A program made the position numbers and the translations under genes. From assembly GCA_016208165.1 (NCBI GenBank), contig JACQYL010000053.1, positions 21,447-85,446 of the forward strand: 64,000 nt of DNA, read 5' to 3'. Below the pieces are notes generated by a model that searched no databases, was not told the DNA's origin, and saw only the letters and a program-made list of their open reading frames with translations. This stretch comes from Deltaproteobacteria bacterium. GTDB lineage: Bacteria > Desulfobacterota > Desulfarculia > JACQYL01. Numbering within the stretch: position 1 is the stretch's first letter; each line of letters opens with the position of its first letter. This document shows positions 1 through 64,000 of the stretch, piece by piece.

Positions 1-98
1 CAACGATGACAATATCGATCTGGTTGAGCGAATCAATGCAGGTAATCATCTTTTCGCCTCAATTTGAGCTGCTCCGGCGAAACACAGGCTGAAGCAAC

Positions 99-1274
99 TC
101 AGGCGTCCGAGTTTCGTTTCGCCGTCGCCGTGACTTCCGCATACACATCAATAACCGGAATGCCCAGTTGCCTCGCCAAGGCTGCACAGGACTCGTATTC
201 GGGATAATGTCGAACTTTTCCGTCCGGCATTTCCACCGTCTTGACGACAACCGAACCCAACTCGGTTTCCAGAACACCTGCTTTTCGGGGCAACGTCTCA
301 CGTTGAACCCGATAATACCGGACACCGATGGTGGTGGTTTCATTAAACAACACACGCACCAGTCGATCTCGTTTTTCCATCGGCGCCAAAACATGAACCA
401 TCAGACCCGGCCGGCATTTCTTCATTTGAACGGGCAGAAAACCCACGTCAAGAGCCCCCTCGTTCAAGAGGCGCTCCATGAGATAGCCCGCCCATTCCGG
501 GGTCAGGTCGTCAATGTTGGTTTCGATGGCTACGACCGCTTCAGGGCGAGTATTCCCGGTACCCAGAACAGCCCTGAGCACATTGGGTCGATCCGGCCAT
601 TCCCGCTTTCCGGCACCGTATCCGATGCGGGAAACCTTCATTTCCGGTAACGGGCCGAATTCCAGACAAACGACAGAAATGACGGCGGCGCCGGTGGGCG
701 TGACCGTTTCTCCCTCGAGTTCCACGCCGTAGACCGGCACGCCTTTCAGTATTTCCAGGGCGGCCGGTGCGGGAAGGGGGATAACCCCGTGCGCGCAGGA
801 GATACTTCCTCTTCCAAGGGGAAGGGGTGAACAGTAGGCCTTTTCGACCCCGAGAATATCCAGCGCCAGCATGATCCCGACGATATCCACAATGGAATCC
901 ACCGCGCCCACTTCGTGGAAGTGTACGGCTTCCACTGGTAAACCATGGATTCTGGATTCAGCCTCGGCGACCTTTCTGAACGCCTCGAGGGAGCGGCTCC
1001 GGACCCTCGAAGGAAGATCACTGCCTTCGATCATGCGGGTGATGTCCCCGAGACCGCGGTGGCTGTGACCGGCTTCGTGTAAAACTTCAAACCGCTGACC
1101 GCCGATTCCCATCCGGTCCGTGGTGGTCTGCTTCAAAGTATAGCGTCCGATTCCAAGGCCGGACAAAGCTGATTCAATCCGGCGCAAGTCCAGCCCAAGA
1201 TCCAGCAAGGAAGCCAGAATCATGTCCCCACTCAATCCGGCCGGGGCATCAAAATAAAGAATCGTGTTTCCCAT
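99..1274 (-). CDS. larC: LarC-like nickel insertion protein (DUF111/UPF0272 family; pyridinium-3,5-bisthiocarboxylate mononucleotide nickel chelatase-like)
   Basis: N-terminus MGNTILYFDAPAGLSGDMILASLLDLG matches the characteristic DUF111/LarC start (YFDCFSGISGDM...ALLDLG). Length 391 aa is typical. Confidence 0.75.
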   Translation of the reverse strand: MGNTILYFDAPAGLSGDMILASLLDLGLDLRRIESALSGLGIGRYTLKQTTTDRMGIGGQRFEVLHEAGHSHRGLGDITRMIEGSDLPSRVRSRSLEAFRKVAEAESRIHGLPVEAVHFHEVGAVDSIVDIVGIMLALDILGVEKAYCSPLPLGRGSISCAHGVIPLPAPAALEILKGVPVYGVELEGETVTPTGAAVISVVCLEFGPLPEMKVSRIGYGAGKREWPDRPNVLRAVLGTGNTRPEAVVAIETNIDDLTPEWAGYLMERLLNEGALDVGFLPVQMKKCRPGLMVHVLAPMEKRDRLVRVLFNETTTIGVRYYRVQRETLPRKAGVLETELGSVVVKTVEMPDGKVRHYPEYESCAALARQLGIPVIDVYAEVTATAKRNSDA

Positions 1275-1360
1275 AAGACCAAGACATTCTTGAGATTCGG
1301 CGAGCGTGATCGGCCCATCCTTTACACCGGGGCGATGCTCACCTCCCTGGCGGACGTTCG

Positions 1361-3766
1361 CTATTTCGGCGCCGGAGATGGGCTATCCAAGGCAACCTCG
1401 AGTATTTGATCCATGTGCGACACAGGAACAAATCGGACTTTTCTTCTGATATTCTCCGGAATCTCGATCAGATCTTTAACATTCTTTTCCGGAATGAGTA
1501 CCGTTTTTATACCGGCTCGATGCGCCGCCAACGCTTTCTCTTTGAGCCCGCCCACGGGTAAGACCTTTCCCCGAAGCGTAATCTCACCCGTCATCGCTAC
1601 CGAGCGTTTCACCGCCACCTTGGAAAGCGCTGAAATGACCGCCGTCGCCATGGTGACACCCGCGGACGGGCCATCTTTAGGAATCGCCCCTGCCGGCACA
1701 TGGATGTGAAAATCCATTTTCTCATGGAAATCGGGCACCGTGCGTAAAGTGTCGCTGCGGTTTCGCGCATAGCTTAACGCCGCCTGGGCCGATTCCTTCA
1801 TTACGTCGCCGAGTTGGCCTGTAAGGAGCAATTTCCCTTTGCCCTTCATGAGAGAGGCTTCCACGTACAGTACATCCCCGCCGCTTTCGGTCCAGGCCAG
1901 CCCTGTTGCTACTCCGACCTCGTCCACCTCCTGCTCCAATTCCGATAAGAACGTGGGAGGACCCAAATAGCGATGCAGGTTGCCGAGTGTGATGCGGAAA
2001 GGACCTTCTTGTCCTTCGGCTACTCGACGCGCCACCTTCCGGCATATCTTTCCAATTTCGCGCTCGAGGTTCCTCAGCCCCGCCTCGCGGGTGTAGCGGG
2101 AAATAACGCCTCGCAGAGCCTCTCGTCCGATGATGATCCGGCTTGTAGAAATCCCGTTGTCTTTGATTTGTCTGGGTAGTAAATAGTTGAAGGATATGGA
2201 GAGCTTCTCTTCTTCGGTATAACCGGAAAGGCGGATAATTTCCATCCGGTCCCTCAGCGGCGAAGGAATGGGATCCGACAGGTTCCCCGTGGTAATGAAC
2301 ATCACTTTGCTGAGGTCGAATGGAATGTTCAGATAATGGTCGCTGAATGTGCTGTTTTGTTCGGGGTCCAACACTTCGAGCAAAGCCGACGCCGGATCTC
2401 CCCGGAAATCCTGGCCGATTTTGTCCACCTCGTCTATAATAAACACGGGGTTATTCGAACCCGCCTGCTTGATCCCCTGTATGATTCGTCCGGGCAAAGA
2501 ACCGACATACGTACGCCTGTGCCCCCGGATTTCGGCTTCGTCACGCACTCCGCCGAGTGAAATGCGGCACATCTTTCGGCCCACTGCGCGTGCAATGGAC
2601 CTGCCCAGCGAAGTCTTTCCGGTACCCGGAGGTCCAATGAAACAGAGGATGGGGCCTTTCATGTTCGGGTTCAACTTGCGCACGCTCAGGTACTCGAGGA
2701 TTCGATCCTTGACCTTGCTCAGATTGTAATGATCTTCATCAAGGATCTCTTTGGCTCGTTTGAGATCCAGCAAATCCCGGGTGCTTTTTCTCCAAGGCAA
2801 TTCCACCATCCAGTCCAGGAAAGTACGGATGACCGAGGCCTCCGCGGTATCGGGATGCATCTGATCGAGCCTCTCGAGCTGTTTCAAAGCTTCCTTTTCC
2901 GCCGGTTTGGGCATGCGGGCGCGTTTGATTTTCTGCCGGTATTCCTTTGCCTCCTCGTTGCGATCGTCGAACTCTCCTAGCTCTTTTTGAATCGCCTTAA
3001 GTTGTTCGCGAAGGTAATAGTCCCGCTGCATCTTGCCGATCTCTTCCGTGGCTTCGGATTGGATCTTCGCCTGCATGGCGGACACTTCCAGTTCCTTGCC
3101 CAGATAACGCGTGACTTTCATCAGGCGTTTTACGGGATCGGTCATCTCCAGTATCCGTTGAGCGTCTTCTCCCTTAATGCGCAAATTGGACGCCACGAGA
3201 TCGGAGAGACGTCCGGGGTCCTCTATGCTGTTCAGAATGGATAAGACATCCGGATTCAGCATGCCTCTCAAAGACAGAATCTTTTCAGACTGTTCGCGAA
3301 CGGTCCGTACGAGGGCCTCGACTTCCGGCGTAAATTCGGCTAAAGGTATATCATGGATGGGTTCCACCGACACCTGATATAGGGGGTCATTCTGAACGTA
3401 GTCCAGTATGCGCGCCTTGGTGAGGCCCTGAACCAGCACCTTGAACCTGCCGTCCGGGATTCGAAGAACGCGCATGATCATGGCCACGGTGCCCACGGAA
3501 TAGATGTCACTGGGTTTAGGTTCTTCTATGGTGGGCTTCTTCTGTGCGGCCAGAAATACCAGACGATGTTTCCCGTAAGCCTCCTCCACTGCCCGGATGG
3601 ACCGCTCTCGGCCGACAAATAAGGGCAGAAGCATGTAGGAGAAAATGACCACGTCTCTGAGGGTCAGCAAAGGTAAGTGCTCCGGGAGATCTATGTTTTC
3701 CAGGGGCAAACCGTGTTCTGTTTGACTTCCTTGTCTCATTTCCGTCATAAAAAGATCGTATGCCAT
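1361..3766 (-). CDS. lon: ATP-dependent Lon protease (protease La)
   Basis: 801 aa. Lon N-domain ([26 protein letters not shown]), Walker [11 protein letters not shown]-terminal serine protease motif [17 protein letters not shown]. Confidence 0.95.
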
Positions 3767-3824
3767 TCAACAGTGTTTAGTTATGGGTGGTAGTAACGGG
3801 GGTCATCTTAACAGAAAAAGAGGT

Positions 3825-4251
3825 GGAGTCAAGACGAGCCCAGGGGGACTTTGCCGGCCGAGCGAATAGACGTATACGGCAAACATTCCCGATGTGACTC
3901 AAGACGACCTCCCACGCCCCCGTAGGAAAGGTCATTTCCGCCTGCAGACATTCCAATACAACGCCGGAACGATTCGTGTGTCGGATTACGGCTCCTTCAA
4001 CCACGGGACACGGCGGATCGAGACCTTTTCTTGTTGACCACCGGTATTCGAGAACCCAATGCTTAATGTGACTTTGAGTCGGGTCTTTTTCTAATGGGTT
4101 TGAAACGAAGCGCCGATCACGCCACATAGAACGCGGTTTTCGATCTCATAACCTCGGTGAACCGTGGCCCGTCGAGCTTCCCGGTGCACCACCACCCCCG
4201 GTAACCCTTACGTCTCGGCTCCCCCGCCCCCTTCAAGGAGTCGAGACGAGC
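3825..4251. repeat. Pair of 15-bp direct repeats (GGAGTCAAGACGAGC at 3825-3839; GGAGTCGAGACGAGC at 4237-4251; 14/15 identical) bracketing about 400 bp of non-coding DNA. A degenerate third copy (GACTCAAGACGA) lies near 3896-3907
   Basis: Read directly from the sequence. The second copy overlaps the RBS (AAGGAG) and ends 4 nt before the ATG of the downstream gene at 4256. Confidence 0.6.
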
Positions 4252-4255
4252 AAAG

Positions 4256-6154
4256 ATGCCAATGGACATTCGTAATTCACATATTCTTCTCGTTTTCCCC
4301 ACCCGTGCGGAGATCAACAGGCTCTCGAAGTGGCTTGATGAACTGGGTTTCAAATACGTCCACGCCGCGCAGAATTTCTCCGCGGCCTGGGAGATTTTGA
4401 CTACTTCGAAATGCGACCTCATTGTTTCCGAACGCGATTTGTCCGATGTGGACGGCATGGATTTCTTGAGGAAAATAAACGCGGATTCCACTCTCTTTCT
4501 CATCCCGTTCATACTGGTTACCTCCGAGAATCGGAAAAACAAAATCATGGAGGCCGTATATGAAGGTGCGAGCGGATATGTGCTAAGACCCTACTCCTTC
4601 AAGACGCTCCAAGGAAGAATGCTGGACCTGTTGAAGGCCAAAGGCGCTTTCCTGGGCAAGATGAAGCAGGTGGAAGAAGGCGATCAGCTCACGATCCAGG
4701 GCAAATACGATGAAGCTATTGAAGCCTACAAGCACGCCATTGCCGACGCCGAAGACGAGGAACAGTTCTACCAGAAAGGCTACCGCTTTATGGCGGAAGG
4801 GCGGTACGAGGATGCCATTTCCGCCTTCCGAAAGGCGATTGAAATAAATCACCTGTTCGCAGAAGCCTACCGCGGGCTCGGCGAAGTGTACATGAAAAAG
4901 GGCAATATCGATGAAGCGGAGGAATATCTCATCAAGGCCGGAAAATTGTTTATTGAAAAGAGCCAGTTCAACGAAGCCCGGCAATCCATCCTGTTGGCGC
5001 TAAAAGTCAACCCCAACAGCGCGAATCCATACAATACTCTGGGGATCGTTTACCGTAAATCCGGGGATTTCCACAAATCTATTCAAAGCTATCGGTTGGC
5101 CCTTCGGATCGATCCCTTCGATGCAGCGGTCCACTACAACCTGGCGCGTGCTTGCACGTCAGCCAAACGGTACCGCGAGGCCCTGGACGCCATCGAGAAA
5201 GCACTCGAGTTGAGGCCTGATTTCCAGGAAGCCATCGAGTTGAAAGATTTCCTGCTGCGGTCAACCTCGGCGGCCGAACCCGAACCACCAGAAGCGATCC
5301 TCAACAAATATCTTCCCATCAGCCAGGAAACGAGAGGGCCACGCACGAATATCGTTGCGTCGGACCGCGAGATGGGACGCAAAGTCGAAATCGTACGTTA
5401 TGCTCTTCCAAAAGCCGACGAACGGCTCATTGACAGACGCCTGCTCGATGAAACCTGGGACCGCGTGATCAAGACGGCGCGTTTGAGCCATCCATCAGCC
5501 ATACTGATTTTCGATGTCCATCGAGAAGAAAAGGAGTTTTACCTGGTTCAGGAATACCTGAATGGGGAAAGCCTGGTCGGTTTCTCCAAGCGTGGAAAAG
5601 AGGTGCCTTTCCGGTTGGGACTGGAAATCGGGCTTCGCGTGTCCAATGTATTGGGTTACATGCACAAGGAAGACATCTTGCATTTGGCGTTGGACCCCGG
5701 CAACATCCATATTACCCGGGAGCGCGATGTGAAAGTGTCCGGTTTCTCGCTCTATCAATTCGAAACCGTGTTGACCTCTCAAAGCGGGGAAACCTCTCAA
5801 AAGGGAAATCAGTATCTGGCGCCGGAACACTTTTCCGGAGAGCAGCCCCTCTCCCCGGCTACGGATGTATTCTGCTTGGGCGTCATATTGTATGAGTTGG
5901 TCACCCGATCTCATCCGTTCAAGGGCGCGTCTCCCTCTTCCACCATGTACAATATCTGTTTCAACGAGCCGGAACCCTTCAAGCACGTGATCGATCCCTT
6001 CGAACGGGTGATGCAGGCCGTCTTCAAGAAGGCCTTGGCCAAGGACCCGAGCCGGCGCTACGCCGACGGAAAGGAAATGGAAAGAGCGCTGGTCGACACC
6101 GTAAGCGTACTTGACAGGAATTGGAAAAGGGAGCCAAGCTATCTGAAGAAGTAA
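4256..6154 (+). CDS. Atypical receiver domain / TPR repeats / protein-kinase-like (predicted pseudokinase) signalling protein
   Basis: 632 aa. N-terminal CheY-like fold lacks the acidic DD pair and has Glu at the phospho-acceptor position (CDLIVSERDLSDVDGMDF). The middle has TPR repeats (YRGLGEVYMKKGNIDEAEEYL, NPYNTLGIVYRKSGDFHKSIQSYRLALRIDP). The C-terminal Ser/Thr-kinase fold retains the APE motif (YLAPEHF) and the DxWSLG-like motif (DVFCLGVILYELVT). It has HLALDPGN instead of HRDLKPEN, SGFS instead of DFG, and no GxGxxG loop. Confidence 0.7.
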   Translation: MPMDIRNSHILLVFPTRAEINRLSKWLDELGFKYVHAAQNFSAAWEILTTSKCDLIVSERDLSDVDGMDFLRKINADSTLFLIPFILVTSENRKNKIMEAVYEGASGYVLRPYSFKTLQGRMLDLLKAKGAFLGKMKQVEEGDQLTIQGKYDEAIEAYKHAIADAEDEEQFYQKGYRFMAEGRYEDAISAFRKAIEINHLFAEAYRGLGEVYMKKGNIDEAEEYLIKAGKLFIEKSQFNEARQSILLALKVNPNSANPYNTLGIVYRKSGDFHKSIQSYRLALRIDPFDAAVHYNLARACTSAKRYREALDAIEKALELRPDFQEAIELKDFLLRSTSAAEPEPPEAILNKYLPISQETRGPRTNIVASDREMGRKVEIVRYALPKADERLIDRRLLDETWDRVIKTARLSHPSAILIFDVHREEKEFYLVQEYLNGESLVGFSKRGKEVPFRLGLEIGLRVSNVLGYMHKEDILHLALDPGNIHITRERDVKVSGFSLYQFETVLTSQSGETSQKGNQYLAPEHFSGEQPLSPATDVFCLGVILYELVTRSHPFKGASPSSTMYNICFNEPEPFKHVIDPFERVMQAVFKKALAKDPSRRYADGKEMERALVDTVSVLDRNWKREPSYLKK

Positions 6155-6373
6155 TCGATCGGCAAAGCCCCCTGCATTCGTCCGGAACTTGGAAGGAACT
6201 GTCGGTTTTCAGGGCTTGCGTAAACGACGACACGCATGCTCGGGATCGAATCGAGAAAGACCGGGGCTTCCGGGTTCGGTCGAAGGAATCGACGGTTCGG
6301 GCCGCCGAAAGTTCGACTCGATCCTGCGGGCGAGTAGTCTGAACCAGGCCCTCAACATAGGAGTAAGCGAAAA

Positions 6374-7900
6374 GTGACTTCCGGAAAAGCCGGCATCGAC
6401 GGCAGTCAGGACTATGCAACCAGGCACGATACCTGTTCTTTCAACCATCTGGGGAAAACCGGACTGCGTGTCAGCGCGGTAGGTTTTGGCTGCTACCGGG
6501 TGGATCGAACCGTCGATGCCCACTATCAGGCCCTCAGTAAGGCGCTTTCAAAGGGCGTCAATCTGATCGACACCAGCACCAACTACGCTGACGGAGGCTC
6601 CGAGTTGCTCGTCGGAGCCGTGATTCGAGACCTAGCGGGTGCGGGCGGGATTTCCCGAGATTCAGTAGTGGTGGTCTCCAAAGCAGGCTACCTGCAAGGC
6701 AAGAATTATGACCTTAGTCAGGAGCGGAAAAGCCGGGGGAAACCGTTTCCGGACGTGGTGAGCGTTATGCCTAACCTCGAGCATTGTATTCATCCCGAGT
6801 TTCTCGAGGATCAGCTCACCCGCAGCTTGGAGCGTCTGGATTTGCAGACCCTGGACGTGTTTCTGTTACACAATCCGGAATATTTTCTCACCCGCGCCAT
6901 GGAAGCCGGAGAGTCCCTCTTGGACGCGCGGAATGAATACTACCGGCGAATAGAACTTGCCTTCAACCATCTCGAATCCGAAGTAGAACGCGGCCGCATC
7001 CAGTACTATGGTATCAGCTCGAATACGTTCCCTCATTCCGGCGACCATCCCGAATGCACTTGCCTCGAAACGGTATGGAATATCGCTCAAACCTTAGGCG
7101 AAGATAACCACTTCCAGGTCGTGGAAATGCCTCTGAATCTACTCGAGCCCAATGCGGTTCTCGGCAGGAACCAACCCAATGGCCAGAGCGTGCTCGAGTT
7201 CGCTCGGGACAAGCAACTGGGTGTATTGATCAATCGCCCTTTGAACGCCATTGTTGATCATAAGCTCCTTCGACTGGCGGATGTGGAGCCGACGGTATCC
7301 GCCGGCGAAGTCGTGGTGAACGCGCGAATCCGAGACCTGATCGCGTCGGAGGATCTGTTGAAACAGGAACTCTTTCCAAACCTGAATCTAAAATCTTCCC
7401 TTCAGAAGCAACTCGAGGATGCCGTCTCCGTGGGGTACAACCTGAAACGCCACTGGAAACAGTATGGAAGCTATCTGCGGTGGCTGGATGTACAGACTCA
7501 GTTCTTGATCCCCAAAGTGCAGGGCGTGGTTCAGTTCTTAGCGCAACAGGACCTGTCGGACGAGATGATCCGCAGGGTGGAAGCCCACGTCCGAAGTGTG
7601 CAGGAAAGCTTTTTCGCAGTGACAAGCGTCTACCAGGCCGAAGCATCCAAACAGGCCGGCTTCGCCAAGAAATGGGTCGCGGCGGCGGATAGAGACTGGG
7701 GATCCCCGAAAACACTGAGCCAAATGGCCATCAGGGCGATTCGATCCACTCCGGGTATTACAACGGTGCTGGTGGGCATGAGGCAGGATTCTTACGTCGA
7801 AGATGCGCTTGAAGAATGCCGACGCCCCGTGGATCAGGAATCGGACAGAGCGGGCTCCTGGAGGAAGCTCACCGAAACGATTCCGGACTTCTGGCGGTGA
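6374..7900 (+). CDS. Aldo/keto reductase family oxidoreductase with a long C-terminal extension
   Basis: LGKTGLRVSAVGFGCYRV...LIDTSTNYADGGSELLVG are typical AKR N-terminal motifs. 508 aa is longer than a canonical AKR. Confidence 0.75.
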   Translation: MTSGKAGIDGSQDYATRHDTCSFNHLGKTGLRVSAVGFGCYRVDRTVDAHYQALSKALSKGVNLIDTSTNYADGGSELLVGAVIRDLAGAGGISRDSVVVVSKAGYLQGKNYDLSQERKSRGKPFPDVVSVMPNLEHCIHPEFLEDQLTRSLERLDLQTLDVFLLHNPEYFLTRAMEAGESLLDARNEYYRRIELAFNHLESEVERGRIQYYGISSNTFPHSGDHPECTCLETVWNIAQTLGEDNHFQVVEMPLNLLEPNAVLGRNQPNGQSVLEFARDKQLGVLINRPLNAIVDHKLLRLADVEPTVSAGEVVVNARIRDLIASEDLLKQELFPNLNLKSSLQKQLEDAVSVGYNLKRHWKQYGSYLRWLDVQTQFLIPKVQGVVQFLAQQDLSDEMIRRVEAHVRSVQESFFAVTSVYQAEASKQAGFAKKWVAAADRDWGSPKTLSQMAIRAIRSTPGITTVLVGMRQDSYVEDALEECRRPVDQESDRAGSWRKLTETIPDFWR

Positions 7901-8164
7901 TTCGGAATATACCGTACTCCTCCGGGGCATCCGGTTTCTTAAAACGAAATCGGCCGGTCGAAACAGCCCGGTGAACGAATAGGTGTTCACCCATCTTCAT
8001 TCATGCGGCGATCCCAAGCACAGGGTCGCCGCATGCGTCCAAGCCTCCTGATGGAAGTGAAGTCGAATTCCGCAACGGGCGTGACTTTAGACTGACTCCC
8101 GTTCGGGAGAATTGGAGTTCGATGCACGTTCGGCGTCATACCATAACGGATATCATCATCTGCC

Positions 8165-9379
8165 ATGAACCCCTATGAGCCATATCTCGCCTGGATCGAT
8201 TCCCAACTCGACTCCATGCGCCGGCTCGTAATGGTTTGGGCGGGCACGAACTCGGCCGGCGGTAATCAGGCGGGCCTGCTTGAAATGTGTGGGCTGTTGA
8301 AGAAGGCTTTCCAGGTACTGAATGCAGATATCGAGGAAGTGGCGCTGCCGAGCTATGCGTCCATAGACGACAGAGGAAACGCCACGGAAAAGGCTCTTGG
8401 CAGAGCGCTGGTCATAAAAATGCGCTCGGAAGCTCATTTAAGGGTATTTCTTTCGATCCACATGGACACGGTGTTCGGACCGGAGGATTCCGTTGGAACC
8501 CCGACCCAGCTCGGTGAGAAGCGGCTTCAAGGGCCCGGAGTTGCGGATGCCAAAGGCGGACTCGCCGTTGTGCTCAAGGCGTTGGAAGCCTTCGAGCGCA
8601 GCCCCTTCGCCGACCGTGTCGGATGGGAGTTGTTGATCAATCCGGACGAAGAGATCGGCTCACCCGGATCCGCTTCGATTCTGGCCGAAGCCGCGGCCAG
8701 GCACCAATTCGGACTGGTGTTCGAGCCGGCGCTGCCCGACGGCGCCCTTGTGGCGGCCCGCAAAGGGTCCGGCAATTTCGTGGCCACGTTCCACGGCAAG
8801 GCGGCGCACGCCGGAAGGGAACCCCATAAGGGCCGAAGCGCCATTAACGCCATGGCCCGGTTCATCCTGGACTTGAACTCGATACAGGAAGAAAGTCCGG
8901 GCATCACCGTCAACGTGGGGCGGGTCTCCGGAGGCGGAGCCCTAAACGTGGTCCCGGACCTGGCTCAGTGCCGGTTCAATATTCGCATCCCGACACCCGA
9001 GGACCAGGCGGGTGTTTTGGGACGGCTCGAGCATCTTGTCGCACAGGTGAACAGGCGTGAAGGTCTCTCCGTGGAACTTCGAGGCGCCTTTACCCGACCG
9101 GCCAAACCCCTCGACTACAGAACGGAACACCTTCTTAATCTGATTTCGAAATGCGGGAACGAATTGGGTCTGTCCCTGGACTGGCGCTCCAGCGGAGGCG
9201 TCTGCGACGGGAACAACCTATCGGCGGCGGGATTGCCCACGGTGGATAGTATGGGAGTTCGAGGGGACCATCTCCACAGCCCGCATGAAGTCCTATATCT
9301 GGACAGCCTGACGGAAAGGGCTAAGCTCACCGCATTGCTGCTGATGAAACTGGGATCCGGAGAGATCGAAGCTCCCTGA
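8165..9379 (+). CDS. M20-family metallohydrolase (CPG2/ArgE/DapE-like), candidate N-succinyl-amino-acid desuccinylase of the AST pathway
   Basis: M20 motifs HMDTV and GVADAKGG, with a dimerisation-domain pattern. Located immediately upstream of astA-astD-astB. Confidence 0.75.
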   Translation: MNPYEPYLAWIDSQLDSMRRLVMVWAGTNSAGGNQAGLLEMCGLLKKAFQVLNADIEEVALPSYASIDDRGNATEKALGRALVIKMRSEAHLRVFLSIHMDTVFGPEDSVGTPTQLGEKRLQGPGVADAKGGLAVVLKALEAFERSPFADRVGWELLINPDEEIGSPGSASILAEAAARHQFGLVFEPALPDGALVAARKGSGNFVATFHGKAAHAGREPHKGRSAINAMARFILDLNSIQEESPGITVNVGRVSGGGALNVVPDLAQCRFNIRIPTPEDQAGVLGRLEHLVAQVNRREGLSVELRGAFTRPAKPLDYRTEHLLNLISKCGNELGLSLDWRSSGGVCDGNNLSAAGLPTVDSMGVRGDHLHSPHEVLYLDSLTERAKLTALLLMKLGSGEIEAP

Positions 9380-9442
9380 CCCCTTGAGTCCATCTTTTCC
9401 AAACAGCAACCACCCTGATCGGGATGCCCCGAGGAGCGCTGC

Positions 9443-10471
9443 ATGGTCTTCGTTCGGCCGGTTTCAATAAATGATCTGGATACACTGGTCCGCCTCGCGG
9501 GCAAAGCGGGCTACGGCCTGACATCACTGCCCGCCGACCGGGAACTCCTCAGAAAACGCATTGCCAAGTCGGAACTAAGCTTCGCGTCCCTGGCGGAAGA
9601 ACCCGGCGGAGAAACCTATACGTTAGTGATGGAGGACCGCAGTACCGGGGAAGTGATCGGCACCGGCAGCATCGTGTCCAAAGTAGGTGGGTTTGAGCCT
9701 TTCTATGCGTACAAGCTCACTGTGGATGTCCACGAGTCAAAGGCCTTGAACGTGCATCGCGAGATTCCGATGCTCGAACTTGTGACCCAGCACAGCGGCC
9801 CCTGCGAAATAGGCGGACTCTTCATGGATCCAGAGCGTCGGGGTCACGGTAACGGCAGGCTCATGTCACTTTGTCGTTTTTTGTTCATGGCTGAACACGG
9901 AAACATGTTCGAACCACTGGTCACGGCTGAAATGCGAGGCGTTGTGGACGCGTCGGGGCGGTCTCCTTTTTGGGAAGCACTCGGAAAACTGTTTTTCGGA
10001 ATCGAGTATCCCCGAGCCGACTACTTGAGCATGAAAGACAAGAAATTCATCGGTGAGCTTATGCCGAGACATCCGATTTATGTTCCTCTTCTTCCCGCCG
10101 AGGCTCAGAAAGTGATCGGCCAGGTGCACGAGAACACTCGTCCGGCCATGAAGCTGCTGCTCGATGAAGGATTTTCGGACAGCGGAATGGTGGATATTTT
10201 TGACGCCGGCCCCATCCTCACCTGCGCTTTGGATCAAGTCCGGACCATAAGACAAAGCGTTAGAACCCATGTGGAGTCTGTTGTGTCCGACCTCGATAAC
10301 GCTTCAACGTTCATGATATCAAATACGGCCTTTGATTTCCGGGCTTGCAACGGGCCAGCTGAACGAGCGCCCGGTGGAGGGGTGCGCATCACGGAGTCTT
10401 CGGCCTGCGTGCTTCGTGTAAAGTCCGGCGATCGGGTGCTGCTGGCGACCCCGAGATCGGATCAGCATTGA
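9443..10471 (+). CDS. astA: Arginine N-succinyltransferase
   Basis: Collinear similarity to E. coli AstA across the whole length (RPV...DL..L..LA...G.GLTSLPA, LCRFLFMAE, AEMRGV.D..G.SPFW, ELMP.HPIY, QVH..T.PA, DIFD.GP.L.C). Confidence 0.9.
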   Translation: MVFVRPVSINDLDTLVRLAGKAGYGLTSLPADRELLRKRIAKSELSFASLAEEPGGETYTLVMEDRSTGEVIGTGSIVSKVGGFEPFYAYKLTVDVHESKALNVHREIPMLELVTQHSGPCEIGGLFMDPERRGHGNGRLMSLCRFLFMAEHGNMFEPLVTAEMRGVVDASGRSPFWEALGKLFFGIEYPRADYLSMKDKKFIGELMPRHPIYVPLLPAEAQKVIGQVHENTRPAMKLLLDEGFSDSGMVDIFDAGPILTCALDQVRTIRQSVRTHVESVVSDLDNASTFMISNTAFDFRACNGPAERAPGGGVRITESSACVLRVKSGDRVLLATPRSDQH

Positions 10472-10485
10472 TAGGAACTCTCGCC

Positions 10486-11955
10486 ATGGCCTTCAAATCC
10501 CATTTTATCCGCAATCAATGGATCGAGGGTAAGGGAAACGATTTTGTGTCCACAGACCCCGCTACGGGCGAGACCGTTTGGCAAGGACGCATGGCAACAG
10601 AGGACGAAGTCCATCAGGCGGTCATGGCCGCCCGATCCGCTTACGAACACTGGGCGTCGGGCGATCTGTCGGCCCGAATCCGCGTTCTTGAAGCCTTTCG
10701 GGACAGGCTGGTCGAACATCGGCAAACCCTGGCTGAGACGATATCCATGGAGACCGGAAAACCGCTGTGGGAATCGCTGTTGGAAGTAGCCGCCATGGCG
10801 GCCAAGGTGGACATCTCCAGGGATGCCTACGAAGAGCGGCGGAGTCCCATTGTCCAGGAACGGGGGGGCGTCCAGACCGCAGTCCGTTTCAAACCCCACG
10901 GCGCATTCGGCGTCGTGGGTCCATTTAACATGCCGGGCCATCTGCCCAATGGTCATATTGTGCCCGCGCTTCTGGCCGGCAATACGGTGGTGTTCAAACC
11001 CAGCCGCAAGACGCCTGGGACGGCGCAAAAGACACTCGAACTTTGGGAAGCCTCCGGAATCCCGGCCGGCGTGATCAACCTCGTTCAGGGAGATCATTCC
11101 TCGGTTCATGCCATCGTCCGTCATCCCGACATACACGGCCTTGCGTTCACCGGCAGCTACGCAGCGGGAAAAGCGCTTCATCAGGCGTCCGCGGAACACC
11201 CGGAACGCATTCTCGCGCTCGAGATGGGCGGGAACAACCCCTTGGTGGTGCACGAAGTGTCCAATCCCATGGCGGCGGCGTACATGACTGTCCAATCCGC
11301 TTTTATCACTTCAGGCCAGCGCTGTAGTTGCGCCCGAAGACTGATAGTCACCTCGGGATCTCGCGGCGATGAGTTCGTAGACACTCTTCGAGGGATGATC
11401 CAACGGATCCGCGTTGGCCCGTGGACGGATCTACCGGAACCTTTCATGGGTCCCGTCATCTCCGCAGCCGCGGCAAAGGAGCTCTTGAAGGCGCAGGACG
11501 ACTTGGCCGAGCGGGGTGGGCGTCCTCTTGAAACCATGGGGCTCAAGAGCGATACCAGCGCTATGCTCACTCCCGGCCTGATGGACGTCACATCGGTCAA
11601 GGATCGCGCCGACACGGAAACCTTCGGACCATTTCTCCAACTGATCCGGGTTCCGGATTTCGATGCGGCCCTCGTGGAAGCGAATCGAACGGCCTACGGG
11701 CTTTCGGCGGGTATTCTGACGGATGAACCGGCGCTCTATAGACGCTTTTTCAACGAGGTCCGCGCCGGAGTGATTAACTGGAACCGGCCCATCACCGGCG
11801 CCAGTTCCTATCTGCCCTTCGGCGGAGTCGGCATCAGCGGCAACCACCGTCCGAGCGGCTATTACGCAGCGGACTATTGCGCCTATCCCGTCGCCTCTCT
11901 CGAGTCGTCTTCCCTTGCCCTTCCCGAGCAGCCGACGCCGGGGATTACCTTATGA
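10486..11955 (+). CDS. astD: N-succinylglutamate 5-semialdehyde dehydrogenase (aldehyde dehydrogenase family)
   Basis: Strong similarity to E. coli AstD ([79 protein letters not shown].ASLES). ATG at 10486 chosen ([15 protein letters not shown]). The ORF-finder TTG start at 10468 overlaps the astA stop. Confidence 0.9.
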   Translation: [489 protein letters not shown]

Positions 11956-13313
11956 CGCCCGGTGTGTTCGAAGTCAATTTCGACGGAATCGTGGGGCCAA
12001 CCCACAATTACGCCGGGTTATCGCACGGTAATCTGGCGTCGGAACGCCATAAATGGAACGTGTCCAATCCACGCGAGGCGTTTACCCAGGGGCTCCGTAA
12101 AATGAAGCTTCTGGCGGATATGGGATTGAAACAGGCCGTACTGCCCCCCCACGAAAGGCCGGACATAGAGACGCTGAGGCGACTGGGGTTTCACGGGACT
12201 GAGGCCGATATGATCGCCGAGGCGAAACGCAAGGACCCGGTTCTTTTGGCCTCCTGCTACAGCGCCTCGAGCATGTGGACCGCCAACGCGGCCACGGTTT
12301 CTCCTTCATCGGACACCTCCGATGGACGCGTACATTTCACTCCCGCCAATCTGGTAACCCAATTCCATCGCTCCCTGGAGACGGACGCCACCGCATTGGT
12401 GTTACGAAAGATTTTCTTCGACAATGCCGTGTTTGAGCACCATCCTCCCCTGCCGGCGACTCTACATTTCAGCGATGAAGGCGCCGCCAACCATACGCGC
12501 CTTTGCGATGCGCTTCATCATCCCGGCATCGAGATCTTTGTCTACGGGAAGGAAGCCTTCGATCCAACCTTGCAGGGGCCGGCGATTTACCCCGCCAGGC
12601 AGACATACGAGGCGTCCCTGGCCATATCTCGCCTTCATCTTCTGGACCCGAACGCTGTTTTTTTTCTTCGGCAAGGCCCTGCGCTCATTGACGCAGGCGT
12701 ATTCCATAACGACGTCATAGCCGTAGGGCATCGAGACACCCTTGTTTATCATGAGAGCGCCTTTTGCCGAGGCAGGAACACTCTCGAACAGATTCGATCC
12801 GTTTTTAACAAGCGATACGGACAAGACCTCCATTGCATCGAAGTGCCGTTGTCGGCGCTCTCCGTCGAAGAGGCCGTACAGACGTACCTGTTCAACAGCC
12901 AGTTGGTAACGCTGCCCAATGGTTTCCTGTGCCTGATCGCGCCTGTCGAGTGTCGGGAGAATCCCAAAACAGAGGCGATATTGAAAGAAGTGGTTCGTTC
13001 GGAGAATCCCATCGAGAGTATCCGATACGTCAACCTGCGCCAAAGCATGCGAAACGGAGGCGGTCCCGCCTGCCTCCGGCTCCGGGTTCCGCTAACCCTT
13101 GATGAAACTACCCGAGTCCATCAGGCCGTCTTCCTGACGGATGTGCTCTACAAAACACTGGAAGTCTGGGGCCAAACATATTATAGAGATACCCTGCACG
13201 CGGATGACCTGTCCGATCCAAAACTGGCGGAAGAAAGCCGCGCTGCATTGGACGCGTTGACGGAAATATTGAAACTGGGATCGATTTACCGCTTTCAGAG
13301 GGCGGGAGCCTGA
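11952..13313 (+). CDS. astB: N-succinylarginine dihydrolase
   Basis: MTPGVFEVNFDGIVGPTHNYAGLSHGNLAS...GVFHNDVIAV...MRNGGGPACLRLRV matches AstB along its entire length. The ATGA-type overlap with the astD stop suggests translational coupling. Confidence 0.9.
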   Translation: MTPGVFEVNFDGIVGPTHNYAGLSHGNLASERHKWNVSNPREAFTQGLRKMKLLADMGLKQAVLPPHERPDIETLRRLGFHGTEADMIAEAKRKDPVLLASCYSASSMWTANAATVSPSSDTSDGRVHFTPANLVTQFHRSLETDATALVLRKIFFDNAVFEHHPPLPATLHFSDEGAANHTRLCDALHHPGIEIFVYGKEAFDPTLQGPAIYPARQTYEASLAISRLHLLDPNAVFFLRQGPALIDAGVFHNDVIAVGHRDTLVYHESAFCRGRNTLEQIRSVFNKRYGQDLHCIEVPLSALSVEEAVQTYLFNSQLVTLPNGFLCLIAPVECRENPKTEAILKEVVRSENPIESIRYVNLRQSMRNGGGPACLRLRVPLTLDETTRVHQAVFLTDVLYKTLEVWGQTYYRDTLHADDLSDPKLAEESRAALDALTEILKLGSIYRFQRAGA

Positions 13314-13322
13314 AAGCAACCG

Positions 13323-13805
13323 ATGATAGTCCGTGTCCTGCGGCTACGAAAGCGAACGATACGGGGTAACGTCCTGGTGATGGATCGGAGGATGGGCTAC
13401 AACATGGATTCCAACGAAATCAACCGGTTGTTCAGTGAACAGAAACTCGCGGAACTCTTGCCGGCCAACATCGCGGACGACTTCTTCGAAGCGCTTTACG
13501 GAAGTTCCAATGACGGCGCCTATGACATCTCGCTTTCGTTTAGAGACGTTGACCCGGTGCGCAAGACGCTCGAGTTTGAGTTCGTTTTAAGGCAGCGTGC
13601 AGGAAAATGTCTGGGCTGCAGCCTGACCTTCGGCTTGCCGCAAGTGTTCTCGCGCCATCCGGTGATCAATGTCAAGGGGATCGTGGAAAGAATCGGCCGT
13701 TTGCTTGACGGCAAAGGAACATGCACCGATTGGACTCTAGGCAGGACGAAAATCGTTTCCGGCGATCTGCACATCATCCCATTAAGCATCAGCTATTCGG
13801 AGTAG
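13323..13805 (+). CDS. Hypothetical protein (no recognisable family; true start probably at an internal Met, e.g. 13392 or 13404)
   Basis: Only an open frame with coding-like composition downstream of astB. No motifs recognised. Confidence 0.3.
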   Translation: MIVRVLRLRKRTIRGNVLVMDRRMGYNMDSNEINRLFSEQKLAELLPANIADDFFEALYGSSNDGAYDISLSFRDVDPVRKTLEFEFVLRQRAGKCLGCSLTFGLPQVFSRHPVINVKGIVERIGRLLDGKGTCTDWTLGRTKIVSGDLHIIPLSISYSE

Positions 13806-14127
13806 AATTCCCTTCGACCATACAGGTTCCCGACCGTTCCATTTCGGATCACTCATCCTGTAGGGCTCTTGGGGCTGAAGCCGATGGGTGCGCGTCTCTT
13901 CTAATAGCCCTGTTCGTCCGCTCCTTCCACGCTCACCTGAAGCCTCAACCCGACCTGCTCCCGGCCGGATTCGGATGTCGCAAGGCTTGGGCAAGGTGTC
14001 TCACGATCACCGGATCTGCGGTACTCTGTTTTACTCCGGATTGACAACTGCGTCCCGGACATCTAGGTTAAAGACCGATGTTTGATGGGATATCGAATCG
14101 CCAAACCAACGATACGGAATCCAAGCC

Positions 14128-16095
14128 ATGAGTTCCACGCCGAGCAGCCCTCACCCATCCATGTCTTGTCACGCTCTTCTAACCGACATCAAATGGATTC
14201 GGGACCTAAACCTGGCTCTGGGTCGCGCTGTAACCCTTGAAGGGCTCCATGATGCGATCCTCACGGAAACGCTCGACCGGTTTAGGGCCCGTGTCGCCTT
14301 CCTGATCGAGTTTGACAATCGCAACGGCAAAACGCATCCCGTCCTGCGGAGCTTCGGAATCGAGACGAAAGGATTGGAACGCCTCAGAAGAATTCCCTGG
14401 GAAACCGCGTTGACGCGAAACGAACCCGTCATCGGACCGAGCGATCCCGAGTTTTCCAACCTTCATCACCTCCTGTCGGACATTGGAGGCGATCACCGAT
14501 GGATGGCGATTCCTCTTCTATCCAGCGAACGGAAGCTCGGATATCTCGTTCTAGGTACGAACCGTCATGCGCAACTCCTCGAGTCTGTCGATCGTGAAGT
14601 CGTCCGTCTCTTGAGTGTGGAGCTGGGGAGGTTTATTCAGCACTTTCGCGTGCACCGCGCACTGGACGATACGGAAAGGCGCTACCGAAGGATCTACGAA
14701 AACTCAAAAGATGTGTTTTACGAAACCACCAAAGAGGGTCGCTTTGTGGATGTAAATCAGTCGGGGGTCGATCTGTTCGGTTTCAGCAATAAGAGCGACG
14801 TACTAGCACTGGAATCCATCGCTTTTTTGTATCACGACGCAGCGGACCGTGTCCGATTTCAGGAAGCGATCGAACGCGACGGATACGTCAAGGATTATGA
14901 GGTGAAGTTCAAGACCAGAACCGGCCAGCCATTAGACGTGCTCATCACCTCGAACGTTCGAAGGGACCTGGAGGGGCGCATCCTTGGATATGAAGGCGTT
15001 ATTAAGAACATTACCGCGCGCAAGAGCCTCGAAACCAAGCTGGCTGAGTCGGAAGCCAAGTACCGTCTGATGGTCGAGAATTCGATTGACGGCATAGCCA
15101 TCTATGGGGAATGGCGTTTCCTTTATGTAAACCGGGCGTTCCTGTCCATGTTCGGGTACGAGGACGTGGAAGAAGTCAAGGGTATGGACATTCTCCAGAT
15201 CATTGCACCGGATTCCCAAGTCAGTTTCCTGGAACGGATCCATTGGGATCGGTCCATGAAAACAGGGCTTAAACTCTTTGAAGGTTATGGTTTGAAAAAG
15301 GATGGAATTGTTTTTGCCCTCGAGATGAGTGTTTTCCCCACCCAATTCGCGGGTCAGGACGTCCATCAGATTACCTTCCGCGATATCACCGAAAAGAAAG
15401 AGATGGAGGAGCAGCTCATACAGAGCGAGCGCCTTCGAGCCATGGGCAAGCTCGCCTTCGATATCGCCCACGAGATCAACAATCCACTGGGCGGCATCAT
15501 CACCTATTCGTATCTTGTGCTGGAATCTCAAACCCTGGACGATACCGACAGACGGAACATCGAAAAAGTGATCAAGTTGGCCAATCGCTGCAAAATCATC
15601 GTCAAAAGCCTTCTGGATTTTGCCCGGGACGACAATCAGGACCGGGAGCAGATGGATTTGAACGAAATCCTTCAGGAGACACTGATGTTGGTTGAAAACC
15701 ACCTGCTCCTGAGACACGTGGAGTTAAAGATCGATTTGGAATGGAATCTGCCGCTGGTTTCGGTGGCCCGCGGAAAAATGGAACAGGTTTTTCTGAATCT
15801 CATTATGAACGCAGCGGAGGCCATGGAAGGATCCGGAGTACTCGAGATTCGAACGAAGCTTTCCGAAAGCGGAGAATGGGTTCAGGTCATCTTTAAGGAC
15901 AACGGTCCGGGTGTGGAGGAGGAAAATCTTCGAAAGCTGTTTCAACCCTTCTTCACCACCAAGAAACGGGGTCGCGGGACCGGTCTGGGCCTTTCGGTCA
16001 GCCACGGCATCGTGAGCCAGCACGACGGACGAATTCTAGTGAGGACCAAGCCCGGCGAAGGCTGCGAGTTTACCATAGAATTACCGTGCTCTTAG
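14128..16095 (+). CDS. Sensor histidine kinase (GAF + PAS/PAC + HisKA + HATPase_c), soluble
   Basis: H-box FDIAHEINNPLGGI. N, G1 and G2 boxes (LIMNAAEAM, FKDNGPGV, GTGLGLS). The upstream half has GAF- and PAS-like repeats. Confidence 0.9.
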   Translation: MSSTPSSPHPSMSCHALLTDIKWIRDLNLALGRAVTLEGLHDAILTETLDRFRARVAFLIEFDNRNGKTHPVLRSFGIETKGLERLRRIPWETALTRNEPVIGPSDPEFSNLHHLLSDIGGDHRWMAIPLLSSERKLGYLVLGTNRHAQLLESVDREVVRLLSVELGRFIQHFRVHRALDDTERRYRRIYENSKDVFYETTKEGRFVDVNQSGVDLFGFSNKSDVLALESIAFLYHDAADRVRFQEAIERDGYVKDYEVKFKTRTGQPLDVLITSNVRRDLEGRILGYEGVIKNITARKSLETKLAESEAKYRLMVENSIDGIAIYGEWRFLYVNRAFLSMFGYEDVEEVKGMDILQIIAPDSQVSFLERIHWDRSMKTGLKLFEGYGLKKDGIVFALEMSVFPTQFAGQDVHQITFRDITEKKEMEEQLIQSERLRAMGKLAFDIAHEINNPLGGIITYSYLVLESQTLDDTDRRNIEKVIKLANRCKIIVKSLLDFARDDNQDREQMDLNEILQETLMLVENHLLLRHVELKIDLEWNLPLVSVARGKMEQVFLNLIMNAAEAMEGSGVLEIRTKLSESGEWVQVIFKDNGPGVEEENLRKLFQPFFTTKKRGRGTGLGLSVSHGIVSQHDGRILVRTKPGEGCEFTIELPCS

Positions 16096-16105
16096 CGTCG
16101 GATCT

Positions 16106-16140
16106 TGACATCCGCTCCGGCAACCTGTATTTGCTATCCA
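16106..16140 (+). promoter_or_regulatory. Candidate sigma70-type promoter (TTGACA-N17-TATTTG) upstream of the EF-G gene
   Basis: TTGACATCCGCTCCGGCAACCTGTATTTGCTAT read from the sequence. A GC-rich hairpin (GCGCCCCTTTCGGTGCGGCGC) follows in the leader. Confidence 0.3.
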
Positions 16141-16310
16141 GTTGCGCCCCTTTCGGTGCGGCGCCGGCTGTATTTGGGGTGCATGTGTTCAGATTCACTG
16201 CGTAATAAGGTGCACCTGCCTTGCCACATCCGTTGCTGCGAGCGACTATGAGCGCCGCAAGGGCGTTTCGGGCAACGGATCGGAAAACAAAAGCGTCAGC
16301 GACTTGGAAA

Positions 16311-18347
16311 ATGGCAAAACCAGGACTCTCAAGTATACGTAATATTGGAATAATGGCCCATATCGACGCCGGTAAGACGACTCTTACGGAACGGATACTC
16401 TATTATACCGGTCGTACTTACAAGATGGGCGAAGTGCACGACGGCACGGCCGTAATGGACTGGATGCCCCAGGAGCAGGAGCGGGGCATCACGATTACTT
16501 CGGCCGTGACGACCTGTCTGTGGAAATCCACCTCCATTAATATTATCGATACTCCGGGTCACGTGGATTTCACCATTGAGGTGGAACGCTCGTTGCGCGT
16601 TCTGGATGGGGCCATTGCCGTCTTTTGCGCCGTCGGAGGCGTCGAGCCTCAATCCGAGACCGTGTGGCATCAGGCGGACAAGTACAAAGTACCCAAGTTG
16701 GCTTTCATTAACAAGATGGATCGGGTTGGGGCCGATTTCTGGGACACCGTCCGGCAGATGCGTGAAAAGCTGGGCGCGAATGCGCTGTTACTCCAGATTC
16801 CCTGGGGATCCGAATCCAATTTCCGAGGAGTGATCGATCTGTTGGTCATGAAGGCCATCCGCTGGGAAGAATCCACCCTGGGCGCCGAATTCAATGACGT
16901 GGACATACCCGAGGATCTCGTGGACCAGGCTAAGGAATACCGGGAAAAGATCCTCGAATCCCTTGCCGAAGTAAACGACGAACTCATGGAACTTTACCTG
17001 GCCGAAGAGGAGATTCCCGAGAAAAGGCTCGTCGAGGCCATCCGTTCGGCGACGCTCGAGTTAAAACTCGTGCCCGTGTACTGCGGAACAGCCCTCAAGA
17101 ACAAGGGCGTACAGCCGCTTCTGGACGGAGTGGCTCATTTCCTGCCCAGTCCTCTGGACGCCAAACCTATTTCCGGAGAAAATCCCGAGACCGGCGAACG
17201 GGAAATACGCCGTCCCAACGAGCGGGATCCCCTTTGCGCCCTTTGCTTCAAGATCATGAATGAAGAGGGACGAAAGCTCTGTTACGTGCGTATCTATGCG
17301 GGACGATTGGAGACGGGAAGCGAGGTTTACAACGCCACCCGTGACAAGAAAGAGAAGATCGCGCGCATCCTTAGAATGCATTCCAACAAGCGGGAACGGA
17401 TTGACTCCGCCTCGACCGGGGACATCGTTGGCGTTATCGGACTGAAGAATACGTTCACGGGAGACACCCTGACACACCCCGACCACCCCATTCATCTGGA
17501 GCCTATAGGGTCCTACGAGCCGGTGATCAGTGTGGCTGTGGAACCCAGGAGCACGGCGGATCAGGAGCGCATCGACGCTTCCCTGGCCAAGCTTGCCGAA
17601 GAGGATCCGACCTTCCGGGTCAAAACGGACGAGGAGACGGGTCAGACGTTGATTTCCGGCATGGGAGAACTCCATTTGGAAATCCTCGTTCATCGCCTGA
17701 AACGTGAGTTCGGCGTGGAAGCCAACGTGGGCAAACCACAGGTCGTTTATCGCGAAACCATCACGAAAAGCGTCGAACACGAAGATACGTTCCAGCGTGA
17801 ATTGAGCGGCCAGCAGCATTATGCCGCCGTCCGGGTACTCGTAGAGCCTCTGGCGCGCGGTGAAGGCGTCCGGGTCGAGCATCGCCTGGATCCCGGGATC
17901 GTGCCCCAGGAGTGGATAAACGCGGCTCTTTCCGGCGCAAGAGAGGCTTTTGCCAGCGGTCCCATCATGGGATATCCTGTGTTGGACGTTGCGGCTACAA
18001 TACTGTCCGGTTCGTTTCGCGAAGGGCAGACTTCCCCCCTGGCGATCCAGGTGGCTTCCGGAATGGCCGTAAGAGAGGCCTGTGCGGCCGCCTCTCCGGT
18101 GCTGCTCGAACCGATCATGAAAGTGGAGGTGCTGGTGCCCGAGGAATTCATGGGTGACGTTATCGGCAATCTGAATTCCAGAAAAGGCAAGGTGCTCAAG
18201 ATTACCCCAAAACCCGGAACCAACGTCGTGGTGGCGGAGGCTCCTCTGTCACGCATGTTCGGATACTCGACCGACTTGCGTTCTTCCAGTCAGGGCCGCG
18301 CCACTTTCACCATGCATTTCCTGCGATACGACGTACGCGTCCAATAA
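16311..18347 (+). CDS. fusA: Elongation factor G paralog (stand-alone, EF-G2-like)
   Basis: G1 motif [22 protein letters not shown] and NKMD motifs. Full five-domain length. ATG at 16311 ([24 protein letters not shown]) preferred over the upstream ORF-finder start. Not located in an rpsL-rpsG-fusA-tuf context. Confidence 0.9.
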
Positions 18348-18552
18348 TAAGAGAAACCATTCCCTTCCACCGTCCCCTTCGACGTCCGTTTCGAGAACCA
18401 CTTCATAAGATCCGGAAACCGGGGGGAATCCCACCGCTGTTTGGATAGCGTCCGAACGGGATCTCCGGAAAAAGGAATAGAACGGCGGTGTTCGGAAAGG
18501 TACGCCTCGAAGGACGTGAGGATGTCCGCTCGACCGGCGAAAGGAATCTTCG

Positions 18553-19143
18553 TTGCCCGAGAATACGCAGCAAGAACTTGCCGGCCTGCTTCATGTGGAT
18601 CCGAACGTCCGCTTGGCTTCGATAAAGGCGCTTCGAAACTCGGAGGAAGTCCAAACTGTGGAACCGATCATGAAGATCGCCGTACAGGACCCCGTGGCTT
18701 ACATTCGAAGCGAGGCTGTTGAAACGCTCGTTTCTTTGAACGACGGTCAGGTCGTCGGCGCCTTGGCCGCCATTCTCGAGAACGATGAAAAGGCGTACGT
18801 CAGGTGGAAAGCCGCTGAAGCACTCGGCAGAATTCGCAGCACGGAAGCGTCCGAACCGCTGCTCCGGGCGTTGTCCGACCCCGATCCGAACATCGTATGG
18901 AAGGCTGCGGAAGCACTGGGATACCGCCGTGAGACCCTTGCCGTAGATTCATTAATAGGTTTACTCTCGCATGCGGACATGTACGTCCGGGAAAAGGCGG
19001 CGGAAGCGTTGGGCCATATCGGCGACCATCGGGCCGTGGAACCGCTTCGGAGCGTGGTCGACGATCAAGAGACGGTATATTCGTTGGACCACCAGCGTTT
19101 CCGTCGGGCGGCGGCAGCGGCGATCGAGAGGCTTGGTGCGTGA
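18553..19143 (+). CDS. HEAT/PBS-lyase-type repeat protein
   Basis: Repeated about 30-aa units ending in ...A..AL...G (e.g. VRWKAAEALGRIRS, VWKAAEALGYRR, VREKAAEALGHIG). Confidence 0.7.
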   Translation: MPENTQQELAGLLHVDPNVRLASIKALRNSEEVQTVEPIMKIAVQDPVAYIRSEAVETLVSLNDGQVVGALAAILENDEKAYVRWKAAEALGRIRSTEASEPLLRALSDPDPNIVWKAAEALGYRRETLAVDSLIGLLSHADMYVREKAAEALGHIGDHRAVEPLRSVVDDQETVYSLDHQRFRRAAAAAIERLGA

Positions 19144-19380
19144 AAACCGGCTGCAATCCGGCTTGGCATCCACAGGAATCGCATCGACATACCGTTTGAG
19201 GGTCATCAACTAGTCTGGTATATTTGGAACACGGCAGGAATGCCGACCACAGCCCCGGGGTTAGGTCCTCGATGTCGCGGACATCCCCTAGGATCGGACG
19301 ACCTCGGCTGAATCAGCGTTTCCAGCCTTTCCCTGACCTGCTCATACGTTTATCTTGGCCAATAAGCGCCGGAGATCCCT

Positions 19381-19950
19381 ATGATCTACAATCCTGACGG
19401 GCAATTCGATGCAGTGATCCGACTTACGATGATTGTGGCGATCCTGGTGGTTGGGTGCAGCAGCTACCAAGATCTCGTGTACGGCACCCGTGGCTATACC
19501 ACTAGGCTCCCTCGAGAAGCGCCTGTCTACGTGGCCGTTCCGAAGGACGCGCCGATTTCTTATTCTTCCGGTAAGACGGGAGACACCGGAGGTACGTTTC
19601 CGCAGTCCGGACAGTCCACGGCCGAAGTCATTGTGGGCGCCTTTGCGAAACGCGCATCCAGAGTCCAGTTGGCCCCGGAAACGCAGTCGCTGGCCGACGC
19701 ATTGAAACAAGCGAAGACGGATGGATTCAAGGTTCTGGTCTGGCCGACCCTGATCCATTGGACGGACCGGTCCGAGCACCGCCGGGATCAGATCGTCGTA
19801 AAATTGGTGTTGTACGACACCGGTACGAGAAAGGCTCTCGACTCGGTCACGATCAGAGCCAAGAGTGTAAAATCCGCGCTAGCCTCTCCGAAGGAACTCC
19901 TTTCCGACCCGGTGAGCGATTACGTTGATTCGCTCTATTTCGGCACATAG
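19381..19950 (+). CDS. Putative lipoprotein
   Basis: Hydrophobic N-terminus ending in the lipobox LVVGC (IVAILVVGCSS). Confidence 0.45.
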   Translation: MIYNPDGQFDAVIRLTMIVAILVVGCSSYQDLVYGTRGYTTRLPREAPVYVAVPKDAPISYSSGKTGDTGGTFPQSGQSTAEVIVGAFAKRASRVQLAPETQSLADALKQAKTDGFKVLVWPTLIHWTDRSEHRRDQIVVKLVLYDTGTRKALDSVTIRAKSVKSALASPKELLSDPVSDYVDSLYFGT

Positions 19951-20004
19951 ATCCCTTTCTGCCTCAGAAGCGCCGCAATCCTATTGACGAGGTCTTAGGC
20001 GAGA

Positions 20005-20043
20005 CAAAAAAACCGGGAGAACCCGATTCAACAGGTTTTCCCG
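20005..20043 (-). terminator. Rho-independent terminator at the 3' end of the minus-strand cytochrome operon
   Basis: Plus strand reads AAAAAAA-CCGGGAGAAC-(12 nt loop)-GTTTTCCCGG. On the minus strand this is a 10-bp GC-rich stem followed by a U7 run, 54 nt downstream of the stop of the 11-heme cytochrome gene. Confidence 0.45.
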
Positions 20044-20096
20044 GTTCCGGATAATGGCATCATAAGTGTGTGTTGTTAAAAACCCTCCCGCTCCGC

Positions 20097-22394
20097 TCAA
20101 CGAAAGCTGTGACAACTGCAGCAATCAAGCCTTTCAGTATGTCCCGCCGGTTGCGCAGTGATCGGACCCGGGCCGCACAGATCTACCTGCGACCCGTCGC
20201 CCCCGCTCAGGTCCGGAGCGAAGGGCACGAACTCGAAGTTGGCGCCCTGATCCGCCATGTGGATTTTTGGATCCACACCGTCGTGACAGGAAGAGCACGC
20301 GGAAGCGGTTGGAGTGATGTTAATATCGTCGTTGGGACTCGCCGCGTCGTTCCCTACTTCGATGGTCGTAGGCAACACGTTGTCGCCGATGGCCGGCAAT
20401 TCAAAGCTTCCATCGATATGACAGGCCTCGCAATCGTTTAACGGCCGGGGATAGCGAACTTCGCTGTAGTCGTTGGGGCTACCGCCAAATCCGTACACCA
20501 CGATGCCTTCGGTCCTGAAACCGTCGGCGGAGGAGGCGCCGGCATGGATGGCATGGATCAAGTATTTGAAATCAATGGTTTCCTGTGTCTTACCGTCGGC
20601 CGTTGTCGCTGAGCCACCCGGGCGCCGGCCGATATCCGTGGCATCCGGGTTATGGCAGATTACGCACAGCTGAGTTTCGTCGTTCCGGTTTGCTCCGTGC
20701 AAGCTCAACAAACCGTGGCACTGATCGCAGTTGGCGATGTCCACAACCTCCCGACGCGCCTGTGGCGTAGCGTCCGTGACGGCAAAAAAATTCACCACGC
20801 CTTTGACCGGCACCCGTACATCGAACACGCCGGGTTCGGATTCCACCGCAGGATGCCCCTCGATGGCCACAACCCCCGATCCGGTCACAGCCGCAGGAAT
20901 GGCCACTCCGGATGTCACTGTAAACGTGCCGTCGCCGTTGTCCACCGCGCTTGTAATCGGATTGATCGAGATGGGCTGAGCCGGGGTGCTGGTGCTGCCC
21001 GTGTTCGTATAATCTTCGGAATTCCAGCCGATGAGGATCGCCAATCGGCTGGCGCCTCCGGGAGCATTGAATTCCGGATCGACGAGAATATCGTAGGGCG
21101 CGTCACCGTTGGTGGGATCCGTAACCGAGAATGTGATCACCGGAAACTGTCCGGGCCCCGTGTTCTGGACGTCCAATATGTTGTATTCGAACCTGGCTGC
21201 GGCGGCCTGTTCCGGAATCACGTGAGTATCCGTGATGCCCGCCGCGCCTCCGGACGCCGGATGACAGTTGACGCAGCTGCGGTTGTCGGGTTGGGCGCCC
21301 CCGGCATGGTTTTCACCGGTCACCAAGTTGACGTCGTCGTGACACGACGTGCATGCGGCAATGGTGGGAACGTTCATCCAGTTGTCACCATCCGGCGTAT
21401 CGGAGTCCGAGCCGTCGTGACATTTGGTGCAGTTGCGCCGATCCTGAGGAAAGACCACGTTGGAGTAGTCGTTTACCGAATCCCCAAAACCATATATCAC
21501 ATATTCACCGCCGGCCTGCACACTGGGCAGGTCCTCACCCGAGTGGATCTTGTGGATCATTACCTTGAAATCAACGGTGTTGCCGCTGTTGGCGTCCGTA
21601 CTGCCCGGATTGTGGCAGGTTACGCAATACTTGACAGCGATCCTATCCCCGCCGTGAAATCCCAGCTTCCGGTGGCACTCGTCGCAGTTCGCGTTCCTCA
21701 CGATCGAGCGAGTGGTTATCGGCGTGCTGCCATCGGGCACGAATTCGAATATGGCGTTATCCGTGTTCTCCGTAGTCTGCATGGCCACGCGATGCGTCAG
21801 GGCGGGATTATACGCGACGGCTACGGGAGACGTTACGTTTTGGATATCGAACGAGAAGGTATAGCTGTAGCTGCCGTCCTGATTGTCCACAAACACGCCC
21901 CCCTGCGTACTCGTCCTTTCCGACGAAGCTTGAACCTGGTCCGTGGTCCCCGGCCCTACATCAGGGGTTTCAATCACATTGATGTAACTCTGCCAGAAAC
22001 TCGCATTGCCGTTTGCAGCGGGATTCAGCTGCGCCAGAGTGAAGCGGATGTTCGAAGGGGCCACAAACGCGAGCGGCTGGCCCGCGTTGAACAGCCTGAA
22101 ATTTATGGTCGTGGCGCCGCCAACGATCGTCACTGCGTCTATGACCCCGGTTATAGTCGTCTCCGGAGTGCTGTGCTGCGCGGCCACGTCTACGATCCGG
22201 CCCGGATCGTGGCACAGCATGCATTCTTCGTTGAATGTCTGCTCCACGAGAGGGGGCGCCTGATCTCCGGTACCGCCGCTCTCGCTGCCGCACCCTGCCA
22301 GAAGTAGAACGTAACCGATCGCAAGGCACAAGACCAAGCTGTTAAACAATCCTTTTCTCATGACACCATCTCCTTCCACTCTGAGGTCCGTCAC
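20097..22394 (-). CDS. Large multiheme c-type cytochrome lipoprotein (11 CxxCH motifs), candidate outer-surface terminal reductase
   Basis: CxxCH motifs: CMLCH, CDECH, CVTCH, CTKCH, CTSCH, CVNCH, CDQCH, CVICH, CEACH, CSSCH, CCSCH. Signal peptide with lipobox LLAGC (alternative start at M12 near 22361). Thr/Gly/Asn-rich, beta-rich composition between hemes. Confidence 0.9.
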   Translation of the reverse strand: MTDLRVEGDGVMRKGLFNSLVLCLAIGYVLLLAGCGSESGGTGDQAPPLVEQTFNEECMLCHDPGRIVDVAAQHSTPETTITGVIDAVTIVGGATTINFRLFNAGQPLAFVAPSNIRFTLAQLNPAANGNASFWQSYINVIETPDVGPGTTDQVQASSERTSTQGGVFVDNQDGSYSYTFSFDIQNVTSPVAVAYNPALTHRVAMQTTENTDNAIFEFVPDGSTPITTRSIVRNANCDECHRKLGFHGGDRIAVKYCVTCHNPGSTDANSGNTVDFKVMIHKIHSGEDLPSVQAGGEYVIYGFGDSVNDYSNVVFPQDRRNCTKCHDGSDSDTPDGDNWMNVPTIAACTSCHDDVNLVTGENHAGGAQPDNRSCVNCHPASGGAAGITDTHVIPEQAAAARFEYNILDVQNTGPGQFPVITFSVTDPTNGDAPYDILVDPEFNAPGGASRLAILIGWNSEDYTNTGSTSTPAQPISINPITSAVDNGDGTFTVTSGVAIPAAVTGSGVVAIEGHPAVESEPGVFDVRVPVKGVVNFFAVTDATPQARREVVDIANCDQCHGLLSLHGANRNDETQLCVICHNPDATDIGRRPGGSATTADGKTQETIDFKYLIHAIHAGASSADGFRTEGIVVYGFGGSPNDYSEVRYPRPLNDCEACHIDGSFELPAIGDNVLPTTIEVGNDAASPNDDINITPTASACSSCHDGVDPKIHMADQGANFEFVPFAPDLSGGDGSQVDLCGPGPITAQPAGHTERLDCCSCHSFR

Positions 22395-22403
22395 AAACTT
22401 ATG

Positions 22404-23000
22404 TTATCCCTTGTCGTGAAGGTAGAACTCCTCGTACAAGACGATCGCCTTCTTTACTGCGAATGTCGCCGCACGGGATGATATGGTCGCCCCGGCGATC
22501 CCGGTAATGTCTTTACCGACCGTTAGAACGGAACCGCTGGTCTTACCTTGGTACTGATCCATGAAACTACGTCTCGCGATGGGACGTCCCCTTTTTTCCT
22601 GATAGCTCATCACGAGCACTCTCTGGACGGCGCCCCTCAGATCCATTGCGATCATGAACTCGACAGGGCCCCATTTTCCGGGTTGGTCATCAATAACGGC
22701 CACCCCTATTTTTTTTCCGTCCTTTTCAGCAAAGTAGAAATCGATCTTCTTGCTTGCAACCACGGCTGCGGACTCTGAACCTTCCTGGAGAAATTCGAGG
22801 CTTCCTCCCAACCGTTCCGTCACGCGTTGCTCAACCTCGCCTTTCAACCTTTCCGTCTGTTTGATGATCTTGGTGCCCGCACCAAAAACCTCGAGCAGGG
22901 CCTCTTTGAGCGTCAACAAGGTGAACGCGTGGCCGAGAACAACAGAAGCGGCGAAAACGGCCACTGCGCTTACTACAACAAGAGCTTTCTGCTTTGTCAT
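22404..23000 (-). CDS. Membrane-anchored FMN-binding domain protein (FMN_bind; RnfG/NqrC/PplA-like flavinylation substrate)
   Basis: N-terminal TM helix. C-terminal region DITGIAGATISSRAATFAVKKA contains the conserved D..(S/T)GAT(I/L)(S/T) motif whose Thr is the FMN attachment site in NqrC/RnfG. Start taken at MTKQK (23000), which is preceded by an AGGAGA RBS. Confidence 0.8.
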   Translation of the reverse strand: MTKQKALVVVSAVAVFAASVVLGHAFTLLTLKEALLEVFGAGTKIIKQTERLKGEVEQRVTERLGGSLEFLQEGSESAAVVASKKIDFYFAEKDGKKIGVAVIDDQPGKWGPVEFMIAMDLRGAVQRVLVMSYQEKRGRPIARRSFMDQYQGKTSGSVLTVGKDITGIAGATISSRAATFAVKKAIVLYEEFYLHDKG

Positions 23001-23013
23001 GTGGTGTCTCCTG

Positions 23014-24036
23014 CTATTCGATAGTGGAAATCGCCTGGAGGCGATCTTTGAGACCGGAAGAGTACAAGACTTCACCGGATTCGGTGACCATGATCACCTC
23101 CATGCCGGGAATGCTCTCAACGATCTCGAGACCTTTCTCGGGCCCCAAAACGAACAACGCCGTATTCCAAGCGTCTGCGAGAGCCGGGTCCCCGTACAGG
23201 ATCGTAGTGCCCGTGAGTCCTGAAGCGGGATACCCTGTCTTCGGGTTAAAGATGTGGTGATAGCGCTTACCCTGGTCCATGAAGAATCGCTCGTAATCCC
23301 CCGATCCCATGATCGAGAGGTCCTCCGCCTCTATGAATCCGAGAAGGCCGTCGCCCCGTGGGTCTTTGATTCCCACCTTCCAGGACCGGAGTCCCTTTTT
23401 CCCCATGGCGTATACGTCTCCCCCGGCATCGATCAAGGCTGAGGTCACTCCTTCAGCCCGCAACACTTTTATCGCCTCACCCACCGCGTATCCTTTTGCA
23501 ATGCCGCCTAAGTCGATCCGAATATCGGGCCTAGTCTTTTCCACCTTCGAGTTCCGGACGACCAGATGTTTGTAGCCGATCTTTTCGATGCATCGTTCGA
23601 TGCTTTCGTGATCGGGGACGGAGGGATGGTCTCCATAAAACCCCCATAGCGATATGAGCGGACAGATCGTGATATCAAAGGCGCCGTCCGAATCGCGACT
23701 CACGCCTAAGGCTAATTTCACGAGATCCACGATCTCGCTGTCTGAAATGGGGGCGCCCTCATTGTTGAATGCATACAGGGGGCTTTTAGGGTTCAGGAAA
23801 TCAAACTTCTCATCGACTTCTTCCATCCGCTGCAAGGCCGCGTTCACGGCCTTGGATGTCAATTTCTCGGGGCCGACGGCATAGACGGTTACGTAGGTAT
23901 CCATCATCACGCGCGTCTGCTTTTCCAGATGGAATCGATAGGAGTTGTAGGTTCTCACGCTAAAAAAGACAGCGAACAGCACTCCGACAACTATGAATAT
24001 GACTTTCGCCGTCTTAGACAGGCTATTTTGCTTCAA
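23014..24036 (-). CDS. apbE: FAD:protein FMN transferase (ApbE family), membrane-anchored
   Basis: N-terminal TM helix, then the typical ApbE layout (MDTYVTVYA...GVSRDSDGAFDITI.PLI..WGF...IDLGGIAKGYAV...GD.Y..G). 340 aa. Confidence 0.85.
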   Translation of the reverse strand: MKQNSLSKTAKVIFIVVGVLFAVFFSVRTYNSYRFHLEKQTRVMMDTYVTVYAVGPEKLTSKAVNAALQRMEEVDEKFDFLNPKSPLYAFNNEGAPISDSEIVDLVKLALGVSRDSDGAFDITICPLISLWGFYGDHPSVPDHESIERCIEKIGYKHLVVRNSKVEKTRPDIRIDLGGIAKGYAVGEAIKVLRAEGVTSALIDAGGDVYAMGKKGLRSWKVGIKDPRGDGLLGFIEAEDLSIMGSGDYERFFMDQGKRYHHIFNPKTGYPASGLTGTTILYGDPALADAWNTALFVLGPEKGLEIVESIPGMEVIMVTESGEVLYSSGLKDRLQAISTIE

Positions 24037-24153
24037 TCCACCTCCTAGTTATGCTTCTTCCAGATCAGATCTCTCAGCCGGTCCGACCACGTGCGGCGGA
24101 CTACGCTTGTCCTCGTCAAACATAAGCCGGACATCATTTGGATCTTCCGGTTC

Positions 24154-25425
24154 TTAAAAGGTCGTCCTCCATCCCAACGTCCATCGGATGTACTTGAGCG
24201 TTTCCGAACCATCAGACCGATCGGCATCCACGAGTTCGATCTGTGGTATGATCGTCGAGTTACTGGTAATCCAGTAGTTCAAAGCCATGGACAATGTCTT
24301 ATAATTATCCGTAACGGCGCTCGTTGAAGGGAAGAAGAGATCTACATCGCTATACTTGGCCAACACCCGCCATTCGGGATTGAAAGTGTACATGGCCCGG
24401 ACGTAATATCCTTCGTTCACCGCATCCGCCGTTCCCCCGCCGATCAGCGGGGAATCTTCCTGTTCTCTTCGCAGGTATTCGCCGAGAAGGCTGATGCCCT
24501 TGTATCGCAAGTCCGCACCACCGAGCCATTGCCACGAGTTGTTATCATCGTCGTTATCCCACCTGCCCCATCCCAAGGAGCCCAGAATCCGTATGCTTAC
24601 GTCCATCAAGGAGAATTCGGGCGCTACATGCAGCAACAGATTCTTGGTGCCGTTGTTGTCCACGTAACGGCTCTCTTCATTGTCCCCGTTCAGATATGGA
24701 TAGAAATACACGGGCAATGAGAAATTCTCGAAATCGAAGTTGCGGTACAGCTCCACCCCCAGCGATCGCCAGGACTCCAAAAAGAGCAAGCCATTGTTCC
24801 CGTGATACTGCTCATGCCACCAAGTCTGTCTGGCGTATTCCTCGCTGAACATCGGGTAGAAGGCGCCCACCCGCGCTTCCAGTTCCCAGGGAAGCCTGAC
24901 CGTCATGTATGCCTCGTCAAGGTCCACATCCACGGAAGCCGAGCCCGCTCGGGTGATGTCTCCGCCGAGCCCGGGGGTGGCGGCGGCCAACACTTCGATC
25001 TTGGGAGCAACATCGAGACTCAGCCACTCGTTGAGCACTTTGCTGAAATAGAGATATACGTCACTGATGCCGGCGGAAAGATTGTTGTTCTGGCTCACAT
25101 CGTTGCGCTCACCGTCCGTCCGATCCAGCATGAAGAACTTGAAATGTCCCCCAATGTTGACCCCCTTCCGCACCTCCTCCATGATTTTTGAAGGCATCTG
25201 CGACAGTTCGTCAACACTGTCCTCGAGCTCGGGAATGGCTGCAATCTCTTCCTTCTGGGATTTCTGCTCCTCCTCGAGTTGTTCCACCCGCTCTTTCATC
25301 GTATCCATTGCCTTTTGCATCTGCTGGATCTGCTCTTTAAGATCGGCAATTTCGTCCGACATCGACCGAGCAGGCGCCAACAAAACACAAACAATGACAA
25401 CCACCAATGCAATTCGCAGCTTCAT
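24154..25425 (-). CDS. Putative outer-membrane beta-barrel (porin-like) protein with an N-terminal coiled-coil segment
   Basis: Cleavable signal peptide, about 60-aa heptad-rich Glu/Gln/Lys segment, then alternating aromatic/hydrophilic beta-strand pattern rich in Tyr/Trp/Asn/Gly. C-terminal ...LGWRTTF ends in Phe as in OMP beta-signals. Confidence 0.5.
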   Translation of the reverse strand: MKLRIALVVVIVCVLLAPARSMSDEIADLKEQIQQMQKAMDTMKERVEQLEEEQKSQKEEIAAIPELEDSVDELSQMPSKIMEEVRKGVNIGGHFKFFMLDRTDGERNDVSQNNNLSAGISDVYLYFSKVLNEWLSLDVAPKIEVLAAATPGLGGDITRAGSASVDVDLDEAYMTVRLPWELEARVGAFYPMFSEEYARQTWWHEQYHGNNGLLFLESWRSLGVELYRNFDFENFSLPVYFYPYLNGDNEESRYVDNNGTKNLLLHVAPEFSLMDVSIRILGSLGWGRWDNDDDNNSWQWLGGADLRYKGISLLGEYLRREQEDSPLIGGGTADAVNEGYYVRAMYTFNPEWRVLAKYSDVDLFFPSTSAVTDNYKTLSMALNYWITSNSTIIPQIELVDADRSDGSETLKYIRWTLGWRTTF

Positions 25426-25443
25426 ACCTCCCCCTCCTTATGT

Positions 25444-26292
25444 TTACCTAATAATGGTCCGGATCATTCTATTGACGGACAGGCCGAGTGACTTCCGGAA
25501 CCTCCGGGCGCCACCCACCCTCTCTACGTTTCCCTCCTTTTTATCCGTTCTCGTTTCACTCGGGGGTTCCATCCCTGGCCGGAGAAGCATAGCTACCAAG
25601 TGATTCTCGTGCTGTTGAGCAACCCTCCGATGAGTAGAAAGATCCCGCACAGTTTCCAGATCGGCGCTGCCTTCGAACATCGTCCGATCCATGGGGAAGT
25701 TCTGCCTGCGAAGATGAGCAACGGTGAAATGGATGATAAACACGTGCCCCATGGCCAGCATGCCCTCGATACGATGCACCCAAAGGGCTATGTTCAAGCC
25801 CCATCCCGGTATGATGCGCGTCGAAATCAGAGGGAAAGCCAGGATCAAGCCCGTTGTGCCCATGACCATCATGCCCCAGAATACCGCTCCCAGGTAATCC
25901 ACCTTTTCCCAATATCCCCAGCGGTCAAGACGTGGATGAGATCCTTTGCCGAGAAACCAGGCCACATGCTGGAAAAAATCCTTCACATCATGAGGTTGGG
26001 GAAACATGGAATCCGGGCCCATGAGGGATGACGGAAAAGTACGCCAGCGAATCCGGAAGGCCAGGTACACGAGATGGAGCAGAAAGGCCAGAATCATGAA
26101 AAGTCCCACGTACTTGTGAACCACGAGGGCCGACTCGTAGCCGCCGAACACGCGGGCAAGCCCTTTTCCCCAAGCCGTTTGGATATACATGCGCGCAAGT
26201 CCGGACGCGCCCTGCGTCAAGAACGTGATGATCAGCACCACATGTGAAATGCGTTCTACGGTGTTAAACCGTTTAAGTCTGATCTTCTCCAT
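25444..26292 (-). CDS. Membrane b-type cytochrome (Ni/Fe-hydrogenase b-type cytochrome subunit / cytochrome b561 family; candidate quinol oxidase)
   Basis: RFNTVERISHVVLIITF at the N-terminus is characteristic of the PF01292 family. Four hydrophobic helices with conserved His. Start taken at MEKIRLKRF. Overlaps the upstream gene stop by about 20 nt. Confidence 0.7.
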   Translation of the reverse strand: MEKIRLKRFNTVERISHVVLIITFLTQGASGLARMYIQTAWGKGLARVFGGYESALVVHKYVGLFMILAFLLHLVYLAFRIRWRTFPSSLMGPDSMFPQPHDVKDFFQHVAWFLGKGSHPRLDRWGYWEKVDYLGAVFWGMMVMGTTGLILAFPLISTRIIPGWGLNIALWVHRIEGMLAMGHVFIIHFTVAHLRRQNFPMDRTMFEGSADLETVRDLSTHRRVAQQHENHLVAMLLRPGMEPPSETRTDKKEGNVERVGGARRFRKSLGLSVNRMIRTIIR

Positions 26293-26995
26293 CCGTTTGA
26301 TGACCCTCGTCGCTAGGTTTTCTCTTGAGCAACAACTCCCTGAGACTCCAAAGGAACGTATGAGGCAGAAACACCACAAAGATGCTCACCGACATCCCTA
26401 TCATGATCCAGAACGCATAAAACAGGATCGGGAAATCTTTTCTTGTGCTGAGAGACGCCGGATTTGGCGAATGAACGACGTAGCTGGCAAACGAGGCGTT
26501 GGCTCCTTCGTGACACTTGGAGCAGACGTAGGCATGCCTTCGTATGGGATTCATGGGTGAATAATAGTATTCGCCGCCGGAGATCGGCTCTCCACCATGG
26601 CACTGGCGACACGTCAGATTGGCCCGAACGGTGTGCAGGTCTCGGGTTTCTCTTGGATGGCAATCTTCGCAGGTTTGATACTCGTAGAACCTCAGCCCCA
26701 CATGGGAATCTTCGAGGCGGCTCCGAATTCCTATCCTGGCCGCAGCCGGAGTGTACGGCAGCAGTCCTCGCCTCAAACCCGGAATCGCAATCAACGGGGA
26801 TTCGCTGAAGGGTCTAGCCTCATATTCCTCGTAGTACCCGGTACTCGCTTCATAGTTCTTGTAGCGACGGATGGACGACGCCACTTCCTCCTGAGCATGG
26901 CACAAAGCAGGCCCCAGGAGCAGCGCCGCCGCCAGGCCTAAAAGCAGGGCTATCGATACTCTCCCTGCGGCTCGGTTTCTCATAAGGAATCGCAT
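26273..26995 (-). CDS. Triheme c-type cytochrome with N-terminal signal/anchor and C-terminal transmembrane helix
   Basis: CEDCH, CRQCH and CSKCH motifs. Hydrophobic C-terminus FPILFYAFWIMIGMSVSIFVVFL followed by a charged tail. Confidence 0.8.
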   Translation of the reverse strand: MRFLMRNRAAGRVSIALLLGLAAALLLGPALCHAQEEVASSIRRYKNYEASTGYYEEYEARPFSESPLIAIPGLRRGLLPYTPAAARIGIRSRLEDSHVGLRFYEYQTCEDCHPRETRDLHTVRANLTCRQCHGGEPISGGEYYYSPMNPIRRHAYVCSKCHEGANASFASYVVHSPNPASLSTRKDFPILFYAFWIMIGMSVSIFVVFLPHTFLWSLRELLLKRKPSDEGHQTDGEDQT

Positions 26996-27193
26996 ATCCG
27001 TATCACCAATATTCCCGTATCAGCGCTCAGTGCATTTTCCCGGTCAGGATTCACCCATTGTTGGTGGAACGGGTGACCTGTTCGGCCCTGTCTGGATCTT
27101 CTTCCAAAGAAGAACTCACTTCTTCAATCGGTAGGTTTCCGCCGGATTCCTTCCAACTAAAGGAAGTATTCTGTCTTCCGGATTTCCGGCATG

Positions 27194-28525
27194 TTACTTG
27201 AGTTCAAACGTTTCCGCGCCTTCCTCCTTAAGCTGTATTTCCGGATCTTTTCCTTCCCCTTCCGGGGAGCCGGCCGATTCCGATTCGCCTCCGCCAAAGC
27301 CTCCAAAAGCATCTCGCTGCAACTTCTTCAAGTCGGCGCCCTTATGCTTGTGGCACGTCTCGCAGGAATTAGGAATGTTGGGATTCTTGATCGTGTCGAT
27401 GGGCAACAGGGTGACGAACACATGGCTGTGTAGATCCCCGGATTCCGCGTTTTTCGCGATCCTCGGCATATGACATCCTACGCAATTTGCAAAAGTGTGG
27501 ATGGCGTGCGCCTTAACCCTGTTGACCAACTGATGGCACTGGAAGCACTGCTGCGAACCGGCGGCGGACGTTTGGGACTTGGTTGGAGGCAGACCGATCT
27601 GGTGTACAAAGTGGCAGGAGGTACAGGTAACGCCTTCCACGTAATGAGCCGATTTCAGCCAATCGTTGTATTGCTGATGATGCCCCTTGGAGAACTCATT
27701 CATGTAGAAGTTTCCCGTGTCGCCCTCAGCATACGAAGTGGCGTTGTAATAGGCGGCAAGGGCTTCTCCCGGCTGGTAATCGACGGGCCAATGAACGCCT
27801 TCGGCTACCGTGGACATGCCGCGCTCGTGACACGAACCACAGATCTGAACCCTCGCTCCCGTGGACAATTTGGCCGGATTTACAATTGTTTTACGCTTTT
27901 CGAACACGGCTGTTTTCGGTAAGGCGACATGCCAGGAACCTTTCCCATGACACGCCTCGCACCCTATGCTCAACTCGCTGAACCTGTTGTTTTTCAGATC
28001 CACACCGGTGGCGTGGCAACCACCGCAATACTGGAGCCAGGGTTTTTGATCCCAGTCACCTTCGCGATAAGTCACCCATCGATGAGTGTCCATATTGTAT
28101 TGAATGGGAGCGATGTAAAGAGCGCCGTTTTTTTCAACGATGAAACGCTGCTGCCATTGCCCCCCAATGGCGTATTTGATCTCGTCAAGTTTGGGGATAT
28201 AGATCTGATCCGTCGATGGCTTGGCTGCATCTTCCGATTGGGTGAAGCTCTCCCGAATCTTGGCCTCACTATAAGGGACCATAATGGCGCTGGCGTCCTT
28301 TTGCACATCCAGGGTGCTGCGGCTGTGAGAGGTCATCTTCCAGGAATCGTAATGCTGCAGGTGGCACATCTTGCATCGATCCGATCCGGCGTACGTTTTT
28401 GGAGCTGCTGTGATTTCTTCAATATCTACAGGCGCTTCCGGACTACATGCGGCTAAAACAAGGAGTGTCAGACAGACTGCGATAAGCTTCGAACGGCTTC
28501 CCATGACCATGTTCCCCTCCTCCAT
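27194..28525 (-). CDS. Octaheme c-type cytochrome lipoprotein (periplasmic)
   Basis: Eight CxxCH motifs (CKMCH, CGGCH, CEACH, CGSCH, CTSCH, CFQCH, CVGCH, CETCH). Signal peptide with lipobox LAAC. Confidence 0.9.
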   Translation of the reverse strand: MEEGNMVMGSRSKLIAVCLTLLVLAACSPEAPVDIEEITAAPKTYAGSDRCKMCHLQHYDSWKMTSHSRSTLDVQKDASAIMVPYSEAKIRESFTQSEDAAKPSTDQIYIPKLDEIKYAIGGQWQQRFIVEKNGALYIAPIQYNMDTHRWVTYREGDWDQKPWLQYCGGCHATGVDLKNNRFSELSIGCEACHGKGSWHVALPKTAVFEKRKTIVNPAKLSTGARVQICGSCHERGMSTVAEGVHWPVDYQPGEALAAYYNATSYAEGDTGNFYMNEFSKGHHQQYNDWLKSAHYVEGVTCTSCHFVHQIGLPPTKSQTSAAGSQQCFQCHQLVNRVKAHAIHTFANCVGCHMPRIAKNAESGDLHSHVFVTLLPIDTIKNPNIPNSCETCHKHKGADLKKLQRDAFGGFGGGESESAGSPEGEGKDPEIQLKEEGAETFELK

Positions 28526-28607
28526 AAACGATAACCGTTTTCTCGATGACCCGGTTCGGCATTTCTGTCGGATCGGGTTCCGGCCGCCGGCATCGGCGCC
28601 TGGGTGA

Positions 28608-29879
28608 TCACATGAAAGGAGCTTTTTCTTTCACTGAAGATCCGAGGTTCTCATCGATCGTTTCGACACGCGCAAGGTCCCACAGACGGCTCGTACCGTC
28701 CGCCATGACATAGAGAGTCGCCACCCAATTACTGATCCACTCAACGAGATGACTAATTCTTTTCTTCTTTTCCAGCCTTGCTCCACGAATGCTGGTCCGC
28801 GCCGTTTCCCACAGGTACGGTATGGCTTCCCAGGAAAGCGTGAGTTTCGCCGCCACACTCTTTGACGAAATCCCGAAAAATCGCAGGAACGACAGTAAAC
28901 CGGTCAGTCCGTTGGCCAAGTCCGCCAGCGACGTGGTCATGGTTAACAGGAAACTCAGAAGCATCAGATAGAAAAGGCGAAATGCAAACTGAAACCCGTA
29001 GGTAACCCCTTCAATGGTCATCGTCAAATACGGTATCTCGAATATCGGACGGCCTTCCCCCTGAAGCAGAGCCGGGATCAGAAAAGATGTCAGAAGCAGC
29101 CATCGATACCTTCTTGATCTCCCCAGTAGCTGGGACACCGGAATTCTCGATAGCAACATCGAAGCCAGGAGAAGTCCGGAAAGGCTGAGCATTAACCAGA
29201 GGTTGGCGCTGATCAGAAGAATGAGCGACAAAATCCCACATCCGGCAATCTTTGCCTTGCTTGACAACTGATGGATACAAGAGTCCCGATGCACATAATG
29301 TCGAGATTCCGGCCTGGGCATCCCCTCCGATACCGTCAGAGCGGCTTCGGTCATCGTCCCGATGTGTTCCAACCGTATGCACACGGAGCGTGCAATCGCT
29401 CCGGTAACCCAGCCCATGAGCACGCCTCCGATGCAAAGCCAAGGCAGGAACACAAAAACACCTTCGTGTTTGATTAGTATGAGGTAGGCGAGGACCAGTT
29501 GGGTCAGATTATGGCAAAGGGCGCCCAAAATACTGATCCCGATCAAGCTGAAACGATAGTGACTGCTCGAACCGGAGACCCAGAAAAGGAAGCCCATGGC
29601 GCAGGTGCTGAGAAAGGCCCCGGAAATGCTCAGTACGAAAGGAGGGGACAGGAACGTGCCCATGAGGAAGGAACTGAGAATGGCCCGCAACAAAGCGACT
29701 TCCAGGGCTGCTTTAAAACCCAGGGTCACCAGGGCTACCAAAGTAATCATGTTGGCCAGCCCCAGCCTGAGACCGGGTATGGGGTGGGGCACAATCGATT
29801 CCGCTATTTGAAGCACACAAGAGAGGGAAACGAAAAGCGCTATTTTTTGCATTCGATCGGCTGACAAGGATGCTTCCAT
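28608..29879 (-). CDS. Fusion membrane protein: N-terminal Gx-transporter domain (formerly 'heptaprenyl diphosphate synthase component I', Hpt_synth_I) plus C-terminal ECF-transporter T-component (EcfT/CbiQ)-like domain
   Basis: Residues about 10-175 match the Gx transporter family (IAESIVPHPIPGLRLGLANMITLVALV...ISILGALCHNLTQL). Residues about 200-420 match EcfT/CbiQ (LTMTIEGVTYGFQFAFRLFYLMLLSFLLTMTTSLADLANGLTGLL..L.FFGIS...A.KLTLSW..IPYL.E.A). Confidence 0.65.
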   Translation of the reverse strand: MEASLSADRMQKIALFVSLSCVLQIAESIVPHPIPGLRLGLANMITLVALVTLGFKAALEVALLRAILSSFLMGTFLSPPFVLSISGAFLSTCAMGFLFWVSGSSSHYRFSLIGISILGALCHNLTQLVLAYLILIKHEGVFVFLPWLCIGGVLMGWVTGAIARSVCIRLEHIGTMTEAALTVSEGMPRPESRHYVHRDSCIHQLSSKAKIAGCGILSLILLISANLWLMLSLSGLLLASMLLSRIPVSQLLGRSRRYRWLLLTSFLIPALLQGEGRPIFEIPYLTMTIEGVTYGFQFAFRLFYLMLLSFLLTMTTSLADLANGLTGLLSFLRFFGISSKSVAAKLTLSWEAIPYLWETARTSIRGARLEKKKRISHLVEWISNWVATLYVMADGTSRLWDLARVETIDENLGSSVKEKAPFM

Positions 29880-29900
29880 AGGGCGGCTTCCACTTCCGGT

Positions 29901-30308
29901 TCAGCGAACCACGGCATCCACTAGCGGCGCTTTAGTGGATTGAACTTCGATCAGAATCCTGTTTGGGACACAAACGATAACCTCTCCCGGTACCTGTATC
30001 CAACCCGTACGAACGCAAATCTGTTTGCGGCAATTCGATCGCGCCACTCTGACTTTGCCCTCGTTTACTTCGATGTCCATCTCCTTGGAGGGAAGCGTGA
30101 ATACGTTGTTTTTCGACAGGTTCAACTCGGCCACCAGAAGGCCGTCCTTGAAAACGACGGCCGAGGTAGCTCGCCGGCTCTGACGGCCGGAGTCGTGTCC
30201 CATCCAGAGGATGCTTCCGGCGGAAAGGACGACAATCAGAAAGATCGAAAGCTTTTCGAGTCGAGTCATCCTGCGCGCATAGACTTGCCCCTGGCCTTCG
30301 TCCATCAT
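29901..30308 (-). CDS. NusG domain II-containing small membrane protein (NusG_II, DUF1312-like)
   Basis: About 120-135 aa. N-terminal TM helix then a beta-rich domain with spaced Cys (CRKQICVRTGWIQVPGEVIVCVPNRILIEV). The size, topology and pairing with a Gx-transporter gene 21 nt downstream are typical of this family. Alternative start at MTRLEK (30269). Confidence 0.6.
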   Translation of the reverse strand: MMDEGQGQVYARRMTRLEKLSIFLIVVLSAGSILWMGHDSGRQSRRATSAVVFKDGLLVAELNLSKNNVFTLPSKEMDIEVNEGKVRVARSNCRKQICVRTGWIQVPGEVIVCVPNRILIEVQSTKAPLVDAVVR

Positions 30309-30419
30309 TCATGGAGACTTTCTTGATGGAGAGCGCGTCCACAATTCACACGTATGGGAACCCTCAAGAGATATTTCAAGTCCCGAATCCCACTTTGCAG
30401 CACACAACGAGCGGCATTC

Positions 30420-30620
30420 ATTCCGATCGGGGTTGGACTAGAGACTCACGCGGCAGATAGGCGTTTTCTTCGTTGTGCGCCAAGCCACATATCGACTTTT
30501 TATTTTCTATACGAAATATAGTACAGGAGTCAACACCGATCTTAACTTTTTGTTTTACTATTGATTTCAACCGCCGGCGTCTTTAGCTGAAACTATATCG
30601 AAATCATCTACTTTGATCAC
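30420..30620. promoter_or_regulatory. AT-rich segment inside a 950-bp divergent intergenic region (likely promoter region of the minus-strand cytochrome/flavin operon)
   Basis: Marked local drop in GC (TTTTTATTTTCTATACGAAATATAGTAC...) in an otherwise high-GC sequence, directly upstream (minus-strand sense) of the first gene of the operon. Confidence 0.25.
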
Positions 30621-31262
30621 AAAACAGACGCCGGATGACAGTTGGAAATCCGTTTCCCGGTCAAATGATTCTCAGCAAATCGATCTCTCTGTCAAAGACG
30701 CAGCTGTAGAAGAGAAACCGCCCTTAAGAGCACATCATAACACTGGGAACTGCTTAAGATTGAACTTCCTGGGTTTTTTACACGAATCGGCGTTCATACT
30801 CATGTATGGCCGCATCGAGCTACGATCCCGACGCTGACTTCATGTGCAAGGGCTTCTTTCGATCACGGTCTTTTTAGAGGCGGGACTCGATCACGCACCA
30901 TGCGTTCGTGATTCGATCTGTTTTGCTCAGGCTGCGATACCTCTATAAAAAAGAGGGCTCTATGCCCTTACGAAGCAATTATACGATAACAGGAGAGCCG
31001 CAGGCCTGTCAAGAAATCGCCACGAAATTGCAGCGAACTCCGCACCGGGAATTGGCCTGTAATCGCGCACGGCCATCATGACTTCGGGATCACGCGGACG
31101 GTATAGCCCGAACAAGAACGATTTCTCAATTGCCTTTTCACGAAAAGGCGACTACTTTTTTGATGGTAATCCTGTTGAACAACATCGGCGAACTGTCACG
31201 ACCGAAATCATCCTGCCGCGGGAATACGATCCGTATACCCCCGAGTAATTAGGAGGACCACC

Positions 31263-32228
31263 ATGTTCAAGACTAGAGTCACCGAGATGTTGGGCATCAA
31301 ATATCCGATTATCGGTGGAACCATGATGTGGCTCAGCACTCCGGAATATGTTGCCGCCGTGTCCAGGGCCGGGGGGCTGGGCATTCTTGCTTCCGCCATG
31401 TACCAGAGCAAGAACGAACTGGCCGTCGCCATAGATCGGGTGCGCGAACTGACGGAAAAGCCTTTTGCCGTCAACCTTAATCTCTTTCCCGCCATGCGCG
31501 CGATAGACAACGGCGAGTACCTGGATGTGCTGCTCGAGAAAGATGTCAAGGTCGTGGAAACTTCAGGGCATTCCGCACCTGACGACTTGTGCGCGCGCTT
31601 CAAGAAGGCCGGAATGACCTGGATACATAAATGTGTCGGTGTCCGCTACGCCCTAAAGGTCCAGGACATGGGCGCGGACATTGTTACGGTGGTAGGCTAT
31701 GAAAACGGCGGCGCCACGGGCAAGCTCGATATTGGCGCCCTGGTTCTGGTGCCCAGCGTAGTCGACGCCTTGAGCATTCCCGTTATCGGTGGCGGCGGGG
31801 TTTCCGACGGCCGGGGTTTCCTGGCGGTGCTGGCTCTGGGAGCGGAAGGCGTCATCATAGGAACCCGGCTCCTGGCCACACGGGAAGCCCCCCTGCATGA
31901 TGCATTGAAGCAGTCCCTCGTCGGCGCGAGCGAGCTTGACACCATACTTGTCATGCGCTCGATCAACGCCACTCACAGAGTCTGGAACAATGCCGCGGCG
32001 CAAAAATGTCTAGAAATTGAAGCCCGGGGCGGAACGTTGAACGAAATCCTGGCAATCGCCACCGGGGCGAATGCAAAACGAATGTACGACAGCGGGGATC
32101 TTAACGCAGGCATCATGGCTTGCGGCCAGGGCGTGGGACTGGCGCATGATATCCCCACCATACGGGAGCTGTTGGACCGCATCGTGTCGGAAGCGGCCGG
32201 CTTGGCGAAAAAACTCGCTTCCAACTAG
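31263..32228 (+). CDS. Nitronate monooxygenase / FabK-like FMN-dependent oxidoreductase (NPD family)
   Basis: MFKTRVTEMLGIKYPIIGGTMMWLSTPEYVAAVSRAGGLGILA is the typical NMO/FabK N-terminus. Strong RBS AGGAGGA 7 nt upstream. Confidence 0.85.
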   Translation: MFKTRVTEMLGIKYPIIGGTMMWLSTPEYVAAVSRAGGLGILASAMYQSKNELAVAIDRVRELTEKPFAVNLNLFPAMRAIDNGEYLDVLLEKDVKVVETSGHSAPDDLCARFKKAGMTWIHKCVGVRYALKVQDMGADIVTVVGYENGGATGKLDIGALVLVPSVVDALSIPVIGGGGVSDGRGFLAVLALGAEGVIIGTRLLATREAPLHDALKQSLVGASELDTILVMRSINATHRVWNNAAAQKCLEIEARGGTLNEILAIATGANAKRMYDSGDLNAGIMACGQGVGLAHDIPTIRELLDRIVSEAAGLAKKLASN

Positions 32229-32408
32229 GAAAGCACCGCTGCATCACCTCCTTACCATTAGACGTTCAATTGAGATAGCAGGAGAATTCCGGGGGAACCT
32301 CTATTCTGAAGACTATGGCTCCGGGCTCGCTCCGTTTTCCCGGGCCGGCAAATGGTGACGCACCGGGTGGTGAGGGGATGTTCCTCGATGCCCGGGATTA
32401 GAAACCAT

Positions 32409-33425
32409 TTATCGCTTCGCGGCGGGCGCTATCGGTTCGTATTGCGGTCGCGTGAACCCTTGCCGGAACAGCGGGTGGCGGAGCACCTGTTCCGGCAGCT
32501 TTATTGGGGGCTCTCCAGTCAGGCCGTCATAGTGCAGCCGAATCTGCCTTACCAGGGCTGTCTCCACCGCCTCTTTCGCCGCCCATCCGATCAATTGGGC
32601 CGGCTTGCAGTGCCCCCCGGCGCAGGTCACTGAACGGCCCGAGCCGGAAACGATCATCACTTCATCCGTCCCGGTGCCCGTGGCCATGGCTTCCGGCGTA
32701 TAGGAACTTCGAATGCCCAGGTCCTGCAGCACAGCGGTCTTGGCTTCCGTAACCGTAATGATGGATCGGGCCATCTGTGCGTCTCCCAAAGAGGCGTTTG
32801 TCAGCACGATAACATTAATGGTCCCAAAGGGAATGCTTTCCTCGGATGAAGTTGATTCGGAGGCTCCTGTTTCCCTGGGTACGTGTTTATTCTCGAACCA
32901 GTCCCCGTAGTCCGTTCCCACGCGCATGGCGTTCGTTCCAGCACCCGCTGTCGCCAGGACGGTGACCGTGAGCCAGTCGTAGCGCTGGGTGGCCACGCCC
33001 AACGTATCCAAATCCGCCCCGGTGGAGAGCCGGACCAGATCAACGATGGAAAAACCGGCCATGTCGGCCAACCGCTCGAAGGCCACGCGCGTATAATCGG
33101 CGATCTGTCGGTCGTGCAGGACTCCCCACAGGGACGGGGGCACGTTGTGATTGGCGGCTACGGAGGAATGACGCAGCCCCTGAAGCGTGGAAAGGATCCA
33201 CCTGGGACTGTCCAGCTTGATCAGCAACGTTTTCAGGGTGTGCCGCCCTTCCATTTCAAGCGAATAACGATACACCTGGGCCTGAGCCCCCAGTTCCTCG
33301 GGCGTCGGGATGGCCCGGACCCCTATGTCCGCTTCGGAGGCCACACCGTGGGTTGCGACAACCAACCAGCACGCCACGATGACCCATTTCAGCAGGGATA
33401 AACCGTTCCTGGACCTGTAGTTCAC
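32409..33425 (-). CDS. Putative adenosylcobinamide amidohydrolase (CbiZ-like)
   Basis: Overall similarity pattern to the CbiZ family, including an ATGTGTDEV segment. The N-terminus looks like a signal peptide, which is unusual for CbiZ. Assignment tentative. Confidence 0.4.
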   Translation of the reverse strand: MNYRSRNGLSLLKWVIVACWLVVATHGVASEADIGVRAIPTPEELGAQAQVYRYSLEMEGRHTLKTLLIKLDSPRWILSTLQGLRHSSVAANHNVPPSLWGVLHDRQIADYTRVAFERLADMAGFSIVDLVRLSTGADLDTLGVATQRYDWLTVTVLATAGAGTNAMRVGTDYGDWFENKHVPRETGASESTSSEESIPFGTINVIVLTNASLGDAQMARSIITVTEAKTAVLQDLGIRSSYTPEAMATGTGTDEVMIVSGSGRSVTCAGGHCKPAQLIGWAAKEAVETALVRQIRLHYDGLTGEPPIKLPEQVLRHPLFRQGFTRPQYEPIAPAAKR

Positions 33426-33911
33426 TCTGTACCTCCTCGCCTTTCAATTCGGATATGAAAAACGTAGCGCGCTGCTCCGGCATCGGTCAAGCCGATTGTT
33501 CTTCGTGCGGTTGCCATCGCCAGGATCCCGGGTTTTTTCACGTTTCCGGAAAATGGCGTCTTTCGTTCAGCTTCGGGCTTTCGGCTGAGGACCGAGGAAT
33601 CGACGGTATTGACCGGAAACCACGTCTTGGCCTGAAAGGAGCAGCCCTAGGTCTCTGATCCGGCCGTTCCGGATAAGGTCCCGCCGCCCCGGCGCGCCAA
33701 TTTTCCATCGGACGGTCCGCTTTTTGGCGACCCTTTCTTTCGCTGCTTTTCTTCGGGTACTTGTAGGGCGACGGAGAAAAAAGTAAAATGACCGCTTGGA
33801 AGGAATCGCTTGCATTACACCTGTGGAAACAGCGTTTCCAGTTCGTTCCCCATATGATACGGTCTTCCACAGAAAGAACGGCCGCCGGATCGTCGTAACA
33901 TCCACAGCGAC

Positions 33912-35123
33912 GTGAGCATCCCGGCCATGATACCTCTTTACACTGACCCGTCGATAAGGCTAATGAATCTGACCGAATCCTTTCGAACATCACCCGACAC
34001 CGAGTCATCGTCTTTGGACACAGGCATTCGAATGGGCAATCCGGGTGCGGGTGTACGTTTCTTTAGAACCAAGGCCTTCGCGGTAATACTGATCGTGTGC
34101 CTTGGATTCTCTTTGCGCCTTCGTACCGGGTTGCTGTTTCCTTTAAGCTATGACGAATACCATTATCTGTCGGCGGCCAACAACTACGCTTACTGGATAT
34201 ATCAAGGGCGGATCGATCGTGTATTGACCGCCAAGCAGAACTATATGCATCCCCCCCTGGTCAAATATATCTTCGCCGCCGCGATACTCCTCACCAACAG
34301 CAAAGGCGACTTCGAGAACAACCGTCTGGTGGTTCGAATGCTCTCCGTTCTTGCGGGAACCGCATGCGTGGCGGTCCTGGCCTGGATGTGCCCCATGGCC
34401 GGTCTGGCATTGGCGGTCCATAACATAGGGGTTAAATTCAACGGCTTGGCCTACCTGGACTCCTTCCCCATGCTGTTCTCTTTCCTCGCCGTGTTGGCTT
34501 GTGAAAAGGCCGGCGCCCGGACCGGTAAATGGTTCTACGGTTCCGCCGTCCTGTTGGCCGCCACTGCGGCCTCGAAGTTGCCCTTTGTTATCGTGGGCGT
34601 TCCCATTGTGTATTTCACGTGGATCTCGCACCGCCCCAGGACCCGTTCACTGCTTAAATACGGTCTGACGTTTTTCCTCGCATTCGCACTTCTCAACCCG
34701 GTCTGGTGGTTTCGAACCGGAACCGAAGTAGTGGCAACGGTTCTGTTTCACTACGACTACAGTCGCAGTGAATATGTAAGCCACTTTGGGCTCCCGTGGT
34801 ATCAGCCATTGAAATACCTGTTCATGACCCGTACCGTGGCCACGGAACCGAGGCAGTTGCTTCAGCTCGACCCTTACGTCTTCTTGGCGAGTCTTTTAGG
34901 ATTGGGTCTGTTGTGGAAGCAAAGACCCATTTACCTTTGCTGGTATGCGACGGCGATGAGCTTTCTGTTCATCTGGCCCACGAAGTGGACTCACTACCCC
35001 ATGATTCTCCTGGTTCCGCTCTGTCTTTCATGCGGGCTTGCCGTTGAATGGACGGCCCGGAGATGGGGTTTCTTTACGAAATCGCTCGCTCAACGGTGGC
35101 CGATAAAGATGAAGGCGCCATAA
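33912..35123 (+). CDS. GT-C fold glycosyltransferase (PMT_2/ArnT-like, lipid-carrier-dependent)
   Basis: Multi-TM protein with conserved first periplasmic loop LSYDEYHYLSAANNYAYWIY...HPPLVKY typical of ArnT/PMT family 39/83 glycosyltransferases. Confidence 0.6.
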   Translation: MSIPAMIPLYTDPSIRLMNLTESFRTSPDTESSSLDTGIRMGNPGAGVRFFRTKAFAVILIVCLGFSLRLRTGLLFPLSYDEYHYLSAANNYAYWIYQGRIDRVLTAKQNYMHPPLVKYIFAAAILLTNSKGDFENNRLVVRMLSVLAGTACVAVLAWMCPMAGLALAVHNIGVKFNGLAYLDSFPMLFSFLAVLACEKAGARTGKWFYGSAVLLAATAASKLPFVIVGVPIVYFTWISHRPRTRSLLKYGLTFFLAFALLNPVWWFRTGTEVVATVLFHYDYSRSEYVSHFGLPWYQPLKYLFMTRTVATEPRQLLQLDPYVFLASLLGLGLLWKQRPIYLCWYATAMSFLFIWPTKWTHYPMILLVPLCLSCGLAVEWTARRWGFFTKSLAQRWPIKMKAP

Positions 35124-35288
35124 GTCCGGAGGAGATGAAATCCCTAAGACCTTTGTAGCACCCGAGATGTTCTTTGGCGCAACCGTTGGCAACAGGCCGC
35201 TCCCGGATTCGGACGGCGGCAACAGACACCTTCTACCCTCTTTTGCGGGACATGGCCCCCGGAAGATCGACCACCCTGAGAGATCGCG

Positions 35289-35753
35289 ATGATTGAATTC
35301 AAGCTAAATGGAAACATCGTCCGATTGGAGGTTTCTCCGGACATGCCTTTGTTATGGGTGCTCCGGGACATCCTTGGACTGACCGGAACCAAGTACGGTT
35401 GCGGAGAGGGCTTATGCGGGGCCTGCAACGTTCTTCTTAACGACAAGGCTGTTCATTCCTGCGTCACGCCGGTTTCCAGGGTTCAGGGCATGAATGTCAC
35501 CACCATCGAGGGTTTGGCGGCGGTCGAGAACCATCCGGTGTTATCGGCCTGGATCGAGGAGGAGGCGCCGGAGTGCGGGTATTGCCAGCCCGGACAGATT
35601 ATCTCGGCCACGGCCCTTTTGGCTGAAAACCACAGCCCCACGGATTCGGATATCGACGAAGCCATGTCTCAGAACCTCTGTCGATGCGGAACATATCGCC
35701 GAATCCGTCGCGCCATCCATCGTGCGCGGGCGCGCATGAATAAGGAGCGGTGA
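35289..35753 (+). CDS. (2Fe-2S)-binding small subunit of a molybdenum hydroxylase (CoxS/IorA-like)
   Basis: [11 protein letters not shown] and CGYCQPGQI...CRCGTY cluster motifs. Confidence 0.9.
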
Positions 35754-35760
35754 TCCGGCG

Positions 35761-38001
35761 ATGGGTACGCAGACCCGTATCTCTCGAAGAACCTTTCTAA
35801 AGGCCGCGGCGCTGTCCGGCGCCGGTCTGGCGATCGGGATTTCTCCGGACTCTTCAGGGAGAACCCCTCATGAGGGACAACATACCAGACTTGCCGGCTG
35901 GGTAAAAATCGGGTCGGACGATACGGTAACCGTACTCATCTCCAGGTCGGAGATGGGACAGGGCATTTCGACGGCTCTCGCCATGGTCGTGGCCGAAGAG
36001 CTGGAAGCGGACTGGACAAAAGTGCGCACGGAGTGGGCGCCTGTCACTCCCGAATACGCTCCACAAGCAACGGGCGCCAGCAAATCCATCCGAACGCTCT
36101 GGAAAAGACTTCTGATAGCGGGAGCCGCCGCCAGGGAAATGCTCATCGAGGCGGCCGCACGGACCTGGGAGGTCGGTAAAGAGACCTGCGTCGCTGAACG
36201 CGGATTTGTAGTTCATCGTTTTACCGGACGGCGTCTGGCTTATGGATCGTTGGCTGAAAAGGCCTCCGGTCTGGAAATACCCAAGTGGGTCGATCTGAAA
36301 AATCCGAAAGACTATCGACTCGTCGGTAAACCCCTACCCCGCCTCGACACACCGGAAAAGGTCAGGGGAGAGGCCATCTATTGTTGGGACCTAAAGGTTT
36401 CAGGCATGCTCGTCGCCACAGTAGCCCGGTGTCCCGTTCTGGGTGGTTGGGTCAAGGAGTTTGACGCTGAAGCAGTCGAAAAAATTGAGGGAGTGCGGTA
36501 TGTAGTACCGCTTTTTAATTCTTCCAGTGCATCCCGCCGGCAGGCATGGGCCTACCTCCGTTCCGCCGATTTTAGCGATAGCAGTCCAGCCGAACCGAAG
36601 CACTCTTCCCAGGACGATAATGGACCATCGGACGCCGCGCATTCCCCGCGCCCCCAGGGGACCGACATCGTGGCCATAGCGGTGGTTGCCGAGAATTTCT
36701 GGTCTGCAAAACGCGGTCGGGACGCCTTACAGGTTGAATGGGAAAACGGACCGAACGCCACGAGAGACAGTGGGGAGATTGCCGGCATCTTCGACAGCTG
36801 GTCCAGGGAAGGCCCGGGCAAGACCATAGTAAACAGAGGCGACGTGCGCAAAGCCGAGGCCGGGTGTGCGAGCAAACTATCCGCCGTGTATCAAGCGCCC
36901 TACCTCGCTCACGCCACCCCGGAGCCCATGTGCTGCGTTGCCGACGTCAGAAGGGAAAGCGCCGAAGTTTGGGCGCCGACGCAGGATCCGTGGGAATCGC
37001 TGACGGCGGCGAGCCAGTGGGCGGGTCTGCCTTCGGATGCCGTTCAATTGCACAAGATACGGCTGGGTGGAGGGTTCGGACGCCGATTGGTAACGGACTT
37101 CGTTGCTGAAGCCGTCCAGATATCAAAATCCATCGGTACGCCCGTAAAGGTCTTGTGGTCTCGAGAGGACGATATACGCCACGACTATTATCGACCCGCT
37201 ACAAGCCACAACATGAGCGCAGGAGTCGACGAATCCGGTCGGCCCACATTCTGGAGGCATCGAATCGCCGGACTGGGATCTCACGTGCAACTCCTGACGG
37301 GAGCGGATGAAATTCCCTACGCCATACCGGACAAAGTCGTCGAACTGGTTCAAGGGAAGATGCCGGAACCCGTAAAGACCGGTGCACATCGAGGTGTCGG
37401 ACATGTGCAAAACGCGTTTGCCATCGAATGCTTCATGGACGAAATTGCCGCGTCGGGAAAGAACGATCCGTTTGAACTGAGACGCAAATTACTGGCCGGC
37501 TCGCCTCGACACAAGGCCGTGCTCGAATTGGCCGCATCGAAGGCGGATTGGGGCGGGCCTTTGCCGGAAGGCATACATCGGGGAATTGCCATGCAGGCAC
37601 ATGAAGTAGGCAGCATTGCGGCGCAGGTGGCCGAGGTATCCATTGAAAAAGAGAACCGGGTGCGCGTGCATCGCGTGGTATGCGCCGTTGACTGCGGCAG
37701 AGTGGTCAACCCCAGTATTGTGACATCGCAAATAACGGGAGGGATCCTGTTCGGATTGTCCGGCGCCCTCAAAGAGGAAATCACACTGCATAAGGGACGA
37801 GTGGTCCAGAGTAATTTCCACGATTATCCTTTGCTCGGGATGGATGAAATCCCGGAAATCATCGTCCACACGGTACCCAGCCGGGAACATCCCGTAGGAG
37901 TCGGGGAACTGGGCGTTCTGCCCGTGGCTGCAGCCGTAGCCAATGCCGTTTTTGCGGCCACGGGCAAGCCCGTGCGTCGGCTCCCAATACGCCTCGCGTG
38001 A
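35761..38001 (+). CDS. Molybdopterin-dependent oxidoreductase large subunit (IorB/aldehyde oxidoreductase-like), Tat-exported
   Basis: Twin-arginine signal SRRTFLKAAALSGAGLAIG. 746 aa. Aldehyde oxidase/xanthine dehydrogenase-type domain order. Directly follows the 2Fe-2S subunit gene. Confidence 0.8.
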   Translation: MGTQTRISRRTFLKAAALSGAGLAIGISPDSSGRTPHEGQHTRLAGWVKIGSDDTVTVLISRSEMGQGISTALAMVVAEELEADWTKVRTEWAPVTPEYAPQATGASKSIRTLWKRLLIAGAAAREMLIEAAARTWEVGKETCVAERGFVVHRFTGRRLAYGSLAEKASGLEIPKWVDLKNPKDYRLVGKPLPRLDTPEKVRGEAIYCWDLKVSGMLVATVARCPVLGGWVKEFDAEAVEKIEGVRYVVPLFNSSSASRRQAWAYLRSADFSDSSPAEPKHSSQDDNGPSDAAHSPRPQGTDIVAIAVVAENFWSAKRGRDALQVEWENGPNATRDSGEIAGIFDSWSREGPGKTIVNRGDVRKAEAGCASKLSAVYQAPYLAHATPEPMCCVADVRRESAEVWAPTQDPWESLTAASQWAGLPSDAVQLHKIRLGGGFGRRLVTDFVAEAVQISKSIGTPVKVLWSREDDIRHDYYRPATSHNMSAGVDESGRPTFWRHRIAGLGSHVQLLTGADEIPYAIPDKVVELVQGKMPEPVKTGAHRGVGHVQNAFAIECFMDEIAASGKNDPFELRRKLLAGSPRHKAVLELAASKADWGGPLPEGIHRGIAMQAHEVGSIAAQVAEVSIEKENRVRVHRVVCAVDCGRVVNPSIVTSQITGGILFGLSGALKEEITLHKGRVVQSNFHDYPLLGMDEIPEIIVHTVPSREHPVGVGELGVLPVAAAVANAVFAATGKPVRRLPIRLA

Positions 38002-38170
38002 ATTCCTACGAGAAACGGTTGAACGGATATTCCCGATCCCTACCGGCTCGCTTCAAAGAAATCCGTTGAAGCCGCCAAAAAGCTGAGTTACGGTAGATAA
38101 CGAATGGTGACGGAGTTCGCTGCCTTAAACTTCCCGACATCGACCTTTGGACTATGCATAATGAGGGAGC

Positions 38171-39580
38171 ATGCAGCGGTTCTTTCTTAAATGGCTGGTG
38201 CTGAGGATTGTTTTATCCATCTGTAGTTTCAGCATATGCTGCATAGCGGCTGAAGAAGGAAACGTAGTTAATGACATTAGGATAGACGGCAAGCCTCATG
38301 ATTCCTACTTTTTCCGCTACGAACCACCACCGGCCATTTCTTCCTCATCCGATATTACGATCAAAAACGCGGAAATCGTCTTTAATTCCCGTAGATGCGC
38401 TTCTGAAAATCTTGTCCTGCATGGACGCATTATAGCTAAACAGACTTGTACAGTCGACTCCGAACTTACCGGATTTCGAAATACGGTCAACGCCGGTGGA
38501 TATCGGATCTATCCGGCGCTTATCAACGCCCACGATCACGGGTTTTCCAACTGGTCACCACCGATCAAAACACTCAAGTTCACCAATTATGTGGAATGGA
38601 TCGATCACGTACATAAACACTCGGATCCAAGCATCGCAGAAAACAGGATCACCTCTTTCGCCGACCGGCTCGATTTGATGTTTTATAAACAGGTTTTCAA
38701 CGGTGTGGGAACAGTGGAGCTTTTCACCGATAACACAAACAAATACTACGTGTACCAATATCCCATCCGCATTCTAGACATGTTCAGCCACAGCCATTCC
38801 ATCCTCGTCGGAGAACGCAGAACGGCGCTGGATTACGCCAGGACCAAAGGCGTTCAGCCTTTCCTGATTCATTTGGGCGAAGGGAAAGATGAAGCCATGC
38901 GCAAGGAGCTCGGTTGTCTCGACCGACTGGGCGCGCTATCCTCGAATACGGTGCTGATCCATGGAATTGCCTTCAAAGAAGGTGACTGGAAAAGAATCGC
39001 CCGTACCGGTGCGGCTCTCGTATGGTGCCCTTCCTCCAACATGCATCTGTACGGAACCACGGCCGACATTCCCGGAGCATTGAAGGCCGGGGTCAGGGTC
39101 TGCATCGGCACGGACGGCGCGATTACGGGAGGCAAGGGTCTGCTGGAGGAACTGCGTGTGGCGCAGCGTATCTATCCCAACATATCTTCTCAAAAGCTGT
39201 TTGAAATGGTTACCGAAACCGCGGCCTCGATTCTCGCAATCGATGACCAGGTAGGCACGTTGGATCCCGGAAAGCGGGCGGACCTTCTAATCGTTCGTAA
39301 GAAATCGGACGATCCGTTCCGAGACCTGATCGAGCTACAGCCCGAGGATATTGGACTCTTGATGGTGGACGGTGTTCCGGTATTCGGAGACGTCTTCTTT
39401 CTGAACGAGTTTCGCCTGCCCGTGGAGCGCGTTAAACATATTCAGGTGGCCGGGAAGAAAAAATTCCTGGTTGGAGATCTGGAGGGGCTTCTGGCCTCCA
39501 TCGCGCGTACCATCGGATATGCCAAGGGCTTCGATTTTCTTCCAACCATCGAATGGAGCCGCGACACGGCCGCTGAATAA
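38171..39580 (+). CDS. Amidohydrolase-superfamily metal-dependent hydrolase
   Basis: LINAHDHG metal-binding HxH motif, later His/Asp ligands (LIHLGEG...HGIAF...GTDG). N-terminal hydrophobic segment. Confidence 0.7.
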   Translation: MQRFFLKWLVLRIVLSICSFSICCIAAEEGNVVNDIRIDGKPHDSYFFRYEPPPAISSSSDITIKNAEIVFNSRRCASENLVLHGRIIAKQTCTVDSELTGFRNTVNAGGYRIYPALINAHDHGFSNWSPPIKTLKFTNYVEWIDHVHKHSDPSIAENRITSFADRLDLMFYKQVFNGVGTVELFTDNTNKYYVYQYPIRILDMFSHSHSILVGERRTALDYARTKGVQPFLIHLGEGKDEAMRKELGCLDRLGALSSNTVLIHGIAFKEGDWKRIARTGAALVWCPSSNMHLYGTTADIPGALKAGVRVCIGTDGAITGGKGLLEELRVAQRIYPNISSQKLFEMVTETAASILAIDDQVGTLDPGKRADLLIVRKKSDDPFRDLIELQPEDIGLLMVDGVPVFGDVFFLNEFRLPVERVKHIQVAGKKKFLVGDLEGLLASIARTIGYAKGFDFLPTIEWSRDTAAE

Positions 39581-39764
39581 ACTTCCCATACTTCCATCCG
39601 GTGATACTCGAAGCGAAGCTCCGAACAGGACAGGTTCCACGCCGGACTCGCTGGAAGATATGAGGATATAGAACGGGTTTGCCGCCGTTAACGTACCTGA
39701 AGCGCGGTCGTCGACTTCCCTCTTCCGCTTCTTCCAAACCCGGTGCCCTGTTCATGCCGAACGG

Positions 39765-40496
39765 TCACATCTTCTTTAACACCATGGTGTATCCGTTTTT
39801 CACTGCCTTCTTTATGCCCAGTTTTAGTAGAAAGAATTTCCATGCCTGCATGGGGAAGTCTACGAACATCCGATCGGATCCCCAACCCTCGGTCAAATCA
39901 GGCATCGAATATCGGTACACAATCTCCGCCAAGGCATATCTGTCCGAGATCACTTGCCTGGATCGAGGGGCGACGCTCTTGCAGAGATAGTGGCTGAACA
40001 CGTCCGGATTGTACGGCTTGACGTGGGATAGATCGTCATAAAATCGGGTCCAGAGCAAAGGAGTGCTGATGACGAGAGAACCGCCGGGGGACAAGACTCT
40101 GTCGATTTCCTTGACAAACGTGTAAAGTTCCAAGGGATCCAGGTGTTCCATCATATGACTGCAGTGTATGTAGTCCACGGCTTCGTCCTCGAACGGAAGC
40201 CTTTCGGGCGCCGTGTACGCCACCACGTTAGCATAGAGGCTGCTCAAATGCTTCACCGCTTCAGGATTGGAATCCAGAAGGAATACACGTTCGTATCTAT
40301 CATCGAGCTTCAGATGACGAACAAAAAGCCCGTCGCCGGATCCGATATCAACAATCGTCGCAGTTCCATGGGACGGCAGAAATCTCCCAGCCACCTCGTA
40401 GAAAGGAACGCGTTCCATGGTGGAATACTGTTTTCTGCAGCGGTAAGATTCCATCCACCGGCGATAGCTCGCTTTGATGTTATCCGTGCGACCCAT
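39765..40496 (-). CDS. Class I SAM-dependent methyltransferase
   Basis: Motif I VDIGSGDGLF and downstream acidic-residue pattern. Confidence 0.6.
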   Translation of the reverse strand: MGRTDNIKASYRRWMESYRCRKQYSTMERVPFYEVAGRFLPSHGTATIVDIGSGDGLFVRHLKLDDRYERVFLLDSNPEAVKHLSSLYANVVAYTAPERLPFEDEAVDYIHCSHMMEHLDPLELYTFVKEIDRVLSPGGSLVISTPLLWTRFYDDLSHVKPYNPDVFSHYLCKSVAPRSRQVISDRYALAEIVYRYSMPDLTEGWGSDRMFVDFPMQAWKFFLLKLGIKKAVKNGYTMVLKKM

Positions 40497-40756
40497 TGGA
40501 TTGAACCTCTTGAAATGTCATTTCGGACCAGCTTGAGCCTGCCGAAGGGCCCGTGCCGCCTTGCCGGCAAGAAAATCAAGCTTCATGAATTTTCCGGGTT
40601 ACCTGACCCCGCCCGCCACCGATCTTCGCTGCACAATTCGTTTGAACGGTTCCAGGATTCTTCCGAAGACCCTGTCAAGAACACTCGATCGCTTCGCAAG
40701 ACCGCTTTATTTCCGCAACACGCGAGCGTTTTTCCTAAAGATGATCGGGCCGTCGG

Positions 40757-42760
40757 TTAGTAAACAAAAATCGACGCCCAGTCCGCGAATCGGGTCTGAA
40801 AAACGTCGCCTCGATTCACCACCGCCAACTCGAGCTTCTGAACGCCTCGCACATTCACCAGGATTTTGAGGGGCGGTTCTCCTGCCTTGATCCACGTTGT
40901 CTGGGCGAGTTGGCGCCTGTCTCCGAACACCGAAAAAACGACGATCTTGGTTTCCGACTCCGCAGCGTCGTCCAGCCCCACCACGGCCTCGAGGCCCTTG
41001 TAGCGACCGTCGAGCCGATACACCACGGAACTGCTGGAACGCATTCGAATGCCGTTGGCATATTGGACTCCTCTCAGGTTCAAATACCCGCCGCAAATCT
41101 CGGGAGCAAAGAAGTGCTCTATGATGCCTCTTACGGGTACAACGGGATGAAGGGCGGTAAGGTACCGCGGAGAACCGACACCCACCACACTGTTCGCCCA
41201 CCGGATCGTAGAGGAGCCGGTCTCCTCATACGTGGGAGCACGAATGGACGAAGGGTTCCCGCAATAAAGGACCGCCGCGCAGGCGAGACCTTTTCGATAC
41301 ATCCGTACCATGTAGGCTCGCGACCATCCAGAGTCGGCGCCGGGATCGAAGGGCCTCCCCGGCTCCACGGCGTCCGTTACGACCACATACCCGGCGCCTG
41401 TCGGACCCCCAACTCCCGGCGAGAGGAGATAGAGGTTTTTCGTTGAACGATTTCCGAATAGGGACAGGTACGAGAAAGCGCCCGCGTCCGCCCATACGGG
41501 AATGTTCGGATTTTCGGAGATCAAAGAGGCCACTTCAGGAATGAATCGCGTTCGGGCGGTGTAGCGCTCTTGGTTTTCGGAAAGGGCCGGCCAGTCGTTC
41601 ATAAACAGCAACACGCAACACACCAGGAAAACGGTTTTGAATGGGTATCTGACTTGGCCGATGGGTTTGTTCAACACATCGAAGGCTCCGGCAGCCGTCA
41701 AAGCGAGCGGCGCGGACAGGGCAGCCAAGTCCGCCGGATTACGCAAAAACGAGAACGCCCCCTGCCCCAAGGCTCCCATGGATAAGGACAGTCCCACGGG
41801 AAGCAGGAGCCAGTACATCACAAAACGATTTTTGGGCCTGCCCCAAGCCGCCAACATCAGACCTAAAACGATCGCCGCACACAGCGTCTTCGGCAAGCCA
41901 TCGTAGGAATAGGCGTCGGGTATCGCATCCCATGCAGGTCCCGACCATTCCGCGCCAAATAAAGCCGCGGAGATCACGTAGACGACGAGTGAGGCCGCAA
42001 ACCAGCTCGAGTAGAAATAGGCGGCTTCCTTCCAAGGCCGTTGACGGTTGGGACTCTCGTAGTACAGCAGCACGCATGAGAACGGAAACAACATCCATCC
42101 CCATGGCCCGCACCAGCAGGCCGCGCCGAAAAGGAGTCCCGAAAAAATCAGGCTTCCCTTTTTCTTGTTCCGATGTGTACGCTGTTTCAGCAGGATCCAC
42201 GTAGCCAGGGAAACAAGCGTTCCTGCTGCAAGGGCTCCGCTCACCCGCGTGGCCGAAAAGATATCCGGAGCCCATATCGCGCAAAAGAACGCGGAAAGAA
42301 CCCCTGCAAAACGATTCTCAAACAATCGACTACCCAGTAGGTACAGGAGTGCTATCTGGCCCAGGGATATCAGAACGGGCCATCTCCAGATTACGGATGA
42401 CGATGGTCCTAAAACGGCAAGAAACGCTCGAACGGGTAACAGGACCGACCAGGGAGCGGTCAAGGAAGGTTCGATTTGATGTTGGAAAAACGTTTGATAC
42501 AACAAGCGGGCGTCTTGTTCGCCGATGCCGGTAAAGAAGACGGCTCGGAGCAGCATGCCGAGGGCAAGAACCCCAAAAAATAAGGGGCAAGCGCGCCGCT
42601 CCGCCCACACGACCGCGCTCGGGAGGATGTTTCCCTGCTCCGGGGGCTCCTGGGATCTTAACTTTCCACCGGTATCCAATGTTTCCGCGGTAGACGTCTC
42701 AAGAAAAAAAAGGCGGCGCCCGAAAACAGTTCGGAGCACGCCGCCTGGATGACGAGTCAC
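40757..42760 (-). CDS. Multi-pass membrane GT-C-like glycosyltransferase with C-terminal NPCBM (NEW2) carbohydrate-binding-like domain
   Basis: At least 10 predicted TM helices in the N-terminal 400 aa. C-terminal 150 aa show the NPCBM pattern (VYRLDGRYKGLEAVVGLDD...VVFSVFGDRRQL...ILVNVRGVQKLELAVVNRGD...FADWASI). Confidence 0.5.
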   Translation of the reverse strand: MTRHPGGVLRTVFGRRLFFLETSTAETLDTGGKLRSQEPPEQGNILPSAVVWAERRACPLFFGVLALGMLLRAVFFTGIGEQDARLLYQTFFQHQIEPSLTAPWSVLLPVRAFLAVLGPSSSVIWRWPVLISLGQIALLYLLGSRLFENRFAGVLSAFFCAIWAPDIFSATRVSGALAAGTLVSLATWILLKQRTHRNKKKGSLIFSGLLFGAACWCGPWGWMLFPFSCVLLYYESPNRQRPWKEAAYFYSSWFAASLVVYVISAALFGAEWSGPAWDAIPDAYSYDGLPKTLCAAIVLGLMLAAWGRPKNRFVMYWLLLPVGLSLSMGALGQGAFSFLRNPADLAALSAPLALTAAGAFDVLNKPIGQVRYPFKTVFLVCCVLLFMNDWPALSENQERYTARTRFIPEVASLISENPNIPVWADAGAFSYLSLFGNRSTKNLYLLSPGVGGPTGAGYVVVTDAVEPGRPFDPGADSGWSRAYMVRMYRKGLACAAVLYCGNPSSIRAPTYEETGSSTIRWANSVVGVGSPRYLTALHPVVPVRGIIEHFFAPEICGGYLNLRGVQYANGIRMRSSSSVVYRLDGRYKGLEAVVGLDDAAESETKIVVFSVFGDRRQLAQTTWIKAGEPPLKILVNVRGVQKLELAVVNRGDVFQTRFADWASIFVY

Positions 42761-42763
42761 CGG

Positions 42764-44164
42764 TTAAAAACCACCATACCCCATATTCACGGTTGCGGAA
42801 CCCGAGGTTACGGTTACATAGTTGACCCGTGTCTTGGTATTGGAACCGGCCGTGTTGGAGACCTGAAGCTTTACCGTATATATTCCCACCGCGGTGTAAT
42901 TATGAACGGGATTCTGCAGTAGGCTCTGGACGAGATTCGGATCTCCGGCGTCTCCGAAATTCCACTGCCAGGAAGTGGGACTGCCCGTGGATTGGTCTTG
43001 AAAAGTCACGAATAAGGGCGAAGGTCCGGTCGTGACCGTCGTGGCAATAAAGTCGGCCGTCGGCATCACATCGGCGGCGCTGACGCTGATGTAGTTCACT
43101 CTGGTGGTCCCGTTGCTGCCAAACGCGTTGCTTGCTATGAGCGTTACCGTGTACACGCCCGGATTCGTAAAGTTATGGGATGGATTCTGGAGCGCACTCT
43201 GAACCACGCTCGGATCTCCCGCGTCTCCAAAGTTCCACATCCAGCTTGTGGGGCTGCCCAAGGACGTATCAATAAAACCGACGGCCAAAGGCGCCGGTCC
43301 GCTGGTGGGCATCCCTGAGAACTGAGCTAATGGGGGCGTACCCGTAGCTGCGACCGAGACATAGCCGTTCTGGGTCAGCAGGGTCGATCCGCTGATGTTG
43401 GACACAGACAGAGACACGTCATAGGTTCCGGGATTATTGTAGGTATGTTGCGGATTTTGAAGCGTACTGGCAGCCCCATCCCCAAAACTCCATCCGAAGG
43501 CATCTTTGAAGTTGTTGGCGAGGGGCGACAGCACCGTCGGCGCCATGGACGGCGTCACGCCGACGTTACCCGAGGATGCGTTGGAAAACACCGTCGTCAT
43601 CTGCTCGGTACCGTCTCCCAAGTCCGTGGCGGTAAAGGTATTTCCTGACATAGTTGTCAAGAAGGCTTTGAAATCGACAGCGTCGAACGTATACACAATC
43701 ACCGTGGAACCGACCGTATAATCCTGGACATACATGCTCAACACATTGCTGCCGTCTTTCCAGATGCCGGAACGATCCGTCAATTGCGCTTGAAACGTTT
43801 TCGTAATGTCGATGACGGTGTCCGTATTCGGCGTGACGGTCCTGTTCGTAATCGTTGCGGTACCGGCCGTGGGTGCTGCAAATGAGAGGTGTAGCCCGCG
43901 GTCTTGACTGGGATCCAGGGAAAGAGCCTCAAACGTATTTCCCGACATGGAGCCGAGAAATGCATAGAAGTTAATTGCATCCCGGGTATAGATGACCACC
44001 GTGGAATTACCCTGCAGATAGTGCTGGATATAGAAGTTATGAATCGGATTGCCGCTCGTATCCTTCCACAGCCCCTGATAGCCGGTAGGCTGTCCGAAAG
44101 ACACACCTGGGACGAGCATCATCGCCACAAGACACGAAGAGACCAGCCACTGTTTAATTTTCAT
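42764..44164 (-). CDS. Secreted PKD-domain repeat protein
   Basis: Signal peptide. Three tandem PKD-like repeats (W.FGDG......NP.H.Y...G.Y.V.L..SN..GS) and two N-terminal repeats of another about 90-aa unit. Stop is 3 nt from the next gene's start. Confidence 0.75.
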   Translation of the reverse strand: MKIKQWLVSSCLVAMMLVPGVSFGQPTGYQGLWKDTSGNPIHNFYIQHYLQGNSTVVIYTRDAINFYAFLGSMSGNTFEALSLDPSQDRGLHLSFAAPTAGTATITNRTVTPNTDTVIDITKTFQAQLTDRSGIWKDGSNVLSMYVQDYTVGSTVIVYTFDAVDFKAFLTTMSGNTFTATDLGDGTEQMTTVFSNASSGNVGVTPSMAPTVLSPLANNFKDAFGWSFGDGAASTLQNPQHTYNNPGTYDVSLSVSNISGSTLLTQNGYVSVAATGTPPLAQFSGMPTSGPAPLAVGFIDTSLGSPTSWMWNFGDAGDPSVVQSALQNPSHNFTNPGVYTVTLIASNAFGSNGTTRVNYISVSAADVMPTADFIATTVTTGPSPLFVTFQDQSTGSPTSWQWNFGDAGDPNLVQSLLQNPVHNYTAVGIYTVKLQVSNTAGSNTKTRVNYVTVTSGSATVNMGYGGF

Positions 44165-44530
44165 GCTTTCTTCCCTTCTTCTTGAAAGAACTCACGTCGT
44201 GTAACATTAGTTACAATTCTATTTAATTCTGCTTTGTGGAGTCAAGAGAATAGATGTCGAACTCTTCTTTCGACACGCTCAGAAAGTTCGCGGGCAGGGC
44301 ATACAGACAAGACGATTACTAACTATATGTAAATGTTTTCAAAATTAGAAGAAGGCCTTAGAACCACCGTTCGTCCCGGCGCCGGTGACCATTACGGGAA
44401 GTCAAAGAGAAGCTTGCAATTTTGTCGCTTTTCCTGCAATGGTCACTTGGAATTGCCCGTTTATGTTTCACTGTACCTCTAACCGGTAGCCCGGTTCCTT
44501 TTTGAAATCATCATCTCACACGCAGCATAC

Positions 44531-45886
44531 ATGAAACGTATCCTGTTGATTTCTTATTGTGGGCCGCCCAACGCGGCGGTGCCCACAAAGAGAATTTCCT
44601 TTTTTGCCCGTCATCTCGATGCCCTTGGATGGACGCCCACCATTATTTCTGCCCATCCGCGCTACGCGGAAGTCCGCGACGATTTTTTTGTCCGCATACT
44701 TCCACCCGGATGCCGCATTTACCACACGCCGTCCTTCGAACCCTTTCGAAGCCGTTTCGTGCATTCCCATTCGCCGATTCCCCCCTCGGGACAGGAAGCG
44801 CCAACCCATAACCACACCCTTCAGCGGCGTCTGGATTGGGTTCTACTCACCCTACGCAGGCTATTGTCCTACGGATATCCCGTCCAGGAGCCCCAGTGGG
44901 GATGGAACCATTTCGTATTGCCCCGTGCTCGCGAACTGATTCGCACAGGCCGATTTTCCGTGGTTCTGGTTTCGCTTCCGCCGTTCTCGTCCATGCTCGC
45001 CGGGTATGCGCTCAAGAAGGAGTTCGGGATAAAGCTTGTGCTGGACTACCGGGATCCATTTCACCAGGTGCAAAATGGAGCCGTTGCTCCGTTCATGCGA
45101 TCGAGAAAGTATTCTCTCCGGGCCCGCCGACACATCCTGCTCGAGAATCGAGTACTTTCGGCCGCAGACGGCATCCTGGCGGCCACTTCCAGGAGCACGC
45201 AGCAGTTCAGGGACCGCCTCGGGCCCGAATTCAACGCCAGAACAAAAACGATTACCAACGCCTTTGATGAAGATATTCTCGACACCATACCGGCCAAACA
45301 CTTCGATCGCTTCACCATTATCCATGGTGGTTCCCTGCACGGTCCGCGCATCGAGGGACTGAAGCTGCTCGATGCCTTGGGCCGGCTGCTGAGGAGCGAG
45401 GCCGTGGCGCCGGATGCTTTCCAGGTGCTGCTCTTTCCCGGGACATTACCCGATTTTCATAAGGAACGAAGGCTTCGAACTCTATTGGATCGCTTCCCGG
45501 AACTGAACGCTGTGACGCGTTTCATGCCCTATTTGGGATACTACGACTACATAAGCTACGTAAAGGGCGCGGATCTGCTTTTCCTCGCATCCGGTCCCAT
45601 GAAAGAGATGATTCTTGCCAAATTCTACGATTACCTGGGAACGGGCCGTCCCATACTTGCTCTGGCCGATCCGGACAGCGCAATGGCCGACATTATAAAC
45701 CGGACCCGTTCGGGTGTCGTGATTCCCTACAACGAACTCTCCCTGCTGAAAATCACCATCCGGGACTTAATCAATCGGATCCGGCCTTCCGTCCGGACGA
45801 ACTCTCGATACGCTTCCGGATTCACGGCATCGAGCACTGCAAGCGATCTTGCCGCATTCCTGGATCGCATCGTTGGTCTCAGCTGA
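44531..45886 (+). CDS. GT-B fold glycosyltransferase (GT4-like)
   Basis: N-terminal ILLISYCGPPNAAVPTKRISFFARHLDALGW and C-terminal nucleotide-sugar-binding-like region. Assignment by general pattern only. Confidence 0.45.
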   Translation: MKRILLISYCGPPNAAVPTKRISFFARHLDALGWTPTIISAHPRYAEVRDDFFVRILPPGCRIYHTPSFEPFRSRFVHSHSPIPPSGQEAPTHNHTLQRRLDWVLLTLRRLLSYGYPVQEPQWGWNHFVLPRARELIRTGRFSVVLVSLPPFSSMLAGYALKKEFGIKLVLDYRDPFHQVQNGAVAPFMRSRKYSLRARRHILLENRVLSAADGILAATSRSTQQFRDRLGPEFNARTKTITNAFDEDILDTIPAKHFDRFTIIHGGSLHGPRIEGLKLLDALGRLLRSEAVAPDAFQVLLFPGTLPDFHKERRLRTLLDRFPELNAVTRFMPYLGYYDYISYVKGADLLFLASGPMKEMILAKFYDYLGTGRPILALADPDSAMADIINRTRSGVVIPYNELSLLKITIRDLINRIRPSVRTNSRYASGFTASSTASDLAAFLDRIVGLS

Positions 45887-47297
45887 TGTCGCCTCCAAAC
45901 GTTCAAGAGGGTAATTTTTCCGTCCGAGTCTTGGCCTATTTCGATAAGCTTTTCCCCCCCGGTTCGCTCCGTGGACCCACAATTAAAGGCGGCGTCTGGA
46001 CCCTTGTCTCCCTATCCCTTACCGGCCTGTTGGGCGTGGGATCGGGAGTCGTTCTCGCCCGCCTGCTGACCCCGGAGATTTTCGGTCTGGTGGGTGTCGC
46101 CCTCGCTACGGTGGCCATATGGGACGGTCTGACAAACCCGGGCGTGTGGCAGGCCTTGATTCAGAGATCCGACAACGTCGAGCCTTATCTCGATACCGCC
46201 TGGACCCTGCAGGTCGGAAGGGGCGTTCTGCTCTGTTGTTTGACTTTTTTCGGCGCGCCCTGGTTGGCGGCTTTTTACAACAATAACGAGCTGATTCCTC
46301 TTCTCAGAGTCCTATCTGTAACCTTTCTGATGCGTGGGGCTTCGAACCTATCCATGGTCGAATTGAATCGCGACATGCGGTTTCGAAGACTGGCGCTGTA
46401 TAATCAGATAACAGGGTTTGTCTCCATCTGTATTCAGGTCATTCTGGTCGTCCTGTTGAGAAACGCATGGGCTCTTGCGCTGGGGGCCGTTTCTTCAAGT
46501 TTGATACGATGTGTAGGATCATACGTTGTGATCCCAAGACTGAACCGTTTTGGGTGGGAATGGGCCAAGGCGCTCCCGCTGCTCCATTTCGGCAAGTACA
46601 TCTGGGGTTCGAGCCTTGTGTTTTTCCTGCTCTCGTGGGGCGACCGTGTATTCATAGGCCGAATGGTGGGCGAAAAGGAGTTGGGATTCTACGTCTTCGC
46701 TCTTTCCCTGGCCTACATATTTTCTGGGCCTCGATGGCGATTCTACCCTATGCGGGACTGATGGCCGTTCTGGCGCCTGATGTGGTCGCGTACATATATG
46801 GGACCAAATGGATCCAAGCCGTGCCCATCCTCAGAATCATGCTCGTCATGGGAGTGGCTTCAGCCTTTTCCGCCATAACCTACCCCCTTTTCAGAGCTGT
46901 CTCCCATCCGCGTCTGGATTTCCGGATGAATGTCGTATTTCTGGTGGTGGCGGCCGTCCTGATAGTGCCTTTCACCATGAAATACGGAATAACGGGAGTG
47001 GCTTTGGTGATGAGCATAGGGGCCTTGATCCGAGCCTTGGTAGGCTTTTTTTATACGCGTTCCTTGATTGGGATCTCGTTTGCCGCCCTGTTCGGCCCAC
47101 TGTCGGGTCTTCTCGCCGGGTCCATTCTCGCCGCGGCAGCGGCATGGCTGATCCGGTGGCGCCTGTTCGGAGATTCGGCGTGGTGGGCGCCGGCCGCCGC
47201 ATTGGCCCTGGCCCTGGTGCTTTACTTGGCCGTGGCGTTCTGGTGGTTTCTCCACGTGAGATCGGCGGAAAAACATCGGGAGGCTGGAACGGTTTGA
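45886..47297 (+). pseudogene. wzx: Wzx-type oligosaccharide flippase (MOP/polysaccharide biosynthesis protein) interrupted by a frameshift near 46720
   Basis: Two overlapping ORFs (45886-46761 and 46467-47297) are both multi-TM. They join into one about 470-aa Wzx-like protein if one frame change occurs around ...AYIF|WASMAILPY (46715-46725). Either a real pseudogene or a sequencing indel. Confidence 0.6.
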
Positions 47298-48391
47298 ACA
47301 TCACCGTCGGTCTGATAACCCGCAATCGGGCGCGCCCGCTCTAGAACTGCCTCGAAAGTCTATCGAGACAGCAGCTACTCCCGGAAGAAGTGATTGTCGT
47401 GGACAATGGGTCCGGCGACTCAACCGCCGATGTGGCGCGTTCCTTCGCCCGGAAGCTTCCGCTGCGTCTCTTCTCCGAAGCACGGCCCGGTATTCCCCGG
47501 TGTCGTAATCGTTGTCTGCGGGAAGCCCGAAACCGGGTATTGGCCTTCACGGACGATGATTGCAAGGTTCCTCCGGACTGGATCCAGAGGATCGCAACCT
47601 ATCACGAGGCCTATCCGGGCGCTGCGGCCATCGGAGGCCCGGTAGTGAACGGCGCCCCGGGCCTTCTGGGTGAGACCAATCAACGGATGTGGGAAAGCTG
47701 GTTATGCGCCTATCGGGAGGCGCCAAAATCCGGAACGTCGGATATCCGTTTTCGGACACCGGCCAGGATTCCACATGTCTTGAAAAGGCCCGCTCAAGTG
47801 CGGAGTCTGTTCACAGCCAACTGCTCGTATAAAGTGGTTTCGATCAGGCGCATCGGCGGTTTCAATGAATCACTGCTGACCATGTCGGACGAAGAATTGA
47901 ACTGGCGCCTCTGCAACTCCGGAGAACGGTTACTGTACATACCGGACATGCCCGTAGTTCATGCCCACCGTGGCGCTATTGCGTCCTTTATCGAGCAGCA
48001 TTTCCGGTACGGCATCGGGTTTTACCAGACGCGCACGCTGCATCCCGGTATGCCGGGTATTCTGCCTCGATCCACACTCGTTTCGGTATGGATGTTTCCA
48101 ATCCTCGCTCTGACACAAGCCTTGTTCAACGCAGGCGTCGCAAGGCTTTCGTGCAAAACGCTTCCCCTGGCGGTTTTGATGTGGATCGCAGAAACGGCGT
48201 TCCGTACCGGAGCCCTCTATGCCGGTACGGGGCATCGGAGGGCGGTCTTTTTACCGGCGCCCCAACCCGCTCCATCGAGGACGAGTGCGCCGTCCGCCCA
48301 CTCCCACTCGATGGCGGCCTCTCCCAAAGGCGACACAGAGAAGACACTGTCCTGTATCGCGCCGGGTCCCACTTCGAGAGGCAAGCTGTAA
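47294..48391 (+). pseudogene. GT2-family glycosyltransferase with an in-frame TAG (47342-47344) in the conserved N-terminal strand
   Basis: Same reading frame gives LNITVGLITRNRARPL-[TAG]-NCLESLSRQQLLPEEVIVVDNGSGDST, i.e. the canonical GT2 start (I.V.IPTYNRA..L..CLESL..Q.....E.IVVDNGS.D.T) with an amber codon replacing one residue. The ORF finder only reports the part after the stop (GTG at 47390). Confidence 0.6.
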
Positions 48392-50214
48392 AGCAGCCGG
48401 CACGGACCGAGGGCCGTCGCGCCCGGGACCGCCTTAGACCATCCCGGCCCGGGTTTATCGAAACGGATCCGAACGCCGCGCCCCGAACTTCCCCACACAA
48501 TTTCATGGTCTCGATATTCCCAGTCCGGGAACAACCGCAGAATGACCGGGCGCCATGTCACGGGAATTCCCGAGCTGTTTGTCAGACGATCCCAGAACAC
48601 AACGGTAAAGGGACTTGCCGAGACGATCATGGTCCGTTTCAGTATGGGTAGGGCAGGCCCCGAGATCCGCGCCGCACGGTAAAGAAAGGGACCTGATCCG
48701 AGCATTCGAACGAACTCTTCGACATGAGCTTTTCTGAAGCGCGGTCTCCTTAGATAACGGATAACGGTCCGTTGAAAGCGCCTCCAAGGGTTTTTGGTCT
48801 GGAATTCAGCCTCCCCCTGAAGGATCAAAGCACGATCATCCAATGCCCGGATTCGAATCCGCCTCCAGGTGTATGGATGATACTCCCGGCCCTCCGCGTT
48901 CAGGCTGGGAACGAAACCGGGACTCGCCAGGTTTTCGTCGTCCATTGGCTGGACCGGAGGTGGGGGGATGAGTTCTCGGCCGCGCGCCCGTAGAGAGATC
49001 AGATTCATTCCTGAAAAGCGGGGATCGAGTTCGAAATCGGGAAGGCTCTTTTGTCCCTGCAGGGACACGACGGCGCGACCGGCTCCGGAGTCTGAAAGCA
49101 ATAGCCCGGCTCCTAAAGCGACGAAAGTTCGAGGGGGTGTCCCGGAAACGGATGGGGGTTCCGATCGAATGGATCCCGGCGCTCGAACCGACGGATCCAA
49201 CAGCAACGCAGCGGCGAACGCATTGTATACCGTGTGATGCATGTAAAAGTCCCAGGAACTCTTGTCGCCACCGGTTGAACCCGGATTCAGAAGAACGCTC
49301 CCATCCGTAAGTTGAAGCTTCTTCAATTGATCCCCAACACGAAGCCCGGACCGCACCCATTCGCCGGTCCGTCCGGCAGCGCTCGGTTCACCGGATTCTT
49401 TCAGCTCTCGGGCCGCTCTCAGGAGTGTGTTCGCGGCAGTAGCAAGGCCAAACAGGCTGTGGTTGCTCCTTCCGTACGCAGCAATCTTTCCGTCTTCATC
49501 CACCAGGAACGCCAGGAGGTCAACGCCGCGCATCAAGGCTTGCCTGACCATAGGATCGTTCATGAACGGAAGGGCTTCCAGCAGAAAAAAGCAGCTAGCC
49601 GCATGATAGGTGAGGGGCGTCAGACGCTCCTGAAAACGGCGGCCGGGATTGCGGGGAAAATCGGCGAACAAGCCATCTGCATCCTGCCAACGCAATGTGT
49701 ACCGTTGGATCAGTCGCCGTCCCCGGTGAGTGTATCTCTGGGATCCTCTGATGCGCCCCAGAAGAAGGTGGTCCACCGCTTTAAGGGTAACCCAGTTATT
49801 TCCGTGAACAGTGTAGCGTCCTGAATCAAATCGCGGCTGAATCAGCCGATTCAGACGCCTTTTGAACGAAGCGTCCGTTTCAGGTGATACTTCCGCTCCC
49901 CCGGGCCACTCCATCCATGACTTGAGAAATGCATATTGAACGAACTCCCGATGGCCTTTGCCGGCCTCGGGCAGCCGGACCAGATGATCCAGGACGCCGA
50001 GCAGGGAATGCAGTATTCGATCTGTACCGTTCAGTCGGAAGAACCGGACAAGCGCAAGGGCGAAAAAGGCGTTTGCGCAATTCCCATCCGGAGTTGGAGC
50101 ACCGTCCCACTCGTCATACAGAGTTCCGGACGGTAGCCGGCGCCGAAGGAGATACCGAGTAATGTCTTCACCAATGGGAAATAATGGGCTGGTCGCGGCG
50201 GAAGAGTACATCAC
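48217..50214 (-). CDS. Hypothetical protein, possibly heparinase II/III-like polysaccharide-modifying enzyme
   Basis: Long ORF with coding-like composition inside a glycan locus. Family assignment is a weak impression only. The last about 60 codons overlap the convergent GT2 gene and look non-native. Confidence 0.3.
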   Translation of the reverse strand: MMYSSAATSPLFPIGEDITRYLLRRRLPSGTLYDEWDGAPTPDGNCANAFFALALVRFFRLNGTDRILHSLLGVLDHLVRLPEAGKGHREFVQYAFLKSWMEWPGGAEVSPETDASFKRRLNRLIQPRFDSGRYTVHGNNWVTLKAVDHLLLGRIRGSQRYTHRGRRLIQRYTLRWQDADGLFADFPRNPGRRFQERLTPLTYHAASCFFLLEALPFMNDPMVRQALMRGVDLLAFLVDEDGKIAAYGRSNHSLFGLATAANTLLRAARELKESGEPSAAGRTGEWVRSGLRVGDQLKKLQLTDGSVLLNPGSTGGDKSSWDFYMHHTVYNAFAAALLLDPSVRAPGSIRSEPPSVSGTPPRTFVALGAGLLLSDSGAGRAVVSLQGQKSLPDFELDPRFSGMNLISLRARGRELIPPPPVQPMDDENLASPGFVPSLNAEGREYHPYTWRRIRIRALDDRALILQGEAEFQTKNPWRRFQRTVIRYLRRPRFRKAHVEEFVRMLGSGPFLYRAARISGPALPILKRTMIVSASPFTVVFWDRLTNSSGIPVTWRPVILRLFPDWEYRDHEIVWGSSGRGVRIRFDKPGPGWSKAVPGATALGPCRLLYSLPLEVGPGAIQDSVFSVSPLGEAAIEWEWADGALVLDGAGWGAGKKTALRCPVPA

Positions 50215-50217
50215 ATC

Positions 50218-51318
50218 CTACCACACCCCGAGATTCCGGTTCAAAACAGGGATTCGGCAGATTCTTCTTCTCAACAAGGGCATGTGGTATCGGGTGAGGA
50301 CCCTTGGAAGGTCAAGCCATGACCGCGCTGCCATCCATTGCCAATCCACGTTCGGACTCGAACGCCATGTGGTGGAACACTCCGAACATGGCGAAGGCAG
50401 TCCCTCCGGTCCGGCCATCAGCCGACCACGCAATTCCCTCATGGCGGATCCATTCCACACGTCCATCAGGCCGTGTCGGGTCACGTCTCCACCCGGATAT
50501 TCGTTTCGATAATCCTGAAAACACGCCATGGCGCTGCCATCCCAGGTGATGGAAATGCCCGTGTAGGGTCTCAGACATGGAACGTACCGTTTCCCTCTTC
50601 GCGGGTCCGCCGCCGCTGAAGCTAGGCTTGGCAGTTTTTTCAGGCTCTCGGAATAGGACCCGGTCGAATGGATCGGGGCCGTGTAAATCCGGTCCACGGG
50701 CAGCCCCCTGAACAATTCAAGAAATCCCGGATCCGGATCTCGCCGGCTCGCGCGCGACTCGAACACCCGCACAATTTTGATGGAAACCATGGGTCCGGCC
50801 GAACCCCGTTTCTTCTTCATCCGAAGCAACCGAAGTATATTGGACAGCGTCTTTTCGTATTTGGCGCCACGGTGTATCCGCTCGTATTCGTCGGGAAATT
50901 CGCTGTCAAAACTGATCATCACGCTGTCCAGTCCGCTCTCCAGCAAGCCCCGAGATTTCCTTTCAGTCAACAACGTGGCGTTGGTATGCAAAAGCACCTG
51001 AGGAATCCCCGCCTCTTTGGCTTCCGTTATCATCCGGAACAGCTCCGGATGCAGCAAGGCTTCTCCCACGCCGTTTACCGTCAGGTGATGCACCTTTCCC
51101 CGGGCCTGACGGATCAAATGCGTGAATAACCGGCGCTCCATGTTTCCCGGCGGTCGACCCAATCCATAGTGGTGTGCGCATTTGATGCATCGGAGGTTGC
51201 ACCGGTTGGTGGTCTCCAGCCACATGGCGATCGGCGGGGTCGAGAGCTTTGTCCTGCCTGAACAGTACTGACGATACGCCGTGTTGTTCCTGTGTATGTA
51301 TCCAATCGTGTTTTTCAA
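50218..51318 (-). CDS. Radical SAM / SPASM-domain protein
   Basis: CNLRCIKC (CxxxCxxC) near the N-terminus. C-terminal Cys-rich auxiliary-cluster region (CLRPYTGISITWDGSAMAC...CSEC). Confidence 0.8.
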   Translation of the reverse strand: MKNTIGYIHRNNTAYRQYCSGRTKLSTPPIAMWLETTNRCNLRCIKCAHHYGLGRPPGNMERRLFTHLIRQARGKVHHLTVNGVGEALLHPELFRMITEAKEAGIPQVLLHTNATLLTERKSRGLLESGLDSVMISFDSEFPDEYERIHRGAKYEKTLSNILRLLRMKKKRGSAGPMVSIKIVRVFESRASRRDPDPGFLELFRGLPVDRIYTAPIHSTGSYSESLKKLPSLASAAADPRRGKRYVPCLRPYTGISITWDGSAMACFQDYRNEYPGGDVTRHGLMDVWNGSAMRELRGRLMAGPEGLPSPCSECSTTWRSSPNVDWQWMAARSWLDLPRVLTRYHMPLLRRRICRIPVLNRNLGVW

Positions 51319-51432
51319 GGATATCTTTTCGCTTTTTCGCCTTGCAGCCCGGACGCTTATGCCGGCATTCAGAGTCCCTACACATCCGCGGAAGCAGGAG
51401 GAAACCCCTAACCCAGTCGGGTGCGTGTCGCT

Positions 51433-52518
51433 CTAATCCGCGAGAACACCCTCCCGGCCTTTCCGAATGTCGGACTTGACCGTTTGATTCGAGCCACCGA
51501 CCTCGACACGCCCATCTTCCTGCATCCAGTTCAACAGCCGGTCAATACCCAGTTCCGGGGTCATGTGGGGACTAAATCCCAGTTCCGACCTTGCCCGATG
51601 AATATCATACCAGCGATCCCTGGTCAAAAGCCGTACTTGCTGAAAGGTCGGCAGGTATCCTTCGCCCGGAATGGAACGGCACCAAGACCGGCTCATACGG
51701 AAGCGGGCTTCCCCCAGACACGCCAGTGTCAGCAACAAGTTCTTCGGAACGGGGACGCATCCGGAAGCCATGCCCAGGTTCTTTCGAACGTGATCCAGCA
51801 ATTCCTGGAGAGTACAGGGCCTCGGGCCGGCCAGAGTATAAATCCGCCCCGAGGTTTTTCCGAGCAGACAGGCCTTCAGTAATCCATCCGCCAGGTCGCT
51901 CACCTCTATCAGATGCAGTCGATTCTTCCCATTGCCCGCGCAAAAGCAGACCGGCCTCGAGGCCATGCGGATAAGTTTGGGAATCAAACCATTCCTCTCC
52001 CGGGGGCCATACGTGAGCGCCGGACGGACAATGGTCACCGGCAGTCCTTGACGGGACGCCTCCAGGGCGCACCGTTCCGCAAGCAGTTTGGACACATGGT
52101 AATATCCTCCGGGAGCCGGTGGAACGGTCTCGCTTATTGGGCTTATTTTCGGCCATCCTTGCACGCCCACACTGCTCACCAGTATGAATTTCCGGGCGCG
52201 GAAACGCGCGGCCAGCTTAAGTAGTTCCCGGGTCAAACGCACATTGGCGTCCAGATACGTCTTAAAAGGCAACGGCCGTTCGCCCCTGAGAGCGCCCAAG
52301 TGCACCCAGACACCATCCGAGGGAAAACATCGATTCGGCCGTTCAACCCATTGGCCGCTTTCCGAGTCCCGTGTCCAAAAAAAAGCCGTTCCGGAATGGA
52401 ACCTGGCTTTAACGGGCGCCACTCCGTAACCGTTTTGCACCAACAGATCCAGGAAGTGACGAGCCACGAACCCTGACGATCCCGTCACTATCACTCGATC
52501 TCCGTCACTTGGTTTCAT
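51433..52518 (-). CDS. NAD-dependent epimerase/dehydratase (extended SDR)
   Basis: N-terminal Rossmann motif VIVTGSSGFVARHFLDLL. Y..K catalytic pair pattern (YHVSKLL). Confidence 0.85.
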   Translation of the reverse strand: MKPSDGDRVIVTGSSGFVARHFLDLLVQNGYGVAPVKARFHSGTAFFWTRDSESGQWVERPNRCFPSDGVWVHLGALRGERPLPFKTYLDANVRLTRELLKLAARFRARKFILVSSVGVQGWPKISPISETVPPAPGGYYHVSKLLAERCALEASRQGLPVTIVRPALTYGPRERNGLIPKLIRMASRPVCFCAGNGKNRLHLIEVSDLADGLLKACLLGKTSGRIYTLAGPRPCTLQELLDHVRKNLGMASGCVPVPKNLLLTLACLGEARFRMSRSWCRSIPGEGYLPTFQQVRLLTRDRWYDIHRARSELGFSPHMTPELGIDRLLNWMQEDGRVEVGGSNQTVKSDIRKGREGVLAD

Positions 52519-53296
52519 ACATCAGGTACCGGTGATGGGCCCACAGCGATTTCAGCCGGAGGGGCAAGTTTGAATTTTCTACGAATCCGAGGCGCTCGAC
52601 CCACTTCTTCTGCGCGGGGTCTTTACCCAGCAGATAGTCGAGGCTGCTCCACCGCCATCGTCTCATTGCATTGGCATCCGACCTCGGGAACAGCCGGCTG
52701 ACGGCCAGCCCTGTGTCGGGCCAGGGAGGACAATCCATCACCCCTTCCCGCACCAGCCGGACGCCGCTTCGGTAAAGGTTCTTCCTCACCAGATCCGCGC
52801 TCCCCCACAAGGCCTGATGCCTCTTAAAAAAGGAACGGTTCCACCCGAATCGCGCCCAAAGGTACCCCGCCTGAGTCAAATTGGGCAACACCAACAGCAC
52901 CACTTTGCGCGAAACGCGTACAAGTTCCTTCAGCAGCCGGCCAGGATCGGGCCAATGCCACAGCCCGTTGAAATTAAACGCGAGATCGAAGCTTTTCGAG
53001 CGAAACGGCAGCGATTCCCCGGTTCGCACCAGAACCGGACGTCTACCGAGTGCGATCCAGGAACGGCGGGCCGCATCGAGGACTCCCCATTCCATGTCCG
53101 CCAGTACTACGGCTACGTCCTTTTGGGCGAGAGGAACCGTGTTGATTCCGGCAATTCCGGACATACCGCGCACCGGGGCCTCCAGTACCCTGGAAAGGCC
53201 GTAGCTCGCATGGATGGAATCCAACAGATCCCACAGACGATGGCGCTCATAAACAGTTCCAAGACCCTCGTCCTGATTCGCGTGAGTCGAATCCAT
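52505..53296 (-). CDS. Putative SAM-dependent methyltransferase-like protein
   Basis: Weak class-I MTase-like pattern (FDLAFNFNGLWHWPD). Low certainty. Confidence 0.35.
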   Translation of the reverse strand: MDSTHANQDEGLGTVYERHRLWDLLDSIHASYGLSRVLEAPVRGMSGIAGINTVPLAQKDVAVVLADMEWGVLDAARRSWIALGRRPVLVRTGESLPFRSKSFDLAFNFNGLWHWPDPGRLLKELVRVSRKVVLLVLPNLTQAGYLWARFGWNRSFFKRHQALWGSADLVRKNLYRSGVRLVREGVMDCPPWPDTGLAVSRLFPRSDANAMRRWRWSSLDYLLGKDPAQKKWVERLGFVENSNLPLRLKSLWAHHRYLMYETK

Positions 53297-53300
53297 TCAC

Positions 53301-54374
53301 TCAAACCATCCCTAACCAGGCTTTGGACAATTTAAAAAAACCCGATGGGTGCATCAGGATATTCGTGAAGGCGGAGTTTGCCAGAGGGCAGGAACACGCA
53401 CGGTCGGCAATGCGCTTGCGAACCGATTGAGCCTCGGAGCGGTTCCACATGGCTCTAAAATCAAAGTCCCAATCCTGTAGTCTCCCCATGACCGACCCCT
53501 CCACGCAACAAGCCCAAACGGTTCCGTCCGCGTCCACATGGGCGGAGGCTCGCCCGGAATAACAGGGCAGGAGGCGGTTGTTGGGCTCGGGCTCAACAGC
53601 CAGCATATCGTAATAGCGCGCTCGCAAGGAAGCGGAAATACGGGAAAATCCGTCTCCCGCATGTTGAATCAGGTCCGCCTTTAACAGAGGAAGCGCCCCG
53701 CGGAGCTTTTCCGTATCGGGCTTTACATCCAATGGGGCATTCTGAAGCTCCCACCTTTCCTCTGCGATTTCCGTTAGGTAGTGATCCGGCTTCAAGGCCC
53801 GCAGAGACGGTGCAATTCGATCGATTCGATCCGAGTTGAGCGTCGAAATGACCGTGTGGATGCCGACCTTCAGGTTTTTGGGGCGGGCTTTCTGGATCCT
53901 TTGAAGGGTCTGAACCGCCCGCTCGAACGTTCCCGGGACTCCACGGATGCGGTCGTGAAGGTTGCCGATATCATCCAAGGATATGTTTGCCACGACTATG
54001 GTCTCCGGGCATGAGGCGGCAATGCGGACTGCGCGCTCCGCGGTCTCGGGAATGGTGGCGTTCGTGGGCAGATTGATCACCCTGGGACGGCACTTCCAAT
54101 AGAAAAGTTCGACGATGGTCTCCAGATCTTTCCTGAGGAAAGGTTCTCCTCCGCTGAACGTAATCCAGCGGGGCCATTTCCCAAGAGAAGAGGCCAGCCG
54201 GGAAATCTGTTCCAGCGACATCTCCGTACTGCAGCGGGTGGAGACCGAACACATCCGGCAGTGCAGGTTGCAGCGGTGCGTCAAGGATACCGTCAAGCTG
54301 AACGGAGGGGGAACGCGAAGCCCCATTCTATGGGCCATTCGGTGAAGCGCGATATAAGACAGGAGTCGGATCAT
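53301..54374 (-). CDS. Radical SAM / SPASM-domain protein (paralog of 50218-51318)
   Basis: CNLHCRMC motif. C-terminal Cys-rich region (CYSGRASAHVDADGTVWACCVEG...CSCP). Start ambiguous (54374, abutting the upstream stop, or 54398). Confidence 0.8.
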   Translation of the reverse strand: MIRLLSYIALHRMAHRMGLRVPPPFSLTVSLTHRCNLHCRMCSVSTRCSTEMSLEQISRLASSLGKWPRWITFSGGEPFLRKDLETIVELFYWKCRPRVINLPTNATIPETAERAVRIAASCPETIVVANISLDDIGNLHDRIRGVPGTFERAVQTLQRIQKARPKNLKVGIHTVISTLNSDRIDRIAPSLRALKPDHYLTEIAEERWELQNAPLDVKPDTEKLRGALPLLKADLIQHAGDGFSRISASLRARYYDMLAVEPEPNNRLLPCYSGRASAHVDADGTVWACCVEGSVMGRLQDWDFDFRAMWNRSEAQSVRKRIADRACSCPLANSAFTNILMHPSGFFKLSKAWLGMV

Positions 54375-55273
54375 GTTCTGGAAAGCTCGTCCAGACATTC
54401 TTTTGTGGTGGCTGAACGTTTCCATACCACATGAGAAGAGGGGAACCCCGTCATGTCCAAACGGCCCAGTGCTCTGCCCCACGCCTCGAGAAGCACGGCG
54501 AGAACCAGAAAAAGCCGGGAGCTCGCGGGAAAGGCACTGAACTCCTGAAGGAAGGCATGGAAGATGGTCCGGACATCAAACGTGGCCACACGATACCCCG
54601 TCTTCCGGTAAAAGTCCAAGTGTCCGCTATGGATGCGTCTTCTTTGCCTGAGAAAGTCCCTGATGGAAGTGGGGCCGTGATTCCAGATAATGGCTTCGGG
54701 CGCGTACACAAGGGTATATCCGTTCGACAGGAAGTGGTATTCGAGGGCCACTTCGTCCACCCAGGTCGTCTCCGGAATGGACGAGACTTTGGATACAAAT
54801 GCAACCACCTCGCCGAGCTTGGGCCGGATGGAAGCCATTCTATGGTGAAGCCGCCATTGCAAATGCACGGCATGGTTGACGGCCCCCTGTAAGGCGTTCA
54901 AAGGAACGGGGCGCCCTCCCGTCATGCCGACGCGCGGATCTTGAAAAGGCAAGATCAGTTTCTCGAATGCATCCGCGGCCGGCAGCACATCCGCACTCAC
55001 AAGAACTTGGATATCGCCCGTGGCTCGTTTCAGAAACTCGTTGACGGCGGACGCTTTCCCTGCACGACGTGGTTGGACGACAAGCTCGATCCGATGGTCT
55101 TCGCGGCTCAGAGCTTCCACGATTTCCACGGTACGATCCGTGCATCCGCTGGCCACAACCAGGATCTCGCTGATATAACCGGACTCGAGGCGCTGGTTAA
55201 GAACGGCCCGCAGCAGTCCGCCGATATTCTTGTCTTCGTTGTGAGCCATAACACCAACGCTTAATGTTGGCAT
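54371..55273 (-). CDS. GT2-family glycosyltransferase
   Basis: MPTLSVGVMAHNEDKNI...DxD-like region ILVVASGCTDRT. Confidence 0.8.
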   Translation of the reverse strand: MPTLSVGVMAHNEDKNIGGLLRAVLNQRLESGYISEILVVASGCTDRTVEIVEALSREDHRIELVVQPRRAGKASAVNEFLKRATGDIQVLVSADVLPAADAFEKLILPFQDPRVGMTGGRPVPLNALQGAVNHAVHLQWRLHHRMASIRPKLGEVVAFVSKVSSIPETTWVDEVALEYHFLSNGYTLVYAPEAIIWNHGPTSIRDFLRQRRRIHSGHLDFYRKTGYRVATFDVRTIFHAFLQEFSAFPASSRLFLVLAVLLEAWGRALGRLDMTGFPSSHVVWKRSATTKECLDELSRT

Positions 55274-56000
55274 GGTGAAACCTCCCCAAGCCTTTGAAGC
55301 GAAGCCTCAGAATGAGGAATATGGCTTCGAGAATCACTCCGACATGGAGTTTTGAACTGCCGCGAACCCGATCCGCAAAACGAATCGGAATCTCGGTCAC
55401 ACGGTATCCCTTCCTGCGCACCTGATGATTCACTTCTACCTGAAACACATATCCCAGTGATTCCAAGCCCTTCAGGTCCAGGCTCTCGAGCACTTGTCTT
55501 CGGAAACCTTTGAATCCCGAGGTGGCGTCCGTGCAGTAATCTCCGGTGATCAACCGGACGAACCAGGTAGCCATCCGGCTCAACACCAGCCGATGGAGGG
55601 CCCAGTTCTCCGTCTCGCCCCCTTTCAAGTACCGGGAACCCACCACCAAATCACTGTGTGAAAGCGCCTGTAGAAATGCCGGAATAGCTTCCGGCGCATG
55701 GGAGAAATCAGCGTCCATTTGAAGAATCTGCTCATAACCCCGATCCAATGCAAATCCGAATCCGGTGGCATAGGCGCGGCCCAATCCGTATTTCCATGGG
55801 CGGTGCAGCACCGCTACCTCGGCGTGGCGCGCGGCGAGTTCGTCCGCCACCCGCCCGGTTCCATCCGGCGAGTTGTCGTCCACGATCAGGATGTCAAGGC
55901 AGAGATTCAACCCAACGATGCGCTCAACGAGGGGAACAATGTTGCTTCGTTCGTTGAAGGTAGGGATGACTACAATGGTTTTGTGTGGCTGCAAATGCAA
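55197..56000 (-). CDS. Polyprenol-phosphate sugar synthase-like GT2 (dolichol-phosphate mannose synthase family)
   Basis: TIVVIPTFNERSNI...ILIVDDNSPDGT...DLVVGSRY typical of DPM1/GtrB-like enzymes. Confidence 0.8.
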   Translation of the reverse strand: MHLQPHKTIVVIPTFNERSNIVPLVERIVGLNLCLDILIVDDNSPDGTGRVADELAARHAEVAVLHRPWKYGLGRAYATGFGFALDRGYEQILQMDADFSHAPEAIPAFLQALSHSDLVVGSRYLKGGETENWALHRLVLSRMATWFVRLITGDYCTDATSGFKGFRRQVLESLDLKGLESLGYVFQVEVNHQVRRKGYRVTEIPIRFADRVRGSSKLHVGVILEAIFLILRLRFKGLGRFHHANIKRWCYGSQRRQEYRRTAAGRS

Positions 56001-56163
56001 TCCCCGGCGGTAACGCAGACTCCGGATTCAACGACAATAGACTGACCTTAACACGATACCGGAAAAGAGCGAAATCCGAAAGCCTATACTGGGTAGGTTC
56101 CGACAATCAGGCGTCCACGCCAAGATAGAAGAATCCTGGGTTACATCGAGATGCCGTGAGTGT

Positions 56164-56683
56164 TCACGCGTCTTTGACACAGGCGCCGGCCGGAAAATAC
56201 AGATCCACAATTCGATCCACTCTGTTCAGCCAGTCGCGGCGCGCCTCGATCGAGCTGGTCACCACCACGGTGTACATCTCCCGATAAAAGGTACGAACGC
56301 CGCAGAGGTCGAAAATGCAGTTCTTCCAAAGCAGTTGCAGCGGATCGCCGAAGGTCTCCCGTTCCCTTGCCGTGGGCGTGTTGGCCGTATTGAATACCAG
56401 AGCCGTCTGCGCCTTCAAGAGGCCCACCGGTACGCCTTCGCCGCCGTCGCCGTCGATGAACCGGTAGGCCACCCCGGGTCTGATGACACGATCGACCCAC
56501 CCTTTCAAAATGGCCGGCGGCTGGCCCCACCAGTTTGGGTGGACGATGACGATCCCGTCCGCCATAGAGGTCATGAACCATCGCACAATGACCGTTGCTC
56601 TCGATACGCGCGACCACGGTTTGTGCGATGGCGTGGTTGAAACTGCCTTTGGCCGGATGCGCCAATATGACCGAAATATTCAC
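56164..56683 (-). pseudogene. Flavodoxin-like-fold NAD(P)H-dependent oxidoreductase (Flavodoxin_2/NQO-like) with an internal out-of-frame deletion
   Basis: N-terminal part MNISVILAHPAKGSFNHAIAQTVVARIESNGHCAMVHDLY is in one frame. The central WW motif part ADGIVIVHPNWWGQPPAILKGWVDRV is in another frame, starting essentially at the same nucleotides. The about 30 residues normally between these motifs are missing. Confidence 0.55.
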
Positions 56684-56815
56684 TTGCCAATTCCACTTGG
56701 GAGACTGCGCCGCAATTCAAGAAACGTCCTTCCGGACGAACACATCGAGATCCGGACTTTAAAAAATGTGAAGCATGGTCACAAGTTTCAAGAAGCCTGG
56801 GTTCGTACGTCCGCA

Positions 56816-58459
56816 TCAGAATTCGGGTTTTACCCGATCCAAGCGTACGGGAGTGGTCTGGATCTCCATACCCTGCGCTCCCTTCCGCAACACGATGTTC
56901 TTCAGCCAATTTCGATTGTCTTCCTCCGGGTAATCCACACGGAAATGCGATCCACGGCTTTCCGTTCGTTCGAGGGCGGCCCGGCAGACCATCTCGGCCA
57001 CAAGTCTCATGTTTTGAAATTCCATGAGCCTGATCAGATCGGCGGGGCTTGCAACGGCGATTCGGGACTCGAGATTCCCGAATCGTCTCAGGGCTTCTCT
57101 GAGATCGTCTTCCCGGCGAATGACGCCCGCCTTGTACCACATCAGTTCTTTTAATTCACGGGCCAGCCGTTTAGGACTCGATCCCTGTTCAGAACGTGCG
57201 TCTTCCAGCCGGGACTTTTCTTCTTTCACCGCCTGTCGAGGGACGGGTGACATCCCTATCTCCCTTGCCCGCTGGGCGGCTTTGCCTCCCACACGGGAGC
57301 CCATGGCAAATACCTCGGCCAAAGCGTTGCCGCCGAGGCGATTGGCGCCGTGCATTCCCGCCGCCGCTTCTCCGGCGACGAAAAGTCCGTTCAAACATGT
57401 TTCCCCGTGTTCATCCGTCGCCACACCCCCCATACAGAAATGAGCCGTCGGCGCCACCTTGAACGTTTTCCGCCCCTTCCACCACTGGGAGGGCAGAATT
57501 TGAGCGAGCTGACCGGCGATCTCCTCGGGAAGCGCTTCGAGATCCATGAAGACCCCGTTCCTCTCCCTTCCATCATCACCGATCTCTTTCATCACCAGCT
57601 GCGCCAGTTGATCCCTCGTCACCCGCAGAGGGTCCAACCCATTTCGCCTGAGGATATCCTCACCGGCCTCGTTCCGTAGAACCACGCCTGTCTGGGGCAA
57701 AATCTTCTCATACAGCACGAGCTGGTTCCCTCGTTCGCCCATGGCCGTTGGATAGAATTGGACGAATTCCATTTCCTTCAATGGAACCCCCAAATCGTAG
57801 GCCAAAGCGTGGCCGTCTCCCGCGATGCCGGGAGCGTTATTGGTGTTGAGGAAGATCTGTGCGTAACCGCCGGTGGCCAATACTATGGTCTTTGCCTGCA
57901 TGGTAAGGAACCTGCCGTCCGCAGTGACACCGGTCGCGCCACTCACTCGTCCGCCGGATGCCAGAAACCGGGAGACAAACACATGTTCCGCAACGCGGAC
58001 GCCCACCTTCCTTGCCCGGCGTTCGAGCGGCAAAACGAGGTCCCTGCCGATCCAGTTCTCTCCGTACACATGGCGGGGATAGCTATGCCCCGGGATTTGA
58101 AACACACGGGGTTTTTCTCCTTCCATTCCGAAACGCACGCCGCATTCTTTCAAAAAAGCAATCTCGGCGCCCACTTGCTCCACCATCCGGGCCACCATGG
58201 CCTGATCGTTCAGAAAGCGTCCGCCTATTACCGTATCGGTCATGTGAACGTCTCTTGTGTCGTCCGGTGTCCCCCATCCCGTGGCAGCTATAACGGACTT
58301 GGAAATGAAGGTATTCGCGGCGCGTCCCAATCCGGACTTGGAAACCAGAAGCACGTCGGCGTTCTCTGCTTTGGCGGCGATAGCGGACCTGAGGCCTGCA
58401 CCCCCGCCTCCGATGACCAGTACGTCGCACGAAAGCGTCTCTTGTCTCTCCAGGAGCAT
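56816..58459 (-). CDS. FAD-binding oxidoreductase of the succinate dehydrogenase/fumarate reductase flavoprotein family (SdhA/FrdA/NadB-like), stand-alone
   Basis: Dinucleotide-binding motif DVLVIGGGGAGLRSAIAA. Family C-terminal signature HFRVDYPEEDNRNW. No adjacent Fe-S or membrane-anchor subunit genes. Start taken at MLLERQ (58459). Confidence 0.75.
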   Translation of the reverse strand: MLLERQETLSCDVLVIGGGGAGLRSAIAAKAENADVLLVSKSGLGRAANTFISKSVIAATGWGTPDDTRDVHMTDTVIGGRFLNDQAMVARMVEQVGAEIAFLKECGVRFGMEGEKPRVFQIPGHSYPRHVYGENWIGRDLVLPLERRARKVGVRVAEHVFVSRFLASGGRVSGATGVTADGRFLTMQAKTIVLATGGYAQIFLNTNNAPGIAGDGHALAYDLGVPLKEMEFVQFYPTAMGERGNQLVLYEKILPQTGVVLRNEAGEDILRRNGLDPLRVTRDQLAQLVMKEIGDDGRERNGVFMDLEALPEEIAGQLAQILPSQWWKGRKTFKVAPTAHFCMGGVATDEHGETCLNGLFVAGEAAAGMHGANRLGGNALAEVFAMGSRVGGKAAQRAREIGMSPVPRQAVKEEKSRLEDARSEQGSSPKRLARELKELMWYKAGVIRREDDLREALRRFGNLESRIAVASPADLIRLMEFQNMRLVAEMVCRAALERTESRGSHFRVDYPEEDNRNWLKNIVLRKGAQGMEIQTTPVRLDRVKPEF

Positions 58460-58719
58460 GTCGGGATTCCTCTTCTTTTCGATCCTTCTGAAACCGGTTG
58501 GGTGAACAGCAAAGCGGCTTTCTATTTTCACAATTTAAGTTAGAGACTACAAGCGGATTTCTTCCGTCATTCCAAAAGAAGGCGTGCACCCCGGGGCCGG
58601 AGCGGCTTACGGGCGCCTGACGCCGAAAGAGGCTTTGACACGGTCAAGAAAAGCAAAGGCGAGTCATCAATGGAACAGGTCCGGAGGGGCCATACGGGCG
58701 ACGCCCATATTCATTTCGG

Positions 58720-58941
58720 CTAAGGCATGGCGATCGAGATCTCGCGCAGAAGTCTCAACGATTCTTGCGCTTCCTGTTCATCTACTTTGTGGATGGCGAA
58801 ACCCGCGTGTACGATGACGTAGTCCCCCACACACAATTGATCCATGAGCAGGGTGGAAATCTTCAACCGGTTCCCACCCATATCGACCTGCGCAAAATCC
58901 TGTTCAATTGAAATAATTCTGGCGGGTATTGCAAGGCACAC
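58720..58941 (-). CDS. hypC: Hydrogenase maturation factor HypC/HupF
   Basis: GTG start gives MCLAIPARIISIEQ..., the hallmark MCLAIP N-terminus. About 74 aa. Confidence 0.8.
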   Translation of the reverse strand: MCLAIPARIISIEQDFAQVDMGGNRLKISTLLMDQLCVGDYVIVHAGFAIHKVDEQEAQESLRLLREISIAMP

Positions 58942-58970
58942 TCTGCGACCTCCCCCTGCGGGCATGCGAA

Positions 58971-59522
58971 TCAGCACGCTTCCTCGTCCCCAAAGGGAAA
59001 GCAAATCCGACCTTCCCCGCGGTTTTCTTCCGTTTTCGTTTCTGGAAATATGCCCCAGCGTCCCAGTTGATCCAGGGCCAGTCGTTCCAACCGTTCAATA
59101 CTCTCTCGGACGGGCGGCGTCAAGCCGATGCCCCAGGGTTCGATATCCAGTGGTTCCACTCCCACAACCACGGTTTCAGGCCGCTCTCCGACGAGACCCG
59201 CCAAAGTGAGTGTTTCCATCAAATCCGTCTGATGAAGCGAGTTTTTGGCGCGTATGTGAAAAGGGAGGTCTTCGTACTCGAGCAAGTACGTATCCCCGGG
59301 CGTTCCCCGGTTTTTGACGGCATCGAACACCAGGAGGCGTTCGGTCTGCGTAACCACGGACAAGAGACTTAAACCCAGTGTACCGCCGTCCACGATTTCC
59401 ACATAATCCGGAAAGACATATTTCCTTTCGAAGCGCTGGGCCATGAATACACCGACGCCCTCGTCCTTTAACAGGACGTTTCCGACTCCCAAGATGGTGA
59501 TTTTGCGATGCAATGCGTTCAT
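58971..59522 (-). CDS. Hydrogenase maturation endopeptidase (HyaD/HybD/HupD family)
   Basis: ITILGVGNVLLKDEGVGVF...VDGGTLGLSLL conserved motifs. Start taken at MNALHRK. Confidence 0.85.
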   Translation of the reverse strand: MNALHRKITILGVGNVLLKDEGVGVFMAQRFERKYVFPDYVEIVDGGTLGLSLLSVVTQTERLLVFDAVKNRGTPGDTYLLEYEDLPFHIRAKNSLHQTDLMETLTLAGLVGERPETVVVGVEPLDIEPWGIGLTPPVRESIERLERLALDQLGRWGIFPETKTEENRGEGRICFPFGDEEAC

Positions 59523-59640
59523 CGTGCTTTCAGCCGTGTAAGAAGAGGATCTCACAAACAGCCGCCCCCGGCCTCCCCATTGGGTGGGAAAACATCATAA
59601 CCGGGGGCGACAAGATGAAATAATTTCACCAACGATCGAA

Positions 59641-61278
59641 CTATAGCACCTTGACTTTGTACACCTCATTGGTATGGGGATCGATCACATGAACCGCACA
59701 AGCGATGCATGGGTCGAAAGAATGCACGGTGCGCAGAATTTCCAGCGGTTTTTTCGGGTCCGCAATGGGCGTTCCGATCAACGCCTCTTCCACCGGTCCT
59801 AAAATGTCCTTGGCGCAACGGGGGCCCAGATTCCAGGTGGAAGGCACGACCATCTGGTAGTTTTTAATTTTCTTGTCCTTGATATCCACCCAATGTCCCA
59901 ATGCGCCTCGAGGCACATCGTTCAGACCCATTCCCATGCCGTCCTTCCACGCATAGGACTGATATGTTTTCGTATCGCCTTTTTTGATCAGGTCGATCAG
60001 CTCGTTGGTCCAGTCCACCATGGCGTCGGCAATGAGTTTCGTATTGATGGCCCGCGCGGCGGTACGGCCCAGGGTGGAGAACAATGCGGTGGCCGGGATG
60101 TCCAACGTCTGGAGTACGCTGTCCACCGTGGCTTTGGCTTGAGGATGTCCGCTCCCGTAGGCCACCAGGAGGCGTGCCAGGGGACCGACTTCGCAGGCTT
60201 TGCCGTCGTAACGGGGGGCCTTCAGCCAGCTATACCGGTCATCGACATCCATTTTCGTGTATTTGGGCTTTGTTTCGCCTTTGGACGGATGCAGGGTGCC
60301 GTTCCCTTCGTACCAGGAGTGGCGAACGTGTTCCATGATCTTACCGGGGTCGACCGCCCCTACGGAGGCGATATCCCGATTGAAGATGACGCCGCGCGGC
60401 AGGAAGAGACTGTCGGGCTCCACGTCCGTTTGAGGGAATTCGCCATACGCCAGGAAGTTGGTCGTGCCTCCGATGGCGCCCCAGTCTTTGTAGAAGCCGG
60501 CTACGGCCAATATATCAGGGATGTATACATTGTCGATAAAGCTCTTTATCTCTTTGAGCAGGAACATGAAGTGGGCCACCCGGTCCGCGTTCAGATCGGC
60601 TCCGCAGGTTACGCCACCCACGGTCAGGCTCTGAATGTGGGGGTTCTTGGCGCCGAATATGGCGTGCAATTGCGCCGCCTTCACTTGCATCTTGAGCAGA
60701 TCCAAATAGTGCTTTGCGGCCATCAAGTTCGCTTCCGGTGGAAGTTTGTAGGCCGGGTGTCCCCAATACGCATTGGCGAAAGGCCCAAGTTGCCCGCTGG
60801 CTACGAAGGCCTTCAGCCTGTCTTTGACCGCCTCGAATTCCTTCACACCGGAGCCGGGGGCCGTGCTGACAGCGGCGGCCAGGTCCGCTGTTTTCTTGGG
60901 ATCGGCTTCCAGCGCATTGACCACATCCACCCAATCAAGGGCGCTCAGGGCATAAAAGTGTACCGGGTGATCGTGCAGATACTGGGCTCCCATCATGATG
61001 TTGCGCAGCAATCGGGCCATATTGGGGATCTTGATATCCAAAGCATCGTCCACGCATCGGACGCTCGCCAGACCGTGCACATAGGTACAAACACCGCAGG
61101 CGCGCTGCGTAAAGAGCCAGGCGTCGCGGGGGTCCCGGCCCTGAAGAATCATTTCTATTCCTCTGAATAACGTACCGGAACTCCAGGCATTCTTGACCTT
61201 TCCGTTCTCTACTTCAACCTCGATTCTGAGGTGTCCTTCTATTCTGGTAATCGGATCAACGACGATTCTGTTCGCCAT
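59641..61278 (-). CDS. [NiFe] hydrogenase large subunit
   Basis: N-terminal RIEGHLRIE...RACGVCTYVH with the first CxxC Ni-ligand pair. C-terminal DPCIACAVH Ni-ligand pair with protease cleavage His. Confidence 0.95.
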   Translation of the reverse strand: MANRIVVDPITRIEGHLRIEVEVENGKVKNAWSSGTLFRGIEMILQGRDPRDAWLFTQRACGVCTYVHGLASVRCVDDALDIKIPNMARLLRNIMMGAQYLHDHPVHFYALSALDWVDVVNALEADPKKTADLAAAVSTAPGSGVKEFEAVKDRLKAFVASGQLGPFANAYWGHPAYKLPPEANLMAAKHYLDLLKMQVKAAQLHAIFGAKNPHIQSLTVGGVTCGADLNADRVAHFMFLLKEIKSFIDNVYIPDILAVAGFYKDWGAIGGTTNFLAYGEFPQTDVEPDSLFLPRGVIFNRDIASVGAVDPGKIMEHVRHSWYEGNGTLHPSKGETKPKYTKMDVDDRYSWLKAPRYDGKACEVGPLARLLVAYGSGHPQAKATVDSVLQTLDIPATALFSTLGRTAARAINTKLIADAMVDWTNELIDLIKKGDTKTYQSYAWKDGMGMGLNDVPRGALGHWVDIKDKKIKNYQMVVPSTWNLGPRCAKDILGPVEEALIGTPIADPKKPLEILRTVHSFDPCIACAVHVIDPHTNEVYKVKVL

Positions 61279-61315
61279 GGGGTATCCTCCTCCTTTTCGG
61301 CATGATCGGCCTCGG

Positions 61316-62245
61316 CTACTTGGCTACATAAAAGGGAGTCATCTTATCCCAGAACTCGGGCTCGCTGCATCCGATGCAAGGATGCCCGGCTTCAATGGGC
61401 CAACTGATTCCCTGATTGAATTTGACCGTAGGACAGTTGTTATAGGTTTCCGGACCCTTGCAGCCGAGTTCGTACAGGCAGTAGCCGTTCAAGTGACCTG
61501 CGTCACCGAATTCCTTGGCGAAGTAACCTCCTTCGTAGCTGGCCCTTCGTTGGCAACGATCATGGATGGTTTGTCCATAGGCGAAAAGAGGACGACTCAA
61601 ATTGTCCAGTGCCGGAAGACTTCCGAGAACTATGGCATGGACAATGGTGGCCACCATGTTGATGGTGTTGGGTGGGCAACCCGGAATGTTGATGGTCTTG
61701 ATTCCCAGAGCATCCTGTATGGATTTTGCTCCGCTTGGATTGGGTTTGGCGGCCGGAAGTCCGCCGAAAGAGGCGCACGCGCCGACGCAGATCGTTGCAG
61801 CGGCCTTGCTGGTGATATCCTTCGCAATATCGATCATCGGCCTGCCCGCGATCATGCCGTAACCCTCTTTGGTGGGAAGGGCTCCGTCGATGATACAGAA
61901 AAACTTACCTTTGTTCTTCTCGGCGGTATCCATGAGCACCTCTTCAGCCTGGTGTCCGGCGGCCGCCATGATCGTCTCGCTGTAATCCAGGGAAATTACG
62001 TCCAAAATAAGATCCCCGATGCTCGGGTAAGTAGTGCGGATGAACGATTCCGCGCAGCCGGTGCATTCGGAAAACGCCAGCCAAATCACCGACGGTCTTG
62101 CGGCAGTCATTGCGTCAGCAACCTTTTCCGCCATGGTTACGGGAAGGCCGAGAGTTGCGGTAATCAATCCGCAATATTTCACAAAATCTCGCCGGCTAAT
62201 GCCCCGCTTTTCTGCATTCTGGCCCAGGATTTCATCCCTTGACAT
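61316..62245 (-). CDS. [NiFe] hydrogenase small subunit, Tat-exported (periplasmic)
   Basis: Twin-arginine motif GISRRDFVKYCG. Proximal/medial/distal FeS Cys pattern. Start taken at MSRDEILGQ (62245), preceded by an AGGAGGTG RBS. The longer ORF-finder N-terminus is probably not translated. Confidence 0.9.
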   Translation of the reverse strand: MSRDEILGQNAEKRGISRRDFVKYCGLITATLGLPVTMAEKVADAMTAARPSVIWLAFSECTGCAESFIRTTYPSIGDLILDVISLDYSETIMAAAGHQAEEVLMDTAEKNKGKFFCIIDGALPTKEGYGMIAGRPMIDIAKDITSKAAATICVGACASFGGLPAAKPNPSGAKSIQDALGIKTINIPGCPPNTINMVATIVHAIVLGSLPALDNLSRPLFAYGQTIHDRCQRRASYEGGYFAKEFGDAGHLNGYCLYELGCKGPETYNNCPTVKFNQGISWPIEAGHPCIGCSEPEFWDKMTPFYVAK

Positions 62246-62660
62246 TGCCCACCTCCTTGGTGAAGTTAGCTTTAGGAACAGATGCAACCGCAGTTTCGGT
62301 GCCGCAAGAAACCGCATCGCGATGTGACTTCGTGTTATCCGTCGGTTTTCCATCACCACCTTTACTGAATAGAATACGAAGCTGCGCAATATTGTATACA
62401 GGAAAGATCCGTTTATGGTCAATTAATTTGTGTTTAGACGAAAGGAGGGAAAATTGCAGGGGTGAGGTGGCCTATCAAGCCGGCTTTCTCTGAACCCGCT
62501 TCAAACTCCTTAGACGGGATAGTAACGGCAAATATTCAGGAATCGGCACTTCGGAATCATTCGTCCGCGGGAAGTCTCACGACCATGGATTCCGCGTGTC
62601 TGCGTTCGGCCGCACGGACACCGGCCCGATTACACTTTTTAGTATTTCAAAGGAGAGCCC

Positions 62661-63242
62661 ATGCCCAACGAGGCACAAACGCACACTGACTACAGGAACG
62701 ATCCTTCGATGGGTGCGAGTTTCTTCGCAGGAAACACTTGCGACGTGGCTCGATCGCTGATCGGCGCCATACTGAGGGTGGGTTCCTGCGCCGGCGCGAT
62801 TGTGGAAGTGGAAGCGTATAGAGCGGACGCCGCCTCCCACGCCGTCACCCGCCCACGCCAAGGGGCCATGCTGAAGGACACGTATGGGCGGATCTACGTT
62901 TACCTGATCTATGGCATGCATCATTGTTTGAACATCACCACCGAGCGAGAAGGCGTTGGCGCCGTTCTGATCCGGGCTGTCGAGCCTCTCGAAGGCCTGA
63001 CTCAGATGCGTCTGCGGCGCGGATGCGACAAGCTCTTGAACCTCACCAACGGTCCCGGAAAGCTCTGCCAGGCTTTCGGCATCGACCGCTCTTATCACGG
63101 AGAAATGGTGGGACAACGGCTCAGCATCCATCCCCCGCAACGGCCCTTTCCCGTAAGTCAGGGACCCCGGATCGGGATACGAAAAGCGACCGAGCTTCCT
63201 TGGAGATATTTCGTACCCGGCAATCGTTTTGTCAGCCGTTAG
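62661..63242 (+). CDS. DNA-3-methyladenine glycosylase (MPG/AAG family)
   Basis: FF.....VAR.LIGA.L......G.IVEVEAY...D.ASHA......M....G..YVY.IYGMHHC.N..TE..G.G.AVLIRA.EP pattern typical of bacterial Mpg. Confidence 0.85.
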   Translation: MPNEAQTHTDYRNDPSMGASFFAGNTCDVARSLIGAILRVGSCAGAIVEVEAYRADAASHAVTRPRQGAMLKDTYGRIYVYLIYGMHHCLNITTEREGVGAVLIRAVEPLEGLTQMRLRRGCDKLLNLTNGPGKLCQAFGIDRSYHGEMVGQRLSIHPPQRPFPVSQGPRIGIRKATELPWRYFVPGNRFVSR

Positions 63243-63385
63243 AAAGCAATCTTCTTTACAAGGGATGAGCCGGAAGACTATAGTTCATGCGATTTTTTTG
63301 ACCAGACGGGGCCGGGGCGACACGGATCCGGGAGCATGGATCGATCCCTGGACAGGGCCTCCAATCTATGAAATAGACGGATCTT

Positions 63386-64000
63386 ATGTCCGAACACTCA
63401 AATCCAACGGATTCCGCCTCAGAGCCGGTGCTTGCCGGCGACGTGGGAGGCACGAAGGTGAATCTGGGGCTGTTCTCTCGGGTGAACGGCCGGCCGGTTC
63501 CGATTCGGAAAGGCACTTTCTCGAGCCGCGAATACGATGGTCTGGAGGGGATCCTCGAGCAGTTTTTGAAAACCACCGACGTTTCCTGCCGCAAATGCTG
63601 CATCGGGGTGGCCGGCCCGGTGGTCAACGGCAGGTGCTTCACGACCAACATGCCCTGGGTGGTCAGTGAACAGGAGATCAGGTCCCGGTTCGGATTTGAT
63701 TCGGTGGAACTCGTCAACGATCTGGTAGCCACAGCCGAAGCCGTGCCGATACTGGAGAAGAAGGACCTGCACGATCTAAACGCGGGTCTGGAACACAAGA
63801 AACAGAATATCGGATTGATTGCCGCGGGTACGGGGCTCGGGGAAGCGTTCCTTCTGTGGAGCGGCGACCGGCACGTGGCCCAGGCATCCGAAGGGGGACA
63901 CGCGGATTTTGCTCCGACCAATCCATTGCAGGTCGAGCTTTGGCACGAGCTTCGGAAGAAATTCACCCATGTGAGTATCGAACGTGTGCTTTCGGGGCCG
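63386..64000 (+). CDS. glk: Glucokinase (Glk family), 5' partial; runs off the window end
   Basis: Manual translation from ATG 63386 gives LAGDVGGTKVNLGLF...CIGVAGPV...TNMPW...NDLVA...GTGLGEAFL...EGGHADFAP...ERVLSGP, all hallmark Glk motifs. Not in the ORF track because no stop is reached. Confidence 0.85.
   Translation, partial: MSEHSNPTDSASEPVLAGDVGGTKVNLGLFSRVNGRPVPIRKGTFSSREYDGLEGILEQFLKTTDVSCRKCCIGVAGPVVNGRCFTTNMPWVVSEQEIRSRFGFDSVELVNDLVATAEAVPILEKKDLHDLNAGLEHKKQNIGLIAAGTGLGEAFLLWSGDRHVAQASEGGHADFAPTNPLQVELWHELRKKFTHVSIERVLSGP

Follow-up and report, generated by a model that had tools for sequence, protein, structure and literature searches.

Gene content of the cluster

The window analysed here, i.e., the whole stretch of 64,000 nucleotides from a Deltaproteobacteria bacterium, carries nine co-directional genes on the minus strand, which encode, in this order, EetA, an EetB-EcfT fusion, an octaheme cytochrome, a triheme cytochrome c, a cytochrome b, a porin, the flavin transferase ApbE, an FMN_bind flavoprotein and an MtrC-like cytochrome. 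Successive genes are separated by at most 198 bp, the start of the cytochrome b gene overlapping the end of the triheme c gene, and the Pfam families PF07009, PF07456 with PF02361, PF02424 and PF04205 are all found within 8 kb of this single strand. As the preliminary description had it, the pair formed by apbE and the FMN_bind gene lies between the porin gene upstream and a gene with 11 CXXCH motifs downstream. No Rfam family, including an FMN riboswitch upstream of the cluster, matched anywhere in the window, and scans for sigma-70 promoters and terminators returned counts near the shuffled expectation.

The first gene of the cluster (29901..30308) encodes an EetA-like single-pass membrane protein (NusG_II, PF07009, E=2.2e-24) with one N-terminal hydrophobic segment; Data Set S1 of Rivera-Lugo 2023 (PMC9973259) gives this Pfam family the name EetA. 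It is followed by a fusion (28608..29879) of an ECF S-type FAD-binding component (PF07456, E=1.5e-39, residues 16-164) with a CbiQ/FmnA-like ECF T component (PF02361, E=4.1e-14, residues 200-362). PF07456 corresponds to EetB, fusions of EetB with an ECF T component have already been described, and FAD export in Listeria was shown experimentally to need EetB (PMC9973259). By analogy, EetB-EcfT is predicted to be the FAD exporter supplying ApbE; no ECF ATPase gene and no LSGGQ signature of ABC ATPases were found anywhere in the 64-kb window.

The only three c-type cytochrome genes of the 64 kb all belong to the cluster. The first (27194..28525, 8 CXXCH) encodes an OcwA-like octaheme lipoprotein related to NrfA and c554, with an L-A-A-C lipobox at its N-terminus, matches to Cytochrom_C552/C554 (Pfam) and an E-value of 1.2e-20 against PDB 6i5b. 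The second (26273..26995, 3 CXXCH) encodes a triheme cytochrome c with a signal peptide and a C-terminal TM helix (hydrophobic segments at residues 13-31 and 190-208), to which Cytochrome_C7/c3 profiles match weakly; its neighbour (25444..26292) is a membrane b-type cytochrome of the cytochrome b561/Ni_hydr_CYTB family (PF01292, E=1.1e-11), which probably starts with the ATG at 26292, although the ORF called mechanically extends to 26379. The third and last (20097..22361) encodes an OmcA/MtrC-family lipoprotein of 754 aa from the ATG at 22361, with 11 CXXCH motifs and thus 11 hemes, an L-A-G-C lipobox, an OmcA-like_N and two Mtrc-MtrF_II-IV domains (Pfam), a TIGR03507 score of 552.7 bits for a cut-off of 209.3 (NCBIfam), and matches in the PDB to MtrF (E=5.1e-44) and OmcA (E=1.2e-39). 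In Shewanella MtrC/OmcA, the CX8C disulfide of domain III gates free-flavin binding; this CX8C motif was not found in the MtrC-like protein. Neither an MtrA-type periplasmic decaheme protein nor a large barrel of the MtrB/PioB type was found in the cluster, and no gene for type II secretion or other export of lipoprotein cytochromes was present among the window ORFs scanned.

The barrel gene (24154..25425) encodes an OprP/DcaP-like outer-membrane porin with 16 strands, a coiled-coil-like N-terminal periplasmic helix and an internal helical loop, according to a monomer prediction in which the N-terminus has low confidence. Structurally, it is matched best by the phosphate channel OprP (Pseudomonas aeruginosa) and the anion-selective, coiled-coil-bearing DcaP (Acinetobacter baumannii), from which it nonetheless differs by an identity of only 13-16% and by an unrelated gene context. 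On this model, the porin is a classical 16-strand diffusion channel and not an MtrB-type sheath. Its loop (FSEEYA..WWHEQYHGNNG) is strongly conserved, with an aromatic/acidic pattern kept across phyla; we considered it as a flavin-stacking site and reached no conclusion, such constriction loops being usual in porins.

The flavin transferase and its predicted substrate

The apbE gene (23014..24036) starts with a TTG codon behind AGGAGG, and the ApbE family profile covers the full protein (PF02424, E=2.7e-81, profile positions 1-265 of 266), in agreement with the flavin transferase gene that had been proposed. Thirteen solved chains of the ApbE family match it with E<=1e-10; the E-value is 4.6e-52 for TM1553 (1vrm) and 1.4e-40 for FmnB of L. 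monocytogenes (7esa). In TM1553 and FmnB, identical or similar residues are aligned with DLGGIAKGY, SGDYERF, YHHIFNPKTGYP and ADAWNTA, which we take to be the active-site stretches and which contain the conserved FAD/Mg2+-site patterns GGIAKG, SGxYER, HHI(L/F)(D/N)PxTG and (A/T)DAxxTA. Flavin transferase function is predicted from homology. A hydrophobic segment at residues 9-27, without a lipobox or an AXA site, probably makes the N-terminus a membrane anchor, and an extracytosolic location would be consistent with such a signal-anchor.

The flavoprotein gene (22404..23000) begins 13 bp after the end of apbE. Its true start is the ATG at 23000, which is preceded by an AGGAGA ribosome-binding site, and the GTG at 23075 proposed by mechanical ORF calling was rejected as an over-extension running into apbE. 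With this ATG, the protein has 198 aa, the same length as the 100% identical database protein P0001. Its FMN_bind domain (PF04205) is recognized with an E-value of 5.3e-10 (40.2 bits for a cut-off of 22), and the only significant Foldseek matches of its AlphaFold model (pLDDT 82) are RnfG and NqrC chains, which are also the only relatives with solved structures. The flavinylation motif announced in the preliminary description is present in a variant form, D164-ITGIAGAT172-ISS (22476..22511, Thr172 codon 22487-22485), which aligns with the ITGATITS stretch of RnfG in the Rnf structure of C. tetanomorphum (7zc6_G), presumably the flavinylation site of RnfG. Thr172, the predicted site of covalent FMN, is kept in 120/120 close homologs and, with a single exception, in the ~145 untruncated HMMER representatives, so that its conservation among orthologs, on which the initial proposal depended, holds. 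G170-A171-T172 are all present, while position -3 is Ala and not Ser/Thr: the majority form is SGAT, and AGAT is a minority natural variant seen in 6/120 close homologs and ~8/150 representatives. This departure from the canonical [S/T]GAT counts against the model, and flavinylation of Thr172 may not be efficient.

Both proteins had been credited with N-terminal TM anchors. This probably holds for ApbE and probably not for the flavoprotein, whose N-terminus displays a conserved signal-peptidase pattern: position -1 is Ala in 90/101 homologs and Gly in 8/101, position -3 is C/S/G/A in 97/101, and the FTLLT that follows the predicted cleavage site is conserved, while the h-region varies. Since this pattern (small-x-Ala before FTLLT) is maintained across phyla, the hydrophobic N-terminus most likely represents a Sec signal peptide that is cleaved off, with a predicted cut after Ala25, and the mature flavoprotein would then be soluble in the periplasm. 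The orientation suggested earlier, with a periplasm-facing ApbE beside a flavinylatable substrate, is supported as a prediction from these N-terminal segments.

The flavoprotein resembles RnfG and NqrC in its fold, in the position of the Thr just before the C-terminal helix and in its predicted dependence on ApbE. In contrast, it scores far below the cut-offs of these families (NCBIfam): 47.7 bits vs. 205 for NF045876, 43 vs. 102 for TIGR01947, 26 vs. 230 for NF041840 and 21.4 vs. 178 for NF002519. Moreover, no rnf or nqr gene was found among the ORFs of at least 150 aa scanned across the window, its conserved neighbours being instead the porin, EetA/EetB and cytochromes. Given the NCBIfam cut-offs and the lack of partner genes among the window ORFs scanned, we reject membership in an Rnf or Nqr complex, which the preliminary description had already discounted.

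Conservation of the flavin core in other genomes

All the close relatives retrieved are uncultured MAGs. Because the pattern DI[TVI]G[IV]SGATI served in part to assemble the set of loci, conservation of the motif inside this set is circular; the synteny counts are unaffected. A five-gene flavin core (EetA, EetB-EcfT, porin, ApbE and FMN_bind) is found in the same order in 31 of the 39 loci with enough flank, 31 likewise being the number of well-flanked loci in which EetA occurs. Among these 31 core loci, 18 add an MtrC-like gene, and most of these also the other three cytochromes, while 9 carry a small 4-TM protein in place of the cytochromes; none of the 39 well-flanked loci has both. Cytochrome b and triheme c occur together in 16 related loci. 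Reciprocally, all five flavin genes are present in 18/18 well-flanked loci carrying the MtrC-like gene, and the block porin-ApbE-FMN_bind-MtrC-like is constant in every cytochrome-bearing locus. In the window and in two related loci (L004, L009), the trio of other cytochromes separates EetB from the porin, whereas it precedes EetA in three (L001-L003) and follows FMN_bind in another (L017); because its place differs among loci, the co-occurrence survives rearrangement. A functional tie between the flavin pair and the neighbouring cytochromes is thereby supported.

Another reading would be an orphan RnfG/NqrC paralog and its ApbE serving an Rnf or Nqr complex encoded elsewhere, with a coincidental adjacency to cytochromes. 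Many homologs of the flavoprotein are indeed annotated as RnfG by JGI, its solved relatives are RnfG and NqrC, and some of the Omnitrophota loci have Rnf/Nqr-like genes at a distance of a few kb upstream. Nevertheless, those Omnitrophota loci appear to have an RnfG-like gene of their own besides, RnfG and NqrC keep their anchor where the signal peptide is here cleavable, the RnfG cut-offs are far from reached, and synteny with the porin, EetA and EetB is kept in the 31 loci, all of which makes an orphan paralog highly improbable.

The five-gene core also occurs, in the same order, in MAGs labelled as ~10 phyla, there without cytochromes and with the 4-TM protein. The porin accompanies ApbE and FMN_bind in Omnitrophota, Elusimicrobia, KSB1, WOR-3, Firestonebacteria, Planctomycetota and other loci, none of the ORFs inspected in these loci bearing a CXXCH motif. 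Porins with 40-47% identity and the same conserved loop sequence are encoded in five Omnitrophota loci (L012, L013, L022-L024), in three of which (L022-L024) no ORF of at least 110 aa has a CXXCH motif. The porin is thus inherited with the flavin genes and not with the cytochromes. As for the 4-TM protein, it has no match in Pfam, NCBIfam or the PDB, and its alignment displays one invariant His; heme binding by a dimer of this protein is possible but unsupported. Cytochrome-free loci further carry genes for a DmkA/DmkB-like prenyltransferase, a polyprenyl synthase and an FAD synthetase (e.g., UbiA and polyprenyl synthase genes in L023), as expected for a flavin/quinone electron-transfer locus. 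Finally, a minimal triad of a porin-like protein, FMN_bind and the 4-TM protein is found in aerobic Flavobacteriia (L062, L064, L067) and Ignavibacteria (L058).

The nearest outgroup homologs of the MtrC-like protein (~50% identity) are the MtrC proteins of canonical mtrC-mtrA-mtrB(-cymA) clusters, which are devoid of ApbE and FMN_bind, whereas none of the 18 flavin-type loci has MtrA or MtrB in the cluster. Like the Shewanella MtrCAB/OmcA proteins, the cytochrome considered here is an OmcA/MtrC-family lipoprotein with a Gly/Ser-rich N-terminus. In contrast to them, it has 11 heme motifs instead of 10, lacks the CX8C, has no MtrA or MtrB in its cluster, and is encoded next to a 16-strand porin, ApbE and the flavoprotein.

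These distributions bear on the view, taken in the preliminary description, that the flavoprotein is a membrane-anchored subunit, structural or electron-carrying, of a porin-cytochrome complex spanning the outer membrane, built from this barrel and the multiheme proteins. In Geobacter Pcc clusters, a multiheme lipoprotein and a porin-like protein of ~440 aa are encoded together with a periplasmic cytochrome of the octaheme type, a composition that the present genes resemble, and the constancy of the porin-ApbE-FMN_bind-MtrC-like block would fit such a complex. On the other hand, the 16-strand barrel with its internal helical loop is far closer to OprP/DcaP than to MtrB, its relatives occur in the cytochrome-free Omnitrophota loci, the octaheme protein is OcwA/NrfA-like and not MtrA-like, and the flavoprotein has a conserved signal-peptidase site. 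A barrel complex of this kind is thus quite doubtful, the porin following the flavin genes, while the co-occurrence in 18/18 loci supports a functional tie to the neighbouring cytochromes, through which the flavoprotein may deliver electrons to the MtrC-like protein. There is also some resemblance to Geobacter OmaB-OmbB-OmcB and to OetABI of syntrophic sulfate reducers, which likewise associate a periplasmic multiheme cytochrome, a barrel and a multiheme lipoprotein in Desulfobacterota; however, the barrel here is akin to classical diffusion porins and common to cytochrome-free phyla, whereas the cytochromes are OcwA-like and MtrC-like and not OmaB/OmcB-like. The paper on Oet mentions neither ApbE nor FMN, and the term flavin refers there to other enzymes (Murali 2023, PMC10553843).

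Proposed electron path and its significance

The Listeria monocytogenes locus consists of Ndh2, DmkA/B, EetA, EetB, FmnA, FmnB and PplA (Light 2018; Rivera-Lugo 2023, PMC9973259). It shares with the present cluster the association of EetA, EetB, an FmnA-like ECF T component, an FmnB-like ApbE and an extracytosolic FMN_bind substrate, as well as the predicted logic, in which FAD is sent out, a carrier is flavinylated outside the cytoplasm and electrons are passed outward. Unlike PplA of Listeria, which is a two-domain lipoprotein, the substrate here is a single RnfG-like domain with a cleavable signal peptide. Further differences are the diderm host, the fusion of EetB with the T component, the porin belonging to the conserved core, the addition of four cytochrome genes (one of the MtrC family) and the absence of Ndh2, DmkA and DmkB from the window, the ORFs of which were scanned by profile.

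We consider it probable (roughly 60%) that apbE and the flavoprotein gene make up the core of a Listeria-type module for flavin electron transfer, here in a periplasmic version. In this lineage, the module would be coupled to cytochromes, and we infer the following path. EetB-EcfT and EetA, with ECF ATPases encoded elsewhere, would export FAD over the inner membrane, as suggested by homology with Listeria EetB/FmnA. With FAD as the donor, the anchored ApbE would then transfer the FMN moiety to the FMN_bind protein, at Thr172, a step predicted from homology and from the motifs shown above, and this protein, after loss of its signal peptide, would become a soluble, covalently flavinylated one-/two-electron carrier in the periplasm. 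Gene association suggests how this carrier may be wired in this Desulfobacterales-like lineage: to a quinol-oxidising inner-membrane pair (cytochrome b and the TM-anchored triheme c) and to two lipoproteins of the terminal-reductase type (the OcwA-like octaheme and the MtrC/OmcA-family undecaheme), while the OprP/DcaP-like porin would let acceptors or shuttles, as soluble redox partners of small size, move through the outer membrane towards the flavoprotein or away from it. Such an association does not specify the cytochrome, if any, with which the flavoprotein is in contact. Elsewhere among the phyla, the five-gene core would run without cytochrome c, paired with the 4-TM protein in the cytochromes' place. 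Electrons could flow either way, through export to extracellular acceptors or through uptake by a sulfate reducer. If the MtrC-like protein sits on the surface, this model would account for the crossing of the outer membrane only through a soluble carrier or MtrAB encoded elsewhere.

A b-type cytochrome of the membrane that feeds an extracytosolic protein flavinylated by ApbE is a concept shared with known systems, the membrane partner being here a PF01292 cytochrome b561-type protein with a triheme c and, in other phyla, the 4-TM protein without Pfam match. The available sections of the two papers describing those systems mention neither a porin nor an outer-membrane multiheme cytochrome. More generally, we found no description in the literature of ApbE/FMN_bind associated with MtrC/OmcA cytochromes and a porin, the nearest published case being the Listeria-type flavin genes of the Gram-negative candidate phylum Effluviviacota (PMC11323493).

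The role given to the porin can be read differently. It might admit a specific soluble oxidant (chelated Fe(III), a quinone/humic analogue or an oxyanion), which the flavoprotein, and here also periplasm-facing OcwA-like and MtrC-like proteins, would reduce for respiration or iron assimilation. Cytochromes of the OcwA type reportedly reduce soluble substrates as well as minerals, which is in line with such a periplasmic reduction, as are the nature of the porin (a classical substrate-diffusion channel), the occurrence of the minimal triad in aerobic Flavobacteriia and Ignavibacteria, and one representative homolog (P0384) that carries a DtxR/FeoA iron-regulator module through fusion or merging. 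In Meheust 2021 (PMC8238504), a connection with iron reduction and assimilation is also made for many flavinylated systems. However, the cluster of the window showed neither a Fur box nor an iron transporter or a TonB receptor, and the characterised OmcA/MtrC-family proteins are surface-exposed reductases of minerals or shuttles, so that we regard a periplasmic reductase system as rather unlikely.

Alternatively, the flavoprotein and the porin may replace MtrA/MtrB, the flavoprotein reducing a diffusible flavin (derived from exported FAD) or another small shuttle, which would cross the anion-type porin to reach a surface MtrC-family cytochrome or, in cytochrome-free phyla, would act directly on the acceptors. 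FMN and FAD are anionic phosphates, and the porin matches anion/phosphate channels (OprP, DcaP), even if, at 16% identity, a similar fold does not allow firm conclusions on the selectivity of the channel. The contrast between outgroup mtrCAB clusters without flavin genes and the 18 flavin-type loci without MtrA/MtrB favours such a replacement, as do the joint transmission of porin and flavin genes in the MAGs labelled as ~10 phyla and the missing domain III disulfide of the MtrC-like protein. The use of bound flavins by MtrC/OmcA proteins is known (e.g., PMC4699859, PMC4092373). Yet the scheme is purely inferential: MtrAB genes may be present at another place of the genome, the MtrC-like lipoprotein is assumed to be exposed on the surface, and free flavin shuttling needs no covalently flavinylated protein. 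It is thus only tentatively, as a possible but unlikely option, that we envisage the flavoprotein and the porin as a heme-independent electron path over the Gram-negative outer membrane, replacing MtrAB here and free of cytochrome c elsewhere.

Returning to the periplasmic version of the Listeria-type module, the presence of a flavin core next to cytochromes, without the usual outer-membrane wire, suggests an electron route over the Gram-negative envelope of which we found no description. The current understanding of extracellular electron transfer in Gram-negative bacteria relies almost wholly on heme wires in large barrels (MtrCAB, Pcc), flavin-based transfer being regarded mainly as a Gram-positive trait. 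Here, many uncultured genomes of the Desulfobacterales type encode an MtrC-family cytochrome without MtrAB in the cluster, always beside the porin, ApbE and the flavoprotein, and the flavin core with its porin extends to MAGs labelled as ~10 phyla without cytochromes at the locus. If the association is functional, it would represent a widespread module for electron transfer in the envelope, of which we found no prior description, and engineering would gain a compact part based on flavin. Part of the module is experimentally accessible, since cultured strains of Lutibacter and Lutimonas have the minimal triad. If true, this reading would explain, in a form open to testing, how electrons pass between diderms poor in cytochromes and their environment.

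A flavin transferase, its predicted substrate and their supply genes

The interval 22404-24036 consists of two co-directional minus-strand genes, apbE upstream and an FMN_bind gene downstream. ApbE (23014-24036, minus strand; 340 aa), which starts from a TTG behind AGGAGG, is full-length according to Pfam (PF02424, E = 2.7e-81, profile positions 1-265 of 266) and is matched by 13 solved chains of its family, among them TM1553 of Thermotoga (E = 4.6e-52) and FmnB of Listeria (E = 1.4e-40). Its stretches DLGGIAKGY, SGDYERF, YHHIFNPKTGYP and ADAWNTA align onto conserved stretches of the solved enzymes. The ORF finder gave the FMN_bind gene a span of 22404-23075, with a GTG start overlapping apbE; started from the ATG at 23000 behind AGGAGA (22404-23000, minus strand), its product has 198 aa, as does the database protein P0001, to which it is 100% identical.

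This flavoprotein has an FMN_bind domain (PF04205, E = 5.3e-10, Pfam) and carries, exactly as quoted in the preliminary description, the putative flavinylation motif D164-ITGIAGAT172-ISS (22511-22476, minus strand), which HMMER aligns to ...ITGATITS of RnfG in the C. tetanomorphum Rnf structure. The threonine, whose conservation among orthologs was raised there as a check, is indeed conserved: G-A-T is kept in 120/120 close homologs, and the Thr in all but one of the ~145 untruncated matches from an index-free HMMER search across 1.8 billion cluster representatives; the loci of our genome scan are unusable for this purpose because the motif itself served as search pattern. At position -3, most relatives have Ser or Thr, while the Ala of the window motif (AGAT) is shared by its nearest relatives and by about eight representatives. 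The AlphaFold model (a monomer; pLDDT 82) has PDB matches to RnfG and NqrC chains only, as would be expected of an orphan RnfG, a reading that we find hardly credible. Among the relatives, one group (P0374, P0367, P0384, P0247, P0259 and L050:4742-5896) includes fusions of FMN_bind with ApbE in a single chain, a fusion of FMN_bind with a DtxR/FeoA iron-regulator module, which may be a gene-call merge, and proteins with an unannotated C-terminal extension of ~200 aa.

The pair is part of a series of nine co-directional minus-strand genes that extends from 30308 to 20097, with gaps of at most 198 bp: EetA (NusG_II protein; 29901-30308), an EetB-EcfT fusion of ECF S-type and ECF T components (PF07456 + CbiQ; 28608-29879; 423 aa), an octaheme lipoprotein (27194-28525), a triheme cytochrome c with a C-terminal TM helix (26273-26995), a cytochrome b (PF01292; 25444-26292) whose start overlaps the end of the triheme gene, a porin (24154-25425), ApbE, the flavoprotein and an MtrC-like lipoprotein of the OmcA/MtrC family (20097-22361; 11 CXXCH). 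The order first described, with the pair between the porin gene and the 11-CXXCH lipoprotein gene, is confirmed, and all c-type cytochrome genes of the 64-kb window lie in this cluster. The octaheme lipoprotein has a homolog in PDB chain 6i5b (E = 1.2e-20). We take this chain to be OcwA, the terminal reductase on the cell surface of Thermincola potens, a Gram-positive bacterium; an OcwA-like and an MtrC-family cytochrome thus share one cluster.

In Listeria, EetB (PF07456) was shown to bind FAD, and flavin export to the ApbE-type FmnB requires EetB as well as the ECF-T protein FmnA (PMC9973259); the same study noted EetB-ECF-T fusions and labels PF07009 as EetA in its Data Set S1 (Rivera-Lugo et al. 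2023, PMC9973259). Given these roles, the window encodes a complete flavinylation supply line beside its substrate. The whole 64-kb window is devoid of the LSGGQ signature of ABC ATPases; the energising subunits of EetB-EcfT are therefore either encoded elsewhere or not needed. Across the ~950 bp upstream of the cluster (30309-31262), where no Rfam match was obtained, the only ORF of at least 80 aa is one of 131 aa (31208-31603, minus strand) that just reaches in. A sigma-54 activator gene (HAMP + Sigma54_activat + HTH_8) stands upstream in the related loci L001-L003 and was not found in the window.

Elsewhere, the window carries a nickel insertion protein (Pfam Ni_insertion; 99-1274, minus strand), presumably LarC-type, arginine succinyltransferase pathway genes (AstA, aldehyde dehydrogenase, AstB; 9443-13313, plus strand), a molybdopterin hydroxylase with a 2Fe-2S subunit (35289-38001, plus strand), a large region for polysaccharide biosynthesis that includes radical SAM/SPASM enzymes (44531-56000) and a small and large subunit pair of a [NiFe] hydrogenase (59641-62422, minus strand).

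Two alternating partners of a five-gene core

One genome per GTDB species was scanned, the search being seeded partly with the flavinylation motif. The 64 loci obtained were searched with the nine window proteins; the counts below refer to those 39 in which the FMN_bind gene is flanked by at least 7 kb on its upstream and at least 3 kb on its downstream side. The close relatives retrieved all come from uncultured MAGs, and the same nine genes are present on three metagenomic contigs. EetA, EetB-EcfT, porin, ApbE and FMN_bind occur in the same order in 31/39 loci, accompanied by the MtrC-like gene in 18 (with the octaheme gene in 17 and the cytochrome b/triheme c pair in 16 of these), by a small protein with four TM helices (4-TM) in nine and by neither in four; the other eight loci lack the complete core but have FMN_bind together with the 4-TM protein. 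The MtrC-like and 4-TM genes, found in 18 and 17 of the 39 loci, respectively, are never present together. All 18 MtrC-like loci bear Desulfobacterales-type or unclassified delta-/Thermodesulfobacteriota labels. Among Desulfobacterales loci, the octaheme, triheme c and cytochrome b genes change position relative to the flavin core; their co-occurrence has therefore outlasted rearrangement, which argues for a functional link between this trio and the core.

Loci free of cytochromes stem from MAGs with the labels Omnitrophota, Elusimicrobia, Cloacimonadota, KSB1, WOR-3, Planctomycetota, Latescibacterota, Chitinivibrionales, Armatimonadota and Firestonebacteria. Wherever they have the 4-TM gene (L022:10612-11067, L026:10674-11144, L035:7029-7487, L038:6282-6749, L042:10547-11038 and 20 more loci), it adjoins the FMN_bind or porin gene. 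Its product (~155 aa) has no match in Pfam, NCBIfam or the PDB, and the single invariant His of the family lies within a (T/D)-H-x-H stretch. Several cytochrome-free loci (L023:4071-5991, L024:2614-4556, L038:8221-8988) also encode FAD synthetase, a UbiA-type prenyltransferase and a polyprenyl synthase, the latter two corresponding to the DmkA/DmkB roles of the Listeria locus. Rnf/Nqr-like genes stand just upstream in some Omnitrophota loci.

Flavoprotein, barrel and MtrC-like cytochrome

The preliminary description had given both ApbE and the flavoprotein N-terminal membrane anchors. This probably holds for ApbE, whose hydrophobic N-terminus is devoid of a signal peptidase I-type site, and probably does not for the flavoprotein. 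In homologs of the latter, a variable hydrophobic stretch (median presequence 25 residues) is followed by a conserved putative cleavage site, with Ala (90/101) or Gly (8/101) at -1, a bulky residue at -2, C/S/G/A at -3 (97/101) and a conserved FTLLT directly after, a pattern shared by the Omnitrophota, Firestonebacteria and other versions. As far as sequence can tell, this is the signature of signal peptidase I cleavage, pointing to a mature flavoprotein that is probably soluble in the periplasm. A porin-cytochrome complex with an anchored flavoprotein, as first envisaged, agrees with the gene order; with a cleavage-type site in the flavoprotein, it appears very improbable.

The AlphaFold monomer model of the porin (pLDDT 79.5) has a low-confidence N-terminal helix (residues 25-61) followed by 16 strands. 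Strands 5 and 6 are connected by a loop that contains a helix, at the position of loop L3 in classical porins; as modelled, the barrel looks like a diffusion channel and not like a sheath for a heme wire. Omnitrophota loci (L012, L013, L022-L024) encode porins 40-47% identical to that of the window, in which the conserved loop sequence is identical. Since ORFs of at least 110 aa in L022-L024 contain no CXXCH motif, the barrel belongs with the flavin genes. Such a channel would also suit a periplasmic system, perhaps connected with iron, that reduces a soluble substrate after its import, a reading that we consider decidedly unlikely.

The MtrC-like protein scores 552.7 bits against TIGR03507 (cut-off 209) and matches MtrF (E = 5.1e-44), its extra, 11th heme motif lying near the N-terminus (residue ~47). 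In Shewanella MtrC/OmcA, a domain III disulfide of CX8C type controls flavin binding. The CX8C motif is absent from the window protein, whose only non-heme, non-lipobox cysteines in the mature form lie near the C-terminus (residues ~729 and 747). The closest relatives of the gene occupy the same cluster type; those of the next tier (~50% identity; L068-L071, e.g., L070:10001-15486) stand in mtrC-mtrA-mtrB clusters of the canonical kind, which include a CymA-type (Cytochrom_NNT) gene and neither ApbE nor FMN_bind. The window lineage therefore carries an MtrC-family cytochrome without MtrAB in its cluster, the neighbours being porin, apbE and flavoprotein gene instead, and the gene appears to have moved either out of the mtrCAB system or into it. 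Flavin passing through the porin as a functional replacement of MtrAB would fit these neighbours; we consider such a conduit unlikely. In L027:12881-15145 and L059:3212-4918, a second and more divergent OmcA/MtrC-family paralog (31-32% identical) lies directly downstream of the first.

A probable periplasmic flavin carrier

The reading we favour, with a probability of roughly 0.6, is a periplasmic flavoprotein carrier between a quinol-oxidising module and terminal partners. By homology, FAD would be exported by EetB-EcfT and its FMN placed on Thr172 by ApbE; the flavoprotein, probably released to the periplasm, may then carry electrons between the inner-membrane module and its partners, as gene association suggests. 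That module would be the cytochrome b/triheme c pair in the window lineage and, we suspect, the 4-TM protein in other phyla, while the candidate terminal partners are the OcwA-like and MtrC-like lipoproteins together with small soluble redox species crossing the dedicated porin. Electron uptake would be equally possible in this likely sulfate reducer.

ApbE-dependent flavinylation of extracytosolic FMN_bind proteins is already well established. The large surveys of Meheust et al. 2021 (PMC8238504) and of a 2024 follow-up (PMC10979944) list many types of flavinylated system, and a porin or outer-membrane multiheme cytochrome was not found as a cluster component in the sections consulted. Listeria-type flavin genes were reported in a Gram-negative candidate phylum in 2024 (PMC11323493), and a paper on the OetABI clusters of syntrophic sulfate reducers makes no mention of ApbE or FMN. 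Open-access searches for ApbE with MtrC, or with OmcA, porin and Desulfobacter, returned nothing relevant. As far as this literature goes, the porin-containing core, its alternation between 4-TM partner and cytochrome set, and the association of this core with an MtrC-family cytochrome whose cluster lacks MtrAB all appear undescribed.

Ignavibacteria and Flavobacteriia include loci with a minimal triad of porin-like outer-membrane protein, FMN_bind protein (~172 aa, SGAT kept) and 4-TM protein (L067:8418-10776, L064:8658-10896, L058:4331-6480), with no adjoining apbE in these three loci. Two cultured strains, Lutibacter agarilyticus DSM 29150 and Lutimonas halocynthiae CECT 8444, possess this triad, which makes it a tractable experimental entry point.

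What the first reader, a model, noticed from the sequence alone, without database searches (positions are those of the whole stretch)
25444..28525. Inner-membrane entry point: hydrogenase-type cytochrome b plus a triheme cytochrome with both N- and C-terminal hydrophobic segments, plus an octaheme lipoprotein
The cytochrome b belongs to the family that normally anchors hydrogenases or formate dehydrogenases and reduces or oxidises quinones. Here it is encoded with c-type cytochromes instead, overlapping the triheme gene by about 20 nt. This suggests a quinol:cytochrome c oxidoreductase (CbcL/ImcH-like role) made of unconventional parts.

The triheme protein has a predicted C-terminal TM helix, unlike NapC/CymA, which are N-anchored tetrahemes.
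Basis: inference. Interest (0 to 1): 0.5.

Follow-up and report, generated by a model that had tools for sequence, protein, structure and literature searches.

The report
Split CbcL-type quinol–cytochrome module
These three genes are a conserved electron-transfer module of sulfate-reducer-type bacteria: a two-gene version of the known CbcL membrane cytochrome plus an eight-heme partner, and the copy in this window has a 128-base deletion in its cytochrome b gene.

Summary
On the minus strand lie an octaheme lipoprotein (28525-27194), a triheme cytochrome with a signal peptide and a C-terminal membrane helix (26995-26273), and an FdnI-type cytochrome b (26292-25444) that overlaps it by 20 nt.

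The parts are not unconventional. The triheme/cytochrome b pair is a two-gene form of the known CbcL/MtrH/MtoC family. Single-chain triheme-b fusions exist (51-52% identical). Fusions carrying 2-22 hemes share the same helix histidine and the four FdnI-type histidines. A fragment of Geobacter CbcL aligns at 42% identity.

The octaheme is a relative of OcwA and keeps its distal His-His pocket. The order octaheme, triheme, cytochrome b is kept in 83 of 85 loci, and relatives occur in 214 species genomes; the 80 listed are Desulfobacterota-type. Only about 15% of loci carry the porin/ApbE/FMN/OmcA module seen here.

It removes the last membrane helix, and the final 69 residues are translated from out-of-frame and intergenic DNA.

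The most likely function is menaquinol:cytochrome c electron exchange. The direction and the end acceptor are unknown. I rate it a new variant of a known kind, of moderate interest.

The parts
27194..28525 (-). Octaheme c-type cytochrome lipoprotein (443 aa), a relative of OcwA/NrfA-type cytochromes. It has 8 CXXCH motifs, a lipobox Cys27 and a distal His-His pair at 282/283.
   Evidence: Motif count. PDB sequence hit to OcwA 6I5B at E=1.2e-20, with heme motifs 1-4 and 6-9 aligned and the HH pair aligned to OcwA's HH. Across 74 family members, Cys27 is 97% conserved, H282/H283 are 95/93% conserved, and 70 of 73 have 8 CXXCH.
26996..27193 (.). 198-nt spacer between the octaheme and triheme genes, with a weak hairpin at 27179-27162.
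   Evidence: Sequence. The terminator-like match is consensus-level only.
26273..26995 (-). Triheme c-type cytochrome (240 aa). It has a cleavable-type signal peptide, 3 CXXCH (C109, C129, C158) and a C-terminal membrane helix. It is the c subunit of the split CbcL-type unit.
   Evidence: It aligns over its full length with homologues of 58-80% identity. It matches the N-terminal half of the single-chain fusion P0241 at 51% identity and E=1e-66.
26324..26431 (-). C-terminal transmembrane helix of the triheme protein (residues about 189-224). It carries the motif F-L-P-H212-T-x-L-W and is followed by basic residues.
   Evidence: The helix is predicted at pLDDT 80-96, while the rest of the model is poor. 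H212 is invariant in 42 homologues and 94% conserved in 88 fused c-b representatives.
26273..26292 (-). 20-nt overlap between the end of the triheme gene and the start of the cytochrome b gene, which lie in different reading frames.
   Evidence: In 78 loci the cytochrome b gene is always in a different frame from the triheme gene. The commonest overlaps are 20, 14 and 8 nt.
25654..26292 (-). Intact part of the cytochrome b gene (residues 1-213). It covers the FdnI-like four-helix core, with H17, H59, H73, H173, H183, H188 and H193.
25444..25653 (-). Aberrant 3' end of the annotated cytochrome b ORF (residues 214-282 plus the stop codon). It lies downstream of the 128-nt deletion junction (25654|25653) and is translated out of frame and then from intergenic DNA.
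   Evidence: This tail does not align with any homologue. The DNA alignment with L004 and L003 shows one clean 128-column gap, and the intergenic DNA downstream is conserved.
25593..25653 (-). Remnant of the ancestral last 19 codons (LCGIFLLIGGLLNSTRITW) and the TAG stop of the cytochrome b gene, now in another reading frame.
   Evidence: Three-frame translation, comparison with homologue C-termini, and coordinates.
28608..30308 (-). Context, upstream: a NusG_II-domain protein (30308-29901) and a Hpre_diP_synt_I + CbiQ membrane fusion protein (29879-28608).
   Evidence: Pfam. These co-occur with the trio in 15-16 of 85 loci.
20097..25425 (-). Context, downstream: coiled-coil + porin-like protein (25425-24154), ApbE flavin transferase (24036-23014), FMN_bind protein (about 23000-22404) and an OmcA/MtrC-family decaheme lipoprotein (22394-20097).
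   Evidence: Pfam and NCBIfam (TIGR03507 E=1.3e-165). These co-occur with the trio in 11-15 of 85 loci. A terminator-like hairpin lies at 20029-20010.

Best explanation
The triheme cytochrome and the cytochrome b are the two subunits of one inner-membrane complex. The complex is a split-gene member of the CbcL/MtrH/MtoC family of menaquinol:cytochrome c (or cytochrome c:menaquinone) oxidoreductases.

**Shown**
- The b subunit has the FdnI fold and the four canonical heme histidines. By depth in the helices, H59 and H173 lie on the periplasmic side and H17 and H188 on the cytoplasmic side.
- The c subunit contributes the helix that precedes the b domain in single-chain relatives. That helix carries a conserved histidine (H212) near its cytoplasmic end.
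- The two genes overlap. They are always adjacent and are fused into one protein in some organisms.

**Inferred**
- Two b hemes carry electrons across the membrane between a menaquinone site and the three c hemes.
- The c hemes pass electrons to the co-encoded OcwA-like octaheme lipoprotein.
- In this genome the next step would be the adjacent porin-like protein, the ApbE-flavinylated FMN_bind protein and the OmcA/MtrC decaheme, that is, an outward electron route.
- In most genomes the trio stands alone under a sigma-54 regulator. There the octaheme is probably the end of the chain or a hub.

**This copy**
The cytochrome b gene in this window has lost 128 nt. It lacks the sixth helix of the complex and has a nonsense tail. 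Either this copy is impaired or the assembly is wrong at this point.
For: - **Conserved unit.** The order octaheme, triheme, cytochrome b is kept in 83 of 85 loci. Relatives occur in 214 species genomes. The cytochrome b gene is always in another frame, with short overlaps.
- **Fusion evidence.** P0241 (501 aa, one chain) equals the triheme (51% identity, E=1e-66) plus the cytochrome b (52% identity, E=3e-105).
- **Family size.** A profile search found 2271 relatives. Many are c-domain, helix, b-domain fusions with 2-22 CXXCH motifs.
- **Histidines.** In 88 fusions, H212 (c helix) is 94% conserved, H17 99%, and H59, H173 and H188 100%.
- **Link to CbcL.**
  - Published CbcL has 9 hemes in residues 30-279, followed by six helices and two b hemes (PMC9129911).
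  - It has one histidine in each of helices 1-3 and two in helix 5 (bioRxiv 10.1101/2021.04.15.440034). That is the pattern obtained by joining the two proteins found here.
  - A CbcL fragment read from the supplement of PMC9129911 aligns to the window cytochrome b at 42% identity over 77 residues, E about 1e-15.
- **Family definition.** 3-23 hemes, mostly six helices (PMC6295460).
- **Octaheme.** Hit to OcwA at E=1.2e-20, with the HH pocket aligned.
Against: - No biochemical or genetic data exist for this clade.
- The full sequences of CbcL and CbcB were not available. The direct comparison with CbcL rests on a machine-read and visibly error-prone figure, plus an architecture match.
- The third homologue search did not return a named Geobacter protein.
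- Contact between the triheme and the octaheme is inferred from gene adjacency only.
- The triheme model is unreliable outside its helix (pLDDT 53).
- The direction of electron flow is unknown. Most hosts belong to sulfate-reducer lineages, where flow into the quinone pool is equally plausible.
- In this window the cytochrome b gene is damaged, so the module may not work in this organism.
Confidence: 0.7

Rival explanations
1. The trio is a self-contained periplasmic reductase system, following NrfH-NrfA logic. The OcwA-like octaheme would be the catalytic subunit, with a five-coordinate heme 2 under the His-His pair. The triheme/cytochrome b pair would be its dedicated quinol dehydrogenase. 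The substrate would be a soluble compound such as an N-oxide, an S-oxyanion or a chelated metal, not an outer-membrane conduit.
For: - About 80-85% of loci have the trio without any porin, OmcA, ApbE or FMN genes.
- The HH pair aligned with OcwA's distal HH is 93-95% conserved.
- OcwA has five-coordinate hemes 2 and 5 and reduces nitrite and hydroxylamine (PMC6703420).
- A recurrent upstream sigma-54 activator with a HAMP domain, a PhnD-like periplasmic binding protein and a receiver protein suggests induction by a small molecule.
Against: - OcwA itself is regarded as a terminal reductase for extracellular acceptors, and its nitrite turnover is very slow (PMC6703420).
- There is no CXXCK motif or other enzyme-type heme motif.
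- Five-coordination of heme 2 is inferred from an alignment, not shown.
- In this window, and in about 12-16 loci, the trio sits inside an outer-membrane cytochrome cluster.
- This reading also keeps the pair as a quinol dehydrogenase, so it differs from the best explanation only in the end acceptor.
Confidence: 0.25
2. The complex works mainly in reverse, as a cytochrome c:menaquinone oxidoreductase. It would feed periplasmic electrons (from hydrogen, formate or a partner cell) into the quinone pool for sulfate reduction, a role like that of Qrc or the one proposed for CbcBA in Seep-SRB2.
For: - All 80 listed loci come from Desulfobacterales, Syntrophobacterales, Desulfarculus, Desulfatiglandales or similar lineages.
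- CbcL/MtrH/MtoC homologues occur in both Fe(III) reducers and Fe(II) oxidisers and are proposed to be reversible (PMC6295460).
- Reverse operation has been proposed for CbcBA in syntrophic sulfate reducers (PMC10553843).
- FdnI, the closest fold, is a quinone reductase.
Against: - Nothing in the sequence fixes the direction.
- The neighbouring OmcA/MtrC-type cluster in this window is usually associated with outward transfer.
- No sulfate-reduction genes were examined in this window.
Confidence: 0.3
3. In this genome the module is inactive or decaying. On this reading the 128-nt deletion is real, removes the last helix of the b subunit and destabilises the complex.
For: - There is one clean 128-nt gap (not a multiple of 3) relative to two relatives that have intact genes.
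- The ancestral C-terminus and stop codon are still readable in another frame.
- All close homologues are 275-277 aa long and have the helix.
- The sixth helix is conserved in the fused family (G259 at 90% or more).
Against: - The window is a metagenome-assembled contig, so a local assembly error or a minority variant is equally possible.
- All other genes of the cluster look intact.
- The heme-binding four-helix core is untouched.
- A few family members with 4-5 helices are reported in databases (PMC6295460).
Confidence: 0.35
4. The cytochrome b is the membrane anchor of a hydrogenase or formate dehydrogenase encoded elsewhere, and its position next to the cytochromes c is incidental.
For: The Pfam and NCBIfam matches are to the Ni-hydrogenase/FdnI cytochrome b family, below the family-specific cut-offs. 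Source annotations call it 'formate dehydrogenase subunit gamma'.
Against: - It always overlaps or abuts the triheme gene.
- It is fused to that gene in some organisms.
- No hydrogenase or molybdopterin gene family recurs within 10 kb in 83 loci.
- The NCBIfam formate-dehydrogenase-gamma score is 34.6 bits against a cut-off of 115.85.
Confidence: 0.03

Closest known systems
CbcL (GSU0274) of Geobacter sulfurreducens and the CbcL/MtrH/MtoC family
   Same: - An FdnI/HydC-like di-heme b domain follows a multiheme c domain and one extra helix.
- Together there are six helices, with a conserved histidine in the extra helix and the four FdnI-type histidines.
- The cytoplasmic-loop motif GPDS...WF...P.F(D/E)RW.YWEK.D..AVFWG is shared. 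A CbcL fragment aligns at 42% identity over 77 residues.
- Nine-heme fusions match the cytochrome b profile at E about 1e-69 to 1e-70.
- The published family includes 3-heme members, and members encoded in mtr/mto outer-membrane clusters (PMC6295460).
   Different: - Here the unit is split into two overlapping genes, the conserved state in the 78 loci examined.
- The c part has 3 hemes, not 9.
- A separate OcwA-like octaheme gene is a constant partner.
- The hosts are sulfate-reducer lineages rather than Geobacter.
- Full-length CbcL could not be aligned here.
CbcBA (GSU0593-0594) of Geobacter sulfurreducens
   Same: - A two-subunit bc complex in which the c gene precedes the b gene.
- The c subunit is anchored by a C-terminal helix that is proposed to supply a histidine for heme b.
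- Regulation is sigma-54 dependent (bioRxiv 10.1101/2021.04.15.440034). A sigma-54 activator sits upstream of the trio in 26 loci.
   Different: - CbcA has seven hemes.
- CbcB has four helices and is reported to share no sequence homology with CbcL.
- No octaheme partner is described.
- Sequence relatedness to CbcB could not be tested.
FdnI (formate dehydrogenase-N gamma subunit) and the HyaC/HydC hydrogenase cytochromes b
   Different: - Sequence identity is about 17%, and a profile search of PDB sequences found no match.
- The partner is a c-type cytochrome, not a Mo or NiFe enzyme.
- An extra C-terminal helix and an extra partner helix are present.
NrfH / NapC / CymA quinol dehydrogenases
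   Same: They have the same proposed job: linking the quinone pool to periplasmic multiheme cytochromes. NrfH pairs with an NrfA-family enzyme, much as this pair sits next to an NrfA-related octaheme.
   Different: Those are N-terminally anchored tetrahemes with no b hemes and no cytochrome b subunit. Only marginal matches were found (E=0.28).
OcwA of Thermincola potens (PDB 6I5B), for the octaheme
   Same: Sequence hit at E=1.2e-20. Heme motifs 1-4 and 6-9 align, and the HH pair over heme 2 aligns. OcwA belongs to the NrfA/c554/MccA structural group (PMC6703420).
   Different: - Eight hemes, not nine: the motif that corresponds to OcwA heme 5 is absent.
- It is a lipoprotein of a diderm bacterium rather than a cell-wall protein of a monoderm.
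- It is always encoded next to a CbcL-type unit.

Membership tests
CbcL/MtrH/MtoC family (PMC6295460) | Periplasmic c-type domain with 3-23 CXXCH motifs N-terminal to the membrane part | tested here: met
   The triheme has 3 CXXCH motifs after a signal peptide. Fused relatives have 2-22.
CbcL/MtrH/MtoC family (PMC6295460) | HydC/FdnI-like b-type cytochrome membrane domain | tested here: met
CbcL/MtrH/MtoC family (PMC6295460) | Six transmembrane helices | tested here: inconclusive
   Intact homologues give 1 helix (triheme) + 5 (cytochrome b) = 6. The window copy has 1 + 4 because of the 128-nt deletion.
CbcL/MtrH/MtoC family (PMC6295460) | Conserved histidines in the membrane helices for heme b | tested here: met
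   H212 (c helix) is 94% conserved, H17 99%, and H59, H173 and H188 100% in 88 fused representatives. All are present in the window proteins.
CbcL/MtrH/MtoC family (PMC6295460) | Sequence homology to G. sulfurreducens CbcL itself | tested here: inconclusive
   Only machine-read fragments were available. One aligns at 42% identity over 77 residues, E about 1e-15. The nine-heme fusions of CbcL-like layout match at E about 1e-69 to 1e-70. No named Geobacter protein was retrieved.
CbcL/MtrH/MtoC family (PMC6295460) | c and b domains on a single polypeptide | tested here: not met
   Two ORFs in different frames in all 78 loci examined. Single-chain orthologues exist (P0241, P0243, P0247). I therefore file it as a split variant, not a typical member.
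CbcBA-type complex (bioRxiv 10.1101/2021.04.15.440034) | Separate b subunit, plus a c subunit anchored by a C-terminal helix carrying a histidine | tested here: met
CbcBA-type complex (bioRxiv 10.1101/2021.04.15.440034) | Sequence homology to CbcB and CbcA; seven-heme CbcA; four-helix CbcB | not testable with these tools
   No CbcB or CbcA sequence could be obtained. The heme number (3) and helix number (5) differ from the published description.
FdnI / Ni-hydrogenase cytochrome b as an enzyme anchor | Encoded with, and attached to, a formate dehydrogenase or a hydrogenase | tested here: not met
   No such gene family recurs near the trio. The NCBIfam formate-dehydrogenase-gamma score of 34.6 is far below the cut-off of 115.85.
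NapC/NirT/NrfH/CymA | N-terminal anchor helix and a four-heme domain that binds quinol directly | tested here: not met
   The anchor is C-terminal and there are three hemes. No significant match: NrfH at E=0.28.
OcwA / NrfA-related multiheme cytochromes (octaheme gene) | NrfA-type heme-motif order, with a distal His-His pocket over heme 2 | tested here: met
   Alignment to 6I5B and conservation data. Five-coordination itself is not testable here.
OcwA / NrfA-related multiheme cytochromes (octaheme gene) | Nine hemes, including the NrfA-like second active-site heme 5 | tested here: not met
   There are eight CXXCH motifs. The stretch holding OcwA heme 5 has no counterpart.

The most novel reading that the evidence does not exclude
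The trio could be an unrecognised respiratory module that is widespread in sulfate-reducing Desulfobacterota (relatives in 214 species genomes). In this reading the OcwA-like octaheme is a catalytic terminal reductase or oxidase for a still unknown periplasmic substrate. It would be wired to menaquinone by a split CbcL-type unit and switched on by a sigma-54 sensor that uses a PhnD-like binding protein. A second, separate possibility is that the fifth conserved histidine (H212, on the c-subunit helix), together with H73, gives the b subunit an alternative or third heme ligation that acts as a redox switch. This has been speculated for CbcL.
Probability: 0.2. Interest if true: 0.6.

Novelty: new variant of a known kind. 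Interest (0 to 1): 0.4.

Why it matters
How sulfate-reducing Desulfobacterota connect their quinone pool to periplasmic and extracellular cytochromes is only partly known; Qrc, Tmc and CbcBA are the candidates usually discussed. This work adds a three-gene module that is strictly conserved and found in more than 200 species-level genomes. It is a two-gene form of the CbcL family and always comes with an OcwA-like octaheme.

That gives a concrete and easily recognised marker, and a testable candidate for electron exchange in these lineages. In a minority of genomes, including this one, the module is joined to a flavinylation/porin/OmcA cluster.

Current annotation hides it. The b subunit is labelled 'formate dehydrogenase gamma' or 'cytochrome b/b6 domain' and the triheme 'hypothetical'. 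For this particular contig, the cytochrome b annotation should be flagged as frameshifted.

Tried and rejected
- **PDB sequence searches with cytochrome b profiles.** They found nothing meaningful, not even FdnI. The link to FdnI came only from the fold search.
- **Structure prediction of the triheme.** The model was poor (pLDDT 53) outside its helix, so I ran no fold search on it.
- **NCBIfam.** It has no named model for these proteins. There were only sub-threshold hits to formate dehydrogenase gamma and to ExtN/ExtO/ExtKL.
- **Third homologue search.** I seeded it with the nine-heme fusion P0249 hoping to retrieve a named Geobacter CbcL. It returned 120 unnamed or uncultured hits.
- **Cluster look-ups.** They gave no Geobacter names.
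- **Sigma-54 promoter.** A search for a -24/-12 promoter in the window found nothing near the cluster and no more matches than chance.
- **Octaheme as a split-off part of longer CbcL-type c domains.** Rejected: identity is only 23-27%, driven by the heme motifs.
- **Cytochrome b as a hydrogenase or formate dehydrogenase anchor.** Rejected: see the rival explanations.
Rejected.
- **Literature searches.** I found no description of this trio. PMC11920609 mentions octaheme Otr in other organisms only.


Full report
**1. What is in the sequence**

Three co-directional genes lie on the minus strand.

- The octaheme gene (28525-27194) encodes 443 aa with eight CXXCH motifs, no CXXCK, and a lipobox L-A-A-C27.
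- The triheme gene (26995-26273) encodes 240 aa with three CXXCH motifs. It has an N-terminal signal-type hydrophobic segment and a second hydrophobic segment near the C-terminus.
- The cytochrome b gene starts at the ATG at 26292. The ORF ends at 25444 and encodes 282 aa.
- The triheme stop codon ends at 26273, so the overlap is exactly 20 nt.

Pfam places the third protein in PF01292, the Ni-hydrogenase/FdnI cytochrome b family (E=1.1e-11). It finds only weak generic multiheme matches for the other two.

**2.

Homologues of the cytochrome b are 275-277 aa long. They end in a hydrophobic helix and the sequence ...LLIGGLLNSTRITW. The window protein stops aligning after residue about 213.

Translating the other frames shows LCGIFLLIGGLLNSTRITW* immediately after the break. 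A DNA alignment with two relatives (L004 and L003, which are otherwise 85-90% identical) shows one clean gap of 128 columns in the window. The DNA downstream is conserved, including the intergenic region up to the ribosome-binding site of the next gene.

The junction lies between 25654 and 25653, and the ancestral TAG is at 25595-25593. Residues 214-282 of the annotated protein are therefore out-of-frame and intergenic translation, and the last membrane helix is missing.

I cannot tell from the sequence whether this is a real deletion or an assembly error in a metagenome-derived contig. The identical 282-aa protein is on record only once, from a 101-kb contig labelled 'MAG: Deltaproteobacteria bacterium'.

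**3. The three genes are a conserved unit**

The cytochrome b has 560 homologues and the triheme has 1473. Most are 55-65% identical and come from metagenomes.

A scan of one genome per species found 214 genomes with a triheme relative. All 80 loci returned are titled as Desulfobacterales, Syntrophobacterales, Desulfarculus, Desulfatiglandales or similar lineages.

In the 85 loci held, all have the triheme and the cytochrome b, and 83 have the octaheme. The order and strand are always octaheme, triheme, cytochrome b.

The cytochrome b gene is in a different frame from the triheme gene in all 78 cases examined. The commonest overlaps are 20, 14 and 8 nt. The split is thus the normal state and not a sequencing error.

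**4. What the pair is**

A profile search of 1.8 billion representatives found 2271 relatives. Many of the best are long proteins in which the cytochrome b domain is C-terminal.

- P0241, P0243 and P0247 are single chains with three CXXCH motifs, a helix, and then the b domain.
- P0241 is 51% identical to the window triheme (E=1e-66) and 52% identical to the cytochrome b homologue (E=3e-105).
- Other fusions carry 2-22 hemes, most often 9 or 11. Every one examined has the same motif after the last heme, a helix with (G/L/P)-H-T-x-L-W.

Across 88 such fusions, the histidine matching triheme H212 is 94% conserved. The cytochrome b histidine H17 is 99% conserved, and H59, H173 and H188 are 100% conserved. 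H73 and H193 are 72% and 86% conserved.

By position in the predicted helices, H59 and H173 sit near the periplasmic side. H17 and H188 sit near the cytoplasmic side, as in FdnI. This assignment is an inference from the helix limits.

**5. Link to the known family**

Published descriptions of Geobacter CbcL (GSU0274) give the following.

- Nine c hemes in residues 30-279, followed by six helices with two b hemes (PMC9129911).

Joining the triheme helix to the five helices of the b subunit reproduces exactly that pattern.

The supplement of PMC9129911 holds a machine-read alignment with fragments of CbcL. The text is visibly error-prone. Even so, one 85-residue fragment aligns to the window cytochrome b at 42% identity over 77 residues. 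The E-value is about 1e-15 for the pairwise comparison, and the alignment includes the motif GPDS...WF...P.F(D/E)RW.YWEK.D..AVFWGM.

Zhong and Shi (PMC6295460) defined the CbcL/MtrH/MtoC family as follows.

- It occurs in 15 phyla.
- Proteins are 416-1034 aa long and carry 3-23 CXXCH motifs.
- Most have six helices with conserved histidines.
- Some members are encoded inside mtr or mto outer-membrane clusters.

The pair in the window is therefore a split-gene version of a known family. The two-subunit layout, with a c subunit held by a C-terminal helix carrying a histidine, also has a precedent in Geobacter CbcBA, which is under sigma-54 control (same preprint).

I could not obtain CbcB or CbcA sequences, so relatedness to them is untested.

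**6. The triheme**

Eight histidines are invariant. Three are in the CXXCH motifs. H98, H121, H154 and H175 are enough to give three bis-His hemes. The eighth is H212, in the helix.

The predicted structure is unreliable (pLDDT 53), except for the helix at 189-224. Basic residues follow the helix. This places the C-terminus in the cytoplasm and H212 near the cytoplasmic end of the membrane (an inference).

**7. The octaheme**

Its best solved relative is 6I5B (E=1.2e-20). That entry is OcwA, the nine-heme surface reductase of Thermincola potens (PMC6703420).

The alignment pairs the window's heme motifs 1-4 with OcwA's 1-4 and motifs 5-8 with OcwA's 6-9. It pairs K-G-H282-H283-Q-Q-Y with OcwA's S-H-H-L-Q-Y. 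That paper describes a His-His pair over each of the two five-coordinate hemes (2 and 5).

In 74 family members, H282 and H283 are 95% and 93% conserved and Cys27 is 97% conserved. Seventy of 73 members have eight motifs.

The octaheme is not a detached piece of the longer CbcL-type c domains. Identity to them is only 23-27% and is driven by the heme motifs.

**8. Context**

In the window the trio sits inside a nine-gene run from 30308 to 20097.

- NusG_II-domain protein
- Hpre_diP_synt_I + CbiQ fusion protein
- The trio
- Coiled-coil + porin-like protein
- ApbE
- FMN_bind protein
- OmcA/MtrC-family decaheme (TIGR03507, E=1.3e-165)

A sigma-70-like promoter match lies upstream and a terminator-like hairpin lies downstream. 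Both are consensus-level matches only.

The same set occurs in L001, L003 and L004. Only 11-16 of 85 loci carry these extra genes.

Elsewhere the recurrent neighbours are different.

- An upstream sigma-54 activator with a HAMP domain, in 26 loci.
- A PhnD-like binding protein, in 14 loci.
- A receiver-only protein, in 13 loci.
- Two cupredoxin-like genes downstream, in 12 loci.

One contig carries a fused triheme-b gene next to a second, split copy.

**9. Mechanism**

*Shown:* the fold, the histidines, the conserved adjacency and overlap, the fusions, and the family relationship.

*Inferred:*
- Two b hemes span the membrane and connect a menaquinone site with the three c hemes.
- The c hemes hand electrons to the octaheme lipoprotein.
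- In this genome the chain could continue to the porin-like protein, the flavinylated FMN_bind protein and the OmcA/MtrC cytochrome.

The direction is open. CbcL oxidises menaquinol in Geobacter. However, the family is also found in iron oxidisers (PMC6295460), and reverse flow has been proposed for CbcBA in syntrophic sulfate reducers (PMC10553843).

Because most loci lack any outer-membrane module, the octaheme may itself be the end of the chain. Its conserved His-His pocket is compatible with a catalytic heme.

**10. Verdict**

The CbcL-like role is right and rests on real homology. The parts are the conventional parts of that family, not an unconventional assembly, and the extracellular role applies only to a minority of loci.

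It is a new variant of a known kind: a split CbcL-type unit with a constant OcwA-like partner, widespread in sulfate-reducer lineages, and not described in the papers I could search. The copy in this window carries a 128-nt frameshifting deletion that needs read-level verification. Interest is moderate.

Noticed in passing
window 20097-30308 (-): Nine co-directional genes: NusG_II, Hpre_diP_synt_I+CbiQ fusion, octaheme, triheme, cytochrome b, coiled-coil+porin-like, ApbE, FMN_bind and an OmcA/MtrC decaheme. The same set occurs in L001, L003 and L004. In about 10 other loci, NusG_II and the Hpre fusion lie downstream of the cytochrome b gene instead of upstream of the octaheme gene. Combining a flavinylation system with a multiheme outer-membrane cytochrome is unusual and may deserve a study of its own.
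   Followed up: partly
window 24154-25425 (-): The porin-like protein (423 aa) has a signal peptide and a long coiled-coil segment (about residues 20-85) ahead of a barrel. The barrel matches Porin_O_P only weakly (E=7e-6). At about 330 residues it seems small for a barrel that would sheathe a cytochrome as MtrB does.
   Followed up: no
window 22404-23075 (-): The mechanical ORF for the FMN_bind protein (223 aa, GTG start) overlaps the ApbE gene. Homologues are 196-198 aa long, so the true start is probably the ATG at 23000 (MTKQKALVV...).
   Followed up: partly
window 20652-22307 (+): A 551-aa ORF lies antisense to the OmcA/MtrC gene. It is almost certainly a shadow ORF of this GC-rich gene and not a real gene.
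   Followed up: no
L002 10992-13492, and 11 other loci: In 12 loci the trio is followed by two cupredoxin-like genes instead of the porin/ApbE/OmcA genes. One is a COX2-like protein of 192 aa. The other is a 641-aa protein with weak Cupredoxin_1 and Fer4_5 matches. They may be an alternative electron acceptor for the trio.
   Followed up: partly
L002 4048-7928; 26 loci in all: A sigma-54 activator with a HAMP domain recurs upstream of the trio, often with a PhnD-like periplasmic binding protein and a receiver-only protein. This parallels the sigma-54 control of Geobacter cbcBA. No -24/-12 promoter or such regulator was found next to the cluster in the window.
   Followed up: partly
L087 2690-7551: One metagenomic contig carries a fused triheme-cytochrome b gene (P0241, 501 aa) directly upstream of a second copy of the octaheme gene (60% identical) and a split triheme gene (55% identical). 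Fused and split forms therefore coexist in one genome.
   Followed up: partly
L086 6001-7473: The Solemya velum gill symbiont, a sulfur-oxidising symbiont, has a fused triheme-cytochrome b (P0247, 490 aa). No octaheme gene is nearby. It lies a few genes from a nap-type gene set (NapB-, NapC-type cytochrome-, ferredoxin- and molybdopterin-family Pfam hits).
   Followed up: no
window 19381-19950 (+): A DUF4823 gene lies next to the OmcA/MtrC gene, on the opposite strand. The same arrangement occurs in L001 and L003, so it may belong to the cluster.
   Followed up: no

Follow-up and report, generated by a model that had tools for sequence, protein, structure and literature searches.

The window—the whole 64,000-nucleotide stretch of DNA that was analysed—holds a cluster of nine genes on the reverse strand, whose features are collected in Table 1. 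A gene for an EetA-like NusG_II-domain protein is followed after a gap of 21 nt by the gene of interest, which encodes an ECF S domain and an ECF T domain on one chain. Further downstream lie genes for a multihaem lipoprotein, a c-type cytochrome, a cytochrome b, a porin-like protein, the flavin transferase ApbE, an FMN_bind protein, and an OmcA/MtrC-like lipoprotein. The cytochrome b probably starts at the internal Met30; its orthologue at locus L001 is called at 275 aa. Promoter matches are reported from a consensus scan that returned 10 sites against 7.4 expected in the region, and Rfam gave no match to an FMN riboswitch or other regulatory RNA across the whole window.

Table 1 Features of the fusion gene and its cluster, in window positions
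Feature	Position	Strand	Basis
Sigma-70-like promoter matches (31012-30983, 30695-30668), both upstream of the NusG_II gene	30668..31012	-	Consensus scan only
NusG_II-domain membrane protein (EetA-like), 135 aa	29901..30308	-	PF07009, E 2.2e-24
EetB-like ECF S domain + EcfT-like T domain fusion, 423 aa	28608..29879	-	ORF, PF07456 + PF02361, two-domain homologues
S domain (EetB / PF07456) with six predicted TM helices, residues 1-176	29352..29879	-	Pfam, AlphaFold2, Foldseek
Cytoplasmic linker, residues 177-194	29298..29351	-	Poorly conserved, predicted disordered
T (EcfT/CbiQ-like) domain, residues 195-423	28608..29297	-	CbiQ 200-362, EcfT profile match, Foldseek
Coupling helices CH2 (339-366) and CH3 (375-~400)	28650..28865	-	Column counts vs L. 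brevis EcfT, AlphaFold2
Multihaem c-type cytochrome lipoprotein, 443 aa	27194..28525	-	8 CxxCH, LAAC lipobox
c-type cytochrome, 240 aa	26273..26995	-	3 CxxCH, signal peptide, C-terminal TM helix
Membrane cytochrome b (b561 / FdnI-like)	25444..26379	-	PF01292, E 1.1e-11
Outer-membrane porin-like protein, 423 aa	24154..25425	-	Signal peptide, N-terminal coiled coil; weak Porin_O_P / Porin_4 matches
ApbE FAD:protein FMN transferase, 340 aa, N-terminal membrane anchor (extracytosolic)	23014..24036	-	PF02424, E 2.7e-81
FMN_bind protein, 198 aa from Met26, signal peptide or anchor	22404..23000	-	PF04205, 40.5 bits
OmcA/MtrC-like multihaem lipoprotein, 765 aa	20097..22394	-	PF22113 193 bits, PF22112; 11 CxxCH, LAGC lipobox
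Terminator-like hairpin and T run past the last gene of the cluster	20010..20029	-	Consensus scan only

Sequence profile, AlphaFold2 model, and Foldseek are concordant for both halves of the fusion protein. In Pfam, residues 16–164 match PF07456 (Hpre_diP_synt_I; E 1.5e-39, 135.8 bits at a cut-off of 30) and residues 200–362 match PF02361 (CbiQ; E 4.1e-14, 53.2 bits at a cut-off of 25). The open reading frame encodes 423 aa with an ATG start and zero internal stops, just as the original prediction of a single frame with a Gx-transporter and an EcfT-like domain had it; the limits given there—about residues 10–175 and 200–420—agree with Pfam, and in the AlphaFold2 model the T domain ends at about residue 410. 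This model (pLDDT 76, pTM 0.73) contains six plus four transmembrane helices along with the coupling helices CH1–3, and its pTM hints at a defined mutual arrangement of the two domains. The linker between them has a pLDDT below 50 at residues 177–192, is predicted to be disordered to about residue 200, and falls into variable alignment columns.

Residues 2–176 are predicted to adopt the six-helix fold of ECF S components, with helices at residues 2–29, 41–53, 55–73, 79–104, 112–136, and 139–176, and Foldseek matches this domain to RibU (3p5n_A; prob 0.99, TM 0.52) and to the S component 5edl (prob 1.0, TM 0.54). Helix 1 carries the motif A14xxxS18, with Ser or Ala at position 18 across the family, and the L1 loop is conserved as QIxESxxPHPIPGLRLGLAN in the invariant alignment columns. 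S components dock onto the ECF module through a small-xxx-small motif of this kind, and their termini are cytoplasmic (PMC4820897). Since the T domain in turn opens with the EcfT N-terminal motif HYxPGxSFLHRL, a fusion of the S C-terminus to the T N-terminus is topologically consistent.

For the T domain, four transmembrane helices and CH1–CH3 are predicted by AlphaFold2. T components with four to eight such helices have been reported (PMC6828968), so the four of the fused domain fall inside the known range. The family profile aligns with EcfT of L. brevis (4huq_T) across TMH1–4 and CH1–CH3 at an E-value of 2.6e-31, and Foldseek matches 1–8 are all EcfT chains (prob 1.0); together with the CbiQ match, the C-terminal half is thus EcfT-like, as predicted. 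What does not stand is the description of its coupling region as typical, as the CH3 arginine motif and the TMH5 of canonical EcfT are missing. The EcfT membrane domain consists of TMH1–5 plus CH1–3 (PMC4820897), whereas a TM-like segment beyond CH3 is found in none of 121 fused proteins. The motif quoted for this region, SLADLANGLTGLL.FLRFFGIS (residues 316–338), is indeed a coupling helix—it is CH1 and a conserved CbiQ signature—but the helices that contact the ATPases are CH2 and CH3.

Among the same 121 proteins, P354, W357, R361, I364-R365 (I-R-G in the window protein), L378, P380, S383, and Y390 of CH2 and CH3 are conserved, and, relative to L. brevis EcfT, an 8-residue CH2–CH3 loop is deleted in all members. 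The X-R-X arginine motif of CH3, which according to PMC6828968 is essential and shared by all T components, is not kept in these proteins: the columns aligned with L. brevis EcfT are variable, [AGS]R[GSAV] is seen in the 22 residues past Y390 in only 8 of the 121 sequences, and some family members terminate 6 residues past this tyrosine. The window protein bears A403-R404-V405 near its C-terminus, in a region with a pLDDT below 50. At the end of CH2 a basic residue is present either way, be it K or R opposite L. brevis R185 (84/121, sequence alignment) or residue 365 at the end of the predicted helix 339–366 (R in 93/121, H in 11/121), with the Ala-Arg-Gly signature itself being absent. As far as the sequences tell, a T domain that lacks TMH5 and has lost the CH3 arginine motif across its family is new here.

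Fusion-encoding genes were located at 57 loci in GTDB species genomes of Desulfobacterota, Omnitrophota, Elusimicrobiota, Poribacteria, and other phyla, and their surroundings are conserved. The NusG_II gene adjoins the fusion upstream in 49 of 50 loci; synteny of eetA and eetB was reported for 3,328 genomes (PMC9973259). ApbE is encoded downstream in 33 of 38 loci, the FMN_bind gene follows in 27 of 38, and in 27 of 38 loci, from several phyla, the porin orthologue lies next to the fusion or to ApbE. In the window, ApbE lies downstream as originally predicted, but as the fifth gene, with four in between, and not as the fourth. The FMN_bind protein of the window bears the flavinylation motif (as defined in PMC8238504) D-I-T-G-I-A-G-A-T-I-S, and [S/T/A]GAT is present in all 34 FMN_bind orthologues. 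Orthologues of the 443-aa multihaem lipoprotein are confined to the Desulfobacterota among the fusion loci compared. The porin was considered as a flavinylation substrate like DUF3570 and rejected: it has no such Pfam match, and [ST]GA[ST] is absent from the window protein and occurs in merely 3 of 34 orthologues. A literature search for porin–cytochrome clusters with ApbE and for "Gx transporter" yielded no account, and a fusion gene inside a porin/multihaem-cytochrome cluster of a diderm bacterium is new here.

Given the conserved order of NusG_II, ApbE, porin, and FMN_bind genes across phyla, and an FMN_bind protein that is co-encoded with its motif, the original reading of the fusion as a flavin or cofactor exporter feeding ApbE is well supported. 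We consider it probable that the protein is an inner-membrane, single-chain S–T module of ECF type, which exports FAD for the periplasmic ApbE within an electron-export cluster. FAD as substrate and the outward direction are hereby inferred by homology to one characterised monoderm homologue, EetB–FmnA of Listeria. The N-terminal EetB-like S domain would bind cytoplasmic FAD, and a flexible linker of some 20–25 residues on the cytoplasmic side would tether it to the EcfT-like scaffold. The coupling helices of this scaffold would serve as a platform on which the S domain topples, exposing FAD to the periplasm, and by analogy the energy would come from an EcfA/A'-type ATPase pair encoded elsewhere. 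From this FAD, membrane-anchored ApbE would transfer FMN onto the AGAT threonine of the co-encoded FMN_bind protein. This flavoprotein would then form a quinol-to-outside electron conduit with the cytochrome b/c pair, the periplasmic multihaem lipoprotein, the porin, and the OmcA/MtrC-like surface cytochrome; quinol oxidation would probably enter at the cytochrome b.

The closest known system is described by Rivera-Lugo et al. (2023, mBio; PMC9973259), who equate eetB with PF07456. According to this work, Listeria EetB binds FAD, has an ECF-S fold, and acts as the ECF-S subunit of an FAD exporter with FmnA as the ECF-T subunit, and EetB, FmnA, and EcfA/EcfA' are all needed for ApbE (FmnB)-dependent flavinylation. 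The link of EetB and FmnA to flavin-based extracellular electron transfer, on which the original prediction drew, is thus correct and published. Like EetB–FmnA–EcfA–EcfA' of Listeria monocytogenes, the window combines a PF07456 S subunit (the likeness of S being via this shared family) with an ECF-T-like subunit, has an eetA-like NusG_II neighbour, and encodes ApbE along with an FMN_bind protein, putatively flavinylated, that would serve extracellular electron transfer. In contrast, the present S and T make up one polypeptide, in a diderm host, the T domain here goes without TMH5 and the arginine motif of CH3, no ATPase gene was found nearby, and the putative conduit is based on cytochromes and a porin instead of Ndh2/PplA. 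Single chains of EetB plus ECF-T (WP_021725833.1, MBE6480012.1, MBQ3267887.1)—by their published description of the same two-domain architecture as the window fusion—were cited there as evidence for an S–T partnership. Hence, the basic idea of the fusion as proof of this partnership is already in print, and the novelty that had been implied for it falls away. The diderm clade, the synteny of porin, ApbE, and FMN_bind, and the reduced T domain are not described in the main text of that paper.

Compared with group II ECF importers (ECF-FolT of L. brevis and L. delbrueckii, 4HUQ, 5D3M, 7NNU; RibU 3P5N), the fusion shares the aligned TMH1–4 and CH1–CH3, the six-helix S fold, and an AxxxA-type motif on helix 1. 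These importers differ from it in their separate subunits, exchangeable S components, and import direction, and their T components have five transmembrane helices and two conserved Ala-Arg-Gly motifs touching EcfA/EcfA'. In the diderm Shewanella oneidensis, which performs extracellular electron transfer of the MtrC/OmcA type, periplasmic FAD is provided by the MATE-family exporter Bfe—a functional analogue of the fusion of unrelated fold and family. We take Bfe of Shewanella to be the "previously identified flavin exporter" of some Gram-negatives. The previously identified Gram-negative flavin exporter does not co-localise with apbE, and FAD routes to an extracytosolic ApbE are known from very few bacteria—EetB–FmnA in Listeria and this one exporter—according to PMC9973259. 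The fusion gene places an EetB-type system, in single-chain form, in uncultured diderms (Desulfobacterota, Omnitrophota, Elusimicrobiota, and others), tied to a conserved porin–ApbE–FMN_bind module and in Desulfobacterota also to MtrC/OmcA-like cytochromes.

The reduced T domain poses a testable question: are ATPases needed for ECF-type export? The fusion would be a handy one-gene construct for testing such export. An ABC ATPase gene was sought by a regular expression for Walker A plus LSGGQ over all open reading frames of the window and of 58 loci. None was found in the 64-kb window, and a search reaching 10 kb to either side of the 57 loci, together with further fused loci (more than 60 in total), turned up no partner gene, so the ECF A component to which the original prediction had pointed is not encoded near any locus examined; this absence, too, is new here. 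ATPases of ECF type are marked by a Q-helix XPD/EXQphi and by an acidic residue paired with the arginine of the T component. The sole match to the expression, a 663-aa ABC protein encoded on the other strand of L040 at a distance of 6 kb, is unrelated and was rejected as partner. Likewise rejected was a MalK-type ATPase that belongs to a sugar ABC system and is encoded close to one distant fused homologue.

With substrate and direction unchanged, the T-like domain might work without any ATPase as an in-cis toppling platform, with FAD moving down its gradient and being pulled by its irreversible consumption by ApbE. We regard this as possible, yet doubtful. The missing ATPase genes, the loss of TMH5 and of the CH3 arginine motif, and the deletion of the 8-residue CH2–CH3 loop in all members speak for it, and for export down a concentration gradient tiny fluxes might suffice. 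However, the ATPases are required in Listeria (PMC9973259), CH1–CH3 are still strongly conserved, and R365 is found at the C-terminal tip of the predicted CH2, as the canonical X-R-X is. Also, group II ATPases are normally encoded apart from the S-component genes, which makes their absence from the operon weak evidence. Unlikely, in our judgement, is the broader proposal that the whole fused EetB–T clade is an ATPase-independent, self-contained ECF-type exporter passing FAD by facilitated diffusion driven by irreversible flavinylation. Hereby, the lost CH3 arginine would be the residue that grips the second ATPase, and the T domain would only be a built-in toppling platform. Should this hold, it would be the first transporter of ECF descent to dispense with the energy-coupling factor, and ATPase-free export would offer a general FAD route into the periplasm for many diderm phyla.

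FAD export has further to be weighed against import, that is, a RibU-like uptake or salvage of periplasmic riboflavin, FMN, or FAD. All structurally characterised ECF systems are importers of the same fold. Yet the S domain falls into the EetB family PF07456 and not into the RibU family, S-subunit directionality is strict in Listeria (PMC9973259), and outside the cytoplasm FAD is required by the conserved partners, ApbE (extracytosolic) and its substrate. On these grounds import is improbable. Very improbable is a non-flavin substrate, for instance a polyprenyl or quinone-related lipid. It is suggested by the Pfam name "heptaprenyl diphosphate synthase component I" and by one Poribacteria locus, where the NusG_II–fusion pair is flanked by genes for a polyprenyl synthetase and a UbiE methyltransferase. 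However, for the sole family member tested, FAD binding and a requirement in flavinylation have been shown (PMC9973259), ApbE is the far commoner neighbour in the loci compared, and Foldseek finds an ECF-S fold and not a prenyltransferase fold. The extracellular electron transfer locus of Listeria, as Light et al. are said to have described in 2018, also holds quinone-biosynthesis genes, and the Poribacteria neighbourhood thus fits the flavin reading too.

The fusion is neither an artefact nor rare. The best 120 of 246 homologue-cluster matches (E ≤ 0.001) all carry both Pfam domains, at 42–84% identity and lengths of 396–461 aa, and about 110–130 clusters at 50% identity have the S–T fusion as a single chain; its conservation in homologues, which had been proposed as a check, is thereby confirmed. 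That assembly or sequencing errors joined two genes is a negligible possibility: the gene consists of two overlapping frames in 3 of the 57 loci (L047, L054, L056), but these split at differing positions, many other genes of L056 are fragmented as well—which points to a low-quality assembly—and the homologues and cluster representatives are single chains of the same length.

Standalone T-like matches were seen in two cases, P0250 and P0261, of which P0250 may be a fragment, as it lies on a 1.3-kb contig, and is hence uninformative. On a contig of 108 kb, an 81%-identical copy (P0002) lies in a cluster of the same nine genes. At one Omnitrophota locus, the fusion and ApbE genes stand ahead of nqrA and nqrB.

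The fusion gene is a single, uninterrupted ORF of 423 aa with an ATG start. Pfam matches PF07456 (Hpre_diP_synt_I) at residues 16–164 (E 1.5e-39) and PF02361 (CbiQ, ECF T component) at residues 200–362 (E 4.1e-14), both far over the curated thresholds; PF12822 (ECF S component) also covers the N-terminal half, albeit more weakly, and NCBIfam gives a sub-threshold CbiQ match only. The S–T fusion of the original prediction is confirmed, and its coordinates and domain limits agree with the ORF listing and Pfam.

An AlphaFold2 run with a 41-sequence alignment (mean pLDDT 76, pTM 0.73) models the S domain as six helices within residues 2–176, the linker (177–200) as disordered, and the T domain as four TM helices (207–223, 227–244, 248–272, and 289–315)—the third and fourth separated by a short hairpin—followed by helices 318–335, 339–366, and 375–410. 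This agrees with EcfT of ECF-FolT2, which comprises TMH1–5 plus coupling helices CH1–3 (PMC4820897), except that the fusion has nothing beyond CH3. In a Foldseek search of the PDB, the top-ranked structures are EcfT chains (9kym_C, 7nnu_D, 8bms_C, and 4huq_T; prob 1.0), and the S components RibU 3p5n_A and 5edl are also among the matches. The fusion-family profile matches Lactobacillus brevis EcfT over profile positions 179–410 (E 2.6e-31). The T domain opens with the EcfT N-terminal motif (HYxPGxSFLHRL in the fusion versus RYLPLDSVVHRL). The fusion thus appends a complete T component to the S domain's cytoplasmic C-terminus, a topologically consistent arrangement. In the family alignment, helix 1 of the S domain bears an invariant A14 and Ser or Ala at position 18—the AxxxA-type motif used by S components for docking on the ECF module (PMC4820897).

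Features of the window and of two related loci. Occurrence refers to fusion loci (of 57) with enough sequence.
Feature	Coordinates	Strand	Content	Occurrence
Cluster	30308–20097	−	nine co-directional genes
Gene 1			NusG_II protein, EetA-like	49/50, immediately upstream of fusion
Gene 2	28608–29879	−	fusion
Gene 3			c-type cytochrome lipoprotein, 8 haem motifs	Desulfobacterota-type loci only
Gene 4			membrane-anchored c-type cytochrome, 3 haem motifs	Desulfobacterota-type loci only
Gene 5			cytochrome b561/FdnI-like	Desulfobacterota-type loci only
Gene 6			porin-like protein (~420 aa), N-terminal coiled coil	27/38, near fusion
Gene 7			ApbE	33/38, downstream of fusion
Gene 8	22404–23000	−	FMN_bind protein, motif GIAGATIS	27/38, near fusion
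Gene 9			OmcA/MtrC-like lipoprotein, 11 haem motifs	18/38 (OmcA-like), near fusion
Porin–ApbE–FMN_bind module	22404–25425	−	genes 6–8, behind fusion	also L005, L009–L011, L019, L022, L023, L027, L035, L037, L054, L055
Flavin module among cytochrome genes	20097–28525	−	genes 3–9	Desulfobacterota-type loci only
Upstream stretch (~0.9 kb)	30343–31262		without a probable coding ORF
Genes beyond it	31263–38001		NMO-family FMN enzyme; CbiZ-like amidohydrolase; PMT_2 membrane glycosyltransferase-like protein; 2Fe-2S and molybdopterin subunits of aldehyde oxidase/xanthine dehydrogenase-type enzyme
L028 (Omnitrophota MAG)	7917–11545		NusG_II–fusion–ApbE trio, then directly nqrA, nqrB (Na+-NQR)
L008 (Poribacteria MAG)	8602–11966		NusG_II–fusion pair between polyprenyl synthetase and UbiE/COQ5 methyltransferase

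The cluster is framed by two promoter-like sites 5′ of its first gene and a terminator-like hairpin 3′ of its last, and the same nine genes accompany an 81%-identical fusion homologue on a 108-kb contig. From the neighbour counts across loci, the constant partners of the fusion are the EetA-like protein and ApbE, and the flavinylated client varies—the pattern expected of a cofactor supplier. With nqrA and nqrB following it in L028, the exporter module appears to serve different flavinylated complexes. In L008, no ApbE turned up over the 4.6 kb that the contig extends downstream of the fusion; the polyprenyl/UbiE neighbourhood probably explains the misleading Pfam name "heptaprenyl diphosphate synthase component I." All 34 FMN_bind orthologues (34/34) carry the [S/T/A]GAT flavinylation motif as defined in PMC8238504. 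Its first position is Ser or Thr in 33 of them, and the window protein reads A-G-A-T at residues ~190–200 of a 223-aa ORF, retaining the modified Thr.

With moderate confidence, we propose that the single-chain S–T module delivers FAD by export into the periplasm, where ApbE would use it to flavinylate the FMN_bind protein, a component of a conduit carrying electrons from quinol to the surface. Covalent tethering would commit the S domain to its T domain as a dedicated partner that cannot be exchanged, as in a group I system, and a trans-encoded EcfA/A′ pair might provide the driving force. No ORF combining a Walker A with an LSGGQ motif was found in the 64-kb window or beside three further fused homologues, and in the ±10 kb around the 57 loci only an unrelated 663-aa protein bears both. 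Since the genes for group II ECF ATPases normally lie elsewhere, this absence is compatible with a trans-encoded ATPase.

The arginine (X-R-X) motifs of T components are described as indispensable for assembling with the ATPases (PMC6828968, in a passage citing Neubauer 2009; PMC4820897, Fig. 6). With 121 fused proteins aligned against L. brevis EcfT, K/R stands opposite CH2 R185 in 84/121; where the predicted CH2 helix ends, the R365 column (I-R-G in the window protein) holds R in 93/121 and H in 11/121. Judged by sequence, CH2 keeps a basic residue on either placement. Every fused protein has lost the 8-residue CH2–CH3 loop, the aligned CH3 positions are variable, and an [AGS]R[GSAV] motif occurs in only 8/121. 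A hydrophobic segment corresponding to TMH5 follows CH3 in none (0/121); some chains terminate six residues past the invariant Y390, and remoter fused forms (29–40% identity) have an equally short C-terminus. These losses of the CH3 arginine and of TMH5, together with the lack of an ATPase gene in the operon, speak for a module working independently of an ATPase, which we consider a rather improbable alternative. The most conserved T-domain residues lie in CH2 and CH3 (P354, W357, R361, L378, P380, S383, and Y390), and these helices are clearly under constraint—which could stem from the S-domain platform, an ATPase, or both.

FAD export to ApbE, as originally predicted, is supported. Rivera-Lugo et al. 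2023 (PMC9973259), with an emphasis on Firmicutes, equate eetB with PF07456, present an ECF-S-like model and an FAD pull-down for EetB, propose an EetB–FmnA–EcfA–EcfA′ exporter, and report co-localization of eetB with eetA in 3,328 genomes, apbE in 2,169, and ECF-A genes in 796. Hence, the argument from an S–T fusion to partnership and flavin export is correct but already published; the fusion is of a published kind and its novelty low. Flavin import instead of export, or a non-flavin substrate, is less likely. Our literature search turned up no account of the diderm clade, the porin–ApbE–FMN_bind module, or the cytochrome-rich Desulfobacterota cluster, and the worthwhile new part lies in the reduction of the T domain and in the diderm setting of the genes.

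Homologue searches show the fusion to be genuine and widespread; an assembly artefact is less likely. A word-indexed search gave 246 matches, the best 120 clusters of which (42–84% identity, 396–461 aa) all carry both Pfam domains; NCBI annotates some of these as "Gx transporter family protein," and JGI labels some homologues [quoted passage not shown] When 1.84 billion representatives were searched exhaustively with HMMER, 3,784 matched at E ≤ 1e-3, 111 of them at E ≤ 1e-30. Some 110–130 clusters (50% identity) are single chains of 340–480 aa matching over both domains, and standalone EetB-like proteins (160–200 aa) rank only beneath them. Scanning one genome per GTDB species yielded 57 fusion loci, all in MAGs, from Desulfobacterota, Omnitrophota, Poribacteria, Elusimicrobiota, Armatimonadota, Cloacimonadota, Planctomycetota, Verrucomicrobiota, and Goldbacteria, plus one Clostridia MAG. 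At three of the 57, the gene is split into two overlapping ORFs with differing break points, at least one in a plainly fragmented assembly; these are regarded as errors or pseudogenes.

The porin–ApbE–FMN_bind (~196 aa) module also occurs without cytochrome genes, in Omnitrophota, Elusimicrobiota, Armatimonadota, Cloacimonadota, and Goldbacteria. Its porin is distinct from DUF3570 and lacks a flavinylation motif; paired with a flavinylated protein, it might form a porin–flavoprotein outer-membrane conduit or a flavin exit route. The Desulfobacterota-type cluster resembles a hybrid system for extracellular electron transfer that combines flavoprotein and cytochromes. An Rfam scan of the stretch upstream of the cluster found nothing, and the homologous position on the L001 contig holds a Y1 (IS200-like) transposase gene; the genes beyond it appear unrelated to the cluster. 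At L060–L062, standalone EetB-like genes (166–197 aa), with no T-component or ATPase gene nearby, adjoin Rnf genes and a radical-SAM gene, at L062 also ApbE and NusG_II.
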